Positions 1 to 64,000 of a stretch of 64,000 nucleotides of DNA are shown here, in pieces. A program made the translations under genes and the position numbers. Under the pieces are notes generated by a model that saw nothing but the letters and a program-made list of their open reading frames with translations, searched no databases and had not been told where the DNA came from. Every line of letters starts with the position of its first letter. Positions within the stretch are counted from its first letter, which is position 1. Source of the stretch: Minisyncoccia bacterium (GTDB lineage: Bacteria; Patescibacteriota; Minisyncoccia; Phycocordibacterales; UBA9973); assembly GCA_038251535.1 (NCBI GenBank), contig JBBSBF010000002.1, positions 2,220 to 66,219 of the forward strand. The letters run 5' to 3'.

Positions 1-1
1 T

Positions 2-445
2 ATGCAAAAAATAACAAAGACAGAAGAAGAGTGGAAGCGCGAACTCACACCCGAGCAGTACGAGATATTGCGCGGCAAGGGGACAGAGGCTCGCATGAGT
101 AGCGCTCTCTTACATGAAAAAGCAGATGGTACCTATACGTGCATGGCGTGTGGAAACGAACTATTTAAAAGTGATGCCAAGTTCGATAGTGGTACTGGTT
201 GGCCATCATTTGATCAAGCGATTCCTGGAGCTGTCGAAGAAGTTGTTGATGAAAGCAATGGTATGAAGCGCACCGAAGTCGTCTGTGCACAGTGCGGCTC
301 CCACCTCGGACATGTGTTCAACGATGGTCCGACAGCAACAGGACAGCGCTACTGTTTGAACGGAGTCTGTCTAGGGCTTACCCCTGATGGTACTCCAAGA
401 GCAAAACAAATGGATGAAGGCGAAGCAAAGGAAGGGAACTGGTAG
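2..445 (+). CDS. msrB: peptide-methionine (R)-S-oxide reductase MsrB
   Basis: SelR/MsrB signatures are present: GWPSF, two CxxC pairs (CMACGNELF / CAQCGSHLGHVFNDGP) and RYCLNG. Length is 147 aa. Confidence 0.88.
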   Translation: MQKITKTEEEWKRELTPEQYEILRGKGTEARMSSALLHEKADGTYTCMACGNELFKSDAKFDSGTGWPSFDQAIPGAVEEVVDESNGMKRTEVVCAQCGSHLGHVFNDGPTATGQRYCLNGVCLGLTPDGTPRAKQMDEGEAKEGNW

Positions 446-454
446 CAATTTTAG

Positions 455-482
455 TTGACAAATATAATAAATATGCTATAGT
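455..482 (+). promoter_or_regulatory. sigma70-like promoter, TTGACA-16 nt-TATAGT
   Basis: Near-consensus -35 and -10 hexamers with 16-nt spacing, read directly from the sequence upstream of the 532 ORF. Confidence 0.45.
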
Positions 483-531
483 GGTTTTAGTAAAATACCT
501 ATAGTTCATTATAATTTAAAACCGTAAGCAA

Positions 532-1059
532 ATGAAAGAAATTCTTATTTCCAACAAATTCGAACCAACCGAATTCATCGTGTCTACGATTCCAACAGGC
601 AAAACATATATCATAGGCAAAGACAGATCACAGCTAGTTGCCACAAAAGCAGAAGGTGGATTATTTGACTGGTTATATTTTCGTGATATAGAAGGATGGT
701 TTCCAAAATTGAGATTCGATGACACTGAGTCAGTTGTCGGCAAAGTACAACAGTTTAAAAAAGATATTAGATACCGAAATATTATTAGAGAAGGAAAAAA
801 CCTTGGTATCTACCAGCTATATGATCTCGGCACAGCGTTATTGTTGGCCAACCAACTTGTTATCGCGGGCGCTCTCGAAACAGTCGGTGACCGTATCATG
901 ATTAACTTGAAAGAAAGAAACCGTCGTACTCGCTGTCGCCTCGACATAATTCGTCATAAAACTGACGAACCAGGAGTATCAAAAGTAGGGATAGGGATTT
1001 TTCGTATCTATCACAACGATTGGTATTTTAAGAGTAACGGCGTGCTCTTTGGTAATTGA
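532..1059 (+). CDS. hypothetical protein
   Basis: 175-aa ORF lying between a good promoter and a rho-independent terminator. I recognise no motif. Confidence 0.5.
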   Translation: MKEILISNKFEPTEFIVSTIPTGKTYIIGKDRSQLVATKAEGGLFDWLYFRDIEGWFPKLRFDDTESVVGKVQQFKKDIRYRNIIREGKNLGIYQLYDLGTALLLANQLVIAGALETVGDRIMINLKERNRRTRCRLDIIRHKTDEPGVSKVGIGIFRIYHNDWYFKSNGVLFGN

Positions 1060-1089
1060 TACTTTTCACTTTGATTTAAGTTCTTAGAA

Positions 1090-1119
1090 CCTTTGATTTT
1101 TTAATCAGAGGTTTTTTTA
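1090..1119 (+). terminator. rho-independent terminator
   Basis: 9-bp stem (cctttgatt / aatcagagg), loop tttt, then a T7 run. Confidence 0.5.
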
Positions 1120-1160
1120 TTACCTTTATTTTTATACTTCATTCTGCTAAGCTCGTTTGT

Positions 1161-2108
1161 ATGGAGCACACAGAAGAATTTCAAATCTTTCTCTTCTACA
1201 AATATGTCCGCATAGACAATCCGCAAGAAACGCGCGATTGGCTTTTTGCGTTGTGTACCAGGCTTGGAATCAAAGGTCGACTCATTGTCGCAACCGAAGG
1301 AATCAATATCACTTTGGAGGGAAAGGTTCAAAACACCGAAGCCTTCATTATAGAACTCGAAAGAGATGAGCGCTTCCTAAATATTCATTTCAAGCGAAGT
1401 ATTGGCACGGGAGATTCATTCCCAAGGCTTTCAGTGAAAGTCCGTGATGAGATTGTCTCGCTTCACCTCGGCACGTGCGACATCGATCCAAACAGTCTCA
1501 CTGGTACCCATCTCTCGCCGGAAGCATTGCATACTTGGATTGCAGACAAGAAGGAGTTTTATATCATCGACATGCGAAATGCCTACGAGCATGCGGTCGG
1601 GAAATTTAAAGACTCGATTTGTCTTCCTATGAATAACTTTCGCGATTTGCAAAAAGTCGTCAAATCTCTCTCACATGTAAAAAATAAAACAGTACTGACT
1701 GTATGCACTGGTGGTGTACGATGCGAAAAGGCAAGCGGGTATTTATTGAGCCAAGGATTTACTGACGTCTATCAACTTGATGGAGGGATTGTTTCATATA
1801 TGGAAAAGTATCCGAACGAAGACTTTGAAGGCAAGCTGTATGTCTTTGATGGACGGGTTGCAATGGGGTTTTATACTGATGATCCAAAACATGTCGTGAT
1901 TGGCACATGCGAACAGTGTGGTGCGAAATCTGAAAACATCGTCGACTGCCGAAGCGGCACCTGCAATGGACAGTTCATCATTTGTGATGAATGCGAGAAG
2001 GAGCAGCTCGATGAAAAGGGGATTACTTACTGCCCAAAAGGCTGTCAAGGGAAGGTAAAAAGCCCGTTTAGAAAAATAGTACATATAGTCAAAAAAATAT
2101 TTATATAA
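1161..2108 (+). CDS. trhO: rhodanese-domain tRNA uridine(34) hydroxylase TrhO (YceA / UPF0176 family) with a Cys-rich C-terminal tail
   Basis: ATEGINITLEG motif, central rhodanese domain with the active-site loop CTGGVRCEK, and an 8-Cys C-terminal extension. Confidence 0.75.
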   Translation: MEHTEEFQIFLFYKYVRIDNPQETRDWLFALCTRLGIKGRLIVATEGINITLEGKVQNTEAFIIELERDERFLNIHFKRSIGTGDSFPRLSVKVRDEIVSLHLGTCDIDPNSLTGTHLSPEALHTWIADKKEFYIIDMRNAYEHAVGKFKDSICLPMNNFRDLQKVVKSLSHVKNKTVLTVCTGGVRCEKASGYLLSQGFTDVYQLDGGIVSYMEKYPNEDFEGKLYVFDGRVAMGFYTDDPKHVVIGTCEQCGAKSENIVDCRSGTCNGQFIICDECEKEQLDEKGITYCPKGCQGKVKSPFRKIVHIVKKIFI

Positions 2109-2146
2109 AATTGTAAAAACCGTCCAATTTCTGTATAGTTTCTTTA

Positions 2147-2923
2147 ATGGAAATCCCAAAAGGGTCATTGCACCCGATCACACTCATCACCGAAGAAGCA
2201 ATCCGTATACTTACCAATCAAGGCTTTTCTGTTGCGCTCGGTCCAGAACTCGAAGATGAGTGGCACAACTTTGACGCACTCAATGTCGCCCCCGATCACC
2301 CGGCGCGCGATATGCAAGACACCTTTTGGGTGAAGTCAGATGCTACAAAAAGTGATGATACACAACGCTTTGTTATGCGTACGCATACTAGCCCGGTGCA
2401 GATCCGCTATATGGAAACCAACAAACCACCCTTTGCGATCGTCGCACCGGGAAAGGTATTTCGTAATGAGGCTACTGACGCGACCCACGAGATGCAATTT
2501 TACCAACTCGAAGGACTGGTCGTTGCAGAAGGTATTACTGTCGAGCACCTGAAAGGAACACTTCTGTCTTTTTTTAAAGAATTTTTTGGCCCTGATACCG
2601 AGATCCGATTGCGACCAAGTTTTTTTCCGTTCGTTGAGCCGGGATTTGAGGTTGATGTCTTTGTGATCGAAGAGAGCAAAGACCCCGAGCAAGGTCGAGG
2701 GGTAGGTCCTTCGACAGGCTCAGGACAACGCCGTGGGCGTTGGCTTGAAGTATGTGGTGCCGGCATGGTACATCCAAATGTATTTACCAATGTAAAGTAT
2801 GATCCAGCAAAGGTTACTGGATTTGCATTTGGTATGGGTATCGATCGACTGATGATGATCAAGTACGGCATTCCCGATGTTCGTCTAGCCTATCAGGGTG
2901 ATCTTCGGTTTAATCAATTTTAA
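2147..2923 (+). CDS. pheS: phenylalanine--tRNA ligase alpha subunit (catalytic core only, no N-terminal coiled coil)
   Basis: Class II motifs are present (FRNEATDATHEMQFYQLEG, FFPFVEPGFEVDV, GAGMVHPNVF, GFAFGMGIDRL). It overlaps pheT by 26 nt. Confidence 0.9.
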   Translation: MEIPKGSLHPITLITEEAIRILTNQGFSVALGPELEDEWHNFDALNVAPDHPARDMQDTFWVKSDATKSDDTQRFVMRTHTSPVQIRYMETNKPPFAIVAPGKVFRNEATDATHEMQFYQLEGLVVAEGITVEHLKGTLLSFFKEFFGPDTEIRLRPSFFPFVEPGFEVDVFVIEESKDPEQGRGVGPSTGSGQRRGRWLEVCGAGMVHPNVFTNVKYDPAKVTGFAFGMGIDRLMMIKYGIPDVRLAYQGDLRFNQF

Positions 2924-4712
2924 TATGAAGTATTCATACAATTGGTTACAAAAACATATCGAAGAAAAACTTCCTCAACCCGAGATCCTCAAAGAGGCTA
3001 TTATTTTTCATGCATTTGAAGTAGAGAGTACGGAACAAAAAAATAGCGATACTATATTTGATATCAAAGTCTTGCCTGATCGAGCAGGAGATTGTTTGTC
3101 GCACTACGGTATGGCGCGAGAAATTGCAGGACTACTGAAACTAACTTTGAAAGAAAGCAATCTAGACGCACTTCCTGATGGAGCACTTATTCTTCCGGTG
3201 GATATAAAGAGTGATCTCTGTCGGCGGTATATAGCAATCCAAATGAACGAGGTGACTGTTGGCCCTTCGCCATCATGGCTTATAGATGCGCTCCAGAGTA
3301 TCGGACAAAAAAGTATCAACAACATTGTCGATGCGACAAACTACATCCTTTTTGATACTGGACAACCCACTCATGCATTTGATGCTGCAAAAGTAGATGG
3401 CGGGATCACTGTGCGACTCGCGCATGACAAAGAAACGATTATTACACTTTCAGAAGAAAATAAATCGCTTTCTCCCGACATGCTCGTTATTACTGACTAT
3501 CTTGGAGCGATCGCAATTGCTGGAGTGAAGGGAGGAAAGACTGCTGAAATTTCGACCAGTGGAACACCGACGACTTCTGTGATTCTTGAAGTAGCAAATT
3601 TTGATCCGACGAGTGTCCGTAAAACTGCACGATCCCTTGGTCTCGCAACTGATGCCTCAAAACGATTTGAAAACAATCTCTCTCCAGAGATCGCATACGA
3701 CGCAGCCTCACAGTTAGTTTCATTGATCAAAGAAATTGCAGGAGGAGTGGTAGTGGGAGTGAGAGATGTACACGCAGTTCCTCAAAAGCCGCGAAGTATT
3801 TCATTTACTGTTTCAGATATACAGCGGATCCTAGGCCTTGCGATCAACGGATACAATATCGAAGATGTGTTTGATCAATATCGGTACGTGTATACAAAAG
3901 AAGAAGACCAATTTGTACTTACTGTTCCAAATTGGCGTCAAGACATACAGTCTGTTGCAGATATCGCCGAAGAAGTGGGGAGGGTTGTTGGATACGATAA
4001 AGTCCCGACCTGTACACTGCCGATCATGTTTACTCCAAGTCATTCACCAGTGTACGAGCAGATTTGGATGACGAAGTTATGGCTTGCAAGAGAAAGGTAT
4101 CGTGAAGTTATGAACTATACATTTTGCAAAGGTGGTGAAGTTTCCATACTGGCGGGCGCAGCTGATAAAAACACACTTCGAAGCAATCTCTCCGATGCAA
4201 TCAAAGATAGTTTCGAGTTGAATAAAAAAAATGCACCGCTTTTGGGATTGTCTGATATCAAACTTTTTGAAATAGGCACCGTCTTTTTCCTTGATCGAGA
4301 AGAAATCCACGTCGCTACCGTCGATAAAGGATTGATCCAAGAACTACCACTTGATACCTTTATTAAGGAGCGAGAAATATCTTTGGTCGAAGACAATGCT
4401 ACGTCAGCGTTCGCAGAGGGCATGTTTACTCCATGGTCGATATATCCTTTCATTACACGTGACGTTGCAGTATGGATCTCTACATCCGAAGATCAGGCGA
4501 AACTGCACGATATCCTTGCTGTATTTGCCCGAGAGTACTGTATGAGGGAGCCAGTCCTGTTTGATCAATTTACCAAGGGCGACAGAACAAGTGTGGCATA
4601 TCGGCTTGTGTTTCAATCGCCGACTAAAACGCTTACAGACCAAGAAGTAGAATCTTTCATGGAAAAACTGTTGGTAGAAATACGCAATCAGTCCTCTTTT
4701 GAACTTCGGTAG
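2898..4712 (+). CDS. pheT: phenylalanine--tRNA ligase beta subunit (short form, 604 aa)
   Basis: B3/B4 and B5 domain signatures are present (FDIKVLPDRAGDCLSHYGMAREIA; SISFTVSDIQRILGLAINGYNIED), as is the FDAF C-terminal domain. It sits immediately downstream of pheS. Confidence 0.85.
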   Translation: MIFGLINFNMKYSYNWLQKHIEEKLPQPEILKEAIIFHAFEVESTEQKNSDTIFDIKVLPDRAGDCLSHYGMAREIAGLLKLTLKESNLDALPDGALILPVDIKSDLCRRYIAIQMNEVTVGPSPSWLIDALQSIGQKSINNIVDATNYILFDTGQPTHAFDAAKVDGGITVRLAHDKETIITLSEENKSLSPDMLVITDYLGAIAIAGVKGGKTAEISTSGTPTTSVILEVANFDPTSVRKTARSLGLATDASKRFENNLSPEIAYDAASQLVSLIKEIAGGVVVGVRDVHAVPQKPRSISFTVSDIQRILGLAINGYNIEDVFDQYRYVYTKEEDQFVLTVPNWRQDIQSVADIAEEVGRVVGYDKVPTCTLPIMFTPSHSPVYEQIWMTKLWLARERYREVMNYTFCKGGEVSILAGAADKNTLRSNLSDAIKDSFELNKKNAPLLGLSDIKLFEIGTVFFLDREEIHVATVDKGLIQELPLDTFIKEREISLVEDNATSAFAEGMFTPWSIYPFITRDVAVWISTSEDQAKLHDILAVFAREYCMREPVLFDQFTKGDRTSVAYRLVFQSPTKTLTDQEVESFMEKLLVEIRNQSSFELR

Positions 4713-4735
4713 AAACCTTTTACACCGTTGGCTAC

Positions 4736-5284
4736 ATGAGGTATACTGGTCCCATGAAGCATGCAAAAGTAATGATTAGTATCGCAGCACTGGCAGTCAT
4801 CGTAATCCTCGTTGTCGTCAACTCTAGAGGTCGAGTTGACAAGGCCGATACTCAGTTGCCACCACCGGACGCGACCTTGGCGGGACCTCAAGCTCCTATT
4901 CCTGAAAATATGTACGACACAAAAGTACCATTATTAAAAAATCGAACACAATTTAAAGACAATATGAAAATAGAAGTAACAAAAGAAGGCACGGGCGCAT
5001 CTATCACCAACGGACAAACTGCAGTTGTTGATTATGTCGGCAAACTCTCTGACGGTACTATCTTTGATGCAAGTAAAAACCATGGCGATGGATCGTTCTC
5101 TTTTAGCTTAGGGGCTGGTCAGGTAATTAAAGGTTGGGATGAGGGAGTGCTTGATATGAAAGTGGGGGAAAGTCGAACTTTGACCATACCACCAGATCTT
5201 GCATACGGACCAAGTGGGATTCCGCCGGTTATTCCACCAAATGCGACATTGGTGTTTGACGTTACGCTTTTGGGAATTAAATAA
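4736..5284 (+). CDS. FKBP-type peptidyl-prolyl cis-trans isomerase, membrane-anchored
   Basis: N-terminal TM helix, then a FKBP domain (VVDYVGKLSDGTIFDAS...GAGQVIKGWDEGVLDMKVGESRTLTIPPDLAYG). The true start may be MKHAKV at 4754. Confidence 0.85.
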   Translation: MRYTGPMKHAKVMISIAALAVIVILVVVNSRGRVDKADTQLPPPDATLAGPQAPIPENMYDTKVPLLKNRTQFKDNMKIEVTKEGTGASITNGQTAVVDYVGKLSDGTIFDASKNHGDGSFSFSLGAGQVIKGWDEGVLDMKVGESRTLTIPPDLAYGPSGIPPVIPPNATLVFDVTLLGIK

Positions 5285-5298
5285 CGACAATAGAAATT

Positions 5299-6804
5299 AT
5301 GAAACAAACAATAAGGCGATTTTCCTTTCCAGTGTATCGTTGGTGGAAACGGCAATCAAAAACAGTCAAAATAATCCTCGGACTTGTTGTCGCCATCTTC
5401 ATCATCGTGTTGGTAAGTAAAAATAACTCGTCAGCCACCACTTCAATCGAAACGGTAAAACGTCAAAACCTTGTTCGAAGTATTTCAGCAAGTGGTATGG
5501 TTGTTAGTTCGACCGATCTCTCGCTTGGATTTGAACAAAGCAAAAAGATCGCCACAATCCCCGTACATGTTGGCGACACCGTTAAGCAGGGAACAATATT
5601 AGCGACACTTTCAAATGGTACTGAGCGTGCAGCTGTCTCTTCTGCAAAAGGAACGCTCCTTGCTGCACGTGCTCGGTATGAAAAAGTGCTTGACGGGTCT
5701 TCTAACGAAGAAATAAAACTTGCACAGATCCAACTTGATAATGCAAAAAGAACGCAGGCAAACTTTGTTGCGAACGCACGACGCAAGCTCTTCTCAGACA
5801 GTCTTATCGCCGACCCACAAAGTGGCACTAGTGACACTGCTCCAGTTATCACTGGCAACTTTAACGGAGAAGATGAAGGTGAATATCGGATATCTTTTTC
5901 AGCGACGAGTAATAACGATGTTCGGTACAATGGCATCGAACAAGGGACAACTGAGCTCAGTGACTTACCAAAGCCGTTGGGAACAAAAGGTCTGATGATT
6001 GCCTTTTATGGAGCAAACTATAACACCAATAGTAGCTGGAAGGTGTTGATTCCCAATAAAAATAGCACAAACTATACCAACAACCTCAACGCATACCAGG
6101 CAGCCCAGGCGAGTGCAGATGCAGCTATTGCCGAAGCACAAGCCAAACTCGATATCACTCGAGCGACCGCTCGGCAACCTGATATCGATGCAGCCCTTGC
6201 TGATATGGTAACTGCACAGGCGGGAGTAGATACTGCAAATGCAGTTCTAGAAAAAACGATACTCCGCGCTCCAGCTGACGGCACGATCACAGCAGTAAAC
6301 GTAAAGGTTGGAGAAATACCTCAGCTCGACAAGATCGCCATTGCACTCCAGGATGTATCAAACCTATACCTTGAAGCAAATGTAAATGAAAGCAATATCA
6401 AGAGCGTTCTCATTGGACAACCAGTTTCTGTTACTTTCGATGCGTTTCCTGGTGATACGTACCACGCCAGCGTTTCTTCTATTGACCCTGCTGCGACGAT
6501 TGAAAATAACGTCGTCAACTACAAAGTTAAGGCACTTTTGACTGACACTGCAGGAATCAAGCCAGGTATGACGGCAAATATGGTTATCAAAACAGCAGAA
6601 TTATTTAGCATACTTGTACTACCAAATCGTGTGATCGATACAAAGGATGGTATACAGAGTGTATTACTTGTTACTGATGAACGACACGACAAGGCGGTCG
6701 AAAAACCGGTAACGATCGGACTAAAGGGGGATGGGGATATGGTCGAAATACAAAGTGGATTGTCCGAAGGTGATCGGGTTAAATGGATAGCGAAAACAAA
6801 ATAA
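5299..6804 (+). CDS. HlyD-family periplasmic adaptor (membrane fusion protein) of an ABC-type efflux system
   Basis: N-terminal TM, a lipoyl/beta-hairpin motif (IPVHVGDTVKQGTILATL), coiled-coil segments, and an ILRAPADGTITAVNVKVGE beta-barrel motif. It is directly followed by the FtsX permease and the ABC ATPase. Confidence 0.75.
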   Translation: MKQTIRRFSFPVYRWWKRQSKTVKIILGLVVAIFIIVLVSKNNSSATTSIETVKRQNLVRSISASGMVVSSTDLSLGFEQSKKIATIPVHVGDTVKQGTILATLSNGTERAAVSSAKGTLLAARARYEKVLDGSSNEEIKLAQIQLDNAKRTQANFVANARRKLFSDSLIADPQSGTSDTAPVITGNFNGEDEGEYRISFSATSNNDVRYNGIEQGTTELSDLPKPLGTKGLMIAFYGANYNTNSSWKVLIPNKNSTNYTNNLNAYQAAQASADAAIAEAQAKLDITRATARQPDIDAALADMVTAQAGVDTANAVLEKTILRAPADGTITAVNVKVGEIPQLDKIAIALQDVSNLYLEANVNESNIKSVLIGQPVSVTFDAFPGDTYHASVSSIDPAATIENNVVNYKVKALLTDTAGIKPGMTANMVIKTAELFSILVLPNRVIDTKDGIQSVLLVTDERHDKAVEKPVTIGLKGDGDMVEIQSGLSEGDRVKWIAKTK

Positions 6805-6808
6805 AAAA

Positions 6809-8086
6809 ATGGTTCAGAAAAAAAGCAGTTGGGTAAAAATAAAAACCGATAGCACTGTAGGGATGTTTTTGGCGAAGCGTGATATTAAGCGGGCTAACCC
6901 ATGGACGACAATCCTTATCGTTTTTGTCATGCTCCTTACCTTTCTGAACCTTGTCGTTGTGTCGGGGATATTGGTTGGATTGATCGAAGGCTCAGTGAGT
7001 GCAGATGAAAGGTATTCTTCGGGTGATATATTGATATCCCCATTTCTAAACAAGTCCTATATCGAACAGACCCCCGAGGTTGTCGCGACTGCAAAAACAG
7101 TGCAGGGGTTTCAGGCACTCGCCGTGAGATACACTGCAGGTGCACGTGTTGAGTCAAATTATCGAACAACGATTCGACCGGATGAATTGCGCGACGGTGC
7201 GGGCGCGTCGTTATTGGGGATTGATCCCACAGTTGAACATGCATTTTCAGGTGTCGATAAGTTTATTATCGAAGGATCGTTTTTAGAACCAGGGGATAGT
7301 GATAGTGTCGTACTCGGTAAAAACCTCTTGTATAAATATACTCCGATTGAAGCTCCTGGGTTTCAGACACTCAAAGATGTTTCGATTGGATCTCAAATCA
7401 AAATTACTATTGGGGATGTGCAAAAAGAGTACTATGTGAAAGGTATTATTTCGAGTAAGGTCGATACGTTTGATGGATCGGTGATCATGCTTGATAGTGA
7501 AGCGCGAAAGCTTATTGGGCGTTCGGATTATAATGCAAATCAAATTGCGATTCGCCTTGTTCCAGGGACCGATCCAGTCGTTGCAAAGGCGATGTTGTTA
7601 GAAAGCGGTGCTGGTCAGTACGGACGAGTACAGACCCACGATGAAGCATTGCCCAAATTCCTCAAAGACATCCAAGCGACATTTGCCATACTGGGAAATG
7701 CGATTAGTTCTATCGGGCTTGTCGTGGCGGCAATCACGATATTTATCGTTATCTTCGTCAATGCGATTACACGCAGGCGGTATATTGGTATTTTAAAAGG
7801 TATTGGGATTACGCCTCGAGCAATTGCTATTTCGTACATTGTGCAATCTATTTTTTATGCTCTCGCAGGTTCTATCATCGGTATTGTTGTAGTGTTTGCA
7901 GTATTGAAACCGCTTTTTGTCGCGCATCCGATTGATTTTCCTTTTTCTGACGGGATTCTCGTTGCGACAGTACCAGGAACGTTGGCGCGTACGGCGATAT
8001 TACTCATTGCGACTATCGTTGCCGGATATATTCCCGCTCGAATTGTCATTAAACAAAATACGCTTAGTGCGATTTTAGGAAGATAA
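6809..8086 (+). CDS. ABC transporter permease, FtsX/MacB family
   Basis: One N-terminal TM, a large extracytoplasmic domain and three C-terminal TMs. Lies between the adaptor and the ATPase. Confidence 0.75.
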   Translation: MVQKKSSWVKIKTDSTVGMFLAKRDIKRANPWTTILIVFVMLLTFLNLVVVSGILVGLIEGSVSADERYSSGDILISPFLNKSYIEQTPEVVATAKTVQGFQALAVRYTAGARVESNYRTTIRPDELRDGAGASLLGIDPTVEHAFSGVDKFIIEGSFLEPGDSDSVVLGKNLLYKYTPIEAPGFQTLKDVSIGSQIKITIGDVQKEYYVKGIISSKVDTFDGSVIMLDSEARKLIGRSDYNANQIAIRLVPGTDPVVAKAMLLESGAGQYGRVQTHDEALPKFLKDIQATFAILGNAISSIGLVVAAITIFIVIFVNAITRRRYIGILKGIGITPRAIAISYIVQSIFYALAGSIIGIVVVFAVLKPLFVAHPIDFPFSDGILVATVPGTLARTAILLIATIVAGYIPARIVIKQNTLSAILGR

Positions 8087-8088
8087 TT

Positions 8089-8763
8089 ATGATTACTGTT
8101 AGCAATTTATTCAAAATATTTAAAAGCGGAGAGCAAGTTATTAAGGCCGTAAATGATATTTCATTTACGGTACCTGATGGTCAGTTTGTGGCGATTACGG
8201 GTCGATCCGGTTCTGGTAAATCGACTCTTTTGTATCAACTGGGTCTTCTCGATCGTCCAACGAGCGGCACAATCTTTCTTGATGATAGAGACATTACTGC
8301 GCTCTCTGATAAAGAACAGATTACGCTCCGTCTACACTCACTCGGTTATATTTTTCAAGACTATGCCATATTGCCAAGTTTGACTGCGCTTGAAAATGTC
8401 ATAGTACCTCTTTTGATGCAAGGACTAGACCAAAAAACTGCAACAAAGAAAGCAACGACAGCACTAAAGCGCATTGGGCTCGGGGATCGATTACACAACC
8501 TACCCGGGCAGCTTTCTGGTGGGCAACAGCAGCGCGTCTCCATCGCTCGAGCGATCGGCCATGATCCAAAGATTGTCTTTGCTGATGAACCAACTGCAAA
8601 CCTTGATTCTGAAACTTCGCAAAACGTGCTCGATGCATTTCTTGAGCTAAACAAAGAAGGCCAGACGATCATTATGGTTACCCACGAACCAGAGTACGCA
8701 GCGCTTACTCACCGAGTCATTACACTTGATGACGGCAAGCTCGTTTCAGATGTTATGAACTAA
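8089..8763 (+). CDS. ABC transporter ATP-binding protein (MacB/LolD-like)
   Basis: Walker A (GRSGSGKST), ABC signature (LSGGQQQRVSIARA) and Walker B (IVFADEPTANLD). Confidence 0.9.
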   Translation: MITVSNLFKIFKSGEQVIKAVNDISFTVPDGQFVAITGRSGSGKSTLLYQLGLLDRPTSGTIFLDDRDITALSDKEQITLRLHSLGYIFQDYAILPSLTALENVIVPLLMQGLDQKTATKKATTALKRIGLGDRLHNLPGQLSGGQQQRVSIARAIGHDPKIVFADEPTANLDSETSQNVLDAFLELNKEGQTIIMVTHEPEYAALTHRVITLDDGKLVSDVMN

Positions 8764-8822
8764 GCTAAAAACTGCATCATTGCGTTTTTGCCCAAATTCT
8801 AAAGGCGAGCTATACTACTGCC

Positions 8823-9623
8823 ATGACTACATTTATCGAAAAATACCAAAACATTATTATTCGAATCATCGTTGGGGTTGGCATACTACTATCACTGTTT
8901 CTCCTTACTGCAACACTTATCAAAATGAAGGAGTATCGATTTGTCGGTACTGGAGTTTCTGCGACAAATACTATTACAGTAAGCGGAACAGGGAAGATTG
9001 ACCGTGCTCCTGATACTGCAAAAATTTCATTTACGATACAGGACGAACAAAAAGACCTCAAAACAGCACAGGATAATGTAAGCAAGAAAATCGATACCGT
9101 AACAAAGCAATTAAAAACGATCGGCATTGATGAAAAATACATCAAGACTGATTCGTACAATTCGTACCCTCAGTATGATTATGTCAACACAATCCGATGT
9201 ATCACGACACCGTGTCCAACAAACAGCACTCCAGTGCTTCGTGGATATCAGGTGTCACACAACGTAACCATAAGTGTGAAAGCACTCGACAGTGTCCCAA
9301 AGGTGCTTGGAGTATTGGGAGACAATACCGTGACCAATATTTCAGGACCAAACTTTGGCTTTGAAGACGACAAGGCAATCGCACGAGAGGCGCGTGATAT
9401 GGCGATAGATGACGCAAAAAGTGAGGCACAAAAGTTGGCAAAATCTCTCGGAGTACACCTCGTGCGCATCGTGTCATTTAGCGACAATAATGGCGGTGGA
9501 TATCCAGTACCAATGTATGCGGCAAAAGATAGCATGATGGCAACGAGTGCTTCCGCACCGAGCCTTCCAGTTGGAGAGCAAAACATCCAATCAACCGTAA
9601 CGTTGGTGTACGAAATACAGTAA
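8823..9623 (+). CDS. SIMPL-domain (DUF541 / YggE-like) protein, membrane-anchored
   Basis: N-terminal TM, then the SIMPL pattern (ISFTIQDE...KDLKTAQDNVSKKIDTVTKQLKTIGIDEKYIKT ... GYQVSHNVTISV ... DDAKSEAQKLAKSLGV). Confidence 0.7.
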   Translation: MTTFIEKYQNIIIRIIVGVGILLSLFLLTATLIKMKEYRFVGTGVSATNTITVSGTGKIDRAPDTAKISFTIQDEQKDLKTAQDNVSKKIDTVTKQLKTIGIDEKYIKTDSYNSYPQYDYVNTIRCITTPCPTNSTPVLRGYQVSHNVTISVKALDSVPKVLGVLGDNTVTNISGPNFGFEDDKAIAREARDMAIDDAKSEAQKLAKSLGVHLVRIVSFSDNNGGGYPVPMYAAKDSMMATSASAPSLPVGEQNIQSTVTLVYEIQ

Positions 9624-9632
9624 GACGTTCGT

Positions 9633-9732
9633 ATAAAACATAGCAGTTTGCCGTCGCGTAATTTTCTGCTGAAAATTCGCTCCTTCTCAGACCAGTCGTC
9701 TTGCGAAAGACGGCAAACTGCTATGTTTTATA
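9633..9732. repeat. structured repeat element A: a 24-bp perfect inverted repeat enclosing a 52-nt core that contains a cgtctt-GCGA-aagacg hairpin
   Basis: tataaaacatagcagtttgccgtc at 9633-9656 pairs with gacggcaaactgctatgttttata at 9709-9732. A roughly 65-nt core recurs, reverse-complemented, at 40104-40177. Confidence 0.6.
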
Positions 9733-9827
9733 CTCACTTTGTGAAAAGTTGACTAAAATCAGCCTGCAGGGTATTATCTTCCTATAGATGCCCCTGGGGC
9801 GTTTTTTAGTAAGATCAAACAATATCA

Positions 9828-10010
9828 ATGAAACCAATTCAATTTCTCAAAGAAACACGCGGAGAACTCAAGCATGTCATCTGGCCAACACGACCTCGTG
9901 CGGTCATGTACGCTGCGATTATTATCGTTTTTTCCTTGGCGCTTGGGTACGGACTTGGAGCATTTGATCAACTATTTCGCTTCATACTTAAAACAGTAAT
10001 TATCAAATAA
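9828..10010 (+). CDS. secE: preprotein translocase subunit SecE (short single-TM form)
   Basis: 60 aa with a C-terminal TM, immediately upstream of nusG. The conserved tail [21 protein letters not shown] is present. Confidence 0.8.
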
Positions 10011-10011
10011 T

Positions 10012-10560
10012 ATGTCAAAACAAGAACACTCAGGAGTGCGTCACTGGTACGCTATTCACACTTATTCTGGATATGAAAACGCAGTATTGCGTAATCTCAG
10101 ACAACGTATCGAAAGTCTCGGTATGCAAGAAAAAATATACAACGTTGTTGTACCGATCGAAAAGAAAATCAAAATCAAAGGAGGAAAGCGAGTTGAGGTA
10201 GAAGAGAAGGTATACCCAGGGTACGTACTCGTCGACATGATTGTTGACGATGATTCATGGTTCGTCGTACGCAACACTCCACGAGTTACTGGATTTGTCG
10301 GCGCAGGAGTTACTCCAGTTCCACTAACACAAAAAGAGATTGATTACCTCATTGGCCGAATGGATGATGATACAGTGGCTCAACACACGATCGATCTCGA
10401 AGTAGGAGAGACGATCATTATCAACGATGGACCGTTCAAAGAGCTTGAAGGAAAAGTTTCAGAGGTCGATTCAGAACGCGGCAAGGTCAAAGTGCTCGTT
10501 TCTCTTTTTGGTCGTGAGACCCCAGTCGAGCTCGATTTCCTCCAGGTGAAAAAACTATAG
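10012..10560 (+). CDS. nusG: transcription termination/antitermination factor NusG
   Basis: NGN domain ([14 protein letters not shown]) and a KOW motif, in the secE-nusG-rplK order. Confidence 0.9.
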
Positions 10561-10614
10561 ATACTCTCGTTGACTTTAAAAGACACTTATTGTAGGGTTT
10601 AGAAAAATAACCCC

Positions 10615-10812
10615 ATGGAATTGATCTCAATATTGTACTGTATAGGAGTGGTTACCTTCTTTTTTGTAATATTTTATTTTATAAATAGGTTGGGAAATGA
10701 AAGTATAAAAAAATCACAACAAGCAAAGGTGGTGAATATAAGTAAAATATTACCATTAAAGAAGTTTGCCCAAAATATAAGCGAAAACTGGCAAAAATCC
10801 CTAAAAAACTAA
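10615..10812 (+). CDS. small hypothetical membrane protein
   Basis: 65-aa AT-rich ORF with one TM helix. A terminator-like hairpin follows at about 10831-10858. Confidence 0.3.
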   Translation: MELISILYCIGVVTFFFVIFYFINRLGNESIKKSQQAKVVNISKILPLKKFAQNISENWQKSLKN

Positions 10813-10943
10813 ACTGTACCGTTTGAATAAGCCCTGATTACAATTCGGGGTTTTTTATTTACAAAAAATTGGTTTCTGCTATAGTATGGCAGTTACGCTA
10901 GTGCTTCTACATTTAGCAGACAAGTCATTTCCTATCATTTTTT

Positions 10944-11369
10944 ATGGCAAAAAACATCACCAAACGAATCAAAGTTCAAGCAATGGGAGGCGCTGCGACC
11001 CCAGCACCACCCCTCGGCCCTGCACTCGGACAAGCAGGTGTCAACATCAGCGACTTCGTGCAGAAGTTCAATGCAGCGACCCAGGACCAAAAGGGAGAGA
11101 AACTAGGAGTTAAAATCGTAGTCTACGAAGATCGTAGTTACGACTTTGTCGTCTCGACCCCTCCCGCAACAGCACTTCTTTTGAAAGCTGCGGGACTTGA
11201 AAAGGGTTCCCAAAAGCCTCGTACGAGTAAGGCAGGCTCAGTGACCAAGGCACAAATACGAGCAATCGCAGAGCGCAAAATGCCGGATTTGAACGCCAAC
11301 GACATTGAGGCCGCGATGAAGATCATCGAAGGATCTGCTCGAAGCGCTGGGATCGAAGTGGTTGGGTAA
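10944..11369 (+). CDS. rplK: 50S ribosomal protein L11
   Basis: Strong L11 signature ([22 protein letters not shown]...GSVTKAQI). It is followed by a terminator rather than rplA. Confidence 0.95.
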
Positions 11370-11406
11370 TCCTTCGAGAAGCTCAGGATAAAATTAATAT
11401 GCAAAT

Positions 11407-11436
11407 AAAAGGCCGCTCCAGAAATGGGCGGCTTTT
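11407..11436. terminator. bidirectional rho-independent terminator
   Basis: aaaaggccgctccagaaatgggcggctttt: a GC stem with an A-run on one side and a T-run on the other, between the convergent rplK and folA. Confidence 0.55.
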
Positions 11437-11439
11437 GAG

Positions 11440-11994
11440 TTATCTTGAATATTTAAATATTCTAAACGGATACAAATTTTTCTCATCTATAGGATGATCT
11501 TGCAAGATTTCTGTTTTCCACATACCGAGATAGGCAGGAGGTGTAAATATCGTATCTCCCGCAAACATAGCACTGACAACAGTTGCGTAAATCTTAGAAA
11601 CATGAAAATTGTCACCAGGGGTAAATGATAGTGCTTGAGTGTAGATATCACCACCACCAATGCAAAATACTTTTTTGCCATGACAAACCTTTTCGCGTTT
11701 GAGTAGTCTATAGATTGCATCCCATGAGCTGCATACAAATGTCATCGCGTTTGTTGGGTTGGGTTGGTATAGGTCATTATTGGTCAGAATAATAACCACT
11801 CTTTCAGGTAATCCTTTAGGAAATGACTCGTATGTTTTTCTTCCCACGATACATACACTTCCAGCACCATTTTGTTTTGTAAGAGTTACAAACCAGTGCA
11901 TATCAGCAGGAAGCCACCATGGTATCTTTCCGTCTATTCCGATAACGAAATTTGTGCCATATCCGACAACAATAGATAAATCTATACGTTCCAT
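11440..11994 (-). CDS. folA: dihydrofolate reductase (paralog 1)
   Basis: DHFR motifs VIGIDGKIPW, IVGRKTYESFPKGLPERVVIILT and FCIGGGDIYTQAL. Confidence 0.85.
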   Translation of the reverse strand: MERIDLSIVVGYGTNFVIGIDGKIPWWLPADMHWFVTLTKQNGAGSVCIVGRKTYESFPKGLPERVVIILTNNDLYQPNPTNAMTFVCSSWDAIYRLLKREKVCHGKKVFCIGGGDIYTQALSFTPGDNFHVSKIYATVVSAMFAGDTIFTPPAYLGMWKTEILQDHPIDEKNLYPFRIFKYSR

Positions 11995-12013
11995 AATTTT
12001 TAATTTTCTTTTA

Positions 12014-12040
12014 CATTACTATTTTTGATACTTTTGTCAA
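12014..12040 (-). promoter_or_regulatory. promoter of folA paralog 1 (TTGACA-15 nt-TAATGT, minus strand)
   Basis: The hexamers are read from the sequence. The whole leader is about 85% identical to the leader of folA paralog 2 at 12660-12700. Confidence 0.4.
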
Positions 12041-12097
12041 ATCTGTTTTAAATAAAAAAAGCCGCTCCTCATGGGACGGCTTCTGTGTTGTGTTTCC

Positions 12098-12646
12098 CTA
12101 TGCAGTAAGTAAGTTTTCATATACTTCAACATCAAAATCATGCGAATTACCTTTATCTTTTTCACCACCAGGGACTCTTTTTTTAAAAGGTACCGTCACT
12201 AGGAGTTTATAAATAATTTCATTGTATGAAGGAAAAAATATATCCCCTTCAAATTCACCGTGTACTTTGGTGATATGAAGTTGATCAATAACAATATCTG
12301 GATTATTCAGTGCAAGTGTATATATCTGTGCACCACCAATAATCCAAATGATTTCACCTGATTCCTCTTCTGCTAAATATAAAGCTTGTTCCATAGTGGA
12401 AACATACTTAAAACCTTGCGGCAAACCTTTGGCAAAAGGGTTGTGAGTAATTACAATGTTGGCGCGTCTTGGAAGCGGTTTACCCAAAGATAGTGCTGTA
12501 TTCTTTCCCATAATAACCGGGCAATTAATGGTCTTTGGTTTAAAGTTTAGAAGGAAATCATCAGTAAGATGCCAGTCTGGCATTTGTAAACCGTTTCCCA
12601 TGACATTATTTTTTCCATGGGCAACAATAAGTTTTTTTTTCTTCAT
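12098..12646 (-). CDS. folA: dihydrofolate reductase (paralog 2)
   Basis: DHFR motifs VMGNGLQMPDW, IMGKNTALSLGKPLPRRANIVITHN and WIIGGAQIYTLAL. Confidence 0.8.
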   Translation of the reverse strand: MKKKKLIVAHGKNNVMGNGLQMPDWHLTDDFLLNFKPKTINCPVIMGKNTALSLGKPLPRRANIVITHNPFAKGLPQGFKYVSTMEQALYLAEEESGEIIWIIGGAQIYTLALNNPDIVIDQLHITKVHGEFEGDIFFPSYNEIIYKLLVTVPFKKRVPGGEKDKGNSHDFDVEVYENLLTA

Positions 12647-12771
12647 ATTTTCTATTTTAAATTTTCTTTTACCTTACTATTTTTATATCTTTTGTCAACT
12701 TTGACTTATGTGTAGAAAAGGATAATGTTCACTCAAATAAACAAAATTTCACAACCAAAATTCTTTGAAAA

Positions 12772-13401
12772 ATGAATAAAAAAAATAAAATTCTAAACAT
12801 CATAGGAACAGATGTTTCTGAAGAAGACCGTATTATTGAAGATCACCAGGAACTTATAAGTGTAATTGATTTTTTTCGAAACGAAGGCAAAAAGATTGTA
12901 TGGACAATGGGTGCATATGATATTAAACATGTTGGACATGATAGATATCTGAGAGAAGGGAAAAGTTATGGCGATATATTGATTGTTGGTCTTGACTCAG
13001 ATGAATATGTAAAAAAAGAAAAAGGTGATAATCGACCAATTGTTCCATATAAAGAAAGAGCGGAACAATTAGCATATTGTCGTCCAGTAAATATCATCAC
13101 TATTCTCAATACAAAAGAAGAAGCTACAAAACTTATGCAGGATATGAAACCTGATGTGGTAGTTCTTTCATTTAGTAGCACTACGGAGGCAATAGAAGTA
13201 TACGAAAACAGAATGAAAGAAAAATACGGCCCATATTGTAAAGAAGTAAAGATTTTGGAGCGACAAGCTGAAACTTCCACAACTGCTCGAATTAGACTTG
13301 TTATCATTGAAGGTTCACAAGAATTTGTCGAAATTGTTAAAGAATGCACCGACAAATTAGCTGTTGCTATTAAAAACTTCTTCACAAAAATCGGAGGTTA
13401 A
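12772..13401 (+). CDS. cytidylyltransferase-like nucleotidyltransferase (TagD / RfaE-domain-II-like HxGH family)
   Basis: HxGH motif (TMGAYDIKHVGHDRYL), ILIVGLDSDEYV, and a C-terminal ISTT-like motif (ETSTTARIRL). Confidence 0.6.
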   Translation: MNKKNKILNIIGTDVSEEDRIIEDHQELISVIDFFRNEGKKIVWTMGAYDIKHVGHDRYLREGKSYGDILIVGLDSDEYVKKEKGDNRPIVPYKERAEQLAYCRPVNIITILNTKEEATKLMQDMKPDVVVLSFSSTTEAIEVYENRMKEKYGPYCKEVKILERQAETSTTARIRLVIIEGSQEFVEIVKECTDKLAVAIKNFFTKIGG

Positions 13402-13403
13402 TC

Positions 13404-14258
13404 ATGAAAGAAGCAATTGTGTTATATATGCCGGATTTAAATAAGTCCTATAGGGACTTCTTCAAAAAAAATGGCCGAAAAGTAGATACCATTTTTTTGA
13501 TCAGTGAACAAATAATAGAAAAAATTACTGATCCAGGCTTTGTGTGGCAAATTGAAAAAGATTTACGAGCTCTTAATGCATTGGAAATGTTACGATCTGT
13601 TTCAGTTCAAGATTATGCACATGAGTTTAAAATTCTTACAGAAAATAATCTGAACGGATTTGACCAAGTAATTATTCCTGACGAGGATGAAATTGTAGAA
13701 AATGTATTGAAAGAGTTGTATCCAGGTATTCAACCTGTCAAAGAAAAATGGTTTATCCGATGGGGTAGGAAAACAGTTCTCTCTAAACGCGCCCCAGTAC
13801 CAAGTGCAAGTATTTCTATTGATGTATTCGACAGAGAAGTAATGGACAAAGCATTTGGAATTGCTGAGCATAGTTCGGATTGGTGGAGGCAAGTTGGAGT
13901 AATACTTTTACCCGTAAACGGAGAACCTATTTCAACTTTTAACCATCATTTACCAAACCAAAGATCACCGTATATAAATGGAGATCCAAGAACAAACTTT
14001 AAACCAGGTGAAAGTATAGAGATTTCTACTGCTATTCACGCTGAGGCGTCTGCAATTGCACATGCTGCAAATAAAGGGATTTCTCTAAATGGTGGAAGTA
14101 TTTATGTTTCGACATTTCCATGTCCAAATTGTGCATATCTAATTATCGAATCAGGTATTAAAAAGGTCTATTATTGCGAAGGGTATTCACTTCTCAATGC
14201 AGCTGAACTTTTTACTCAATTCGGAGTTTCGATGATTTTTGTTGATGTTCCAAATTAA
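13404..14258 (+). CDS. CMP/dCMP-deaminase-fold zinc deaminase fused to an uncharacterised N-terminal domain of about 150 aa
   Basis: The C-terminal half carries the HAE...PCxxC zinc motif (AIHAEASAIAHAANKG...STFPCPNCAYLIIESGIKKVYY). I recognise no motif in the N-terminal half. Confidence 0.65.
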   Translation: MKEAIVLYMPDLNKSYRDFFKKNGRKVDTIFLISEQIIEKITDPGFVWQIEKDLRALNALEMLRSVSVQDYAHEFKILTENNLNGFDQVIIPDEDEIVENVLKELYPGIQPVKEKWFIRWGRKTVLSKRAPVPSASISIDVFDREVMDKAFGIAEHSSDWWRQVGVILLPVNGEPISTFNHHLPNQRSPYINGDPRTNFKPGESIEISTAIHAEASAIAHAANKGISLNGGSIYVSTFPCPNCAYLIIESGIKKVYYCEGYSLLNAAELFTQFGVSMIFVDVPN

Positions 14259-14262
14259 AACA

Positions 14263-14292
14263 AGGCTGTTGAATGTATCAACAGCCTTTTTA
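14263..14292. terminator. bidirectional rho-independent terminator
   Basis: Perfect 10-bp stem (aggctgttga / tcaacagcct), 5-nt loop and a T-run. Confidence 0.6.
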
Positions 14293-14293
14293 T

Positions 14294-14737
14294 TTACTTA
14301 AGAGGAATTCTAACACCTGGTCCATTGGGGTCGGCGGCGATTATGTGCCCATGGAGTCTCTTTACAGTAGCGCCTGTAAAATCAGTATTACCATACCGCA
14401 TCCAATAACCTCCACCTTCAATATTGTATTCCTTATTTATTTCTCCAATAACTTTCTGAAGTTCAACTACTGCTTCAACAGGGAGTTCTTCCAAAACTTC
14501 AGCATATACAGTAGAAATTACCATAAAATGATGAATAGATCCTGGATAGGGATGAGCTGATTTTGTTACAAACCAGTGATTATATTTTTTCAGTATAGGG
14601 TATGGGTGATTTCTACCAATATAATGGGGATCGAAAGGATCGATGCCAGCTTCAATTATTTTTTGAAGCATGGAAACGTACTCCTCTCTTCCTCTCGCAT
14701 TTTTAATATTTACAAAGACTTTTTGATCTTGTTGCAT
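14294..14737 (-). CDS. HIT-like (histidine-triad superfamily) protein with a degenerate triad
   Basis: HIT-fold spacing is present (FVTKSAHPYPGSIHHFMV ... GNTDFTGATVKRLHGHIIA). The triad reads H-G-H-I-I, so only two of the three His are present. Confidence 0.4.
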   Translation of the reverse strand: MQQDQKVFVNIKNARGREEYVSMLQKIIEAGIDPFDPHYIGRNHPYPILKKYNHWFVTKSAHPYPGSIHHFMVISTVYAEVLEELPVEAVVELQKVIGEINKEYNIEGGGYWMRYGNTDFTGATVKRLHGHIIAADPNGPGVRIPLK

Positions 14738-14825
14738 AAAAGTTAATTTTCATTACTTTGCCATATAATGTAGAAATAAGCAAATAAAAAGCCCATCTTC
14801 TTTTTAGAGAAAACGGGCTGTAATT

Positions 14826-15758
14826 TTAAACCGTAATATCACCTTTGATCTTCGGGTGAGGATCATAATTCCTAATTTCGACATCTTCGGGTTTAAATTC
14901 AAAGATGTCAGTTATATTAGTATTTAGATGAAGCGTCGGAAGCACTTTCGGTGTACGCTTAAGCTGTAGTTTCATTTGCTCAACATGGTTTTCATATATG
15001 TGAGCACTGGATTCCGTAACGATAAGTCTTCCTGGCTTATACCCAGTAACCTGAGCAAGCATAGATAATAGCAATGCATATTGTGCAATGTTAAACGGAA
15101 CGCCCAAAAAGAAATCTCCGCTTCGCTGATACATTTTCATGCTTAAATAATTTTCATCCGCAGAAACACTACATTGAAAAAATGGATGACATGATCTCAA
15201 TTTTACTTTATCAAGAGCAAGATCTGCTGGATTCCATGCACTGACAAGCATCCCTTTTGAATGCGGTGCACGTTTTATTTCTTCAATCAAGTTTTTGATT
15301 TGATCAATAGAGTACTTTTTATATTCATCAGGTACCCATTCTGTATTTTCGGCATGTCTAGGTACGAATTGAAATACATCCCAATTACGCCATTGTTTGC
15401 CGTATATTGGACCCAAGTTACCATTTCCATCAGCCCATTCGTCCCAAAGTTTTACCTTTTTTTCATTCAACCATTTTACGTTGGTATTGCCAGAAAGCAT
15501 CCAAACAAGTTCAGTCGCGATGGTTTTCATCGGCATGGATTTGGTAGTCATAAGTGGAAAACCTTTTGTAAGGTCAAATTCCATTTGAACGGTGCCAAAA
15601 AATTCATGACCGGGTGTGTTTCTGCCTTTTTTCGGAGGTTGATCCAACAATGGTTGAACCCATCGAAGATATTCATAATCCACATGAAAAGGTGTGTAGT
15701 TTTCTGTATGGTACGGCATAATTCCTGTCCGCCCCCAAGTTTCTAATTGTGTATTCAT
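14826..15758 (-). CDS. thyA: thymidylate synthase, ThyA family
   Basis: ThyA signatures are present (LWDEWADGNGNLGPIYGKQWRNW, SAWNPADL, catalytic Cys in LRSCHPFFQ, and RSGDFFLGVPFNIAQYALL). The conserved Asn in PFNIAQ indicates dUMP specificity. Confidence 0.85.
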   Translation of the reverse strand: MNTQLETWGRTGIMPYHTENYTPFHVDYEYLRWVQPLLDQPPKKGRNTPGHEFFGTVQMEFDLTKGFPLMTTKSMPMKTIATELVWMLSGNTNVKWLNEKKVKLWDEWADGNGNLGPIYGKQWRNWDVFQFVPRHAENTEWVPDEYKKYSIDQIKNLIEEIKRAPHSKGMLVSAWNPADLALDKVKLRSCHPFFQCSVSADENYLSMKMYQRSGDFFLGVPFNIAQYALLLSMLAQVTGYKPGRLIVTESSAHIYENHVEQMKLQLKRTPKVLPTLHLNTNITDIFEFKPEDVEIRNYDPHPKIKGDITV

Positions 15759-15825
15759 TTTTTTTAAATTTTCTTAAACACTACGGAATACTGGAGAAAA
15801 GTCAAATTTCTGCTAGACTCTTTCT

Positions 15826-17568
15826 ATGAAAGAGATACTCGAAGATTTGATCAAGGCCGGCTTAAAAGAGCTCTGGGGGATAGTCGACGCTATTTTTGTT
15901 GTCGAAGAGCCAAAGGATTTGGACAATGGGGATTATGCCAGTAATGTGGCGTTGGTGGTTGCCAAGCAGCTCGACAATCCTTCGACAGGCTCAGGACTAG
16001 GGAATCCGAAGGAAATCGCTGAAAGCTTGGCAGCATATTTGAATAAATACAAAAGTGAGGAGATCGAGAGCGTGTCTGTCGCAGGTGCTGGCTTTATCAA
16101 CTTCACACTCAAGCAAGAATATTTTGCAGAAAAAGTAAAAGAAATAATTGAACGAAAAGATGAATGGGGGAAGAGTGATACGTTTGCGGGCAAAAAAATA
16201 TTGGTGGAGCATTCGAGTCCCAATCTCTTCAAGCCATTCCATATTGGGCACTTGATGAACAACACGATAGGGGAATCAATCACGAGACTTGCGCAGTGTT
16301 CGGGAGCAATAGTTACCACGATGACATTTCCATCTGATATCTCGCTTGGAGTTGCAAAGGCGATTTTTATTCTTCTCGAAGAACACACAACCTCCGCTAG
16401 GTCAGACCTAGCGGAAAGCGTAGAAGATCTCGGAAACGCCTATGTAGAGGGAACGAAGCGCTATGATGAAGATGAGAGCACGCATGCAAGAATAAAGGAA
16501 ATAGCCGACAATCTCTATGGCGGAATAGATAGTCCAGAATGGAAACTATTTGAAATGTGTAAGAAACTCAATATTTCTTATTTCGAACACATCGTTCTAA
16601 AACTCGGTTCTCACTTTGATGCATATATTTACGAAAGCGAAGCAGGTGTCGTCGGCAAAGATGTCGTACAGAAAGAAACACCCCGTGTATTTACCCAAAG
16701 CGAAGGAGCGATTGTGTACATCCCTGATGAAAGTCGTAAAGATATCAACACAGCAGTATTTATCAATTCCCAAGGCAATCCTACCTATGAAGCAAAAGAT
16801 ATCGGGCTATTGAAATTGAAATTTGACAGGTACACTCCTCATACTTCTATCTTTGTCACCGACAACCAACAAGTGTCGCATTTCGAAGTGGTCCTCGACG
16901 CAGCACAGAAAATCAATCGTGAGTGGTCAGACAAGAGTCTCCATGTACATCATGGCCGCATGTCGTTTAAAGGGCAAAAGATGTCGTCTCGTCTTGGAGG
17001 AGTACCACTAGTAGATGATGTGCTTGAGACAGTCATACAAGAAGTGAAAATAAAGAATCCTGATATGAGTGTGAGCGACGCAGAAGTGATTGCAATCGCT
17101 GCACTCAAATTTTCAATCCTGCGTGCCTCGGTCGGCAAAGACATCAACTTCGATCCAGATCTCTCATTATCATTTGATGGGGATAGTGGTCCGTATCTGC
17201 AGTACAGTGTCGTGCGTGCACAGTCGGTATTACAGAAATCCCCGAGGCAAGGCCTAGGGATAAGTTCAAGTGTGAGGAAAGACCTCACACCAGTCGTTGT
17301 AGATAATAATTGGGAGACGACGACACTTGAAAAAGTACTGATTCATTTCCCCGAGATTGTCCAACGTTCGATCAATGAGTGGGCACCACATTATGTTGTT
17401 GGATATCTCCTCGACCTCGCCCAAAGCTTCAATAGTTGGTATGCCACTACCAAGATCCTTGATGACACTGACGCTTCTAACTACAAACTTGCACTCACTG
17501 CTGCCTTTGCACAAACGATGCACAATGGTCTCCATTTGCTTGGGATTGAAGTTCCGGAAAAGATGTAG
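15826..17568 (+). CDS. argS: arginine--tRNA ligase
   Basis: N-terminal Arg_tRNA_synt_N-like domain, a HIGH motif (PFHIGHLMNNTIGE) and a C-terminal DALR anticodon-binding domain. Confidence 0.9.
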   Translation: MKEILEDLIKAGLKELWGIVDAIFVVEEPKDLDNGDYASNVALVVAKQLDNPSTGSGLGNPKEIAESLAAYLNKYKSEEIESVSVAGAGFINFTLKQEYFAEKVKEIIERKDEWGKSDTFAGKKILVEHSSPNLFKPFHIGHLMNNTIGESITRLAQCSGAIVTTMTFPSDISLGVAKAIFILLEEHTTSARSDLAESVEDLGNAYVEGTKRYDEDESTHARIKEIADNLYGGIDSPEWKLFEMCKKLNISYFEHIVLKLGSHFDAYIYESEAGVVGKDVVQKETPRVFTQSEGAIVYIPDESRKDINTAVFINSQGNPTYEAKDIGLLKLKFDRYTPHTSIFVTDNQQVSHFEVVLDAAQKINREWSDKSLHVHHGRMSFKGQKMSSRLGGVPLVDDVLETVIQEVKIKNPDMSVSDAEVIAIAALKFSILRASVGKDINFDPDLSLSFDGDSGPYLQYSVVRAQSVLQKSPRQGLGISSSVRKDLTPVVVDNNWETTTLEKVLIHFPEIVQRSINEWAPHYVVGYLLDLAQSFNSWYATTKILDDTDASNYKLALTAAFAQTMHNGLHLLGIEVPEKM

Positions 17569-17639
17569 GGTGACAAGATTTTGAAAGAAAGGGGTTGATT
17601 CATTTGCGGCTTTTTTTATTTCCTGTACGATAGACCAAT

Positions 17640-18116
17640 ATGATTCACGATACAGAAGAACGATCACTTATCATCATTAAGCCCGATGCGATCCAGCGTA
17701 ATTTGGTTGGAGAGATTATTACACGTTTTGAACGAAAGGGGCTCAAGATTATCGGTATGAAAATGATGCACCTGAAAGACGCACTTGTTGAGGAACACTA
17801 TGCGCATATCAAAGATAAGCCGTTTTTTCCTCGTATAAAGCGCTTTATGATGTCGAGTCCAGTCGTGGTGATGGCTGTGGCAGGACTCAAGGCGATTGAT
17901 AGTATACGTATTATTGTTGGGCCAACAAAAGGATTTGAAGCTGCAGCAGGTACACTCCGTGGAGATCTGTCGTTGTCGATGCAGTCAAATGTTGTGCACG
18001 CATCTGATTCATTAGAGAACGGTAAAGCGGAGATCAAACGGTTTTTTGAGGAGGATGAGATTGTTGAATACGATAAAGTTGATACGAAGTTTATTTTTTC
18101 AGACGACTTGATGTAA
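17640..18116 (+). CDS. ndk: nucleoside-diphosphate kinase
   Basis: NDK signature including the active-site His region (NVVHASDS) and RGDLSLS. Confidence 0.9.
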   Translation: MIHDTEERSLIIIKPDAIQRNLVGEIITRFERKGLKIIGMKMMHLKDALVEEHYAHIKDKPFFPRIKRFMMSSPVVVMAVAGLKAIDSIRIIVGPTKGFEAAAGTLRGDLSLSMQSNVVHASDSLENGKAEIKRFFEEDEIVEYDKVDTKFIFSDDLM

Positions 18117-18208
18117 AGAAGATGTATTGTGCCGTCTAGTTGTACTCAACCTCACTTTTTTACCCTGTCTATCTTGAATTGCTCAATAAGAGAACTATAA
18201 TAGAGGTA

Positions 18209-18390
18209 CGGCTATTTAAAAATAGTACCTAGAATGGAATCTTTTGGGAAACCGTTGTGGGCAACTCGACATGTTGGTTTATTTTTACATTTACTACCGT
18301 ATTGTTTTGTCCCGCGTGTCCCACCTGGCTTAACGCTATGGTACTATTTTCTAAATAGCCGTAAGAGAGGTCCCTCACTGAGGGGCTTTT
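18209..18390 (+). ncRNA. candidate structured RNA / long-stem element: a 21-bp near-perfect stem enclosing about 100 nt, followed by a terminator-like hairpin
   Basis: cggctatttaaaaatagtacc at 18209-18229 pairs with ggtactattttctaaatagccg at 18330-18351. The region carries no coding signal. The strand is not established. Confidence 0.3.
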
Positions 18391-18434
18391 CTCTTGTCAA
18401 CTTTTTATTTCTATACTTTGTGCGATACTAAGAC

Positions 18435-18836
18435 ATGTACAAAAAACTCATCAAATGGGCAGGAGTCACCGTCATACTGATGTTTATATTGCATACTTTG
18501 GCAAATACGTTTTATTGGTATACGAGTATATTTGGTTTTGATAAAGTCATGCATACGCTTGGCGGCATATTTCTCGCGTTGCTTGCCGGGGCGTTGTTGA
18601 ACGCTAAAAGAATGCCCGACCATACGAGACATCTATTTGTCACCTTGCTTCTCTTTGTATTTATCGTCGGTCTCGCGTGGGAATATTATGAATATCTCGT
18701 GCAATACATATTCAAAAGTATTCATCTTGCTGATGTTCCTGATTCTATCGGAGACCTTATCTTTGATATGGTGGGGGGAATCATCGGCTCTTATTTTGTT
18801 ATTCTGATAAAGAGACGGTACAATAAGGACTTATGA
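18435..18836 (+). CDS. small integral membrane protein, possibly VanZ-like
   Basis: Four predicted TM helices and a DKVMHTLGG motif resembling the VanZ DKxxH motif. Confidence 0.4.
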   Translation: MYKKLIKWAGVTVILMFILHTLANTFYWYTSIFGFDKVMHTLGGIFLALLAGALLNAKRMPDHTRHLFVTLLLFVFIVGLAWEYYEYLVQYIFKSIHLADVPDSIGDLIFDMVGGIIGSYFVILIKRRYNKDL

Positions 18837-20224
18837 ATGATCACGACAAAGCGCATGTACTGAAACTAACCTTTGCTGGTGGAACTGGCTCAGTGACCGG
18901 TGCAAACTTTCTGCTTGAAGCACCAGAGTCAGACGGTGGAAAAAAGTTTTTGATTGATTGCGGACTCAACCAAGGAACAAAAATGGCTGATGATAAAAAC
19001 TGGGATCCATTTATCTACGACCCTAGCACGATCGATATTCTTTTTATCACGCACGGACACATTGATCACATCGGTCGTATTCCTAAACTCATTCACGATG
19101 GATTTAAAGGTGAGATCTACTCCACCATCCCGACAAAGGCTATCACAGAACTTATGCTCGAAGATACTGCAAATATTCTCTCGCACTCGGACAACACGAC
19201 ATTGAAAGACATATACAGTCCTGCTATTTTACAAAAAGTATTTGAGAAGTGGCACACACTTGATTATCATCAGGATTTGGCAGTAGGACCATTTGTATTT
19301 CGTTATCGTGATGCTGGACATATCCTTGGGTCAGGTATGCTCGAAGTGATCTACAACAACAAAAAGATTGTGTTTACGGGAGATCTAGGCAACTCGCCAT
19401 CTCCGCTTTTGCGTGATACGGAGAGTCTTAAAAATGTCGACTATCTGTTGATGGAGAGTGTGTACGGAGATCGAAATCACATTGATCGCAATCTCCGTCG
19501 AGCAAAGCTCGAAGCAACGATCGAGGATAACTACAAAAAAAAGGGCACGCTCGTGATCCCTACCTTTTCGCTTGAGCGTTCGCAGGAGCTCCTGTTTGAG
19601 ATTGACCAGCTTGTCGAACATGATCGTGTGCCACACATGCCTATCTACTTTGATTCACCACTTGCAATCCGACTAACAAAAATCTATGGAACATTTTCCA
19701 AATACTTCAACGACTTTGCTCGCAAGTTAGTAGAAGGAGGGGAAGATATATTTAGTTTTCCAGGGCTTAAGTCAACGCTTTTGACCGAAGAGTCAAAAGA
19801 AATCCTTCACACCGTCAACCCAAAGATAGTCATTGCGGGCTCGGGGATGAGTAATGGCGGGCGAGTACTGCACCATGAGGCAAACTATCTACCCAATCCT
19901 TCCAACACATTACTTCTCACTGGATATCAGTCGCTCGGTACGATGGGCCGAACGATTCAAGACGGTGCGACAGAGGTTCATATCAATGGTCATGTCGTGC
20001 CAGTGCGTGCAAACGTCGTATTTATCGATGGGTATTCGGGACACAAAGATTCCAACCATCTCGTCGAGTTTGTCGAGTCAATCGCAGATAGTGTAAAAAA
20101 AGTATTTGTCGTGATGGGAGAACCAAAGAGTTCGTTATTTCTCACACAACGACTACGTGACTATCTCGGCGTCAACGCATACGCACCAGAAGAGGGAGAT
20201 GTGGTAGAATTGGATTGTAAGTAA
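18833..20224 (+). CDS. beta-CASP family MBL-fold ribonuclease (RNase J / CPSF-like)
   Basis: HxHxDH motif (ITHGHIDHIGR), the remaining beta-lactamase motifs, and a C-terminal RMMBL-like motif (DGYSGHKDSNHLVEFVE). Confidence 0.75.
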   Translation: MNDHDKAHVLKLTFAGGTGSVTGANFLLEAPESDGGKKFLIDCGLNQGTKMADDKNWDPFIYDPSTIDILFITHGHIDHIGRIPKLIHDGFKGEIYSTIPTKAITELMLEDTANILSHSDNTTLKDIYSPAILQKVFEKWHTLDYHQDLAVGPFVFRYRDAGHILGSGMLEVIYNNKKIVFTGDLGNSPSPLLRDTESLKNVDYLLMESVYGDRNHIDRNLRRAKLEATIEDNYKKKGTLVIPTFSLERSQELLFEIDQLVEHDRVPHMPIYFDSPLAIRLTKIYGTFSKYFNDFARKLVEGGEDIFSFPGLKSTLLTEESKEILHTVNPKIVIAGSGMSNGGRVLHHEANYLPNPSNTLLLTGYQSLGTMGRTIQDGATEVHINGHVVPVRANVVFIDGYSGHKDSNHLVEFVESIADSVKKVFVVMGEPKSSLFLTQRLRDYLGVNAYAPEEGDVVELDCK

Positions 20225-20244
20225 TCTATATGTAATCAATACCC

Positions 20245-20886
20245 ATGCCTGATACAGAAAAAAATCAATACATATGTTATAACGGTCCGATTGAAAATGA
20301 TGCAAAGCACGGTCACATCAAACTGAAAATTGGAGTTTCGGGTGCGGCTGAGACTGGTCACTGTGGTTTACACGCATTGGAAAAAGCAAAAGACCTGGGT
20401 CGAGAAATCGTCAAACAGGGAGGAATACTGATCACTGGTGCAACAACAGGGTTTCCGCTCTGGGCATGTATGGGTGCAAAAGAAGAACGGGGTATATCGA
20501 TCGGACTTTCTCCTGCCGCAAGCGAGCGAGAACATATAGAGAACTATCGATTGCCCGTTGATTATATGGATCTGATTATCTATACCGGATTTGGGTTCCC
20601 TGGTCGCGACCTCCTCTTTACTCGTAGCTGTGACGCGATCCTGATCGGATGTGGACGTATCGGTACGATCCATGAGTTCACCATAGCGTTTGAAGACGGC
20701 AAACCTATCGGAGTGCTTGAGGGGCCATGGACGATGGCAGAACAGATCAAGGACATGATCGCAAAAGGTAATCGTTCAGCAGAAAAAGTCATATTTGATA
20801 CTGATCCAAAGCGACTGATTGAACGAGTGATTCAGATGGTAGAAGGCGATCGATCTGAACTCGATAAATCAGCGCCTCATTTATAA
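20245..20886 (+). CDS. LOG / TIGR00725-family Rossmann-fold nucleotide-binding protein
   Basis: GVSGAA...GGILITGATTG...GCGRIGTIHE pattern. Confidence 0.55.
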   Translation: MPDTEKNQYICYNGPIENDAKHGHIKLKIGVSGAAETGHCGLHALEKAKDLGREIVKQGGILITGATTGFPLWACMGAKEERGISIGLSPAASEREHIENYRLPVDYMDLIIYTGFGFPGRDLLFTRSCDAILIGCGRIGTIHEFTIAFEDGKPIGVLEGPWTMAEQIKDMIAKGNRSAEKVIFDTDPKRLIERVIQMVEGDRSELDKSAPHL

Positions 20887-20890
20887 CAAC

Positions 20891-23341
20891 ATGGACACTT
20901 CCACTTTTGCAGGCTTGACCACAGACCAAGTTGCACGAGAGCGCAAGACGAGTGGATCAAACGCCCTCGTTACTCGGCGCACGCAATCCGCAACAAAAAC
21001 ATTTTTGATGGAATTTAAAAATCCGCTCGTGATCGTGTTGTCCGGAGCAGCACTTATTGCACTCGTGACCGGTGCGACGGTGAGTGGAGTGCTTATTATT
21101 GCCATTGTCTTAGTGAGCTCGGTCTTGGACTTTGCTATTTCGTACAAGTCTCAAAAAGCAGCGCAGTTGCTTGCGTCTCGTGTTTCTCCCAAGGCCATGG
21201 TTGTCAGAGACGGTGTTTCCGTGATGATCAGTCACGCAGAGATTGTGCCAGGAGATATCGTTATGCTCTCTGCAGGAAGTGTGATCCCTGCAGATGGCAA
21301 AATCGTTGCTACCGAAACGTTGTTTATCAACGAGTCGGCGCTGACTGGAGAATCATTGCCCGTACAAAAAAATATCGATGATGAAGTATACATGGGTAGC
21401 GGCGTCGTCAGTGGTCAGGGTGTTTTGCAGGTTGTTGCGACGGGATACAAAACAAAATATGCTCACATCGCGGCGTTATTGACTGAAAAGGAACGACCGA
21501 GTGAGTTTGAACAGGGGATCCGGAAGTTTAGCCTGCTTTTAACTCGGGTGATCATTATATTGGTGATCTGTATATTTTTGATCAATGCATATCTCAAACA
21601 TGATCTTATTACTTCGCTGTTGTTTTCACTCGCGCTTGCAGTTGGGCTCACGCCAGACTTGTTGCCAGTTATTATTGCAGTCAATCTTTCCCGTGCATCG
21701 TTGCGCATGGCAAAAAAGGGAGTAATCGTAAAAAAACTTTCTGCGATCGAAAACTTTGGTTCGATGGATATATTGTGCACGGACAAAACAGGCACACTGA
21801 CTGAAGACAAGATCGTCTTGGTCAAATATATCGATGCAAACAACACTACCTCAGACGAAGTGTTGCTCTCGGCGTATGTTTCAAGTGTTTTCAAAGGAGC
21901 CGCAAAGACACCGCTCGATGAGGCGATCATATCGCGCGAAGCGTTTCCTATAGAAACGTATTCCAAAGTACACGAAATACCGTTTGATTTTGAACGAAAG
22001 CGAGACACGATGATCGTCGCACGGGAAGGTTTGAAACCACTCCTTATCAGTAAGGGCGCACCCGAAGCAGTGTTGGCGGTGTGTGAGAGTAGTGTTGATA
22101 GCGATACGAAGAGTATGCAGCTCTTTCATGATCTGTCTCAAGAAGGGTATCGCGTGATTGCGGTAGCGACTCGCACGTTTGATACGGAGCAAACAACGTA
22201 CACGGTCGATGACGAACATGATCTAACGTTTCTCGGGTTTATCGCCTTTATCGATCCTCCAAAGAAAAACATCAAACACATACTCGAAGAAATGAGTGCT
22301 CGTCATATTGAAGTCAAAGTTATTACGGGAGACCACCAACTAGTCGCTGAACATATCGCTCGAGAGGTAGGTCTTCCGTCCAAGGGCACGCTCGATGGAG
22401 TTGACATAGAGACAATGCAAGATGACGATCTCGCAATACAAGTAGAACAACATACTATTTTTTCTCGTGTTACTCCAGTCCAGAAAAACCGCATCATTCG
22501 TGCCCTCCAGTCTCAAAAGCACACGGTCGGGTATATGGGGGACGGGATCAACGACGCACCAGCGCTCCGTTCAGCAGATGTGGGTATATCAGTCGACAAC
22601 GCGCTCGATGTGGCCAAAGAAAGTGCAGACATCGTGCTGACGACCAACGACCTTGAGCATTTGATCCAGGGAGTGAAAGAGGGTCGCAAAACATTTGGAA
22701 ATACCCAGAAATACATCTCAATGGCAGTGTCATCAAACTTTGGTAATATGATCTCGATGACGGGGGCATCCTTGGTCTTGCCGTATCTCCCGATGCTTCC
22801 AGCACAGATATTGCTCAACAACCTCCTCTACGAGTCTGCACAGATTGCACTCATTGCAGATCACGTCGACGAGACCGTGCTTAACCGCCCGAGTCCATGG
22901 AACATCGCGGCGCTCAAGAAGTTTATGATCGTGTTTGGACTACTCAGTTCGGCGTTTGATTTTGTGGTGTTTTTTGTACTGTATCACTTGTTTGGGCTCG
23001 GAGAGGCCGGATTTCAAACGGCGTGGTTTATACAGTCACTGTTCTCGCAGGTATTCGCAGTATTTTTCATTCGAACGACACACGCCGTATGGAAGACGAG
23101 GCGTCCACACCGACTCGTTATCAGTGCTGCATTTTTGACTACTGCCGTCGCGTGGTGGATCGCATTATCACAGTTTGGTCACTACTTTGGATTTACTCCG
23201 ATACCGGCGTTTGTCATTGCGACTGTTGTTGGTATATCGATCGCGTATTTTGTTTCCATAGAAGTGGTGAAGGTTTTCTATTTTCATCAGACGAGACCAC
23301 ACAAACACATAAAGAAAGGTTGGGTGGAAACGGCAAGATAA
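20891..23341 (+). CDS. cation-transporting P-type ATPase (MgtA-like, Mg2+ type by overall architecture)
   Basis: Phosphorylation motif DKTGTLT, TGDHQLVA, hinge MGDGINDAPAL, and 10 predicted TM helices. Confidence 0.88.
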   Translation: MDTSTFAGLTTDQVARERKTSGSNALVTRRTQSATKTFLMEFKNPLVIVLSGAALIALVTGATVSGVLIIAIVLVSSVLDFAISYKSQKAAQLLASRVSPKAMVVRDGVSVMISHAEIVPGDIVMLSAGSVIPADGKIVATETLFINESALTGESLPVQKNIDDEVYMGSGVVSGQGVLQVVATGYKTKYAHIAALLTEKERPSEFEQGIRKFSLLLTRVIIILVICIFLINAYLKHDLITSLLFSLALAVGLTPDLLPVIIAVNLSRASLRMAKKGVIVKKLSAIENFGSMDILCTDKTGTLTEDKIVLVKYIDANNTTSDEVLLSAYVSSVFKGAAKTPLDEAIISREAFPIETYSKVHEIPFDFERKRDTMIVAREGLKPLLISKGAPEAVLAVCESSVDSDTKSMQLFHDLSQEGYRVIAVATRTFDTEQTTYTVDDEHDLTFLGFIAFIDPPKKNIKHILEEMSARHIEVKVITGDHQLVAEHIAREVGLPSKGTLDGVDIETMQDDDLAIQVEQHTIFSRVTPVQKNRIIRALQSQKHTVGYMGDGINDAPALRSADVGISVDNALDVAKESADIVLTTNDLEHLIQGVKEGRKTFGNTQKYISMAVSSNFGNMISMTGASLVLPYLPMLPAQILLNNLLYESAQIALIADHVDETVLNRPSPWNIAALKKFMIVFGLLSSAFDFVVFFVLYHLFGLGEAGFQTAWFIQSLFSQVFAVFFIRTTHAVWKTRRPHRLVISAAFLTTAVAWWIALSQFGHYFGFTPIPAFVIATVVGISIAYFVSIEVVKVFYFHQTRPHKHIKKGWVETAR

Positions 23342-23369
23342 ATATGATAGGATATATGCATCAGCATTG

Positions 23370-23556
23370 AAGGAGCCCTGCCTGAGGCAGACGGGAATCA
23401 CTCCTTTGTCCCGCAAAGCATTGGCGAAGTGGGATGAGCTTTGGGGAGAAAGTAAGTAAATCCCAACGGGTATGCCCGTCATAGCAGTCAATAAGAATCC
23501 CACGTCGCCTACAAGCTATGCGGGACAAGAACTAAGGTGGTACCGCGAATTTTTTT
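23370..23556 (+). ncRNA. candidate structured small RNA between convergent genes
   Basis: Nested long-range stems are visible: gtcccgca at 23408 with tgcgggac at 23519, and ggcgaagtgggat at 23423 with atcccacgtcgcc at 23497. A small hairpin sits at 23378-23390 and a T-run follows at 23549-23556. The region has no ORF. Confidence 0.3.
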
Positions 23557-23567
23557 GGAAATAAAAA

Positions 23568-23618
23568 AACCTCGCCCTTGGAAATAATCTGTAAAAGATT
23601 GTTTTCGTGGGTGAGGTT
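23568..23618. terminator. terminator-like hairpin between convergent genes
   Basis: cctcgccc ... gggtgagg closing stem around an inner aatct/agatt stem, with an A-run upstream and a T-rich stretch downstream. Confidence 0.4.
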
Positions 23619-23622
23619 TTGT

Positions 23623-23877
23623 TTAATAGCAATCGCAATAAGGTTTTTGTTTGCCACAGTCAGCACATTTATTAGCTTCTTCTCTTCTGTATTCTCTTTC
23701 TTTTGCTTCTTCGTTTAGAACCCATTCTTGTGAATGTTCATCCCATTCCATACCTTCATAAAATCCCCCTTTTGCATTGCTTGTAAAGTATTCATTGTTT
23801 GTCATTAATCCTTTGCTTTTATGATGATCATCATAGAAGGTGTCATTTGGATTATGGCCGGGATACTTTTTACTCAT
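23623..23877 (-). CDS. small hypothetical protein with a C-terminal Cys cluster (CADCGKQKPYCDCY)
   Basis: 84-aa ORF with a proper terminator downstream. I recognise no family. Confidence 0.4.
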   Translation of the reverse strand: MSKKYPGHNPNDTFYDDHHKSKGLMTNNEYFTSNAKGGFYEGMEWDEHSQEWVLNEEAKEREYRREEANKCADCGKQKPYCDCY

Positions 23878-23919
23878 AACATTGTATATTTAAATTGAAT
23901 CTAATCTTTTATTCACTGT

Positions 23920-26900
23920 ATGTCAATCATCACCCCACAAAATCAAAACCAAAAATCTAACCAAGCACTTCGCCCTGCCGACGCGAAGTCCGCTATGGCG
24001 GGCAGGGAAGAAGCAGTTTTGGCATTCTGGAAAGAAAACGACATTTTCAAAAAGTCGCTTGAGAAAGATGCGCCAAACGGAGAATTTGTTTTTTACGAAG
24101 GTCCTCCAACGGCGAACGCAAAGCCGGCGCTTCACCACCTCGAAGCACGAGCATTTAAGGATGTCTTGCCTCGGTATAAAACGATGCAGGGCTTTCATGT
24201 GCGTCGTCGTGCGGGATGGGATACACACGGACTTCCTGTCGAACTCCAGATCGAAAAGAAACTCGGCTTCACGCACAAAAAACAAATCGAAGAATATGGT
24301 ATCGCAGCATTTAACAAAGAATGCAAAGATAGTGTGTTTACTTTTATTAAAGATTGGGAAGATTTCACCGAACGAATGGGGTACTGGGTAGATAAAAATG
24401 ATGCATACTATACGTTTGATCCATCCTACATGGAGAGTCTCTGGAATATTTTTGCAAAAGTTGATCGAGATGGATTGCTCTACAAAGACTACAAAGTCGT
24501 GCCGTGGTGTCCGCGATGTGGGACGACGCTCGCATCTCACGAACTTGCACAGGGATATCAAGATGATAAAGATTTGAGTGTTATTGCAAAATTCACGCTT
24601 ACTACTCACAGTATTGGATTGCTTCGGTCCTCGGGTCGCGTCGATGGGGCCGCTCAACCAGACACTCACCAATCCAACACTGCTCGTATGTCGCTCCTCG
24701 CATGGACGACAACACCATGGACACTGCCTGGGAATGTGGGATTGGCTGTTGGAAAGGATGTTGAATATATACTCATTCATCAAAATAATGAATTTTTGGT
24801 TCTTGCAAAGAATCGCTTGGAAATAATGAATGGAGGATATGAAATTATTTCCGAATTAAAGGGTTCTGATCTTGTTGGTCTTGAATACGAACCACTATAT
24901 CCCTATCTCGGCGAACTCATCAAAGGTCATCACCAAGAAAAGAATATGCAGAACGCATACAAAGTATATGCTGCGGATTTTGTCACGACCACAGACGGTA
25001 CTGGTATTGTGCACACTGCAGTGATGTATGGAGCCGAGGACTTTGAGCTCGGCACACAGGTGGGACTTCCCAAATTTCATACCGTAGACGCAGAAGGAAA
25101 GTTTGTACAAGGAACTGGATTCCTCGAAGGTCGCTTTGTCAAAGACGAGGAAGTAGCGATCGATATCATCAAAGATCTTGCACATCGCGGACTCTTGTTC
25201 AAAAAAGAAAAGTACGAACACTCATATCCGCATTGTTGGCGCTGCAAGACTCCGCTCATCTACTACGCGCGTGATAGCTGGTATATCGGTATGTCGCAGC
25301 TTCGCGATAAGCTAATGGCTGAAAATGAGCAGATCAACTGGGAACCGTTCCATATCAAGGAAGGACGATTTGGTGAGTGGTTACGCGAAGTGAAAGACTG
25401 GGCGATTTCTCGGGAGCGATATTGGGGGACACCGCTACCGATCTGGCACAACGAACACGATGGAGTACATGATCGCATCGTGGTTGACTCGATCGAGACA
25501 CTTAAAAAATATACAAAGAAATCAGGCAATGAATACTTCGTCATGCGGCATGGACAGTCAGAAGGAAATATTCGGTTAGTAGTCAGCTCACAGGTTACCA
25601 ACAAGGATCCGCTCACCGAGGAGGGTAGAAAACAGGTGTATGCTGCATCGGAACAACTTTCAAATATCGATATGATTGTTGCATCTCCATTTATGCGTAC
25701 CACTGAAACAGCGAAAATCATGGCGGAAAAATACGGTATCGACCCAGAAACAATCGTGTACGACGAACGGCTCGGCGAGATCAATGCAGGTGAGCTCGAA
25801 GGAAAAGAATGGAAGCTCTACCACGAATTTCTCTACGAACACGATCGAGATGAGTGGTATGAGCGTGCGATACCACAAGGAGAATCACTTGCCGATGTTG
25901 CGAGACGTGTTGGAGCTGTACTGTATGATATCGAAAAAACATATAGTAAAAAAAAGATTTTGATCGTAACACATGGCGGCCCAGCGTGGTTATTATATGT
26001 AGTTGCAGGTCAGTACCAACCAAACGGTAAAAACTACACCGTAGTTGATAATCATATTGTTGGAAAAGATTTTAAGTATTTTGATAATGCAGAGATACGA
26101 CCATTGCCGTTTGTGCCATTGCCGCATAATGAAAATTTTGAGCTCGATCTCCATCGTCCGTACATTGATGAGGTAGTACTTGAAAAGGATGGACATGATT
26201 TTCATCGAGTGAAAGAAGTGATGGATGTGTGGTTTGATAGTGGCTCGATGCCGTTTGCTCAGGATCATTATCCCTTTAGTAACAAAGAGCTTTTGTATCC
26301 CGCAGATTTTATTTCAGAAGCGATCGATCAGACGCGTGGATGGTTTTATACCCTCCATGCAGTAGGGACACTCATGGGTAGAGGCCGCGCGTTTAACAAC
26401 GTCATCTGTCTTGGTCACCTTCTCGACAAGGAAGGCAAAAAGATGTCCAAATCGATCGGCAACATAGTTGAACCATTTGCTCAAATAGAAAAGTTTGGCG
26501 TCGATAGCGTGCGTCTCTGGATGTACTCAGTCAACCAACCTGGAGAGAGTAAAAACTATGATGAAAAAACAGTGGGTGAATTACAGCGACAAGTCTTTGG
26601 ACTGCTCAATAACGTCATTGCATTTTATGAACTGTACCGAGATACGTCGATTGAACATATTGTGCCAACGGGAGAGCATGTCCTTGATGCATGGATAGCG
26701 ACGAGACTTGATCAACTTATCAGTTTTGTCACCGAAGAATTGAACCATTACCGTGTCATGCAACCAGTACGAGAAATGCGAGCCTTTATCGAAGACCTCT
26801 CGACATGGTACTTGCGAAGAAGTCGTGATCGAATAAAAGACGGCGATACTGTAGCGAAAGCGACCCTATATCGTGTACTCAAGACGCTCGCGCAAGTCAT

Positions 26901-27495
26901 GGCGCCGTTTGCTCCATTCGCTGCGGAAGATATCTGGCAAAAGCTCCGCCAGGAGGATGATGTCGAAAGTGTGCACTTAAGCGAGTGGCCAAAGGCAATG
27001 GAGATCAGTGACGAATTACTTACCACTATGCAAATAGTAAGAAATATTTGTACTGAAGGTAATGCACTCCGCAAAAAGCTGGGAATTGCAGTGAAGCAAC
27101 CACTTGGGAAGTTTGAAGTTGCAAATATAGACCTTCGAGGTCTCAATTTTAATCTATTGGATAAATATCTCGAACTAATAAAAGAAGAATTGAATGTGAA
27201 AAATGTTGTAGCTGGATCTAAAACAAGTCTCGATACGACTCTTACCTCTGAACTCAAAGCAGAAGGGAACTATCGCGAGCTCGTTCGTGCCGTGCAGGAT
27301 ATGCGCAAGGCAGCAGGACTTGAACCGAGTGATATGGTCAGTATAGGGTTGTCTTCAAACGCACTAGACTTACTAAATCCATTCATCGATGAATTTAAAA
27401 AGACTGTTCAAGCAAGCACTGTAACGTTTGTCGAAAACGATGGTACAGAAGTGAAGATCGATGAATTGAACATACATATTAGTATTGAGAAATAA
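23920..27495 (+). CDS. ileS: isoleucine--tRNA ligase (type 2-like) carrying an inserted histidine-phosphatase domain
   Basis: WTTTPWTLP editing-domain motif, KMSKSIGN, DLHRPYID and DVWFDSGSMPFAQ are present. A roughly 160-180-aa PGM-superfamily module with all its catalytic motifs sits at residues about 538-699. The HIGH position reads ALHH. Confidence 0.9.
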   Translation: MSIITPQNQNQKSNQALRPADAKSAMAGREEAVLAFWKENDIFKKSLEKDAPNGEFVFYEGPPTANAKPALHHLEARAFKDVLPRYKTMQGFHVRRRAGWDTHGLPVELQIEKKLGFTHKKQIEEYGIAAFNKECKDSVFTFIKDWEDFTERMGYWVDKNDAYYTFDPSYMESLWNIFAKVDRDGLLYKDYKVVPWCPRCGTTLASHELAQGYQDDKDLSVIAKFTLTTHSIGLLRSSGRVDGAAQPDTHQSNTARMSLLAWTTTPWTLPGNVGLAVGKDVEYILIHQNNEFLVLAKNRLEIMNGGYEIISELKGSDLVGLEYEPLYPYLGELIKGHHQEKNMQNAYKVYAADFVTTTDGTGIVHTAVMYGAEDFELGTQVGLPKFHTVDAEGKFVQGTGFLEGRFVKDEEVAIDIIKDLAHRGLLFKKEKYEHSYPHCWRCKTPLIYYARDSWYIGMSQLRDKLMAENEQINWEPFHIKEGRFGEWLREVKDWAISRERYWGTPLPIWHNEHDGVHDRIVVDSIETLKKYTKKSGNEYFVMRHGQSEGNIRLVVSSQVTNKDPLTEEGRKQVYAASEQLSNIDMIVASPFMRTTETAKIMAEKYGIDPETIVYDERLGEINAGELEGKEWKLYHEFLYEHDRDEWYERAIPQGESLADVARRVGAVLYDIEKTYSKKKILIVTHGGPAWLLYVVAGQYQPNGKNYTVVDNHIVGKDFKYFDNAEIRPLPFVPLPHNENFELDLHRPYIDEVVLEKDGHDFHRVKEVMDVWFDSGSMPFAQDHYPFSNKELLYPADFISEAIDQTRGWFYTLHAVGTLMGRGRAFNNVICLGHLLDKEGKKMSKSIGNIVEPFAQIEKFGVDSVRLWMYSVNQPGESKNYDEKTVGELQRQVFGLLNNVIAFYELYRDTSIEHIVPTGEHVLDAWIATRLDQLISFVTEELNHYRVMQPVREMRAFIEDLSTWYLRRSRDRIKDGDTVAKATLYRVLKTLAQVMAPFAPFAAEDIWQKLRQEDDVESVHLSEWPKAMEISDELLTTMQIVRNICTEGNALRKKLGIAVKQPLGKFEVANIDLRGLNFNLLDKYLELIKEELNVKNVVAGSKTSLDTTLTSELKAEGNYRELVRAVQDMRKAAGLEPSDMVSIGLSSNALDLLNPFIDEFKKTVQASTVTFVENDGTEVKIDELNIHISIEK
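25531..26016 (+). other. histidine phosphatase (phosphoglycerate-mutase superfamily) domain embedded in ileS
   Basis: RHG motif (FVMRHGQSEGN), RxxETA motif (RTTETAKI), acidic ELEGKEW, and the second His (ILIVTHGGPAW). Confidence 0.7.
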
Positions 27496-27498
27496 TCT

Positions 27499-28056
27499 AT
27501 GAAGAATGCCATCATCATTCACGGTATGCCGACAAAACAAGAGTACGATACAACACCGAACCAGTCACAACAACACTGGCTTCCATGGATTAAACAACAA
27601 CTCGAAGCACAAAAAATAATAACGACCGTTCCTGATATGCCGATGCCATATGCGCCGGTGTATGAAGAATGGAAAGATACTTTTGAGTGTATCCTTCTTT
27701 CTAAAGAAACGATATTGGTAGGACACAGTTGTGGTGGAGGATTTCTCGTGCGATGGCTTTCTGAACATGATGTGAAGGTTGGGCAACTTATCCTCGTTGC
27801 ACCATGGATAGATATTGAGAAAAAGCTTCCGAATGGATTTTTTGATTTTGAAATTGACACCAATCTTCTGATCAAGACAATGAACGGAATCTCCATGTTT
27901 TACTCGGCTGACGATGATGTTGATATTTTGCAAAGTGTTGAAAAACTCAAAACGATACAAGGGATTAAGATTCGAGAATTTTCAAACAAGGGTCATTTTG
28001 TGAAGGGAAGCGGTGTCTCAGAATTTCCAGAATTATTGGAAGGAATAAAATATTAA
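27499..28056 (+). CDS. alpha/beta-hydrolase, RBBP9/YdeN-like serine hydrolase
   Basis: About 185 aa with a nucleophile elbow (VGHSCGG) and a late Asp/His region. Confidence 0.55.
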   Translation: MKNAIIIHGMPTKQEYDTTPNQSQQHWLPWIKQQLEAQKIITTVPDMPMPYAPVYEEWKDTFECILLSKETILVGHSCGGGFLVRWLSEHDVKVGQLILVAPWIDIEKKLPNGFFDFEIDTNLLIKTMNGISMFYSADDDVDILQSVEKLKTIQGIKIREFSNKGHFVKGSGVSEFPELLEGIKY

Positions 28057-28062
28057 GCATTC

Positions 28063-28647
28063 ATGCACACCGTTCATCATACGAAAGCAGTTGTTATCAA
28101 AAGCCAGCCGTCTGGTGAGGCAAATAAGTTGTTTTGGTTATTTACCCGAGACCACGGACTGGTAGTCGCTTTGGCGACTGGAGTACGACTTGCTGGTGCC
28201 AAACTCAAAGGTCAAACTCGAGACTACACCGTGCTCGATGTTGATTTGGTGCAGGGACGTGAAGTGTGGAGGCTTGTGAGTGCCGTGCATGACATCGATC
28301 CTCTAAAGGAAACGCTCCGAGAACCAATAGCTCGGTCATATATACGAAACCTCGCCACACTCGAGCGATTTGTAACTGAGGAAAATCCGCACCCAGAGCT
28401 TTTTGCACACATACTAGAGTGCGCCATGGTTGCCGAGTATAAAGCCCTCGATCAGAAAGTAGTCCGTGCATATGATGCGATCGGTATCTGGCGGACACTG
28501 ATTCATCTAGGATACATCGCCGTTGATGACAAAGACAGCGGATTGTTCACCGACCCCATACTCCACGTTGCGTTACAGCTCAGTACAGAGAAACTCAAAC
28601 AATTGGTCAAAGTAGTAACTGAGGCTATAAAAGAAACACATCTTTGA
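28063..28647 (+). CDS. recO: DNA repair protein RecO-like (short)
   Basis: The N-terminal OB-fold pattern matches RecO (AVVIKSQPSGEANKLFWLFTRDHGLVVALATGVRL). At 194 aa it is shorter than canonical RecO. Confidence 0.45.
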   Translation: MHTVHHTKAVVIKSQPSGEANKLFWLFTRDHGLVVALATGVRLAGAKLKGQTRDYTVLDVDLVQGREVWRLVSAVHDIDPLKETLREPIARSYIRNLATLERFVTEENPHPELFAHILECAMVAEYKALDQKVVRAYDAIGIWRTLIHLGYIAVDDKDSGLFTDPILHVALQLSTEKLKQLVKVVTEAIKETHL

Positions 28648-28659
28648 TATACTGTAGCT

Positions 28660-30549
28660 ATGTCAGAAGAAAAGATTGGATACCTCGAAGCCCTACAAAA
28701 AAGTCTCTATAGTCGCAATCCGGAAAATCTTCCAAAGCGCAAATTTGGTATTCTCCATCCAGTGCGGCAAAAGGCGACATCGACATGGGGAGATACAGAG
28801 CTACCAGAAGAAAAACCAACCAAACATAACGGTGCTTCAGGATACAAACGATTTTTTGTATTTGCAGTATTCTTTTTTGCGATTGCACTCGGGGCTGCAC
28901 TATTTTCATACTATCGAGGTGCGGTCACGCTTTCGAGCAAAAACGTTGACCTGACGATACTCGGCAACTCATTTGTGGGTGGAGGAGAGGAGCTTCCCGT
29001 ACAGATAGAAGTAGCAAATAAAAACTCAGTCGACCTCACCAATGCAGAGCTCGTCATCAACTATCCAAAAGGTGCAACTGACGAAACAGGGAGTGATGTC
29101 GTACGGATCGTGCGACCGATGGGGACGATCATGAGCGGCAAGACAAAGAGCGAGGACTTCATCGCCATTCTCTATGGTGAACAGGGGATCAGCCGTGACA
29201 TCAAGGCAACGTTGACATATCAACTCAAAGGTTCAAGTGCGACATTTCAAAAAGAAACAACGTATTCTGTCATGGTGAGTTCAAGCCCCGTCGGACTTAC
29301 CGTTGACGCGCCTACTGCAGTCGTGTCAAACCAGTCATTTACGTTGACTCTTCACAATACGTTTTCGGGGGACAAACTACTCAACAATGTCGTTACTCGA
29401 GTCGAATATCCAAACGGATTTATATTTCAGTCAGCAGTCCCGGCTCCCGCAAACGGTTCAAATGTTTGGAGTCTCGGAGATCTCCAAAAGGGTGATGAGC
29501 GTACCATCACGATCATTGGCAAGCTGATCGGAGAAGAAAATGATGAGAAGGCATTTCGTATTTACATTGGTACACCCGAAAGTGATACGAGTAGCAAGAT
29601 TGCAGTTGCGTACAACTCTGCGCTCGCGACACTGCATATCACGCAGCCATTTATTGCTGGCGCTATAAGTGTTGCTGACAAAACTGACGACATCATCGCG
29701 CTTACTATTGGAGACAAGGTGAACGGACGTGTTTCTTGGATGAACACTTCATCACAAACTATCACCAACCCTACGTTCACACTTGCTTTAAAGGGAGACA
29801 GTATCGACGAGGCTTCGATTGCAGCAGCAAACAGCTACTACGACCCGCTCGAAAAAACTATTTCTTGGACCGCTGATTCGGATAGTGCCATCAGTACCAT
29901 CGCCCCTGGTACCAAGGGAGAGTTGCCATTTTCATTTAACACAAAGACAAGTAGTGGTTCACGAGATATTTCTCTCGACCTATCTATTAGCGGCACTGTT
30001 CCTGATAGAGATAATCAAATACAAACTATCAACACGATCGATCAAAAGATCATCCGTTTTGCTTCCACTATACAGTTTGGTGCGCAGTCGCTTTACTCCA
30101 TTGGTCCTATCAAAAATACCGGTCCATACCCACCAAAGGCAAATGCTGACACGACCTATACCGTGACGTGGACCTTGCTTCCTACTGACAATCCGCTCAG
30201 CAATGTTGCCGTCAGTGCGCCGTTACCAGACGGAGTCAACTGGACCAATGTCATCGTTCCGAGTACTGAAAGTATCACTTTTAATCCTGATACCAAACTA
30301 GTGACATGGACCGTGGGTTCACTGCCAAGGGCAACCGCGATACCTAAAAACAAAACTGCCTCATTTCAAGTAAAGGTAAAGCCAACTAAAACTCAGGTCG
30401 GAAGTACGGTCTCGCTCCTCGGAGAGAGTACGGTTACTGCTACCGATAGTGTCACGACGACTCCGATAACGATAGTGAAGCCAACACTAACGACTAAATT
30501 TGACACAGACCCTATCTATACCGAAGGGCGCGATCGTGTGGTACCATGA
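28660..30549 (+). CDS. large membrane-anchored hypothetical protein with repeated beta-rich extracellular domains
   Basis: Cytoplasmic N-terminus, one TM helix, then about 540 aa of Thr/Ser-rich repeats. Its end overlaps the glyQS start by 4 nt. Confidence 0.6.
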   Translation: MSEEKIGYLEALQKSLYSRNPENLPKRKFGILHPVRQKATSTWGDTELPEEKPTKHNGASGYKRFFVFAVFFFAIALGAALFSYYRGAVTLSSKNVDLTILGNSFVGGGEELPVQIEVANKNSVDLTNAELVINYPKGATDETGSDVVRIVRPMGTIMSGKTKSEDFIAILYGEQGISRDIKATLTYQLKGSSATFQKETTYSVMVSSSPVGLTVDAPTAVVSNQSFTLTLHNTFSGDKLLNNVVTRVEYPNGFIFQSAVPAPANGSNVWSLGDLQKGDERTITIIGKLIGEENDEKAFRIYIGTPESDTSSKIAVAYNSALATLHITQPFIAGAISVADKTDDIIALTIGDKVNGRVSWMNTSSQTITNPTFTLALKGDSIDEASIAAANSYYDPLEKTISWTADSDSAISTIAPGTKGELPFSFNTKTSSGSRDISLDLSISGTVPDRDNQIQTINTIDQKIIRFASTIQFGAQSLYSIGPIKNTGPYPPKANADTTYTVTWTLLPTDNPLSNVAVSAPLPDGVNWTNVIVPSTESITFNPDTKLVTWTVGSLPRATAIPKNKTASFQVKVKPTKTQVGSTVSLLGESTVTATDSVTTTPITIVKPTLTTKFDTDPIYTEGRDRVVP

Positions 30550-31925
30550 TGCCTATGGATGAAAAAAAGGTCTCAATGGAAGAAATAGTCAGTCTGTGCA
30601 AGCGCCGGGGATTTGTGTTTCAATCGAGTGAAATATATGGTGGATTGGCTGGATTTTGGGATTTTGGCCCACTCGGCGTAGAGCTTGCAAATAACATAAA
30701 AAAAGAATGGTGGAATGCAATAGTGCATGAGAGTGAAAACATCTTTGGTATTGATGGTGCAATCATCCAAAATCCTAAACTATGGGAAGCAAGTGGTCAT
30801 GTCGCTGGGTTTACCGATCCGCTAGTAGAAGACATTGTTACGCACAAGCGATATCGTGCCGATCATCTTGCAGGGGTCGATAGTAATGATGTTCTAGAAT
30901 TGACTCGATTGCTCAAAGACAAACTTTCTCCCGAAGGTAATGCGTTAGGGCCTGTGCGCACATTTAATATGATGATGAAGACTTTTGTGGGACCGATCGA
31001 AAATACTGAGAGTGTTGCGTATTTGCGTCCAGAGACCGCTGGTTCAATCTTTGTTAATTACAAAAATGTGCTCGATACAATGCGCGCAAAAGTACCGTTT
31101 GGTATCGCACAGATTGGCAAGGCATTTCGCAACGAAATATCCCCTCGTGACTTTATCTTTCGCGTGCGAGAACTTGAGCAAATGGAAATGCAATATTTTA
31201 CCTGGCCAAAAAATCAGGATGAGACATACGAATATTGGCGAAATTTTGCGTGGAGATTCCTTGTTGACCGTATGAGCATTGGTGAGAGTAATTTACAATG
31301 GCATGAACACGCTCCCGATGAGCGAGCACATTATGCTGCGGCTGCACACGATATTTATTTTAAATTCCCACATGGCTTCAAAGAATTGTGGGGCACACAT
31401 AACCGTACTGATTTTGATTTAAATAGCCATCAAAAAATGAGCGGTGCAGAATTGACATACTTTGATGAAGAAACAAAAGAACGTTTTGTGCCGTATATCA
31501 TTGAATCCTCAGTTGGTGTTGGACGTATGCTGCTCGCCGTACTGACGAATGCATATACCGAAGTCGGCGAAGGAGATGATGCACATGTCGTGTTGAAACT
31601 TAAACCTTCGCTTGCTCCGTACAAAGCCTGCGTCTCACCCCTTCTTAAAAACAAACCTGAACTTGTTTCAAAAGCTCGTGAAGTATTTCTCATGCTCAAA
31701 AAATCATTTGGATCCATCGTTTGGGATGATAACGGCAACATCGGCAAACGCTATAGGAGACAAGACGAGATCGGTACGCCGTACTGCATCGTGATTGATT
31801 TTGATACTCTAGGTGAAAATCCTGAGCTACTTAATACGGTAACAGTTCGTGACCGAGACACAGGACAGCAGGAGCGGATTGCGATCGGAGAGTTAGAAAG
31901 ATATATAAGTGAGAAAATAAAATAA
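30546..31925 (+). CDS. glyQS: glycine--tRNA ligase (alpha2 dimeric type)
   Basis: Class II motifs matching GlyRS: RGFVFQSSEIYGGLAGFWDFGPLG, FRNEISPRDFIFRVREL and SSVGVGRMLLAVL. Confidence 0.9.
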   Translation: MMPMDEKKVSMEEIVSLCKRRGFVFQSSEIYGGLAGFWDFGPLGVELANNIKKEWWNAIVHESENIFGIDGAIIQNPKLWEASGHVAGFTDPLVEDIVTHKRYRADHLAGVDSNDVLELTRLLKDKLSPEGNALGPVRTFNMMMKTFVGPIENTESVAYLRPETAGSIFVNYKNVLDTMRAKVPFGIAQIGKAFRNEISPRDFIFRVRELEQMEMQYFTWPKNQDETYEYWRNFAWRFLVDRMSIGESNLQWHEHAPDERAHYAAAAHDIYFKFPHGFKELWGTHNRTDFDLNSHQKMSGAELTYFDEETKERFVPYIIESSVGVGRMLLAVLTNAYTEVGEGDDAHVVLKLKPSLAPYKACVSPLLKNKPELVSKAREVFLMLKKSFGSIVWDDNGNIGKRYRRQDEIGTPYCIVIDFDTLGENPELLNTVTVRDRDTGQQERIAIGELERYISEKIK

Positions 31926-32189
31926 CCCTCAGTAGGGTTATTAGGCTTCATTGATTATGTCGCTTTTCATGTTTTTCAGTTCTCTTTTTTTCAATAATTA
32001 TTATTATTGTGACAAGAGACACAATAATAAGTATATATATAAGAAACGGAACATAGTCAAAGAAGTTATTCCAAAATCCAGTTGTTGAATATTTCATACA
32101 TACAAGTTTTGGTACTTATATAGAATACTCTCTTGGAAAAAATGTTGCAAGAGTTGCCCTGATGCTACTTTTCCTATTTAATACACCAT

Positions 32190-33464
32190 ATGAAAAAACC
32201 AATCCTCAAAACACTTCCAAACGGCTTGCGTGTACTCGTTATTCCAGAGCCAAATGCACTGACGTTGACCACATTGGTTCTGGTAGGTACTGGATCAAAG
32301 TACGAAACAAAGGCTGAAAACGGTCTTTCTCATTTTCTTGAGCATATGTGTTTCAAGGGAACAACGGCACTGCCATCTTCTCGGGCAGTCATGGAGACAT
32401 TTGATCGTATCGGATCAGTAGTAAATGCGTTTACGTCAAATGAGTATACGGGGTACTATGCAAAAGGCAGTCCAAAACATTTGAAAAAATTTGTCACAGT
32501 ACTCAGTGATATCTATATGAACTCCACGTTTCCTGAAAAGGAGATTGAAAAAGAAAAAGGGGTCGTTATCGAAGAAATCAACATGTACGAAGATATTCCA
32601 CAACATAGGGTGGGGCAGGCACTGACGACGTTGGTCTATGGAGACCAGCCAGTTGGATGGCCAATATTGGGCACGAAGGAGACTGTACGATCATTTACAC
32701 GACAGGATTTTATGCGATACAAGACCAAGCACTATCACGCAAAAAACACGATTGTTGTAGTTTCCGGTCCTGTCGAAGTAAAAGATGTGCAGGCATTGGT
32801 TCTAGATTCATTTGGGAAACTCGATGCTTCTGCGGCAACAAAAAAGAAAAAAGTGGCTGTCTCAAAAAAAACATTCAAAAGTGTTGTGGTGAACAAAAAG
32901 TCTGATCAAGCACATATGGTACTCGGGTTTCATTCGTTACCATACGGACATCGTGACAACCCGGCGATCGGTTTGCTCGCAACGGTCTTGGGGCGAGGAA
33001 TGAGCTCGCGGTTGTTTCAAGTACTTCGCGAAGAGATGGGGGCGGCATACTACGTTAGTTGTGGTAACGACACACAGACGGATACCGGGTTGTTTGAGAT
33101 TAGTGCGGGGATAGATAGTTCGAGACCAAACGTTATCTTGGAACGAATTTGTAGTATGCTCTCCAGTATGAAAGAAACACTTATCTCAGAACAAGAATTA
33201 CAAAAGGCACTTGAATACACACTCGGTATGATGCGTCTTGGACTAGAATCAAGCGATGATATGGCTGGTTTTTATGGAGCGCAGGTATTGATGAAGGGAG
33301 GGTTCAAGACTTTTGCGGAGATTGCAAGCGAGTACAAGGCAGTGACGGCAATGGACATCAGGCGAGTAGCGCGAAAGATCTTTGTTGCGGAAAACTGTAG
33401 TCTTGCTGTGCTAAGAGAGTTTACAGTCAACGATATAGACACCAAACCCTTTCGTTCCTTGTAA
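32190..33464 (+). CDS. M16-family (pitrilysin-like) zinc peptidase
   Basis: Inverted zinc motif HxxEH (GLSHFLEHMCFKGT) plus the downstream E in EEINMYED. Confidence 0.8.
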   Translation: MKKPILKTLPNGLRVLVIPEPNALTLTTLVLVGTGSKYETKAENGLSHFLEHMCFKGTTALPSSRAVMETFDRIGSVVNAFTSNEYTGYYAKGSPKHLKKFVTVLSDIYMNSTFPEKEIEKEKGVVIEEINMYEDIPQHRVGQALTTLVYGDQPVGWPILGTKETVRSFTRQDFMRYKTKHYHAKNTIVVVSGPVEVKDVQALVLDSFGKLDASAATKKKKVAVSKKTFKSVVVNKKSDQAHMVLGFHSLPYGHRDNPAIGLLATVLGRGMSSRLFQVLREEMGAAYYVSCGNDTQTDTGLFEISAGIDSSRPNVILERICSMLSSMKETLISEQELQKALEYTLGMMRLGLESSDDMAGFYGAQVLMKGGFKTFAEIASEYKAVTAMDIRRVARKIFVAENCSLAVLREFTVNDIDTKPFRSL

Positions 33465-33494
33465 GTAATAGGTGCCAAATGGTACCATGGTGAT

Positions 33495-34568
33495 ATGCAT
33501 GAAAGTCAGACTCTCAAAGTAAGTAACTCCAGTATAATTAGGGCTATTTTGTTGATTTTGGCAACCTATGTGTTGTTCTTGCTTCGGGATATTTTATTAC
33601 TCGTTCTTGTTTCGATCGTCATCGCGTCGTTTGTGGAAGCTGGAGTTCACGCACTTTCAAAATACAAAATTAGCCGCATGGTCAGTGTGCCCATCATTTT
33701 TGCACTAACGATACTGATCGTATTTGCTATTTTTTATGCATTTGTTCCAATCATTGTTCGTGAACTTTCTGATATGTTGGCCTTGTTGTTCAAGTATTTG
33801 CCAGCTGATTCACCGATCAACCAACAGTCGATCCAGGGGGCGTCCGACTTTGTCGGTGCAATTACAAAACAATCATCATTCACTGATCTGTTGAGTAGTA
33901 TCAAGAGTGCGAGTGGAGTGCTGTCTCAAGGCGCAACATCATTTATCGGCTCAACATTTGGAGGACTGGTGAACTTTATATTGGTCGTTGTTATGTCGTT
34001 TTATCTATCTATCCAAGAAAAAGGTATCGATGCTTTTTTGCGACTCCTCACTCCTGTCCGCAATGAAAAATACGTACTCGATCTATGGACTCGCACGCAG
34101 CGCAAAATCGGACTTTGGTTCAAAGGACAACTCCTCCTGGGATTTATCGTCGGGGCTATCACGTTTATCGTACTCGCACTTTTGGGAGTTCAATATGCAT
34201 TTTTGATCGGATTGATCAGTGGAATCGCAGAACTTATCCCATTTGGGATTATATTTGCTGCGGTACCGGCTATACTTTTTGCAGTGATAGGCGGAGGGGC
34301 ACTCCTTGGTGTAAAAGTACTTATTTTTTATGTCGTAGTCCAACAGGTTGAAAGTTATGTATTGAGTCCTATTGTTGCTCGACGTATTGTCGGTATCCCG
34401 CCGCTCGTTGTGTTGCTCGCATTTTTAGTCGGTATTACGCTCGCTGGGTTCTGGGGGGCACTGGTTGCGATGCCTGTTGCAGTCTTTATGCTCGAGTACA
34501 TGAGTGATGTTGAAAAGAGACGACTCGCCCCGGTGAAGAAAAACCCAGGAGGTAATCCACTCGAATAA
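33495..34568 (+). CDS. AI-2E family transporter (UPF0118 / PerM-like)
   Basis: About 350 aa with 7-8 TM helices and a family-like topology. The call rests on overall architecture only. Confidence 0.5.
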   Translation: MHESQTLKVSNSSIIRAILLILATYVLFLLRDILLLVLVSIVIASFVEAGVHALSKYKISRMVSVPIIFALTILIVFAIFYAFVPIIVRELSDMLALLFKYLPADSPINQQSIQGASDFVGAITKQSSFTDLLSSIKSASGVLSQGATSFIGSTFGGLVNFILVVVMSFYLSIQEKGIDAFLRLLTPVRNEKYVLDLWTRTQRKIGLWFKGQLLLGFIVGAITFIVLALLGVQYAFLIGLISGIAELIPFGIIFAAVPAILFAVIGGGALLGVKVLIFYVVVQQVESYVLSPIVARRIVGIPPLVVLLAFLVGITLAGFWGALVAMPVAVFMLEYMSDVEKRRLAPVKKNPGGNPLE

Positions 34569-34570
34569 CT

Positions 34571-36034
34571 ATGAACAATAAAGACAAAAAGCCTTTTTAT
34601 ATAACGACGACACTACCGTATGTAAACGCAGCACCGCATGTCGGCTTTGCACTTGAAATCGTACAAGCGGATGCTATCGCTCGGTATAAACGATTGCAAG
34701 GAACTGAAGTATTTTTTAATACAGGGACTGATGAACACGGACAAAAGATATACCAAGCCGCCAAGGCAAAAGATCAAAAGGTTGAAGCATATGTTGATCA
34801 CTATGCAGAGCAGTTTCGCACTCTCAAAGGATTGTTCGGACTTTCCATCAATCGGTTTATTCGTACCACTGACGTCGGGCACATAGCCGCTGCCCAAGAA
34901 TTATGGAAACGATGCGAGGCGAAAGAGGATATATATAAAAAAAAGTTTAAAGGACTGTACTGTGTGGGGGATGAAATGTTTCTCAAGGAGGGTGATTTGG
35001 TGAACGGTAAATGTCCCAACCACCCAACCATGGATCCAGTGGAAATCGAAGAGGAAAACTATTTCTTCAAATTGAGTGCGTATCAAGAAAAACTACTCGC
35101 ATACCTGGATAGATCGGGTGTGGTTTTGCCAGAATGGCGTCGTCTCGAAGCAATCAAGTTTATTGAACAAGGACTCGAAGACTTTAGTATTTCGCGTGAA
35201 GTAGGTCGTATGAACTGGGGGATACAAGTACCAGGGGATGATACACAGGTGATGTATGTGTGGTTTGACGCGCTGACAAACTATATCTCCACGCTACAGT
35301 GGCCTGACGAAAGTGGAGATTTCAAAAAGTTTTGGCAGGACGGTGAAGTTTTTCAGATGGCTGGTAAAGATCAGGTTCGTTTCCAATCGATCATTTGGCA
35401 AGCAATGCTTATGTCGGCAGGTATCAAAAATACTGACACTGTCATCTATCACGGATTTATCAATTCTGGTGGGCAAAAAATGTCAAAGTCACTAGGCAAT
35501 GTCTTGAGCCCATACGACATGATAGAGGTGCTCGCACCGTTTGCTGGAGATTTTGCAACTGATGCGTTGCGATACTATCTCTTGCGACATGTCAGTATGT
35601 ACGATGATGCAGATATGACCCTTGAAACACTCAAAGAAGCATATCAGGCGAACCTTGCAAATGGTCTCGGCAATCTTGTCTCGCGCATTATGACGCTTTC
35701 AGAAAAGCACTGCGATCCGTGGGAGGGACTACCAGAGACAAAGCTCGCAACAGACATCGATGCATCTATTGCAGTATTTGATATCCAAAAGGCGATGAAT
35801 GCTATCTGGGACGCGATTGGCATGCTCGATGCTGAAATTCAACAAACAGAACCATTTAAGGTGATAAAAGTAGACGAAGATGCGGGTAGGGAACTCATTA
35901 CTCGACACGTACAACTACTCTACACCATCGCCGAATCCCTCACACCGTTTATGCCGACAACGTCAGAGAAGATCATGGGGCTTATAAAACAGAACAAGAA
36001 GCCAGAAAAACCATTATTTGTTCGACTGACATAA
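34571..36034 (+). CDS. metG: methionine--tRNA ligase (core enzyme, no C-terminal tRNA-binding domain)
   Basis: LPYVNAAPHVGFALE at the HIGH position (reads HVGF), KMSKSLGN, and a CPNHP knuckle remnant. Confidence 0.88.
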   Translation: MNNKDKKPFYITTTLPYVNAAPHVGFALEIVQADAIARYKRLQGTEVFFNTGTDEHGQKIYQAAKAKDQKVEAYVDHYAEQFRTLKGLFGLSINRFIRTTDVGHIAAAQELWKRCEAKEDIYKKKFKGLYCVGDEMFLKEGDLVNGKCPNHPTMDPVEIEEENYFFKLSAYQEKLLAYLDRSGVVLPEWRRLEAIKFIEQGLEDFSISREVGRMNWGIQVPGDDTQVMYVWFDALTNYISTLQWPDESGDFKKFWQDGEVFQMAGKDQVRFQSIIWQAMLMSAGIKNTDTVIYHGFINSGGQKMSKSLGNVLSPYDMIEVLAPFAGDFATDALRYYLLRHVSMYDDADMTLETLKEAYQANLANGLGNLVSRIMTLSEKHCDPWEGLPETKLATDIDASIAVFDIQKAMNAIWDAIGMLDAEIQQTEPFKVIKVDEDAGRELITRHVQLLYTIAESLTPFMPTTSEKIMGLIKQNKKPEKPLFVRLT

Positions 36035-36036
36035 AT

Positions 36037-36843
36037 ATGAACATCATCGACACGCACTCACATTTCAACCTCTCGCAGTTCAATGACGATCGTGATGAGG
36101 CCATCGCGCGTATGGTGGAAGCTGGAGTAGGAACGATCTGTATCGGGATTGATTATGCGACGAGTGCGCTCGCGATCCAAATAGCAGAGATTCACCGTGA
36201 TATCAAGGCAATCGTTGGTATTCACCCGACGCACTGGGAAGTGGAATACAACTACGATCAGTTGAAAGTGCTCGCACAGCATCCCGCTGTCGTCGGTATC
36301 GGCGAGTGTGGCCTCGACTACTATAGAGAAAATGACCGTAAGAGCAAGCCCGCACAAAAGGCCTTGTTTCAGGCGCAGATAGATCTCGCACATGAGCTCG
36401 ATCTGCCGCTCATGCTCCATATCAGACCGCAAGAAAATCAAGAGAGAGATTCAAAAGCAGGGAACATGGACGCATACGAAGAAGCGCTTCTCATGCTCCA
36501 AGAAGCTCGAATACACTGGCCGAGTATGCGAGGGACTGCACACTTTTTTGCAGGGACGAAGGAGATCGCAGCACAATTTTTAAACCTTGGGTTTTATATT
36601 TCGTTCTCCGGTGTTATCACCATATTTCCTGAGTATGAAGTAGTCGTCGCATCAGTGCCGATCGATCGCATACTCCCTGAAACTGATGCACCGTTTGCAG
36701 CCCCGGTACCGTATCGGGGTACACGCAACGAACCAGCCTACGTCGTCGAAGTTGTCAAAAAGATCGCCGAAATAAAAGGACTTACTATAAAAGAAACGCA
36801 AGAACAATTACTTAAGAATGCAAAGCATTTGTTTGGTATTTGA
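36037..36843 (+). CDS. tatD: TatD-family metal-dependent deoxyribonuclease/hydrolase
   Basis: IDTHSHFN start, GECGLDYY motif, and the His and Asp of the TIM-barrel metallohydrolase pattern. Confidence 0.88.
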   Translation: MNIIDTHSHFNLSQFNDDRDEAIARMVEAGVGTICIGIDYATSALAIQIAEIHRDIKAIVGIHPTHWEVEYNYDQLKVLAQHPAVVGIGECGLDYYRENDRKSKPAQKALFQAQIDLAHELDLPLMLHIRPQENQERDSKAGNMDAYEEALLMLQEARIHWPSMRGTAHFFAGTKEIAAQFLNLGFYISFSGVITIFPEYEVVVASVPIDRILPETDAPFAAPVPYRGTRNEPAYVVEVVKKIAEIKGLTIKETQEQLLKNAKHLFGI

Positions 36844-36885
36844 TGATTTTAACTAAAAATTGTCAAAACAAGATATACTATAAAT

Positions 36886-37359
36886 ATGGAAAATACAGAT
36901 CAAAATAAAGATAAATCAAGCGATTATATAAAAGATCTATTAAGTACGGGGTTGGGGGAATACTCTTATGATTATGCGGATGCAGCGGCATGGAGACAAA
37001 GTAACTTTTATAAAGTTATTACTATTTTTTATGCAATTATCATAACTCTTTTATTTATTCTTGCTTTCAAGAATAGAGAGTTGATAGATAATAATGTAAT
37101 TTTTTATATCGCTATTTTTATCACAATCATACTCTTCATAATACGGAGGAAAATTATGATTAGAGTGTTAAACAAAATACCAGAAAATATATTGCAGGAT
37201 GAAGTAGCTAAAAAGAATCGTCAACTTGACAATAAGTTTAATAAATTTGCCAATATTGAACTTTCTAATAGTAAAACAATATATAAGACAATTGCCGTTA
37301 TCTTTTTACTAATAGTAGTTATCAGTGTTTCTTTGCTAATTAAATACAGAGTTTTTTAA
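36886..37359 (+). CDS. hypothetical membrane protein (very AT-rich gene)
   Basis: 157 aa with 3 TM helices. Its GC content is clearly below the local average. Confidence 0.4.
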   Translation: MENTDQNKDKSSDYIKDLLSTGLGEYSYDYADAAAWRQSNFYKVITIFYAIIITLLFILAFKNRELIDNNVIFYIAIFITIILFIIRRKIMIRVLNKIPENILQDEVAKKNRQLDNKFNKFANIELSNSKTIYKTIAVIFLLIVVISVSLLIKYRVF

Positions 37360-37414
37360 AAATAAAGTTTTAAATTTATTTTACAAACTTCTCCCAATAG
37401 GGTAGTATGCACCC

Positions 37415-37570
37415 GTAGCCCTATTTCCTGTAGTGGTCTTGCACCGAGGAGTCGAATGACCCTTTTGCTATAGGATATGTCCGAAATAGGCTCCCGATTT
37501 CTTAAACCGTAGGTTTGTAGAAAATCGCAGTCCTTTAGGGCTCCCGGATTGGGAACTCTACAGGGCTCTC
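37415..37570 (+). ncRNA. candidate structured RNA / leader upstream of rpsF
   Basis: Closing stem: gtagccctatttcctgtag at 37415-37433 pairs with ctacagggct at 37558-37567. An internal direct repeat aggctcccgatt / gggctcccggatt is present, and the region has no ORF. Confidence 0.3.
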
Positions 37571-37595
37571 ATTATTAAAAAATACAATAGTTCGT

Positions 37596-38120
37596 ATGAA
37601 AGAAGAAGCAACAAACCGGTTGTACGAGTTGGGATATCTTATTACTCCAACCACAACAGAGTCTGATATATCAAAAGAGGTAGATGTATTGAAAACATCA
37701 ATCACTACAATAGAGGGGGAGATCCACAGTGAAGGAAACCCAGAATTCATCGATCTCGCATACACCATAGAAAAGGATGTTGCGAGTAAAAAGATGAAGT
37801 GGAACCAAGCGTATTTTGGCTGGATCAAATTTACCGCAGACCCTGCAACGCTTGAAACGTTGAAAAAAGAGCTTGATGGCAATTTATCCCTGATCAGGTA
37901 TATACTGGTAAAGACAAACGTCGAGAATACGATTGTCTTTAAAAAGCCAAAAGTAGATGCAAAACGTGAAGTGTTTATGAGTGAAGAAGAGTTGGCAGCA
38001 CTTGAGGAAGCAACTGAAGAGTTGGTCGACGAGCCACAGGATGAACATGAAAAGCTTCCGTCCCTTGATATCGAATCATCTACTCCGTTGCCAGTGAAGT
38101 CAGAAGAAAAAGAGGTATAA
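37596..38120 (+). CDS. rpsF: 30S ribosomal protein S6 with an acidic C-terminal extension
   Basis: N-terminal S6 pattern (YELGYLITP...) and its position in the rpsF-ssb-rpsR order. Confidence 0.7.
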   Translation: MKEEATNRLYELGYLITPTTTESDISKEVDVLKTSITTIEGEIHSEGNPEFIDLAYTIEKDVASKKMKWNQAYFGWIKFTADPATLETLKKELDGNLSLIRYILVKTNVENTIVFKKPKVDAKREVFMSEEELAALEEATEELVDEPQDEHEKLPSLDIESSTPLPVKSEEKEV

Positions 38121-38161
38121 TTTTGCTACTTTCTATTTACTACTAACTACTAACTACTTAT

Positions 38162-38647
38162 ATGTATCTCAACAAAGTATTACTCATAGGAAATCTCACT
38201 CGTGATCCAGAATTGAAAGCACTCCCAACCGGGACAAAGGTAACGAGTCTTGCACTTGCGACAAACCGTACCTGGAAAGATCAACAGGGTATGAAGAAGG
38301 AAAGCGTCGAATACCACAACATCGTCGCATTTGCTCGCCAGGCAGAAGTGATCGCACAGTACTGCAAGAAAGGCTCTTCGCTCTATGTCGAAGGGAGACT
38401 ACAGACCAGATCGTGGGATGCTGCTGACGGTGTGAAGAAATACCGTACAGAGATAGTACTCGAAAGCTTTCAGTTCGGACCAAAGACTGGCGGAAGTGAT
38501 ACTTCGTACTCTGGCGGTTCTACGAGCAGTGCGTCTCGTGGATCTACTATCTCTGATGCAGAAGCTCCACAGGCCGATAGTAAACCTGATCTTGATACGA
38601 TCGAATACCCAGACGAAGAGATCAATCTCGAAGATATCCCATTTTAA
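38162..38647 (+). CDS. ssb: single-stranded DNA-binding protein
   Basis: OB-fold SSB signature ([16 protein letters not shown]...), a Gly/Ser-rich tail, and an acidic DIPF C-terminus. Confidence 0.9.
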
Positions 38648-38664
38648 CCATTAGAAAAATATTT

Positions 38665-38865
38665 ATGAAAAACGATTACTTTAACGCAAACAGTATCCGG
38701 TTCATCGACTACAAAGACCTCGATAGTCTCAAAAAGTTCTTGAATCCAAACGGACGCATCCTCGGACGCAAACGTACCGGGCTTGCTGCAAAAAACCAGC
38801 GCCTTGTCGCAGAAGCAGTCAAACGAGCACGATTTATGGCACTATTGCCATTCGTTGCAAATTAA
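38665..38865 (+). CDS. rpsR: 30S ribosomal protein S18
   Basis: S18 signature ([43 protein letters not shown]). Confidence 0.9.
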
Positions 38866-38875
38866 GTAAGGTGAT

Positions 38876-38904
38876 AAAAACCCCTCACTATGAGGGGTTT
38901 TTAT
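38876..38904 (+). terminator. rho-independent terminator
   Basis: aaaaacccctcactatgaggggttttt. Confidence 0.7.
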
Positions 38905-38932
38905 ATGCTATAGTGATACAAATTTATTTGTT

Positions 38933-39139
38933 ATGAGTATAGAAAAATATCATATTCCAGATGATAAAGCATCAAAAATGGTCTTGTGCGGATTGGGTGG
39001 AATGTTTACAGGACTAATGTGGTTTGTTTTCCCTCTTACTCGATACCCGCAGTATACATTTATCGGAGTTATCATTTTTGTAAGTTCACTTGTTTTATTT
39101 TATTTTGGAAATAAAAGAGACATGGAATCAAGAGAATAA
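38933..39139 (+). CDS. small hypothetical membrane protein
   Basis: 68 aa with two predicted TM helices. Confidence 0.3.
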   Translation: MSIEKYHIPDDKASKMVLCGLGGMFTGLMWFVFPLTRYPQYTFIGVIIFVSSLVLFYFGNKRDMESRE

Positions 39140-39173
39140 AATCTATCATTTATTAGTGGTAGATTTTTTAATT

Positions 39174-39325
39174 TGCGCTCTTATCCCATGCTACGTTCTG
39201 CATCTTCGAGAGCTATGCATGCCTCTTATCCCGTGCGGCTATGCGCAGGGATCTCACGCGCCCCGGAGTTCAGGCGCGTTCTTATCCCACACTACGTTCT
39301 GGATCTTCGAGGGCTACGCCCTCTC
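39174..39325. repeat. tandem direct repeats of about 46-54 nt (3 units sharing a cttatccc head) at the 3' end of efp
   Basis: Units 1 and 3 match at about 34 of 39 positions (cttatcccatgctacgttctgcatcttcgagagctatgc vs cttatcccacactacgttctggatcttcgagggctacgc). The middle unit contains a cgcgcc...ggcgcg hairpin. Confidence 0.6.
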
Positions 39326-39895
39326 GACATACTCACCAGTATCCGTATTGATGCGTATTTTTTCTCCAATTTCAATAAAGAGGGGAACGTTGACAGTAGC
39401 GCCAGTCTCGAGAGTCGCAACTTTGTTTCCACCGGTGACCGTAGAGCCTTTGACTGATGGGGGAGCATCTTTGACCACGAGGTCGACTTTGACGGGGATT
39501 TTCATACCGATGACGGTCTCTTTGTCATCATCGTCGGTATACACCGTCAGTTCTACTTCGTCGTTTTCTTTGATGTATTTGATCTTATCTCCAACGATAC
39601 CTTCTTTGAGGGAAAAACGTTTACTTTTTTCCTGGGGATCAGTAAACCATACTTCATCTTTTGCCCTGTACAAGTAGGTCACCGTTTTAGTTGAAATATC
39701 AGCTTCTTCGGCCTTTTCGGATCCACCAAACGATATTTCGGCAATACGGCCAGTGAGGAGGTTTTTGAGCTTGGTAGCATTCACTGGCTTTCGCTGTTGT
39801 TTACGAAATACATGACTTGCCATGACTTCGTGTGGGGCACCGTCCCAAACGATGATTTTGTGTTCTTTGATTTCGTTGTATTCAAGCATGGACAT
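39314..39895 (-). CDS. efp: elongation factor P
   Basis: EF-P signature (KPVNATKLKNLLTGRIAEISFGG, KGSTVTGGNK...GATVNVPLFIEIGEKIRINTDTGEYVERA). Confidence 0.9.
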   Translation of the reverse strand: MSMLEYNEIKEHKIIVWDGAPHEVMASHVFRKQQRKPVNATKLKNLLTGRIAEISFGGSEKAEEADISTKTVTYLYRAKDEVWFTDPQEKSKRFSLKEGIVGDKIKYIKENDEVELTVYTDDDDKETVIGMKIPVKVDLVVKDAPPSVKGSTVTGGNKVATLETGATVNVPLFIEIGEKIRINTDTGEYVERA

Positions 39896-39977
39896 AGGGA
39901 TTTTTTATATACTTCAAAAACAAAAGTATATTCCTCAAAATACGCGCATAAAAGTCTGGTGACTTTTTGCTATGCTC

Positions 39978-40177
39978 GGACCAGTCGTCCTGCGCAATGT
40001 ATTTTTCGGAACACACTTTTGTTTTTGTCATTCAGTGGTAACGGATCGATTGTAGCGGAAAGGGGATTGAAAGTCCATTTCTTTCTGGAGCGAGAAACCT
40101 CTCTTTTACTGTCTTTCGCAAGACGACTGGTCTGAGAATGAGCGATTTTTCAGCAGAAAAATACGCGACGGTAAAAG
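39978..40177. repeat. structured repeat element B: a reverse-complement copy (about 90% identical) of the element A core plus an inverted partner core
   Basis: 40104-40177 matches the reverse complement of 9651-9718. The forward core cggaccagtcgtcctgcgcaa at 39978-39998 can pair with it across about 110 nt. Confidence 0.6.
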
Positions 40178-40195
40178 AAAGGTTTTGAGTGGAAG

Positions 40196-41278
40196 TTATT
40201 CTCCCGAACTCTCCATCACCACATCTTTCATTCTTTTGCGGACATCTTTGGTGATCGCATCACGGACCTTTGGGTTATCACGCATAAATACTCGAGATGC
40301 ATCATAGCCACGGCCGAGTTTCACTTCTGATTCTGCGGAATCATGTCGCGTACCGTCCTTTGAAACGCGACCTTCTGGTTTGTATGAATAAGATGTTCCA
40401 CTTTTTTCAATCACGCCGAGCTTTTCTCCGAGGGCAAGGAGCTCTCCTTCGAGCGAGATGCCTTCGCCGTATATGATATCAAACTCAGTTTGTTTGAACG
40501 GGGCAGCAACTTTGTTTTTCACTACTTTGACTCGAGTACGACTTCCGACGACTTCGTCACCCTTTTTGATCTGGGCGATGCGCCGGATATCGAGTCGGAC
40601 TGAAGTGTAAAACTTGAGCGCCTTTCCTCCTGGGGTGGTCTCAGGGTTTCCAAACATGATACCGATCTGCATTCGGATTTGGTTGATAAAGATGACGAGT
40701 GTCTTTGACTTGTGCACGATAGCAGTAAGTTTGCGGAGAGCTTGAGACATCAGACGTGCTTGTTTACCCATGTGTTGTTGACCCATATCTCCCTCGATCT
40801 CGTCTTTTGGGGTGAGGGCGGCGACTGAGTCGATGACGATGACGTCGATCTTGCCACTTCGCACTAAACTCTCGGTGATCTCGAGACCTTGTTCACCAGT
40901 GTCGGGCTGAGAAATGAGGAGTTCGTTGATTTTGACGCCGATATTTTTTGCGTATTCTGGATCCATCGCGTGCTCTGCGTCGATATACGCGCAGATACCG
41001 CCCAGCTTTTGTGCTTCGGCAACGACATGGAGTGCAAGGGTAGTCTTTCCACTAGATTCTGGACCAAAGACCTCAATGATGCGTCCCCGTGGCAACCCAC
41101 CGATACCGAGTGCGATGTCGAGCCCGATCGAACCAGTCGGGATCACGGAGATATCGACCTTGGGTGCGTCTCCAAGCTTCATGATTGCGCCTTCGCCAAA
41201 TTTAGTCTGGATAGATTTGATGGTTTCTTCGACCGAAGAATCCATAGTTTTTGCTTCTTTTGCTGCTTTTTTTGCCAT
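40196..41278 (-). CDS. recA: recombinase RecA
   Basis: Walker A (GPESSGKTT) and the canonical RecA core ([14 protein letters not shown]...). Confidence 0.95.
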
Positions 41279-41293
41279 AATGATTAAGTATTA

Positions 41294-41689
41294 TTAATAA
41301 GGAGTGGTTAGTGCAACGGCGTCAGGCGGGGAGACAACTATTTGATATGTCTTTATCTTTTGATTTCCAAATTGATCTTTTAATGCTATCTCTACTATAT
41401 TATATCCTTTTGAAAGTACGACTTCATCATTAAACGTTCCTTCTCGTGTCACGGCAATAGGTCGACCGTTTATCAGTATTTCACGAGCATGACGGGCAAA
41501 TCCTGATATTGGCAAAAATGGACTCTCAACAGTCGCACCGTCTGATGCAGTAGTTACGATCAATGGTGTGCCCAAAATCCTATCTCGCATATTGTTAACG
41601 ACGAGACCTAGTATGCCGAAAGCTACCACTATAAAAAGGGCTGCTTTTGGGGAGATACGGAGTTTTGCGGTGGAATGTTTGATATACAT
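41294..41689 (-). CDS. hypothetical membrane-anchored protein
   Basis: 131 aa with an N-terminal TM helix and a beta-rich extracellular part. Lies between recA and ftsK. Confidence 0.5.
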   Translation of the reverse strand: MYIKHSTAKLRISPKAALFIVVAFGILGLVVNNMRDRILGTPLIVTTASDGATVESPFLPISGFARHAREILINGRPIAVTREGTFNDEVVLSKGYNIVEIALKDQFGNQKIKTYQIVVSPPDAVALTTPY

Positions 41690-41692
41690 ATA

Positions 41693-43897
41693 TTATATAC
41701 CCATTTCGTCAGCTACTATATCTGAAACGGCTTGATTTGCGCCGCGCATACCACTTTCGAGGACTTCGCGAGGCTTTGCTCTATCACTCGCGCCGATCAC
41801 TCCACGTTCCTCGAGCATATCCATGAGTCGTGCTGCTCGAGCATAGCCAACCTTTAGTTTTCGTTGAATGTAGGAAGTTGATGCCTTGCCCGCTTCTATA
41901 ATGATACTGCGAGCTTCTTCGTAGAGGGCGTCGTCGTCTCCATTTTCCATACTATCGCTAAACATCGACTTTTCTCCGGTGACGGTACCACTGAGCTCTA
42001 TTGTTTCTCGGATATCATCTCGAAATGCGTTTTTGAGGTATTTGACGACGTTTTTTACTTCTTCCTCAGTAATAAATGCACTTTGTAGGCGCTCCGCTTG
42101 GCTGTCTCCAATAACTGCGAGCATATCTCCTTGACCGAGCAGTTTTTCTGCACCTCCTGCGTCAAGAATGGTGCGTGAGTCGATCTGGGTAGGAACGCGG
42201 AGCGCAATACGAGCAGGGACGTTTGCTTTGATCAACCCTGTAATAACGTTTACCTCTGGGCGTTGGGTGGAGAGGATCAGATGAATTCCGACTGCACGAG
42301 ACATCTGTGCGAGCCGTACAATTGCTGCCTCGAGTTCTCGGGGGAATGCCTGCATGATGTCTGCCAACTCATCAATCACGATGACGATATATGGCATACG
42401 ATCCGGTGCATCGTCTGAGTCGTCGGCAGGTTTTGCAAAAGTAGCAGCGTATTTTTTGTGATAGGAAGTAATGTCTCGTACTGATTCTGATTCGAGTATG
42501 TCGTATCGTCGATTCATTTCTGTTGCGGCCCATTTGAGTGCGAGGATCGCTTTTTTTGATTCGGTAATAACGGGGGTCAATAGGTGGGGGATGCCGTTAT
42601 AGAGCGTGAGTTCGACGCGCTTTGGGTCGACAAAGATAAATCGCATATCATCAGGTCCATATCGATACAAGAGAGACGTGATGATGGCGTGGATGGTGAC
42701 CGACTTTCCTGACCCAGTAGTTCCAGCGATGAGTAGGTGCGGCATTGCTGCGATGCTTCGGAGGACTGATTTTCCAGAAATATTTCGACCTAAAGCTACG
42801 GTCAATGGTTTTGCAGGATTGTTGAATGTAGGGTCTGCGAGGAGCGTTGCAAGACCAACCGTTGCTTTTGTCTTGTTTGGGATTTCGATACCAACCAAAC
42901 TTTTGCCAGGGATTGGTGCTTCGATGCGGATAGGGTGAGCGGCGAGTGAAAGTGCGAGGTCGTTTTGGAGACCGACAATTCGAGAGAGCTTTACTCCTTG
43001 TGCTGGTTTGAGGGCATATCGGGTAACTGATGGACCGATAGTAACTTCATCCATCTCAACTTCGATACCAAAGTTTGAGAGTGTCCGTCTGATAATATTT
43101 GCATTTGCTTTCACGTCTCCAACATTTGCCTTGCCACGGTCGCCTTCGAGGAGTGACAACGGAGGAGGTACATATGCTCCAGTACTGGACTTCACCCGTT
43201 TTGGATTGATGGAAAAATCTGGATCGTTACTTGGTTCTGTTATCTTGAGCTCTGTAGCTTTTGATTCCGCCGGAGAGGGTGCTGGATGATTCAGTTCGCT
43301 CGCAGGGATCACATACTCACCATCTTCTTCAACTTCCTCTAGACTAGCTAGTGCAGGTTCTTGACGAGTCAGGAGGGACTTGATTTTTGTCCATATTTTT
43401 TCAAAAAATGGGAATAGGTTTGGTGTACGGTCGAAGAATAACGTAAATGAACAAAGCACAATAAAGAGTAAGATTATTGTCGCAAAAAGTTGGTCAAAAC
43501 TCGCGATAAGTGGCGCTGCAAGCAACCTACCGACAATACCTCCCAAGGCAAGATCTTTTATAGAAAGCAGTGTCAGTACTGCAGCAATTCCGACGATACT
43601 TGTTACAATCTCTCGAACACTCGCTTCTATATGTTTGTTTCGGATCAGCAGTATCCCTGTAGTACCAAGTGCAAGGGGGATAATACTAGCGCCTGCACCA
43701 AACAGCCAGTACGCCAGTTGTGCGAGGATAAACCCACCGATTCCTGCGGCACCTCCCATGCCACCCAATGCGATAAGTGCAAAAAGCAACAACACTAAGC
43801 CGCCAACTACATGCTTCGTTCGGTCGTTCTTTTGCTTCTGTTTTTTCTGAGAATGCTTCTTTTTTGCCATAGATACGTGCTCGTATGAGTATATCAC
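41693..43897 (-). CDS. ftsK: DNA translocase FtsK/SpoIIIE
   Basis: N-terminal TMs, Walker A (AGTTGSGKS), Walker B (VIVIDELADIM) and a C-terminal winged helix gamma domain. Confidence 0.9.
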   Translation of the reverse strand: MIYSYEHVSMAKKKHSQKKQKQKNDRTKHVVGGLVLLLFALIALGGMGGAAGIGGFILAQLAYWLFGAGASIIPLALGTTGILLIRNKHIEASVREIVTSIVGIAAVLTLLSIKDLALGGIVGRLLAAPLIASFDQLFATIILLFIVLCSFTLFFDRTPNLFPFFEKIWTKIKSLLTRQEPALASLEEVEEDGEYVIPASELNHPAPSPAESKATELKITEPSNDPDFSINPKRVKSSTGAYVPPPLSLLEGDRGKANVGDVKANANIIRRTLSNFGIEVEMDEVTIGPSVTRYALKPAQGVKLSRIVGLQNDLALSLAAHPIRIEAPIPGKSLVGIEIPNKTKATVGLATLLADPTFNNPAKPLTVALGRNISGKSVLRSIAAMPHLLIAGTTGSGKSVTIHAIITSLLYRYGPDDMRFIFVDPKRVELTLYNGIPHLLTPVITESKKAILALKWAATEMNRRYDILESESVRDITSYHKKYAATFAKPADDSDDAPDRMPYIVIVIDELADIMQAFPRELEAAIVRLAQMSRAVGIHLILSTQRPEVNVITGLIKANVPARIALRVPTQIDSRTILDAGGAEKLLGQGDMLAVIGDSQAERLQSAFITEEEVKNVVKYLKNAFRDDIRETIELSGTVTGEKSMFSDSMENGDDDALYEEARSIIIEAGKASTSYIQRKLKVGYARAARLMDMLEERGVIGASDRAKPREVLESGMRGANQAVSDIVADEMGI

Positions 43898-44058
43898 CCC
43901 TTTTGCCGTAAAACTATTATAGTATAAGGATAATTACGACACGATCATTACTTGTGTGGGGGAGAAATGTCCTTTATAATGAAATGATTCAGGACGCATA
44001 TCGGTCAATTTTCTTAAAGGACATCTTTATAAACCTTTGTTTATAAGTAGAAAAAATA

Positions 44059-44631
44059 ATGGACAAAAATAAAGGACAAAAAATAATAGCTGCGATCTAT
44101 CTCGTCACGAGACATTTATCAGACAGTGATCCAATAAAGTTGTCGCTTCGGCAACATGGACTGTCGTTACTACTTCCTGAGAGCGACACGGAAAGACTCG
44201 CCCAACACATGGTAGTACTACTCAAAGCTGCAGCTCTTGCGGGACTCATGAGTGAAAAAAATGTTCTCATTATCACAGAACAAGTCCAGAGCTTTAGCAT
44301 TGCGGGAGGAAATATGGCAGGAGATATATTTGAGACAACGGGAGACGATGCGTTAACAAACAGCTATATAGGACAAAAAATGTCCTATATAAAAAGTGGT
44401 AAAGAGCCTGTCTATAATCAAAAACATAGTGATAATAAGTCTAAAAGGCAGGACCACATACTGACCTTTATTAAAAGACAAAAGTCTGTTGGTATAAAGG
44501 ACATTTCTCAACTCTTTTCTGAGGTGAGTGAAAAAACCATACAACGCGAACTAAGTGCATTGGTTAAAAACGGGATGATCACAAAGCGCGGAAGCAAACG
44601 GTGGAGCCTCTATATGGCAGTTGGTGCGTAA
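44059..44631 (+). CDS. putative transcriptional regulator with a C-terminal DeoR-like winged HTH
   Basis: The C-terminus (ILTFIKRQKSVGIKDISQLFSEVSEKTIQRELSALVKNGMI) matches DeoR-type HTH spacing. The N-terminal domain is unrecognised. A palindrome lies in its promoter region at 43940-44058. Confidence 0.45.
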   Translation: MDKNKGQKIIAAIYLVTRHLSDSDPIKLSLRQHGLSLLLPESDTERLAQHMVVLLKAAALAGLMSEKNVLIITEQVQSFSIAGGNMAGDIFETTGDDALTNSYIGQKMSYIKSGKEPVYNQKHSDNKSKRQDHILTFIKRQKSVGIKDISQLFSEVSEKTIQRELSALVKNGMITKRGSKRWSLYMAVGA

Positions 44632-44907
44632 CGCTACAAACAAGAAATTGTGTAATATAACGAGTCTTTAGTAGTCAACCTTTACAAGTGGCGTACATTT
44701 TTTGCTTGCGTTCGCATCTGTACATATAGATAGTCTATAGCTATCCACATATCTGGTTCAAAATGAACTATTGTGGTACTATAAAAGCTGTCTTTTGGTA
44801 CGATCTTTAGCTGGGTATAGGTTTCGGCTTATCTTCATCTAAAGGCGACAAAAGTCAAAAAATGGAGGTGCTCACTATTCTTCGGAGTATTGAGTATCGC
44901 CACGAAG

Positions 44908-44972
44908 CGGCTCGTTGAAAACTACATAGCCTTAAAAAGCAAGTATAGTATTTCGACGAGCCGTTTTTTTGT
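44908..44972 (+). terminator. terminator-like hairpin, 13-bp stem and a long loop
   Basis: cggctcgttgaaa pairs with tttcgacgagccg, followed by T7. Confidence 0.4.
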
Positions 44973-45163
44973 TTTTATTCACTTGATTTTCAAATGAATA
45001 AAAACGATATCGGCCTTGTCGACACGGCAGATACAGCAGCTCGTTACTGCTTTTCTGCGATTAGCTAAACCGTATGGTGCCTCGAGGTGATAAAGACCTT
45101 GGCTCACCGTACACCCGTCACACTCATATATAAGTGCGACGATTACTAACAATTAATCAAATT

Positions 45164-47215
45164 ATGAATAAAATTACAAAATTTATCGTAGGCGCATCTC
45201 TTGCTGCTTTTGCACTCGTTGCATCAGCATCAACAGCTAGTGCTGCTTACATGCACACTGGTCTCCTTAAACAAGGGATGACTAGTTCACAAGTGATGAG
45301 TCTTCAAACGACTTTGAACGCAAGTGGATTCTTGGTTTCTACTACCGGTGCTGGATCTCCAGGAATGGAATCTAGTTACTTTGGTTCAAAGACCAAGGCT
45401 GCTGTTATGGCATTCCAAACAGCAAAAGGTTTGACCGCTGACGGAATCGTCGGTGCTCAGACTGGAACTGCACTCGCTGCAATGACTGGCGGAAGTATGT
45501 CTTACCCAGCAGGTTGTTCATCAACTTCTGGATACAGCACTGTTAACGGTCAGCCTTGCACGATGACTGCTAATTACCCAGTTGGATGTATGTCAAATTC
45601 TGGATACAGCACTACTACAGGGCAACCTTGTACTGGGGCTAGTCTTCCAGCTGGATGTATGTCAACAGCAGGATTCTCTCCAATTTCTGGCGTTTCTTGT
45701 TCTACTGGAGGTTCGTCTAACGGCGCACTTTCTGGTTCAACTGGAAACATTAGTTCTTACAGTCTCCTTTCTTCAGTTGACAACCAAGTTGGCGAAGGAA
45801 ACACTGACAAGAAAGTTGTTGGCGTTGAAATCAAAGCAGATGCAGGTTCAGACCTCAACATCTCTGCGATGCGCGTAACTTTCAAGAACACTAACTCTCC
45901 AAGTTCATCAAAGCGATTTGATCGATACGCAAAGACAGTGTCAGTATGGGCAGGTAGTACAAAGGTTGGATCAGCAAGTATTTCTGATTTCTCAGAAGAC
46001 TCTGGTCTCTACACAAAGACTATCAACCTCTCAGGTGCAACTGTAAAGGCTGACCAAAAGAGCCAATTTTACGTAACTGTTGATGCAGTAAGTAACATTG
46101 ATTCAGGTGACTTTACAAACACATTCGTTGCAACGATCGACAATGCTCGTTTCAACGATGCGTCTGGAGCTATCTTGACTGAAACTTTCTCAAGTCCGAC
46201 AATTACAAAGACCTTTAGTTTCGTGTCACTTGCAACTGCAAATGACCTCGAACTCAAAGTCAATCTTGCGTCTGACAACATGAAAGCTACAACAGTTAAA
46301 GTTTCTACCACTTCAAACACTAACAACGTGCAACTCTTGAAGTTCACCGTTAAGGCACAAGGTGGAAAGATGCACATTGATCAAATCCCAGTGTATTTCG
46401 CTGCTAGTACCGCACTTAGTGAGGTTACTGGAAACGTAACATTGAAAATCAATGGCGACACCTTTACAGAAACGATTGCTTCAACAACAGCAACTGGTGC
46501 AACGATCACGTTTGACAACCTCAGCTTTGATATCAGTGCAGACGATACCGTTACTGGTACAGTCTACGCAGACATCAACGACATCGAAGTACCTTACTTC
46601 AACCAAGGTGACACGCTCAAAGCGTCTATCACTTCTAGTGAAGTAGCGGTCATCGATGCTGAGGACGCCAATGGCGACAACATCCAGTCTGGAGACCGTT
46701 CAGGTTCTGCAGTTGGTGAAGTTATGACATTCCGTTCAACTGGAGTTAACGCAGTGATGGGCGATGCGTCTATCACTCGTGACACCGACCAAAATGGTAA
46801 TATCGTTCAGGTTCACTACAGTATTCCTGTATCTGTAACTTCATTCGGTAATACTCTTTACCTCGGACAGTCAGCACAGCTTGCTGCTACTGCAACTGGA
46901 TCAAACGCTTTTGCTCTCGTTTACGAGGCTTCAAGCGCTGGTTCTACACCAGTAGTAGGTGGAACTTCTAGTATCACTCTTTCATCTTCTGATTCATCGA
47001 TTGATACAAACGGATTCCGTCTTGACGATGGTCAGACTAAGCACTTCACGATCACTGTAAACCTCATTGATCCTGCAACTGCTAGTACTTCATATCGTGT
47101 TCACCTCGATCAGATCCGAACATTCACTGACGCTCTCCTCACTGCAGGTGCAGCTAACAGTGACTTGCTCCCTATCGAGTCATACCGAACTAACTACCAA
47201 TTGATCAATAGCTAA
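45164..47215 (+). CDS. secreted Ser/Thr-rich surface protein with an N-terminal peptidoglycan-binding domain and three tandem 2-Cys repeats
   Basis: Signal peptide, a PG_binding_1-like motif (MSLQTTLNASGF...AAVMAFQTAKGLTADGIVGAQT), three repeats GC[SM]S.SG[YF]S...G.PC, then beta-rich Thr/Ser domains. The ORF tool starts it at 45134. Confidence 0.6.
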   Translation: MNKITKFIVGASLAAFALVASASTASAAYMHTGLLKQGMTSSQVMSLQTTLNASGFLVSTTGAGSPGMESSYFGSKTKAAVMAFQTAKGLTADGIVGAQTGTALAAMTGGSMSYPAGCSSTSGYSTVNGQPCTMTANYPVGCMSNSGYSTTTGQPCTGASLPAGCMSTAGFSPISGVSCSTGGSSNGALSGSTGNISSYSLLSSVDNQVGEGNTDKKVVGVEIKADAGSDLNISAMRVTFKNTNSPSSSKRFDRYAKTVSVWAGSTKVGSASISDFSEDSGLYTKTINLSGATVKADQKSQFYVTVDAVSNIDSGDFTNTFVATIDNARFNDASGAILTETFSSPTITKTFSFVSLATANDLELKVNLASDNMKATTVKVSTTSNTNNVQLLKFTVKAQGGKMHIDQIPVYFAASTALSEVTGNVTLKINGDTFTETIASTTATGATITFDNLSFDISADDTVTGTVYADINDIEVPYFNQGDTLKASITSSEVAVIDAEDANGDNIQSGDRSGSAVGEVMTFRSTGVNAVMGDASITRDTDQNGNIVQVHYSIPVSVTSFGNTLYLGQSAQLAATATGSNAFALVYEASSAGSTPVVGGTSSITLSSSDSSIDTNGFRLDDGQTKHFTITVNLIDPATASTSYRVHLDQIRTFTDALLTAGAANSDLLPIESYRTNYQLINS

Positions 47216-47251
47216 TCGCTATCTGTCAGTTAGGTATACGTTCCTAATGGC

Positions 47252-47286
47252 AAAAAACCTCCCTATATGGGAGGTTTTTTGTTTTT
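47252..47286 (+). terminator. rho-independent terminator
   Basis: aaaaaacctccctatatgggaggttttttg. Confidence 0.7.
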
Positions 47287-47304
47287 CAGCTATACTTTCC
47301 TTAT

Positions 47305-49341
47305 ATGGAAAAAATACGAGAAGGAGTGCTCACATATGGGTCGATCGCAGTGGTGTTTCTTGTACCGATGATGTACATGAGTACACGGGTATTTCCACAC
47401 ATAACCTCAAAAACGTTCTTTTTCTACGGAATTGTTGAAACGCTTTTTGCGGTATGGATATATAGCGCAATAGTTGACCCGACCTATCGATTGAGTAAAC
47501 GACAGCTATACTTTTTGTTGCCGATACTTTTATTTATCGTATGGTTCACGCTCGCGGGCGTTATGGCAGTCAATCCCCATCTTGCGTTTTGGTCTTCTCT
47601 TTCACGAGGTACGGGGATCATTTCGTTGTACCATTGTGTAGCGTTGTGTATCGTTCTTGTATCGTTGGTCAATAGATATAGTTTTGAAATATATGGAATG
47701 AAGATACTGCGGTGGATCGTATACGCTGGAGGTATTGTTGCGGTGTCCGTGTGGTGTGCAAATGAAGGATTTGATTTGCCGTACCGTTTTTTGCAGCAAT
47801 CACAAGGAGGAGGATTGGTGGGGAACTCATCGCTCGCGGCGACGTATCTGTTGTTAGTGTTATGTATAGGATTGTTTTTGGTGTTTTCCCCGACTGTTTC
47901 CAGGTCAAGAAAAAATACCATCATCGTTATCTCGGCAGTAGTACTTGGTTCACCATTGTTTATGAACATTCATGGATTACTTGTTGGAAAGAGTATCGTT
48001 GGAAGTGCTCATGGGGCAACGATCGGTATCGTTGTAGGGCTTGGCGTAACAGTTCTCGGTGCGAGCATCTTGTCTAAAAACAAGGGAGCAAAGGTAGTTG
48101 GATGGTCGGGTGTAGTTCTGGGCTTGGTAGCGTTTGTGTATGTGTGGAGTCAGCTCTTGGTCGCAGGTTCGACGATTAATCAAAAATTCATTCAGATAGC
48201 TTCGGGGACACGATTTATATTTTGGAATGTTGCGAGTGAATCAATGCATGCGCATCCATGGCTTGGGTATGGTCCCGAAAACTATATGATCGCGCTTCAG
48301 GATCACTTTGATCCTAAAATGCTTCTCTCTGATTATGGATTTGAGGCATGGGATGATAGAGCGCATAACGTGTATTACGATATGGGAGTTTCGGGTGGGT
48401 ATCCTGCCATCATGCTGTATGCGTTTGTGCTCATATCTTTCGGGTACGTCGTATACGAACTCTTTTCAAAAAAGGTGCTTTCTCGATGGCAGGCGTCAAC
48501 ACTGTGGGGACTTTTGATCGGCTATATCTTTCAAAATCTTTTTGTGTTTGACTCACTGGTTTCGTATGTGATATTTTTTGCGATTGTAGGAGTTTTTGTT
48601 GGTGCGGGGAGGGGGATGTATGCGAAAGAGCGAGGAGGGACAAAACAGATTTCTCAGAGTAGTGGTAATCTTATCGCAGGTGTTCTCATCATCATGACTG
48701 CAATTATCTGGTATAACACGACATGGTTGCCATCTCGGAAAGCAATCGCGTTTGGACGGATCCTTGATTTACCACTCAATACTCGTGCAGAAAGTTATCC
48801 AAAGCTCTCTCTAGGTTCATCGATTGGGAATGATTGGGATGTTGGAGGATTTGGACATAATCTGTTTAAACTTTACGCAGCAAAACCTGAAGAGGTAAAA
48901 AGCAATCCAAAGATTATGCGCTACGCACCAACTGATGTATCAACGTTTTTGGAATACCTTGAAAAAGTAGATACTCAAAATGAACATGACTATCGACTCA
49001 AGTTGAGTATTATCCATCTCTACAGTACCTATATTTTCCTCACCGATAAGCCTGTTGATCCAGTGTATGCGCAGCACATTCTTGATCTTGCGCAAGAAGC
49101 AGAAAAACTTTCGCCAAATGATCCACAAACATATTGGAGTGTTACGCCGATACTTACGTGGCTCGGAAGTATCGATGCGGCACAGGCAGCATATGAAAAA
49201 GCAATCAGTATCGATCCGAGTATTCCAATATCGCACACGCTCCTCATTCAGTTTGCAGAAGGTTTGGGAAACAAAAAACTAGCTCAACAGGCCTTGGCGC
49301 AGGCCGAAAAAGATATTCCAGGATTCACCTATAACCAATAA
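47305..49341 (+). CDS. Wzy_C-family membrane protein (O-antigen ligase / PglL-like O-oligosaccharyltransferase-like) with C-terminal TPR repeats
   Basis: About 12 TM helices and Wzy_C motifs in a periplasmic loop (HAHPWLGYGPENY ... RAHNVYYDMGVSGG). The C-terminus has TPR-like repeats (AYEKAISIDP...). Confidence 0.7.
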   Translation: MEKIREGVLTYGSIAVVFLVPMMYMSTRVFPHITSKTFFFYGIVETLFAVWIYSAIVDPTYRLSKRQLYFLLPILLFIVWFTLAGVMAVNPHLAFWSSLSRGTGIISLYHCVALCIVLVSLVNRYSFEIYGMKILRWIVYAGGIVAVSVWCANEGFDLPYRFLQQSQGGGLVGNSSLAATYLLLVLCIGLFLVFSPTVSRSRKNTIIVISAVVLGSPLFMNIHGLLVGKSIVGSAHGATIGIVVGLGVTVLGASILSKNKGAKVVGWSGVVLGLVAFVYVWSQLLVAGSTINQKFIQIASGTRFIFWNVASESMHAHPWLGYGPENYMIALQDHFDPKMLLSDYGFEAWDDRAHNVYYDMGVSGGYPAIMLYAFVLISFGYVVYELFSKKVLSRWQASTLWGLLIGYIFQNLFVFDSLVSYVIFFAIVGVFVGAGRGMYAKERGGTKQISQSSGNLIAGVLIIMTAIIWYNTTWLPSRKAIAFGRILDLPLNTRAESYPKLSLGSSIGNDWDVGGFGHNLFKLYAAKPEEVKSNPKIMRYAPTDVSTFLEYLEKVDTQNEHDYRLKLSIIHLYSTYIFLTDKPVDPVYAQHILDLAQEAEKLSPNDPQTYWSVTPILTWLGSIDAAQAAYEKAISIDPSIPISHTLLIQFAEGLGNKKLAQQALAQAEKDIPGFTYNQ

Positions 49342-50197
49342 GTCCTTTCCATACGCCCCGATACCACGGTATGAGTGCCTGCGAACTCTTTTTTTGAAGT
49401 ACTCGTACAAATGCATATACCGTGATGAGTAGTGTGATGGCATAGACACGTTGTATGAAGGAAAAATTTTTTTGATAAAAAATAGTCATACTTTTCGATA
49501 ACTGTTCGAGTGCAAAGGTATTTGCTCGTTTTGATCCACCTGTTTCAATCTGGTGCCAAGCCTTCGCTTGGGGGACATAGTAGATATGGTGAGCGGTATG
49601 TGTACGCCAACAAAAATCCAAATCTTCAACATAAAAATAATACTGTTCATCAAAGTATCCAATCTGTTCGAAAAGTTTCGATCGTATGAGCATGACACAT
49701 CCGGTCACAAAGTCGACCTGTTGTGGCTCGTCGTTTATTTCGTTACGAATCACATTTTTCTGTGGCATGTGAATGTTCATTCGAGCATATGAGAAAAAAC
49801 CTCCAGCCTGCCAAATCTTGTTTCGTTGTGTTGCGTAGTATATCGTTGGTCCGACGATCATAGTGAGAGGGTCCCTATCACAGGGGGCAATGAGTTGTGA
49901 AAGTGTGGTCGGAGAAACTGTCGCGTCGTCATTGATGAGTAAGACGTAGTCTGAGTTTTCGCCGAGTGCTTTTCGTATACCTTGATTTACTGCATGGGCA
50001 AATCCCATGTTTGTTTTGTTTTGAATGTATGGTAATGATGGAAATGCATGTTGCACTGGGGCTAATGCTGCTTCGGTGCCATTGTTTACGATGATGATAC
50101 GAACGATCACACCTTGGCTTTTTAATAAAGAATGTATAGCCGCAATTGTTTCTTGTGGTTTTTGATAATGAATAATGATTGCGGTAACGGTAGGCAT
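49325..50197 (-). CDS. family 2 glycosyltransferase
   Basis: GT-A fold with a DxD motif (LLINDDA) in the N-terminal half. Confidence 0.8.
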   Translation of the reverse strand: MPTVTAIIIHYQKPQETIAAIHSLLKSQGVIVRIIIVNNGTEAALAPVQHAFPSLPYIQNKTNMGFAHAVNQGIRKALGENSDYVLLINDDATVSPTTLSQLIAPCDRDPLTMIVGPTIYYATQRNKIWQAGGFFSYARMNIHMPQKNVIRNEINDEPQQVDFVTGCVMLIRSKLFEQIGYFDEQYYFYVEDLDFCWRTHTAHHIYYVPQAKAWHQIETGGSKRANTFALEQLSKSMTIFYQKNFSFIQRVYAITLLITVYAFVRVLQKKSSQALIPWYRGVWKGLIGYR

Positions 50198-50198
50198 A

Positions 50199-51359
50199 TT
50201 ATTTGAGGATTGATGCTGCTATTGCCTTACGATTTAAGACACTTCTCCAGTACGTAGCAATCGCGTGCGGGTCTCGCTTGTTTTCCTCCCATGCAGAAAT
50301 CTCATATAAAAGCGCTTCTTTTTGGTCACTGTACGTATTTTTTTTCGCAACGGTACCACTGTTGTTGTGTGTTAAAAAATGCGCGTATTCTAGTGGACTT
50401 GCAACAAGAGTCATGCCACAACACACTGCTTCTGATGCTGACAAGTTGAAGCCTTCCCATCGAGATGGAATAAAAAGAATTTGGCTGTTGAGTAAATGTT
50501 TTTGTACAAGCAATGCATGCGAGAGTGGCTTGAAGATAGCGACATTTTTTAGCTGTGAAAAATACGAACTATGGCTACCAATAACAGAAAATGAGTATTG
50601 AGGAAAAAGGCGTGGTATCGTTGTTAGTATTTTTTTAAGAACCTCTCTGTTTTTTGACCGATCATTCCATCTGCCGATTGAGATGATGCGTTGTTCTTTG
50701 TGGGTTGGTAGTGGTGCATCAATAATATCTTGACTGACAGGGTTTGGAATCACTCTAATTTTTTCCGATAGTCCGGGCATGTTCCAGTAGGATAATATTT
50801 TTGTGAGATTTTCTTTTGCGAGAGGGGATTCGATGATGGTAGTGTCAGCTAAGGCTATTTGCTGTAGTCGGTTGCGATGGAAAAATCCGATTGGAAATAT
50901 CCACTGCACTGACCGAATACTCCAATAGATAAAGTCTCGCACACTACTCCAGTATCCCGCACCTCGCAGATATGAAGGACGCAATGGATATCCAAGTCTT
51001 CCGTCACTATCGAGTTTTATAGCAGTTTTAATTTGGTTTAATACAAGAGCCTTGATGATCGGTGTAAGTGTGTACGAAAGCCAGGTATAACAAAGGATGA
51101 AATCAATCGTCTGGTTTGTTGTTTGTTCTTTCCAAAAAGATGCTCGTTTTGCATCTGCTTTTGATATAAGCATAGTGGGAATGTTTGCATCTGGATGAAC
51201 TGATGAAGAAAATGTATACACAGTGACACGATGGCCTAAATCTATAAATCCAAGGAGTATTTGGCCCACATCTTTTGTAAGCATGTACGAATCAAATGTT
51301 GGGATAAATAACACGATATTTTTAGGCATTTTTTCCATGATATGATGTAATGATAACAC
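50199..51359 (-). CDS. family 4 (GT-B) glycosyltransferase
   Basis: E-x7-E-like motif (WEGFNLSASEAVCCGMTLVAS). Confidence 0.7.
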   Translation of the reverse strand: MLSLHHIMEKMPKNIVLFIPTFDSYMLTKDVGQILLGFIDLGHRVTVYTFSSSVHPDANIPTMLISKADAKRASFWKEQTTNQTIDFILCYTWLSYTLTPIIKALVLNQIKTAIKLDSDGRLGYPLRPSYLRGAGYWSSVRDFIYWSIRSVQWIFPIGFFHRNRLQQIALADTTIIESPLAKENLTKILSYWNMPGLSEKIRVIPNPVSQDIIDAPLPTHKEQRIISIGRWNDRSKNREVLKKILTTIPRLFPQYSFSVIGSHSSYFSQLKNVAIFKPLSHALLVQKHLLNSQILFIPSRWEGFNLSASEAVCCGMTLVASPLEYAHFLTHNNSGTVAKKNTYSDQKEALLYEISAWEENKRDPHAIATYWRSVLNRKAIAASILK

Positions 51360-51369
51360 ACGTAACTGT

Positions 51370-52596
51370 ATGCATGATCGCCCAAAAGTATTGGTTTTAC
51401 TGTCGAGAATACCGTATCCCCATACTGATGGTACTCGGTTTAAGGTTTACAACAATATCCTGGGAGGGCTTTCGGAGCTCTACGACGTAGAGTTGTTGAT
51501 CGTGACGAACGATCGCCTTACAAAGGAGGCAGAAGAAGCATTATCTAAGGTCTCGAATAAATTTCACTACTTTTATTTACCGCTTACGGTACGGATTAAA
51601 AATATTTTTCGCGCCATCTTTTCCTCGCTACCATTTCAAGCGCGACTGTATCGTTCGACCAAGGCGCTTCATTTTTTTGTGTCTCATCTCAAGCACTATG
51701 ATGCTGTGTATGTGCACACATTGCGTATGGCGATCTATGCTGACGCAAGTAAAGATACAGACAAGATACTTATTGATTTTAATGACGCGATTTCATTGAA
51801 CTATATCGAAGCGAAAAAAAAGGCGTCACTGTTGTGGCGGGTAATATACTCAATTGAACTACAAAGGGTACGTTATTATGAGAGGGCACTTTTGCTCCGC
51901 TACTGTTATTTTTGTTGTGTATCACCGTATGATCGATCGTATCTTTTGGAAAATATTTCAGGAGATTTGCAAAAAAATATAGTATTTAACATAGTTCCAC
52001 ACGGCATTTCTGATGATCTCATTGGTCTCAAGAAAGAGCACAATGAAACTATTACGCGATTAATATTTTTGGGAAATTTGGAGTATCCTCCCAACACTGA
52101 TGCGATGCGATATTTTTTCAACACCGTATGGCGTGGCATACGTACTCGCTACCCACATATCACACTCACCGTGATCGGTAAGGGGCGAGAAATATTTAAC
52201 CATGCGATTGACGGAGTTACTTTTTTGGGATTTGTTGAAGATCACGGGAGTGAGTTGGCGGCACACGATGTATTTATTTCCCCACTGCGTTTTGGGGCAG
52301 GGATTCCGAGTAAAATATTGGAGGCGATGGGTGTTGGATTACCTATTCTCGGCACAACGTTTTCGTTTCGCGGTATTTCTGGCGTAGACTCGTCTTTGTG
52401 TGGAGCGTTAGTTGAGCGAGTGGGTACTGTTAATGAGTGGGTTTCTGCGATCGAAATACTTGGACCAAAGGTAACGAGAGCCCGTATTGGGTTGCACAAT
52501 CGAGAGGTGATTGATCGACTGTACTCCAACTATCAAAGCAAAAAAGTATACCAACAGTTAGTTGGGGAAATTATTTCAAAAAATAGCGCCGTTTAA
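51370..52596 (+). CDS. family 4 (GT-B) glycosyltransferase
   Basis: C-terminal GT-B motif (RFGAGIPSKILEAMGVGLPILGT). Confidence 0.7.
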   Translation: MHDRPKVLVLLSRIPYPHTDGTRFKVYNNILGGLSELYDVELLIVTNDRLTKEAEEALSKVSNKFHYFYLPLTVRIKNIFRAIFSSLPFQARLYRSTKALHFFVSHLKHYDAVYVHTLRMAIYADASKDTDKILIDFNDAISLNYIEAKKKASLLWRVIYSIELQRVRYYERALLLRYCYFCCVSPYDRSYLLENISGDLQKNIVFNIVPHGISDDLIGLKKEHNETITRLIFLGNLEYPPNTDAMRYFFNTVWRGIRTRYPHITLTVIGKGREIFNHAIDGVTFLGFVEDHGSELAAHDVFISPLRFGAGIPSKILEAMGVGLPILGTTFSFRGISGVDSSLCGALVERVGTVNEWVSAIEILGPKVTRARIGLHNREVIDRLYSNYQSKKVYQQLVGEIISKNSAV

Positions 52597-54022
52597 AAAA
52601 CATCATTCCTTTGTAAAAAAATGGTTCTTTGTATGAAATCAACACGCTAATATAGACCACCATCGATAGTACGACAGGGATCCATAGATGCACTCGGCGA
52701 GGAGTGACGAAAACTATGACGATCATACACAGCGCTGCAATGACGTACTTTTTCAACTGTTCCATGATTGGTCTTGTTTCGATATCGGCGACGAACCATC
52801 CAGTGATAGTAAGGGTCAAAAGTGATATCGTTGTTGCGATGGCGGCACCGATAGTATGAAAATACTTTGTGAGAAAATAAATGAGTACGATATTTAGTAC
52901 CACGGTGCATAGATGTGAGTAAATATAGTTCCACTGTTTTTGTTTGGCGATAACGCTATTGTTGATGAGGTGGAGAGGAAAGACGGCGATGATACTCGTC
53001 AGCAATATACTAAATATTGGGACTGATGCTTTGAAGCTCTCTCCAAATGCAATGTGGACAATAGATGGAGCAATGGCGATACCTATGATGACGATCGGAA
53101 AAGAGAAACCGATAAGCGCAGAAAGTATGATGTTGAATTGAGTTGATTGTGACGAAGGATCTTTGATCATCGACGGGAGGAGCGCGAGACTTATTAAATA
53201 TGGGACCATGTACATGATTTGGATCAGTCGCTGACCTGCTGCATAGATACCTAGACTATATGAGCCCTGGAGCCACCCAACCACGACGGTGTCTATGTTA
53301 AAGATGACTGTAGTAGAGAAAAGGAGTAAACCAAAAGGTATCATTTCTTTCCAGATGTTTTTTAGCGCACGAGTTGGTCTTTGTTTGAGATCTGTCTTCA
53401 CATATCGACCAAAAAAAATCATAACGAGCGCAACTGCTGCGGTACTCCCGATAGCATATGCCGCAACCAATGATGCTGCTGAATGAAATCGATACAATAC
53501 AAATACTCCGATTGATGCCGTGGCGATGTTTGCAGCAATCTTTATTGCCGCTTCTGCTTCCATCTTTTCATGTGCACGGATAATGCCAAACAAAAAATCT
53601 TTGAATGAATCAACTACAGTAAAGATGGCAATCCAGAAGATCAAGTGTGACGTGACGCTGATTTTTGTACTAATGCAAAAAAACACCACAATACAAACAT
53701 AGGTACACAACAGTAAAAGGTACTTGAGAAAGATACTGCTATAGATATAATCGTTACGTCTGTTGTGTGGAGCAAATGAAAATTCTCTCGCAGCAAGTGT
53801 GTGCAATCCCATATCTGAAAAGAATGAAAAGACTAGTGCTATCGAGAGTCCATATGAAAATATACCCCACTCTTGTACTCCGAGCATTCGAGCACCAAAA
53901 ATGATGAGCGCGATTTTGATCACTCGACTTACTCCTTCACCGATAAAAAGCCAAAGAGTGTTTTTTGCAACTGTTTGTGTTGCCGTTGTGTTTTTAAATA
54001 AAAATTTTTTTAAACTAGACAT
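52571..54022 (-). CDS. wzx: polysaccharide biosynthesis flippase (Wzx, MOP/PST family)
   Basis: About 483 aa with 12-14 TM helices and a PST-family N-terminus (NTLWLFIGEGVSRVIKIALIIFGARMLG). Confidence 0.75.
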   Translation of the reverse strand: MSSLKKFLFKNTTATQTVAKNTLWLFIGEGVSRVIKIALIIFGARMLGVQEWGIFSYGLSIALVFSFFSDMGLHTLAAREFSFAPHNRRNDYIYSSIFLKYLLLLCTYVCIVVFFCISTKISVTSHLIFWIAIFTVVDSFKDFLFGIIRAHEKMEAEAAIKIAANIATASIGVFVLYRFHSAASLVAAYAIGSTAAVALVMIFFGRYVKTDLKQRPTRALKNIWKEMIPFGLLLFSTTVIFNIDTVVVGWLQGSYSLGIYAAGQRLIQIMYMVPYLISLALLPSMIKDPSSQSTQFNIILSALIGFSFPIVIIGIAIAPSIVHIAFGESFKASVPIFSILLTSIIAVFPLHLINNSVIAKQKQWNYIYSHLCTVVLNIVLIYFLTKYFHTIGAAIATTISLLTLTITGWFVADIETRPIMEQLKKYVIAALCMIVIVFVTPRRVHLWIPVVLSMVVYISVLISYKEPFFYKGMMFFKRRYFLK

Positions 54023-54024
54023 GA

Positions 54025-55299
54025 TTAGTGGGTAAAGATAATCTGTATCGTTTTTAGGCTGATACCAATATCGAGCAATATATTTTTGTTTCGGATGTAA
54101 TAAAGATCATACTCAAATTTTTCTTTTGAATCCGCAATCGATCGTGCATAGCGGTATTTGATCTGTGCCCAGCCAGTGAATCCGGGTCTAATAGTGTGTC
54201 TGAGGTAATAGTAGGGAATATGTTTCTCAAGCTCTGCGACAAATTCCGGACGTTCGGCACGGGGGCCAATAAGGGCGAGGTCTCCTCGGATAATATTGTA
54301 CATTTGTGGGATCTCATCGATATGGGTCTTTCGCAAGATCTTGCCGACTCGGGTAATGCGTGGGTCAGTCTCCTCTGCCCACTGTGCCCCTAATTTTTCA
54401 GCACGCTTCTTCATTGATCGAAGTTTGTAGATAATAAAGGATGCATTGTTTTTCCCTACACGCGTTTGCCCATAAAATATGGGAGAACCATCTTCAAGAT
54501 ATATAGCAATTGCGGCGAGTAGTATGATCGGAGCGGTTACTATCAATACAATACTCGCAATCAGTATCTCTAAAGCTCGGGTGAAAAATCTGTTTCCGCG
54601 GAAATGATTGCTACTCAACACGTCAAGTGCTATTTGATCGCTCATGAGTTCAAGAGGAAATGTTCCAAGGAGGGAAGCATACGCCTCAAGGAGTGAAAGG
54701 CTTGGTGCATTTATTTTTTGTGAGAGGAGGTGGAGATCGTACGGGTCCGTTTGGTGAGCAATGATGAGGTCAACAGGGTTCTCGATCGATCGTGGGGTGG
54801 TATCCCAGTGCCCCACGACGATGCCGATATGGGAATGCTTTGACAAAGCATCTGAAAGCAGGTGTATGGTCGGAGTCGACCCAATGAGCGCAATGCGCCG
54901 TTTAAATCTAAACGCATACAAGTGATAAAATGCCCTTCTCCAAAGTAAGAGTAGTATAAAACTAGTACCGATCAAGATCGCGAGGTTGGTTTTAGGGCTG
55001 ATGCCAGTGTTTGGAGTTAGATAAAATAACACAACGGCGAGCACGGTATTTACCCCCATCGCTGCAACGAGTTGCCCAATGTTGCGAGCGTTTGGATTGA
55101 TGCGAGATATATCGTACAGATCAAATATAAAAAAAACGATGAGCCATATCAGGAACATGACACCAAAGACCATCACTTCATACCAAATATGAGTGCCTTG
55201 AGCACCGACGTCAAATCTGACGATGGCCATGATCGCAAGCGATAGGACGAGCGCGAGGACGTCTCCGAGTAATAGCAGGATCTTTTGGTGGGAAAACAT
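54025..55299 (-). CDS. polyprenyl-phosphate sugar-phosphate transferase (WbaP/WcaJ/PglC-type initiating transferase)
   Basis: C-terminal bacterial sugar-transferase domain (IGPRAERPEF ... YYLRHTIRPGFTGWAQI). The likely start is MFSHQK at 55299; the ORF tool extends it to 55521 through a hydrophobic low-complexity stretch. Confidence 0.78.
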   Translation of the reverse strand: MFSHQKILLLLGDVLALVLSLAIMAIVRFDVGAQGTHIWYEVMVFGVMFLIWLIVFFIFDLYDISRINPNARNIGQLVAAMGVNTVLAVVLFYLTPNTGISPKTNLAILIGTSFILLLLWRRAFYHLYAFRFKRRIALIGSTPTIHLLSDALSKHSHIGIVVGHWDTTPRSIENPVDLIIAHQTDPYDLHLLSQKINAPSLSLLEAYASLLGTFPLELMSDQIALDVLSSNHFRGNRFFTRALEILIASIVLIVTAPIILLAAIAIYLEDGSPIFYGQTRVGKNNASFIIYKLRSMKKRAEKLGAQWAEETDPRITRVGKILRKTHIDEIPQMYNIIRGDLALIGPRAERPEFVAELEKHIPYYYLRHTIRPGFTGWAQIKYRYARSIADSKEKFEYDLYYIRNKNILLDIGISLKTIQIIFTH

Positions 55300-55407
55300 G
55301 CAAAAATTATATAATAATTTGTGATTTTGTACAGTATGTCCAAAAGACATTCTTATGTACACTACAGGTATTACCATAAGTGGATAATCATAGTAAAAAG
55401 AGTACGT

Positions 55408-56079
55408 ATGAACAACGAACAAAACAACCAACAAAATCAGAATAACCAGCGTAACAATAATCAAAATCAGCACAATCAGCACAATCAACAACCAAAACCA
55501 GAGCAGCCGCAACAGCGCCACCCTGAAATGTCTCCAGAAGCTCCAGAGTCACAGGAACGAAACAAAAAAGCGATGAAAGGTATTGGGATCGCGCTCATCA
55601 TCATTGTCGTCGTCGTATTGGCCGCAAGCGGTAAATGGTTTAAATCGAGCGACAAAACAACGACTGACCAATCGCTTACTACCGACACACTCCCAGAAGG
55701 TTGTAGTGAAGGATCACTCTTTAGTGCGACAACAGGTAAACCATGTCCAAGTACTCCAACAACCATCGGAGGAGATTCCATGAAGGCTGACAAACCTGAT
55801 ACGACTGAAACATCCGGCTACGATGAAGCGATCAAGGCATACGCCGGCAAAATGATTGCATTTGATGGAGATTGCAAACCAGCACCTGCTTCTCCAGAGT
55901 TTGCTATCGGCACGCGCATATTGGTTGCCAACAATTCTGAAAAGACACTCATACTCTCTGCGAGTGGACGGACTGAAACACTCGATCGATATCATTACTT
56001 TACCGTCACACTCCCTATCGGTGGGATGACAGATGTATCTTGCAATGGTGCAGTTGCGGCGACTGTAATGGTCAAATAG
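55408..56079 (+). CDS. hypothetical membrane protein with an N/Q-rich cytoplasmic tail and an extracellular domain carrying one 2-Cys motif
   Basis: Poly-N/Q low-complexity tail, one TM helix, and GCSEGSLFSATTGKPC, which resembles the repeats in the 45164 protein. The likely start is MNNEQ; the ORF tool gives 55321. Confidence 0.4.
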   Translation: MNNEQNNQQNQNNQRNNNQNQHNQHNQQPKPEQPQQRHPEMSPEAPESQERNKKAMKGIGIALIIIVVVVLAASGKWFKSSDKTTTDQSLTTDTLPEGCSEGSLFSATTGKPCPSTPTTIGGDSMKADKPDTTETSGYDEAIKAYAGKMIAFDGDCKPAPASPEFAIGTRILVANNSEKTLILSASGRTETLDRYHYFTVTLPIGGMTDVSCNGAVAATVMVK

Positions 56080-56099
56080 AATATCACCGTACGTTGATA

Positions 56100-56132
56100 G
56101 AAAAACACCCTCTGTTACAGAGGGTGTTTTTC
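56100..56132 (+). terminator. rho-independent terminator
   Basis: 10-bp stem (acaccctctg / cagagggtgt), 3-nt loop and a T-run. Confidence 0.7.
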
Positions 56133-56150
56133 TTGGTGTATACTCCTGAC

Positions 56151-56417
56151 ATGGAATCTACCCCTAAAACAACAATATTGTGGTTTCGCGCCAAGCGGTA
56201 TGGGTACGGCTGGTACCCAAGTTCGTGGCAAGGATGGGCAGTGCTCGTCATGTATTTGTTTGCTGTTACGTGGGATTTCCTCGCATTAGATGGGCAATCG
56301 CACTCTGTATCTGATACACTCATCGGATTTTTCCCACACTTTTATATCCTCACAGTCTTTCTTATTATCATTTGTGAAGCAAAAGGAGAGAAGGCGAAAT
56401 GGAGGTGGGGGAAATAA
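56151..56417 (+). CDS. small hypothetical membrane protein
   Basis: About 88 aa with two TM helices, starting after the terminator. The ORF tool starts it at 56040, inside the upstream gene. Confidence 0.3.
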   Translation: MESTPKTTILWFRAKRYGYGWYPSSWQGWAVLVMYLFAVTWDFLALDGQSHSVSDTLIGFFPHFYILTVFLIIICEAKGEKAKWRWGK

Positions 56418-56437
56418 AAAAACATAGGAGTTTGAAC

Positions 56438-56938
56438 CTATGTTTTTAGTTTCGGAGTGAATAGTAAGTGAATTTTCTCTAATTTGTGAAGTAATTCTCT
56501 CGCCATAGGTTTTTCAGTATCAAATAAGAAGTAGCAAATAATTGAACCTATAGCAAACTGAGTATCAACTATTATCTGAGTGAGTACGCCTTTTTGGATA
56601 TGTACTGCACCTATTCCAGGTAATAATATTTTTTGAATGGAAATTTTTTGGGTTCCTAAAATGTCTTTTCTAATAAGTTCGTTCTTTAGAAATACGGGGA
56701 AGGTTTCCCAGCGAGAAAGAAGTTCAAGACCCTTTATGATTTCAGAAACTTTTTCATTACTTAAGTTATTTTCGACGAATACAGAAAGACTTTTCTGAAA
56801 ATCATTTATTTCGAAGAGTATTCCCGGGAGGAATCTTTCTATTAATTCTAACTCTTCATCACTGAGCTTTTTTATATTTAAAAAGCGATTTTTGTTGCTT
56901 ATATTTTGATCCACTAACCTTTTCTTTTTGGTGTACAT
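56438..56938 (-). CDS. hypothetical protein
   Basis: 166-aa ORF with no recognisable motif. Confidence 0.45.
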   Translation of the reverse strand: MYTKKKRLVDQNISNKNRFLNIKKLSDEELELIERFLPGILFEINDFQKSLSVFVENNLSNEKVSEIIKGLELLSRWETFPVFLKNELIRKDILGTQKISIQKILLPGIGAVHIQKGVLTQIIVDTQFAIGSIICYFLFDTEKPMARELLHKLEKIHLLFTPKLKT

Positions 56939-56959
56939 ATGAGTTGTTTTTGTTTAGAT

Positions 56960-57129
56960 TACGTAAAATACATCATTTGTCAAATAAAGTATTTCTGCTA
57001 TAGTGTCCCTGTGTAGATCAAAGACAGCAGGGGACATTCATTTGTCTTAATATCCTGCCGAGGTCGAACTCTCTACGACTACACAGTAGTTTTTACTAAC
57101 TACTATCTACTCACTAAATAACTAGTTCT
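56960..57129 (+). promoter_or_regulatory. rplJ promoter plus a structured leader (putative L10 autoregulatory leader)
   Basis: ttgtca-17 nt-tatagt promoter, followed by the hairpin gtccctgtgtagatcaaagacagcaggggac in the 5' UTR of rplJ. Confidence 0.4.
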
Positions 57130-57621
57130 ATGGCAATCACAAAAGATAAAAAAGTCTCTATCGTTGCCTCATTTGCTGACATGCTCAAGGATGCGCAATC
57201 AGTCGCATTTGTGCAATTTAGCAAGCTCACGGTAAAGGACGCCAATGCGCTCCGACGCAGCTTGCGTAGCGAGGGTATCACGTACAAAGTAGGAAAAAAG
57301 ACCCTACTCAAGCGTGTGCTCAGCGATATGGGCATTGTAGGTACACTCCCCGCACTCGAAGGCGAAATCGCGATAGCGGCAAGTACGGACCTTTTAGCTC
57401 CTGCACGAGTTGTGTATGAGTTCCAAAAAACGCACAAAGACATGATCACTCTTGTCGGAGGTATTTTTGAAGGAGCGTACAAGGACAAAGAAAGCATGAC
57501 CATGATTGCAACGATTCCTCCACGGGAAGTGTTGCTCTCGCAAATTGCCTACTTACTCAAGAGTCCGATGCAGCGTCTCGCTATTGCGGTCAACGAAGTC
57601 TCAAAAACAAAAAATGCGTAA
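57130..57621 (+). CDS. rplJ: 50S ribosomal protein L10
   Basis: L10 signature, directly upstream of rplL. Confidence 0.9.
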   Translation: MAITKDKKVSIVASFADMLKDAQSVAFVQFSKLTVKDANALRRSLRSEGITYKVGKKTLLKRVLSDMGIVGTLPALEGEIAIAASTDLLAPARVVYEFQKTHKDMITLVGGIFEGAYKDKESMTMIATIPPREVLLSQIAYLLKSPMQRLAIAVNEVSKTKNA

Positions 57622-57665
57622 GCATGGTACTCCTTACTATTTACTACTAACTACTAACTAATTAT

Positions 57666-58028
57666 ATGGCAACATTTGACAAATTTCTCACCGAACTCGA
57701 AGGAGCTTCAGTGATTGAACTAAACGATTTGGTAAAGGCGATCGAGGAAAAATTTGGTGTTTCAGCAGCTGCAGTTTCTGCAGCCCCTGCTGCGGCAGCA
57801 GGTCCTGTTGAAGAAAAAGACAGCTTTACTGTTGTGCTTGCTTCTGCAGGGGAACAGAAAATCGCCGTGATGAAGGCGGTGAAGGAAGCACTTGGGTTGG
57901 GTCTCAAGGAGGCAAAAGACCTCGTTGATGGCGCACCAGCGACCCTCAAGGACGGTATGAAGAAAGACGAAGCAGAAGCCCTCAAGAAATCTATCGAGGA
58001 GGCGGGTGGGAAGATCGAATTGAAATAA
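57666..58028 (+). CDS. rplL: 50S ribosomal protein L7/L12
   Basis: Ala-rich hinge and a conserved C-terminal domain ([25 protein letters not shown]...). Confidence 0.95.
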
Positions 58029-58050
58029 TTCAAAGTATTTCATGCGCACA

Positions 58051-58079
58051 AAAAACTCCGATTATTCGGAGTTTTTTTG
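58051..58079 (+). terminator. rho-independent terminator
   Basis: aactccg-attatt-cggagtt followed by T7. Confidence 0.7.
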
Positions 58080-58183
58080 TTGGGAGATTTTGACGAAGCG
58101 CACATTTTGAACATACAGTGCTTATAACTGAAGGGGGAGCGGAGATACTTACTAAATAAAGAGAATTTTGGTAAACTAGAAGT

Positions 58184-58396
58184 ATGATAAAGAGGGTACT
58201 CTGTTTTTCAATACTGACGGTATTTTGTGTCTTTGGGTTTTTCAATCATGCCCATGCAGCACTGACGGATAACTTGAGTGCGTATTGGAAACTCGATGAA
58301 GCAAGTGGCACGAGAGTAGATAGCGCTGGAAGCAACGATCTCACCTCAAACAATAGTGTCGGGCAAGCAGTCGGCAAACTTGGGAATGCCTCATAG
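58184..58396 (+). CDS. N-terminal fragment (signal peptide plus start of a LamG domain) of the giant surface protein, ended by an in-frame TAG
   Basis: Signal peptide, then DNLSAYWKLDEASG...GKLGNAS, which continues in the same frame after the TAG at 58394-58396 as FTATSSQYLSIPDNAAL... Confidence 0.55.
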   Translation: MIKRVLCFSILTVFCVFGFFNHAHAALTDNLSAYWKLDEASGTRVDSAGSNDLTSNNSVGQAVGKLGNAS

Positions 58397-58420
58397 TTTA
58401 CAGCTACTAGTAGTCAGTAT

Positions 58421-61400
58421 TTGAGCATTCCTGATAATGCAGCACTAAGTACAGGGGATATAGATTTTACTGTTGCAGGGTGGGTGTACTTAAGCTCTAA
58501 AACTACCTCACAAGGTTTAATAGGTAAATGGGATAGTGGAACTACTCGTGAATATCTTATTTATTATAATACCAGCGGTGATAGTTTTAATTTTGGTGTA
58601 AGCAGTAATGGAAGTAATTTAACAACCATTACAGCTAGCAGTTTTGGTTCTCCTGCTCTTAACACATGGTATTATGTCGTTGGATGGCATGATTCTGTTA
58701 ACAACACACTCAATATTCAAGTAAATAATGGGACAACAAACTCAGTTAGTTATTCTTCTGGAGTTATTGATAGCACGTCTTCATTTTATATTGGGCAGTA
58801 CCAAGGTGGACAATTTTTTACTGGTAATATAGATAGTGTCGGCCTTTGGAAGAGAGTGTTAACTAGTCCTGAAAAAGCAACACTTTATAATTCAGGAAAT
58901 GGACTTGAATATCCTTTTGTGGTCACTGTTCCCGATGCTCCAACTTCACTTTCAGCAAATACGGGAAATGCACAAGCTTATTTGTACTGGGACCCACCTT
59001 CTAATACTGGTGGTTCATCAATCACAGATTATATTGTCGAATATAAACTTTCAAGTGAGCCAACGACTTGGTCAACGTTCTCTGATGGGACGAGTACAGT
59101 AACGTATACCACAGTTACGGGGCTGACAAATAACCTTTCTTATGATTTTCGAGTCAGCGCAGTAAATGCAATCGGTACTGGTACAGCATCAGGTGTCGCG
59201 ACAACAACACCCCTTCTTCTGTCGACTTTGTTAAGTGATAGCTTCACCGGTACAACTATCGATACAGCAAAATGGACAGAAATAGATAGCATTGCAGGTG
59301 GTACAGGTGGAAACGTTACTCAAAATGGAACATTAAGTGTTGCAAATAGTTTCGTTGCATCGACATGGGGAGCAACAGCGCTTTATTCTACGAACACCTT
59401 TTCTTCAAACGGTCTTGAAATATCAGCAATTATGACTCCGGGAGGTGATCAGTTTATTGAGTATGGTGACATCAATTTTCAATCTGCGGGGACTAGAGCA
59501 TACATACTTTTTTTGACAGGTGGTGGTGTTCAAGGAATTGCTAAAAAGGATGGAGCGTATACATCGAATGTAAGTTGCGGAACAGCAACAAGTGGGGCTA
59601 CGTACAAGATGAAAATTATTACAACTGGATTTCAAATATACAAGAATGGTGTATTACAGTGCGTTGCAAATCCCGGAGCTTCTAATTTAGTGGATAATAA
59701 ACCTGTTTTTCTTGAATCCGCTACAACTGCGAGTACTTTTGATGATGTATTAGTTTACGGTGATAGCGCGACAAGTACAGTACCAGATGCTCCAACTGCG
59801 GTCTCAGCAACAGCGGGGGATGCACAGGCAATTGTCTCTTTCACCGCACCAGCTTCAAATGGAGGATCTGCTATTACAAGCTACACAGTTACCTCCTCTC
59901 CTGGTGGCATTACGGGTACAGGTTCTACTTCTCCAATTACCGTTACTGGTCTGACAAACAATACCGCTTACACATTTATTGTTACCGCAACAAACTCTAT
60001 TGGGACTAGTGCCTCTTCATCTTCTTCAAATAGTGTCACTCCTACTGCTTCTTCATTACAATCAATATCGATTACAAATGCAAATCTTGTCTGGAGTCCT
60101 TACAATTGGCATTTCAACGGATCAACATCTGCAACTACTAATCCTGGCGGAGCATATGTAAAGGTTGCATTTAGTGGCACAACGCTTGCGATTGGCGTCG
60201 ATACATCTTCGCTAGGCTCTGTACCTGCTTCATCGATACACATTCATACATTTATTGATGGTTCAACAAGTCTTATTGATAAAACACTTGCAAATGCAGT
60301 GAGTAACACGGTCACCATAAGCAGTTCTCTTTCTTCTGGCAATCATTATGCAATTATATATCTTGGTATTACAGACAATAATGTCGCCTATGATAGATGG
60401 ACTGTCCCCAATAATGCATTAAAAATAACGAACATAAAAATTGATGCTGCAGAGAGTATCTTGTCATTGAGCAGTACACCATTGGCACAAAAATCACAAA
60501 AAATAATTATATTTGGTGATTCAATTACTGAAGGATCTATTAACATTGTCACCGGCTCCGAATATGGGTATGCAGCAATTATGGGTAAGACGTACAATGC
60601 TGAATACGGACAAATTGGGTATGGAGGACAAGGATGGAATAGAGGAGGAAGAGGAAGTGTGCCTGCATTTTATAACGCAACAACACCAGGGCTTGCCTCG
60701 TGGCGTTCGTACGACAGCACCGCAACTAGACTCGTAGATGTAAACGACCTTTCCGCGGGTTTTATTGGAGGAAATCCGGATGCAGTATTTGTCAATATGG
60801 GCACTAACGATGCTATTAATAGTGTTGGTACAACACTGCAAGAAAATGCTATAGCTGCATGGCTCGCAGATATCAGGTTGACTGTGGGTAATACTGCGAA
60901 AATCTTTATTATCTCTCCATTTGATTTTGGCAATACAGGAAGTAGTACTTATGCACCGTATAAGACATCTTTATTGGCTGGCATTAATGATTATAAATTG
61001 GCAGACCCTGCTGATAATAAAGTATATATACTTGATTTAGGTATGCCTGGTTATAATACTGTCGTTGCTAATTCAAGTGATAGTCTTCATCCAAACAATA
61101 CTGGGTCTGCATTGCTTGGTAATCAATTAGCGGCACTAGCTGTTTCCACGTCAACTTTTACGACATCTCCAAGCACCACAGTGCAAGACAGTACTGCTGT
61201 CACTATCACCCTTACCGGTACTGGTACAGCGTGGACAACTGGAACGCCAGGGACCCCTACCTTCTTACTCTCTGGAGGAACCGGTGCTAGTATTACTGCT
61301 CAAACAATCACTTCAAGTACCAGTGCCACACTCACCATCAATGCTGGCAGTGCAGTAACTACTCTTACCATCGCTGACCCAACAAATAATTCAACAACTA

Positions 61401-62443
61401 CTGTTTCTGTTACTTCATCTGATATTATCCCACCCGTTATTTCACTTACCACACCTTCTGTGGGTACTGTTTCCGGACCTTCAGTTACTGTCTCGGCATC
61501 AGCTTCTGATAATGCAGTTGTCATTGGTGTTCAGTTTAAACTCGATGGAAGTAATCTTCAAGCTGAAGACATTGTATCTCCTTATGTGATTAGTTGGGAC
61601 ACTACTACCGTTGCAGATGGAATTCACACGCTGACTGCAGTTGCTAGAGATGCAGCAGGGAATAGTACAACGACTTCATCGACCTCTGTAACTGTCGACA
61701 ACACCCCTCCCTCCCTCTCCCTCGGTTCTCCTTCAGGCTCTCTTGCTTCCTCAACCACCTCAACTACACTCTCCATCACCACCGACGAATCTTCCACCTG
61801 CAAATACGACACCACCCCAAGCACTCTCTACGCATCCATGTCTCACACCTTTGATACCACGGGAGGTACTTCTCACACTTCTTCTCTCACCAGTCTCACC
61901 TCTGGAACGTCATACTCATACTACATCCGTTGCATCGACGCTTCTTCCAATGCAAACACGTCTGACTACACCATCTCCTTCTCAGTTGATGCTCTCTCAA
62001 CCATCCCTCATATCAACATCACCTCTATCGGATACAATCCTTCATTCCTTCCAGGTCTTCTCTTTCCAATCACTAACAGCACTAACAGCACTAACAGCAC
62101 TGACACCACTGCGTGTAGAAGAGGAGACTCCTTCTCCATGACTACCGGTGCTCGATGTACACCTACTACTCCTTACACTCCACCATCATCATTCATCTTC
62201 ACCCGTTCACTCTCTTGGCATGACACAGGGGACGACGTCAGATCCCTCCAACACTATCTCAACACCCACAACACACCTGTTGCACCCTCTGGTGTTGGCT
62301 CTCTCAATCATGAGACAACATACTTTGGGTTAGCGACGAGAGCTGCAGTGATGGCATTCCAGAAGGCGAACGGACTCGTCGATGATGGGGTGGTGGGGCC
62401 GATCACGAGGAAGGTGATTGAGTCCGTCGAAAGGCAGAATTGA
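58421..62443 (+). CDS. giant secreted multidomain surface protein: LamG - FN3 - FN3 - SGNH/GDSL hydrolase - Ig-like Thr/Ser-rich region - C-terminal peptidoglycan-binding domain
   Basis: Two FN3 units (PDAPTSLSA...YLYWDPP, PDAPTAVSA...IVSFTAP). SGNH block I (IIFGDSITEG) and block V (DSLHPNNTG). A C-terminal PG_binding_1 motif (AAVMAFQKANGLVDDGVVGPIT). The ORF begins with TTG and is in frame with the 58184 fragment. Confidence 0.7.
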   Translation: MSIPDNAALSTGDIDFTVAGWVYLSSKTTSQGLIGKWDSGTTREYLIYYNTSGDSFNFGVSSNGSNLTTITASSFGSPALNTWYYVVGWHDSVNNTLNIQVNNGTTNSVSYSSGVIDSTSSFYIGQYQGGQFFTGNIDSVGLWKRVLTSPEKATLYNSGNGLEYPFVVTVPDAPTSLSANTGNAQAYLYWDPPSNTGGSSITDYIVEYKLSSEPTTWSTFSDGTSTVTYTTVTGLTNNLSYDFRVSAVNAIGTGTASGVATTTPLLLSTLLSDSFTGTTIDTAKWTEIDSIAGGTGGNVTQNGTLSVANSFVASTWGATALYSTNTFSSNGLEISAIMTPGGDQFIEYGDINFQSAGTRAYILFLTGGGVQGIAKKDGAYTSNVSCGTATSGATYKMKIITTGFQIYKNGVLQCVANPGASNLVDNKPVFLESATTASTFDDVLVYGDSATSTVPDAPTAVSATAGDAQAIVSFTAPASNGGSAITSYTVTSSPGGITGTGSTSPITVTGLTNNTAYTFIVTATNSIGTSASSSSSNSVTPTASSLQSISITNANLVWSPYNWHFNGSTSATTNPGGAYVKVAFSGTTLAIGVDTSSLGSVPASSIHIHTFIDGSTSLIDKTLANAVSNTVTISSSLSSGNHYAIIYLGITDNNVAYDRWTVPNNALKITNIKIDAAESILSLSSTPLAQKSQKIIIFGDSITEGSINIVTGSEYGYAAIMGKTYNAEYGQIGYGGQGWNRGGRGSVPAFYNATTPGLASWRSYDSTATRLVDVNDLSAGFIGGNPDAVFVNMGTNDAINSVGTTLQENAIAAWLADIRLTVGNTAKIFIISPFDFGNTGSSTYAPYKTSLLAGINDYKLADPADNKVYILDLGMPGYNTVVANSSDSLHPNNTGSALLGNQLAALAVSTSTFTTSPSTTVQDSTAVTITLTGTGTAWTTGTPGTPTFLLSGGTGASITAQTITSSTSATLTINAGSAVTTLTIADPTNNSTTTVSVTSSDIIPPVISLTTPSVGTVSGPSVTVSASASDNAVVIGVQFKLDGSNLQAEDIVSPYVISWDTTTVADGIHTLTAVARDAAGNSTTTSSTSVTVDNTPPSLSLGSPSGSLASSTTSTTLSITTDESSTCKYDTTPSTLYASMSHTFDTTGGTSHTSSLTSLTSGTSYSYYIRCIDASSNANTSDYTISFSVDALSTIPHINITSIGYNPSFLPGLLFPITNSTNSTNSTDTTACRRGDSFSMTTGARCTPTTPYTPPSSFIFTRSLSWHDTGDDVRSLQHYLNTHNTPVAPSGVGSLNHETTYFGLATRAAVMAFQKANGLVDDGVVGPITRKVIESVERQN
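62072..62107 (+). repeat. 9-nt microsatellite (actaacagc) x3 plus a degenerate copy, encoding TNSTNSTNSTD
   Basis: Read directly from the sequence, inside the giant surface protein gene. Confidence 0.7.
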
Positions 62444-62580
62444 AGTAAATTTCAAACACCTCACTATCGAAAACAAAGCACCCGAACGGGTGCTTTGTTA
62501 TTTGGGTCTATATCATACGGATGGTTGACATTTTATACTTTGTACTATATAATAATCCCAAACATTTTAAAACTTTAAAA

Positions 62581-63210
62581 ATGAAAAAGATAGTTATATT
62601 TCTCACGGCACTTGTGCTCCTTTCTGTGCTCCTTTCTTCATGCAAGAAAGAGCATTCGGTAGTAGTAGCTACTGACGGTCCTGAAAAAATGGACCAAAAA
62701 ATAATTCAACAATTGATAAAGGAAACGGGTGAACGGGCATCACACCCACAATGTAATGAGGGTGTTGCCCCAAATCCGGTGGGCACAGGGTTTGTTATTA
62801 CAGATCCTATGCTACATAGCGATTCGTCAAGAATCGATGTGTATGGATTTTACTTTTATTTTGACCAATCAGCAAAATGGCCAAAAATAATGGCCATAAC
62901 AGTATCCTGGATGGATGGGGGGATAAAACAAAGTCGACTTTCGACGTTTTGGGTCAAGAGTCTCGTGGACCCGAATGATCTGGGAACATTAATAATGAAT
63001 GTAAATGTTCCGAAAGAAAAGGATTTCACGATAGACATTTACGGTTTCTCTTCACTATCTTGCTCCTCGCATTGTTTGGTAGTTAACCACTTCCAATCAC
63101 CGACCTACTTCATCTCGAGAGAAGGGGTCATGGTGAAAAATAATGATCAGCTGGAATTCAATCGAATGAAAACAGGGGGTCAAAATCACATAAGTTATTC
63201 GGTACAATAA
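62581..63210 (+). CDS. hypothetical lipoprotein
   Basis: Signal peptide with a lipobox-like LSSC. The ORF tool starts it at 62521; MKKIVIF at 62581 is the better start. Confidence 0.4.
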   Translation: MKKIVIFLTALVLLSVLLSSCKKEHSVVVATDGPEKMDQKIIQQLIKETGERASHPQCNEGVAPNPVGTGFVITDPMLHSDSSRIDVYGFYFYFDQSAKWPKIMAITVSWMDGGIKQSRLSTFWVKSLVDPNDLGTLIMNVNVPKEKDFTIDIYGFSSLSCSSHCLVVNHFQSPTYFISREGVMVKNNDQLEFNRMKTGGQNHISYSVQ

Positions 63211-63327
63211 AAAATCATTTTCCGTACACTATCTGCTCGCAAGCCGCACCTCAATAGGGGCGGTTTTTTTATACTTGACAAATATTTGAAATATGATATA
63301 GTCATAAAAAACCTAAAACTTTAAAAA

Positions 63328-63684
63328 ATGAAAAAAATACTGATTTTACTCAATGTGTTGTTATTAACAGTTACCTGTACCGTTGGTCAAATAAATACTA
63401 AAACTTCAATAAAAAATTACGAAAAAATACTCAAAGTGGATGGAGTAGAGTTTGCTGGAACCCGGGCTGAACTTTTAGCTCTTTATCCAAAAAGCTTACT
63501 TGTAAATCAACCAAAAGACAGTCTACTTCTGTATATGGTGGCCTTACCTAATAAGGCAAGAGTTCGTCGTAGGGTTGCGGTAGGAGAATACCCATTCCAT
63601 ATTTGGAAAGGGACATTCCGACTCCAGACTGTCGGAGAATACAAGGGTTATTGGCTTTACATAAACAAATGGAAACAAAGCTAG
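63328..63684 (+). CDS. hypothetical small secreted/lipoprotein
   Basis: Signal peptide with LTVTC. Its upstream region is similar to that of the preceding lipoprotein gene (aaaactttaaaaaatgaaaaa). Confidence 0.4.
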   Translation: MKKILILLNVLLLTVTCTVGQINTKTSIKNYEKILKVDGVEFAGTRAELLALYPKSLLVNQPKDSLLLYMVALPNKARVRRRVAVGEYPFHIWKGTFRLQTVGEYKGYWLYINKWKQS

Positions 63685-63798
63685 TAAAAGATATAGCCCA
63701 CAACTACAATGTTGTGGGCTATTTTTATATTCTAAACACTGATTTGGACACCGCAATCATTGGGAGTATACTCTCTATATCCGTAAGTGGAAAAAGAA

Positions 63799-64000
63799 AT
63801 GGAAATTTTAGGAAAATTATTAGGCGGAATTCCGCGAGTAAAGATTATGCGATTATTTCTCCTCAATCCTGAGGCGGGGTTTGAAACGGTGGATATCACC
63901 GAACGCAGTCGTATCAGTCCAACTCACTCGCGTAAATCAGTAGCCACTCTCGCTGCAATGGATTTTATTGTGAAAAAGTCTTTTACCAAGGAAACGACCA
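63799..64000 (+). CDS. partial CDS (5' end only), hypothetical, possibly a small HTH protein
   Basis: ATG at 63799 and an open frame to the window edge (MEILGKLLGGIPRVKIMRLFLLNPEAGFETVDITERSR...). Confidence 0.3.
   Translation, partial: MEILGKLLGGIPRVKIMRLFLLNPEAGFETVDITERSRISPTHSRKSVATLAAMDFIVKKSFTKETT

Follow-up and report, generated by a model that had tools for sequence, protein, structure and literature searches.

A Wzy_C-TPR membrane enzyme beside a peptidoglycan-binding surface protein in a candidate cell-surface glycan assembly locus of a Minisyncoccia bacterium

Analysis of a 64-kb stretch of DNA from a Minisyncoccia bacterium (hereafter the window) pointed to positions 44059 to 56079 as a locus for cell-surface glycan assembly in which the glycan would be built on a lipid carrier and transferred en bloc, organised like the S-layer protein glycosylation (slg) clusters of Gram-positive bacteria, a reading to which we give a rough probability of 0.45. 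The locus consists of a regulator, a surface protein, a Wzy_C enzyme, three glycosyltransferases (GTs), a Wzx flippase, an initiating transferase and a small Ser/Thr-rich protein (Table 1). In the proposed pathway, assembly would begin on the cytoplasmic face, with the WbaP-class transferase loading hexose-1-phosphate onto polyprenyl phosphate. Both GT4s and the GT2 would lengthen the carrier-bound sugar to a short oligosaccharide of about four sugars, and Wzx would move the lipid-linked glycan to the outer face. The Wzy_C enzyme, through an outward loop containing R303 and H354, would then take the glycan off its lipid carrier and join it to an exported acceptor, which the TPR domain may dock. 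The main acceptor would be the peptidoglycan (PG)-anchored surface protein encoded directly upstream, modified at its S/T-rich Cys-loop stalk, and other proteins bearing the same Cys loop could be further targets.

Table 1. Features of the locus and its surroundings (positions in the window)
Feature	Position	Strand	Evidence
HTH_DeoR regulator, 190 aa, HTH at residues 130-176	44059..44631	+	Pfam HTH_DeoR E 6e-7
PG_binding_1 surface protein	45164..47215	+	Pfam PG_binding_1 E 4e-14
Three tandem 15-residue Cys loops	45515..45700	+	Regex scan and translations
Wzy_C membrane enzyme, 678 aa	47305..49341	+	Pfam Wzy_C 38.0 bits (cut-off 31.7)
Catalytic loop of Wzy_C enzyme, residues 288-360	48166..48384	+	Alignment, hydropathy
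C-terminal TPR-like helical repeat domain, residues 471-678	48715..49338	+	Family profile, AF2, topology
GT2 glycosyltransferase, 290 aa	49325..50197	-	Pfam Glycos_transf_2 E 2e-19
GT4 glycosyltransferase, 386 aa as ORF	50199..51359	-	Pfam Glycos_transf_1 E 8e-11
GT4 glycosyltransferase, 408 aa	51370..52596	+	Pfam Glyco_trans_1_4 E 8e-20
Wzx-type (MOP) flippase, 483 aa	52571..54022	-	Pfam Polysacc_synt E 6e-26
Initiating polyprenyl-phosphate hexose-1-phosphate transferase (WbaP/WcaJ class)	54025..55350	-	Pfam Bac_transf E 4e-60
Q/N-rich, single-TM, S/T-rich protein, 223 aa	55408..56079	+	Sequence, motif scan
Giant surface protein, outside the locus proper	58184..62443	+	Pfam, frame analysis

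Genes were assigned by Pfam and NCBIfam profile searches covering all nine, and every component named in the preliminary description was recovered at its earlier position or no more than a few codons away, including the DeoR-like regulator upstream. The gene set supports a full polyprenyl-phosphate-linked glycan pathway with a Wzy_C-family enzyme at its end, and nucleotide-sugar genes were absent from the locus. The top NCBIfam match of the GT2 was a rhamnosyltransferase subfamily, under that model's cut-off, and the plus-strand GT4 was TIGR03087-like (122 bits, under the cut-off). The ORF of the other GT4 starts 10 bp from its divergent neighbour, and translation probably begins a few codons further in. 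For the initiating transferase, which scored 295.7 bits against TIGR03025 EPS_sugtrans (cut-off 295.55), the mechanical ORF of 498 aa was too long, and the start is likely 55350 or 55299. Named homologues all belonged to Candidatus Nomurabacteria, Parcubacteria or Patescibacteria.

Both loop motifs reported earlier for the Wzy_C enzyme, HxxxWLGxGxxNY and RAHNxYYD, were literally present in its translation, as MHAHPWLGYGPENY and DDRAHNVYYD. The AF2 model of the enzyme (pLDDT 90.8) had WaaL (7tpg_B) as its sole significant non-TPR fold match in the PDB (Foldseek, E 2e-5, TM 0.63 on target), and R303, E347, D351, H354 and N355 were invariant in the catalytic loop in an alignment of 24 family members, with R303 aligned to R288 and H354 to H338 of E. 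coli WaaL. The window enzyme thus shares with WaaL of Cupriavidus metallidurans (7TPG) and E. coli K-12 the fold, the Pfam Wzy_C domain and an Arg and a His in a large outward loop, although sequence identity was 14% and the first conserved Arg of WaaL (R215 in E. coli, Arg also in the family consensus) was replaced by His236. Unlike these WaaL proteins, the window enzyme has a 13th TM helix, added to a 12-helix WaaL-type core, and a TPR domain of about 200 residues predicted to be extracytoplasmic. Hydropathy and the positive-inside rule, applied to K/R-rich loops at residues 195-205, 257-268, 388-396 and 433-451, predicted that the catalytic loop and residues 471-678 are outside, and in this topology the extra helix would bring the TPR domain to the cell exterior, next to the catalytic loop. 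The TPR repeats scored under Pfam thresholds (TPR_11, 22.1 bits versus 26.8). Even so, the family profile matched consensus TPR proteins and the TPR domain of OGT (E 1e-56 to 1e-19), and the AF2 model had paired helices across residues 491-670, indicating that the C-terminal TPR domain proposed earlier is real despite the sub-threshold score.

The locus had previously been likened to Neisseria-type general O-glycosylation systems. PglL_A and Wzy_C_2 gave no match at E ≤ 1 in the window enzyme and were not among the 25 families most matched by the 24 Wzy_C-TPR family members, and since these signatures are missing, the enzyme is not of the Neisseria type. PglL, PglS, TfpO/PilO and TfpM are likewise Wzy_C/WaaL-like and transfer Und-PP-linked glycans en bloc to Ser/Thr of exported proteins, but the window enzyme differs from them in its full TPR domain, its non-pilin substrate candidates and its monoderm-type lineage. 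The preliminary description held as an observation, whereas its interpretation was supported in part, namely for the pathway, the extracytoplasmic TPR domain and the link to surface proteins, and not for the Neisseria type. Dedicated O-oligosaccharyltransferases (O-OTases) are often encoded beside their own substrates (PMC12645811; PMC3643930), as is the case for TfpO, TfpM and PglS (PMC12645811).

Gene neighbourhoods were compared across the Wzy_C-TPR family, for which at least 560 related loci were found in Patescibacteria genomes. In all 15 close loci with a contig long enough, a PG-binding gene lay ≤3 gene positions upstream of the Wzy_C-TPR gene on the same strand, mostly directly upstream, while the GT block separating these two genes from the initiating transferase was variable. 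Reverse look-ups from homologues of the surface protein found Wzy_C as the next gene in two of three cases, the third having mobile-element genes downstream and no Wzy_C. At distant loci, PG_binding_1 proteins were found only ≤2 genes from the enzyme (6/215 near versus 0/554 far gene positions, Fisher p = 4.5e-4); a PG-binding neighbour was present in only approximately 10-17% of these loci, and five of the seven PG_binding_1 neighbours inspected had S/T/P-rich linkers. The link to PG-binding proteins thus showed as conserved adjacency in the close loci and as enrichment at the distant ones. In the close loci, however, the RecA-FtsK-regulator-surface protein-Wzy_C block was syntenic as a whole, and part of the adjacency may therefore reflect inheritance rather than function. 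Thirteen related loci had a homologue of the DeoR-type regulator upstream of the gene for the PG-binding protein. Of 80 related loci, 29 had an initiating-transferase homologue ≤10 kb from the Wzy_C-TPR gene, and the PGT cluster lay immediately upstream in 17.

The enzyme has the fold and the catalytic residues of WaaL, which naturally acts on a glycolipid acceptor, and could be a ligase with a non-protein acceptor, either a membrane glycolipid, giving a lipoglycan, or peptidoglycan or its precursor, the PG-binding neighbours then being merely wall-associated genes. The WaaL-like TacL of pneumococci carries out the same kind of transfer for lipoteichoic acid; CPR bacteria are not known to make a lipid A-core acceptor. 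MurB was a recurrent neighbour of distant Wzy_C-TPR members (19 loci, ≤4 genes away in 12), the neighbours that were kept are wall-binding proteins, consistent with a general wall context, and most distant loci had no nearby candidate protein acceptor. On the other hand, the upstream surface protein gene was retained beside the enzyme while all downstream genes changed, and no glycerol-phosphate, ribitol-phosphate or choline genes of the teichoic-acid type were present in the window. We regard a non-protein acceptor as rather unlikely, and a protein acceptor is our leading guess, held tentatively.

A polymerase also had to be considered, since Wzx, a WbaP-class initiator, GTs and a single Wzy_C-family membrane protein make up a textbook Wzy-dependent locus. 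The enzyme would then act as the Wzy that polymerises a capsule, an exopolysaccharide or a secondary wall polymer by the Wzx/Wzy-dependent route, with its TPR domain serving as an integral scaffold for chain length or export and with attachment or release taking place through genes elsewhere in the genome. TPR domains are also found in polysaccharide export scaffolds. Consistent with a polymerase, the initiator and one GT4 matched exopolysaccharide-type models best (NCBIfam), and the catalytic motifs were common to short and long Wzy_C forms and do not tell them apart. Wzy O-antigen and capsule polymerases are, like the window enzyme, multi-TM proteins from Wzx-containing loci, and many of them match Pfam Wzy_C (PMC4594306). 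Distant Wzy_C-TPR members, however, lay directly downstream of PglK/MsbA-like ABC half-transporters in three loci and beside Wzm/Wzt and a TylF-type methyltransferase in two others. Such ABC-transporter-dependent pathways need no Wzy polymerase. Furthermore, three loci had an extra short, TPR-less Wzy_C within the GT block, which is a better polymerase candidate, and the conserved partner gene of the family encodes a surface protein rather than GTs. The 64-kb window and the recurrent neighbours contained no chain-length regulator of the Wzz/PCP type, with which the preliminary description had associated a polymerase, and no LCP, tyrosine kinase or second Wzy. Because distant homologues adjoin ABC-type exporters, we favour a ligase, which is the probable function of the Wzy_C-TPR enzyme, and consider a polymerase unlikely.

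The candidate acceptor upstream combines a signal peptide and a PG_binding_1 domain with three Cys-bracketed S/T loops and an Ig-like beta-sandwich array, and its ATG at 45164 agrees with the N-termini of its homologues (328, the named ones being Patescibacteria). Its AF2 model (pLDDT 82.7) was beta-rich at residues 196-683, with Foldseek matches to integrin leg domains and Gram-positive adhesins. The loops CSSTSGYSTVNGQPC, CMSNSGYSTTTGQPC and CMSTAGFSPISGVSC, the last of which was nearly invariant across the family, form a stalk linking the PG_binding_1 domain to the Ig-like domains. No Pfam model was found over the 15-residue Cys loop, and comparison of the Cys-loop segment with protein clusters gave 308 matches at E ≤ 1e-3, the named members being Parcubacteria. 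By regex scan, each of the three secreted proteins that flank the locus carried the loop, and among 1109 ORFs of 80 loci it was restricted to orthologues of these proteins, save one spurious regex match. Three further Cys-loop proteins were checked, none of which was near a Wzy_C gene. The consensus, G-[YFW]-S-x-T-T-G-x-x-C, was strongly conserved and often paired with PG_binding_1, and the loop may therefore be a module for structure or wall binding and not a sequon; that it is the attachment site itself seems doubtful.

The three flanking proteins had been described as S/T-rich and secreted, two of them with PG_binding_1, and Pfam matches and S+T content agreed with this, except that a stop codon cuts into the reading frame of the giant protein. 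S+T content was 0.27 in the upstream protein, 0.29 in the giant protein and 0.17 overall in the small protein, with a local peak of 0.45, compared to 0.10-0.15 in housekeeping proteins of the window. The small protein is anchored in the membrane in type II orientation, its Q/N-rich N-terminus lying in the cytoplasm and being followed by a single TM helix and an S/T-rich stalk with one Cys loop (CSEGSLFSATTGKPC, 55702-55746); a loop-bearing orthologue adjoined the initiating transferase in a related locus, and the protein is a candidate second acceptor. The giant protein, encoded beyond the L10 and L7/L12 genes, begins at 58184, as described earlier, opens with a signal peptide and has LamG, fn3, GDSL esterase, Big and C-terminal PG_binding_1 domains as well as a Cys loop (62114-62158), but an in-frame TAG at 58394-58396 breaks its frame.

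A large C-terminal TPR domain outside the membrane is also found in another membrane transferase, TfpW of Pseudomonas aeruginosa, where it is periplasmic and where the substrate gene, pilA, is likewise adjacent (bioRxiv 10.1101/2020.04.19.049825), the adjacent gene of the window enzyme encoding a candidate substrate. TfpW is, however, an ArnT/Emb-like GT-C with a DDX motif rather than a Wzy_C protein, and its gene lies on the opposite side of the substrate gene from that taken by the gene of the window enzyme. The closest described logic was that of the slg clusters of Paenibacillus alvei (WsfB/WsfP) and Geobacillus stearothermophilus (WsaB/WsaA/WsaP), a likeness of described gene content and domain architecture. 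They share with the window locus a monoderm-type envelope, a large WbaP-like initiator (reported for both the WsfB and the WsaB/WsaA clusters; PMC2943079), several GTs, an exporter and, as in window-type loci, strain-variable central genes (PMC2943079). WsfB, like the window enzyme, is a final Wzy_C enzyme with a C-terminal TPR domain, whereas WsaB has the separate TPR protein WsaA encoded next to it (reviewed in PMC2943079). The window locus differs in having Wzx where the Geobacillus cluster has Wzm/Wzt, in its PG_binding_1/Ig-like neighbour, which is not a known S-layer protein, in lacking nucleotide-sugar genes, and in its Patescibacteria lineage. A Wzy_C-TPR enzyme acting as a protein O-OTase had been proposed as undescribed in this lineage; in general it is not, WsfB having been reported with this architecture (PMC2943079), and such an enzyme would lack an earlier description only within the Patescibacteria lineage, as far as the literature searched goes.

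Gene families were assigned to the region 44059-56079 with Pfam and NCBIfam. The genes of the region fell into clear families, bearing out the gene set that had been read from the sequence alone in the preliminary description, and the loop motifs quoted there for the Wzy_C protein were found verbatim in the window sequence. TIGR03025, a model that the large phosphoglycosyltransferase barely reached, describes exopolysaccharide-type polyprenyl glycosylphosphotransferases.

Nine genes of the region 44059-56079 (window positions), and short Wzy_C forms encoded in three related loci (L015, L016, and L083)
Feature	Coordinates	Strand	Basis
DeoR-type HTH regulator	44059-44631	+	Pfam
Secreted PG_binding_1 protein, 683 aa	45164-47215	+	Pfam
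Wzy_C protein, 678 aa	47305-49341	+	Pfam
GT2	49325-50197	-	Pfam
GT4	50199-51359	-	Pfam
GT4	51370-52596	+	Pfam
Wzx/Polysacc_synt flippase	52571-54022	-	Pfam
Large Bac_transf phosphoglycosyltransferase	54025-55350	-	Pfam; just at cut-off of TIGR03025
223-aa protein with Q/N-rich N-terminus, one TM helix, and S/T-rich stalk	55408-56079	+	Sequence
Short Wzy_C form	L015:15739-17082		
Short Wzy_C form	L016:14853-16151		
Short Wzy_C form	L083:15096-15938		

The mechanical starts of the two divergent GT4 genes lie 10 bp apart (51359-51370), and the minus-strand gene probably starts a few codons later, at a Met codon within MEKMPK. GC content dipped slightly in the middle of the island (0.396), and a promoter and terminator scan of 43800-56600 gave counts that were not above the shuffled expectation. 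The remainder of the window consists of housekeeping genes (for tRNA synthetases, RecA, FtsK, and ribosomal proteins, plus a thymidylate/DHFR block); no second Wzy and no Wzz/PCP, LCP, LPS core, or nucleotide-sugar genes were found within the 64 kb. Since the named homologues came exclusively from Candidatus Nomurabacteria, Parcubacteria, or Patescibacteria, the CPR assignment is sound. Two further features of the window were recorded. A 1191-aa isoleucyl-tRNA-synthetase-like protein (23920-27495, plus strand) carries a histidine phosphatase domain (His_Phos_1, residues 540-711, E 4e-32) inside its class I catalytic domain, between the two halves. Furthermore, a low-GC block at 11440-15758 (0.34-0.38 versus about 0.43 elsewhere), which encodes two tandem dihydrofolate reductases, a cytidylyltransferase-like protein, a dCMP deaminase, and a thymidylate synthase, may be an acquired nucleotide-metabolism island.

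The 678-aa Wzy_C protein scored 38.0 bits against the Pfam model (PF04932; cut-off 31.7), which was matched by 23 of the 24 aligned family members (best E 4e-24). An AlphaFold2 model made from the 24 members reached a pLDDT of 90.8 and a pTM of 0.90, and its sole significant non-TPR match among solved structures in Foldseek was the ligase WaaL (7tpg_B; E 2e-5, TM 0.63 on the target, 14% identity). Judged from this model, the enzyme would have the multi-helix fold of WaaL, in which a large extracytoplasmic loop separates late TM helices. Sequence searches of the PDB gave zero matches at E ≤ 10 for the N-terminal 482 residues, and TPR matches only for the full family profile. Five residues (R303, E347, D351, H354, and N355) were invariant across the 24 members. 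R303 aligned with R288 and H354 with H338 of E. coli K-12 WaaL, two of the three WaaL residues whose importance and conservation in PglL have been reported (PMC3643930). At the third WaaL position, R215, at least 90% of the family have Arg and the window protein has His236, and we scored the Arg/Arg/His pattern of the WaaL-like superfamily as present despite this His. The probability from hhalign for the family profile against E. coli WaaL was just 28%, good for the motif register and no proof of homology.

By hydropathy and the positive-inside rule, the short K/R-rich loops at 195-205, 257-268, 388-396, and 433-451 were placed in the cytoplasm, and the acidic 73-residue catalytic loop (288-360) and the C-terminal domain (471-678) are therefore predicted to lie outside. 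An extra 13th helix (452-470), which WaaL lacks, precedes the C-terminal domain. This domain scored under the Pfam TPR thresholds in the window protein; the family profile matched consensus TPR proteins and the TPR of O-GlcNAc transferase (E 1e-56 to 1e-19), and paired helices ran all along the domain in the AlphaFold2 model. HMM, family profile, and model thus agreed with the initial assignment of a Wzy_C protein with a C-terminal TPR. A Neisseria-type (PglL) reading of the enzyme had to be given up: PglL_A (PF15864) and Wzy_C_2, the signatures that separate PglL and PglS from WaaL (PMC3643930, PMC12645811), had no match in the window protein at E ≤ 1 and were not among the top 25 families matched by the 24 members. 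We therefore regard the enzyme as a predicted WaaL-fold Wzy_C-family protein with an outward TPR domain, and not as a PglL. A classical LPS O-antigen ligase, i.e., WaaL proper, was ruled out on lineage (Patescibacteria) and context, with no LPS core or lipid A genes in the 64-kb window.

In a pattern scan with one genome per species, at least 560 loci were found to encode relatives, and 80 of these were fetched for analysis. All 80 were from Patescibacteria or unclassified MAGs, except one from Candidatus Humimicrobiaceae (L021) and one labelled Gammaproteobacteria (L079). Identity was 27-43% for the sixteen closest loci and 23-30% for distant homologues. Where the contig reaches, the gene order in the sixteen closest loci was RecA, small TM protein, FtsK, regulator, PG-binding protein, and Wzy_C-TPR, and the PG-binding gene lay on the same strand and at most three gene positions upstream in 15 of them, directly upstream in most (the contig of L008 ends just upstream of the enzyme). 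The downstream side varied by genome, with GT11 fucosyltransferase-like genes, several GT2s, epimerases/dehydratases, a methyltransferase, or glycine-rich proteins, while the initiating transferase recurred at the far end in three loci (L005, L006, and L007). The right-hand end of L005 was that of the window, i.e., Wzx, initiating transferase, Q/N-rich protein, L10, and L7/L12. The locus is a variable glycosyltransferase island between a conserved surface protein/ligase pair and a conserved initiating transferase, a layout known from O-antigen loci and from the Gram-positive S-layer protein glycosylation (slg) clusters.

The reverse look-up, starting from the surface protein, gave a 666-674-aa Wzy_C protein as the next gene product in two of three homologues on long contigs. 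In the third (L082:9256-13178), genes for Fic, a PIF1 helicase, and a Y1 transposase followed the surface protein gene in place of Wzy_C, which suggests insertion of a mobile element at the glycan island, or replacement of the island by such an element. In a related genome, the RecA gene product (L084:557-2758) is 733 aa long with intein-splicing and LAGLIDADG domains, and an intein is therefore present. Three distant Wzy_C-TPR genes (L035:2634-4367, L042:11925-13703, and L027:4533-5981) were followed by genes for secreted proteins of about 500-590 aa with a HEFxH zincin-like motif; the main domain of these proteins matched no Pfam family, and one of them has a C-terminal PG_binding_1 domain.

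Neighbourhoods also bore on whether the enzyme is a ligase or a polymerase, two activities that the catalytic motifs did not discriminate between when the long (TPR) and short Wzy_C paralogues were compared (at the His position, Gly stands in one short form and His in the other). A homologue of the initiating transferase lay within 10 kb of the Wzy_C-TPR gene in 29 of the 80 loci, and in 17 the gene immediately upstream belonged to the cluster of initiating phosphoglycosyltransferases. Three loci (L024, L026, and L052) had, directly upstream, a gene for an ABC half-transporter (ABC_membrane plus ABC_tran, MsbA/PglK type), and two (L062 and L066) had genes for Wzm (ABC2_membrane), Wzt, and a TylF-type methyltransferase close by. 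In ABC-transporter-dependent pathways the glycan is completed in the cytoplasm, and a ligase but no Wzy polymerase is required. The latter two neighbourhoods resemble the Geobacillus slg arrangement of Wzm/Wzt, a terminating methyltransferase, and WsaB (PMC2943079). In L015, L016, and L083, a short TPR-less Wzy_C (433-449 aa) occupied the glycosyltransferase block, the place where a polymerase is expected, besides the long TPR form adjoining the surface protein gene. A second Wzy_C-family gene was present in 15 of the 80 loci, and two tandem long forms followed the surface protein gene in L003, L008, L009, L013, L014, and L015.

We consider it unlikely that the Wzy_C-TPR protein is itself the polymerase, a role for which a Wzz/PCP partner and confinement to Wzx-dependent loci would be expected. 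A separate chain-length regulator elsewhere had been named at the outset as the sign of a polymerase, and neither the window nor the recurrent neighbours contained a Wzz/PCP; homologues moreover adjoined Wzm/Wzt and PglK-like ABC exporters. On this neighbourhood evidence, the TPR form is, with moderate confidence, the transferring enzyme. The window has one Wzy_C gene and no second, and its enzyme would therefore transfer a single short oligosaccharide.

The candidate acceptor, encoded at 45164, has a signal peptide followed by a PG_binding_1 domain, a stalk of 80 residues predicted with low confidence, and about 490 residues confidently predicted to form beta-sandwich domains, which resemble integrin leg domains and Gram-positive MSCRAMM-type adhesins; from its sequence, it is a predicted wall-anchored surface protein. 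Its stalk (45515-45700) is made up of three 15-residue Cys-bracketed loops (CSSTSGYSTVNGQPC, CMSNSGYSTTTGQPC, and CMSTAGFSPISGVSC), the last of which is nearly invariant across the surface protein family. One such loop was found in the 55408 protein (55702-55746) and one in the giant protein (62114-62158), where it immediately precedes the PG_binding_1 domain, and a motif scan gave no other true matches in the window. Across the 80 loci (1109 ORFs), orthologues of these three flanking proteins were the sole carriers of the motif, bar one spurious regex match. The consensus is P-x-G-C-[TS]-S-x-x-G-[YFW]-S-x-T-T-G-x-x-C, S/T-rich and disulfide-bracketed (proteins P0244-P0390). The giant protein (LamG-fn3-GDSL-Big-PG_binding) begins at 58184 and has a good signal peptide. 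Its frame is broken after 70 codons by an in-frame TAG (58394-58396), and the mechanical ORF, which lacks a signal peptide, resumes at TTG 58421. A pseudogene, a sequencing error, or readthrough could account for this break, which makes the giant protein doubtful as an acceptor in this strain.

Unlike a word-indexed homologue search with the Cys-loop segment, which found nothing, HMMER run exhaustively with the stalk against 1.84 billion representatives returned 308 clusters at E ≤ 1e-3, 59 of them at E ≤ 1e-10. These proteins vary in length and architecture, with tandem loops numbering up to more than 10; several of those inspected have PG_binding_1, and Kre9-like Ig, PKD, or CARDB domains occur in others. 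Pfam has no model covering the loop. Named members were Parcubacteria or Nomurabacteria, and none of three loop-bearing proteins checked on longer contigs was encoded next to a Wzy_C gene.

Among close orthologues, the adjacency of enzyme and surface protein cannot be separated from inherited synteny. In the distant Wzy_C-TPR loci, PG_binding_1 proteins were confined to positions at most two genes away from the enzyme (6 of 215 near versus 0 of 554 farther positions; Fisher p = 4.5e-4), and five of the seven such neighbours inspected had long S/T/P-rich linkers; a real link thus exists between the enzyme and secreted, S/T-rich proteins anchored in the wall. This link does not hold everywhere, as it covers about 10-17% of distant loci, and the co-occurrence anticipated earlier holds as an enrichment in a minority of them. 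A ligase that transfers the glycan to a lipid or wall acceptor, an explanation for which this partial coverage leaves room, appears somewhat unlikely.

By analogy, the closest described system would be the slg cluster. The predicted O-oligosaccharyltransferases WsaB (Geobacillus) and WsfB (Paenibacillus alvei) contain Wzy_C; a C-terminal TPR motif is present in WsfB, as in PglL, whereas WsaB lacks one and is preceded by the small TPR protein WsaA; and the initiating enzymes WsaP and WsfP are WbaP-like (PMC2943079). The window enzyme shares the combination of Wzy_C with a C-terminal or adjacent TPR (PMC2943079), and its locus the WbaP-like initiator, glycosyltransferases, and exporter, with the conserved gene of the candidate acceptor adjacent. 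The working resemblance to WsfB/WsaB, in architecture and gene cluster, is strong, and the enzyme may belong to that family. Dedicated Gram-negative O-oligosaccharyltransferases are likewise encoded beside their substrates (PMC12645811), and TfpW, an unrelated GT-C enzyme with a periplasmic TPR and a gene beside that of its pilin substrate (bioRxiv 10.1101/2020.04.19.049825), follows the same logic of an outside TPR and a neighbouring protein substrate, here a candidate one. The Wzy_C plus TPR architecture and its proposed use are thus already known in general, and the claim of an undescribed enzyme fails at that level (WsfB, PMC2943079). It stands for this lineage, where we found no literature linking Patescibacteria/CPR to O-antigen-ligase-type enzymes or protein glycosylation.

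Protein O-glycosylation, as first proposed, remained the leading reading once its Neisseria-type form was dropped. The most likely mechanism, to which we assign a probability of about 45%, is slg-like en bloc O-glycosylation, in which a ligase of WaaL fold, docking its acceptor through an outward TPR domain, would modify the wall-anchored surface protein. A broader version, which we consider distinctly unlikely, is a lineage-wide protein O-glycosylation in Parcubacteria, with the TPR of the Wzy_C enzyme recognizing the folded Cys loop as the sequon of hundreds of wall-anchored proteins. The loop would then be displayed singly or in long tandem arrays on surface proteins, and the strain-variable island would supply the sugar coat that epibionts show to hosts and phages. 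If so, the Cys loop would be a structural sequon of a kind undescribed for bacterial en bloc O-glycosylation.

Patescibacteria/CPR live attached to other cells, and to our knowledge their surfaces are almost unstudied. The analysis yields an enzyme family, one conserved candidate substrate, and one short repeat motif as objects for testing, and glycoengineering would benefit from a compact O-oligosaccharyltransferase that brings its own acceptor-docking domain and acts on a small, defined target loop. Should the acceptor be a lipid or the wall, a lipoglycan or wall-glycan pathway would still have been outlined for the first time in this group. If slg-like O-glycosylation of the surface protein holds true, a large CPR clade decorates a conserved wall-anchored protein with a strain-variable glycan, and host recognition, evasion of phages, and antigenic variation would then be its obvious candidate roles.
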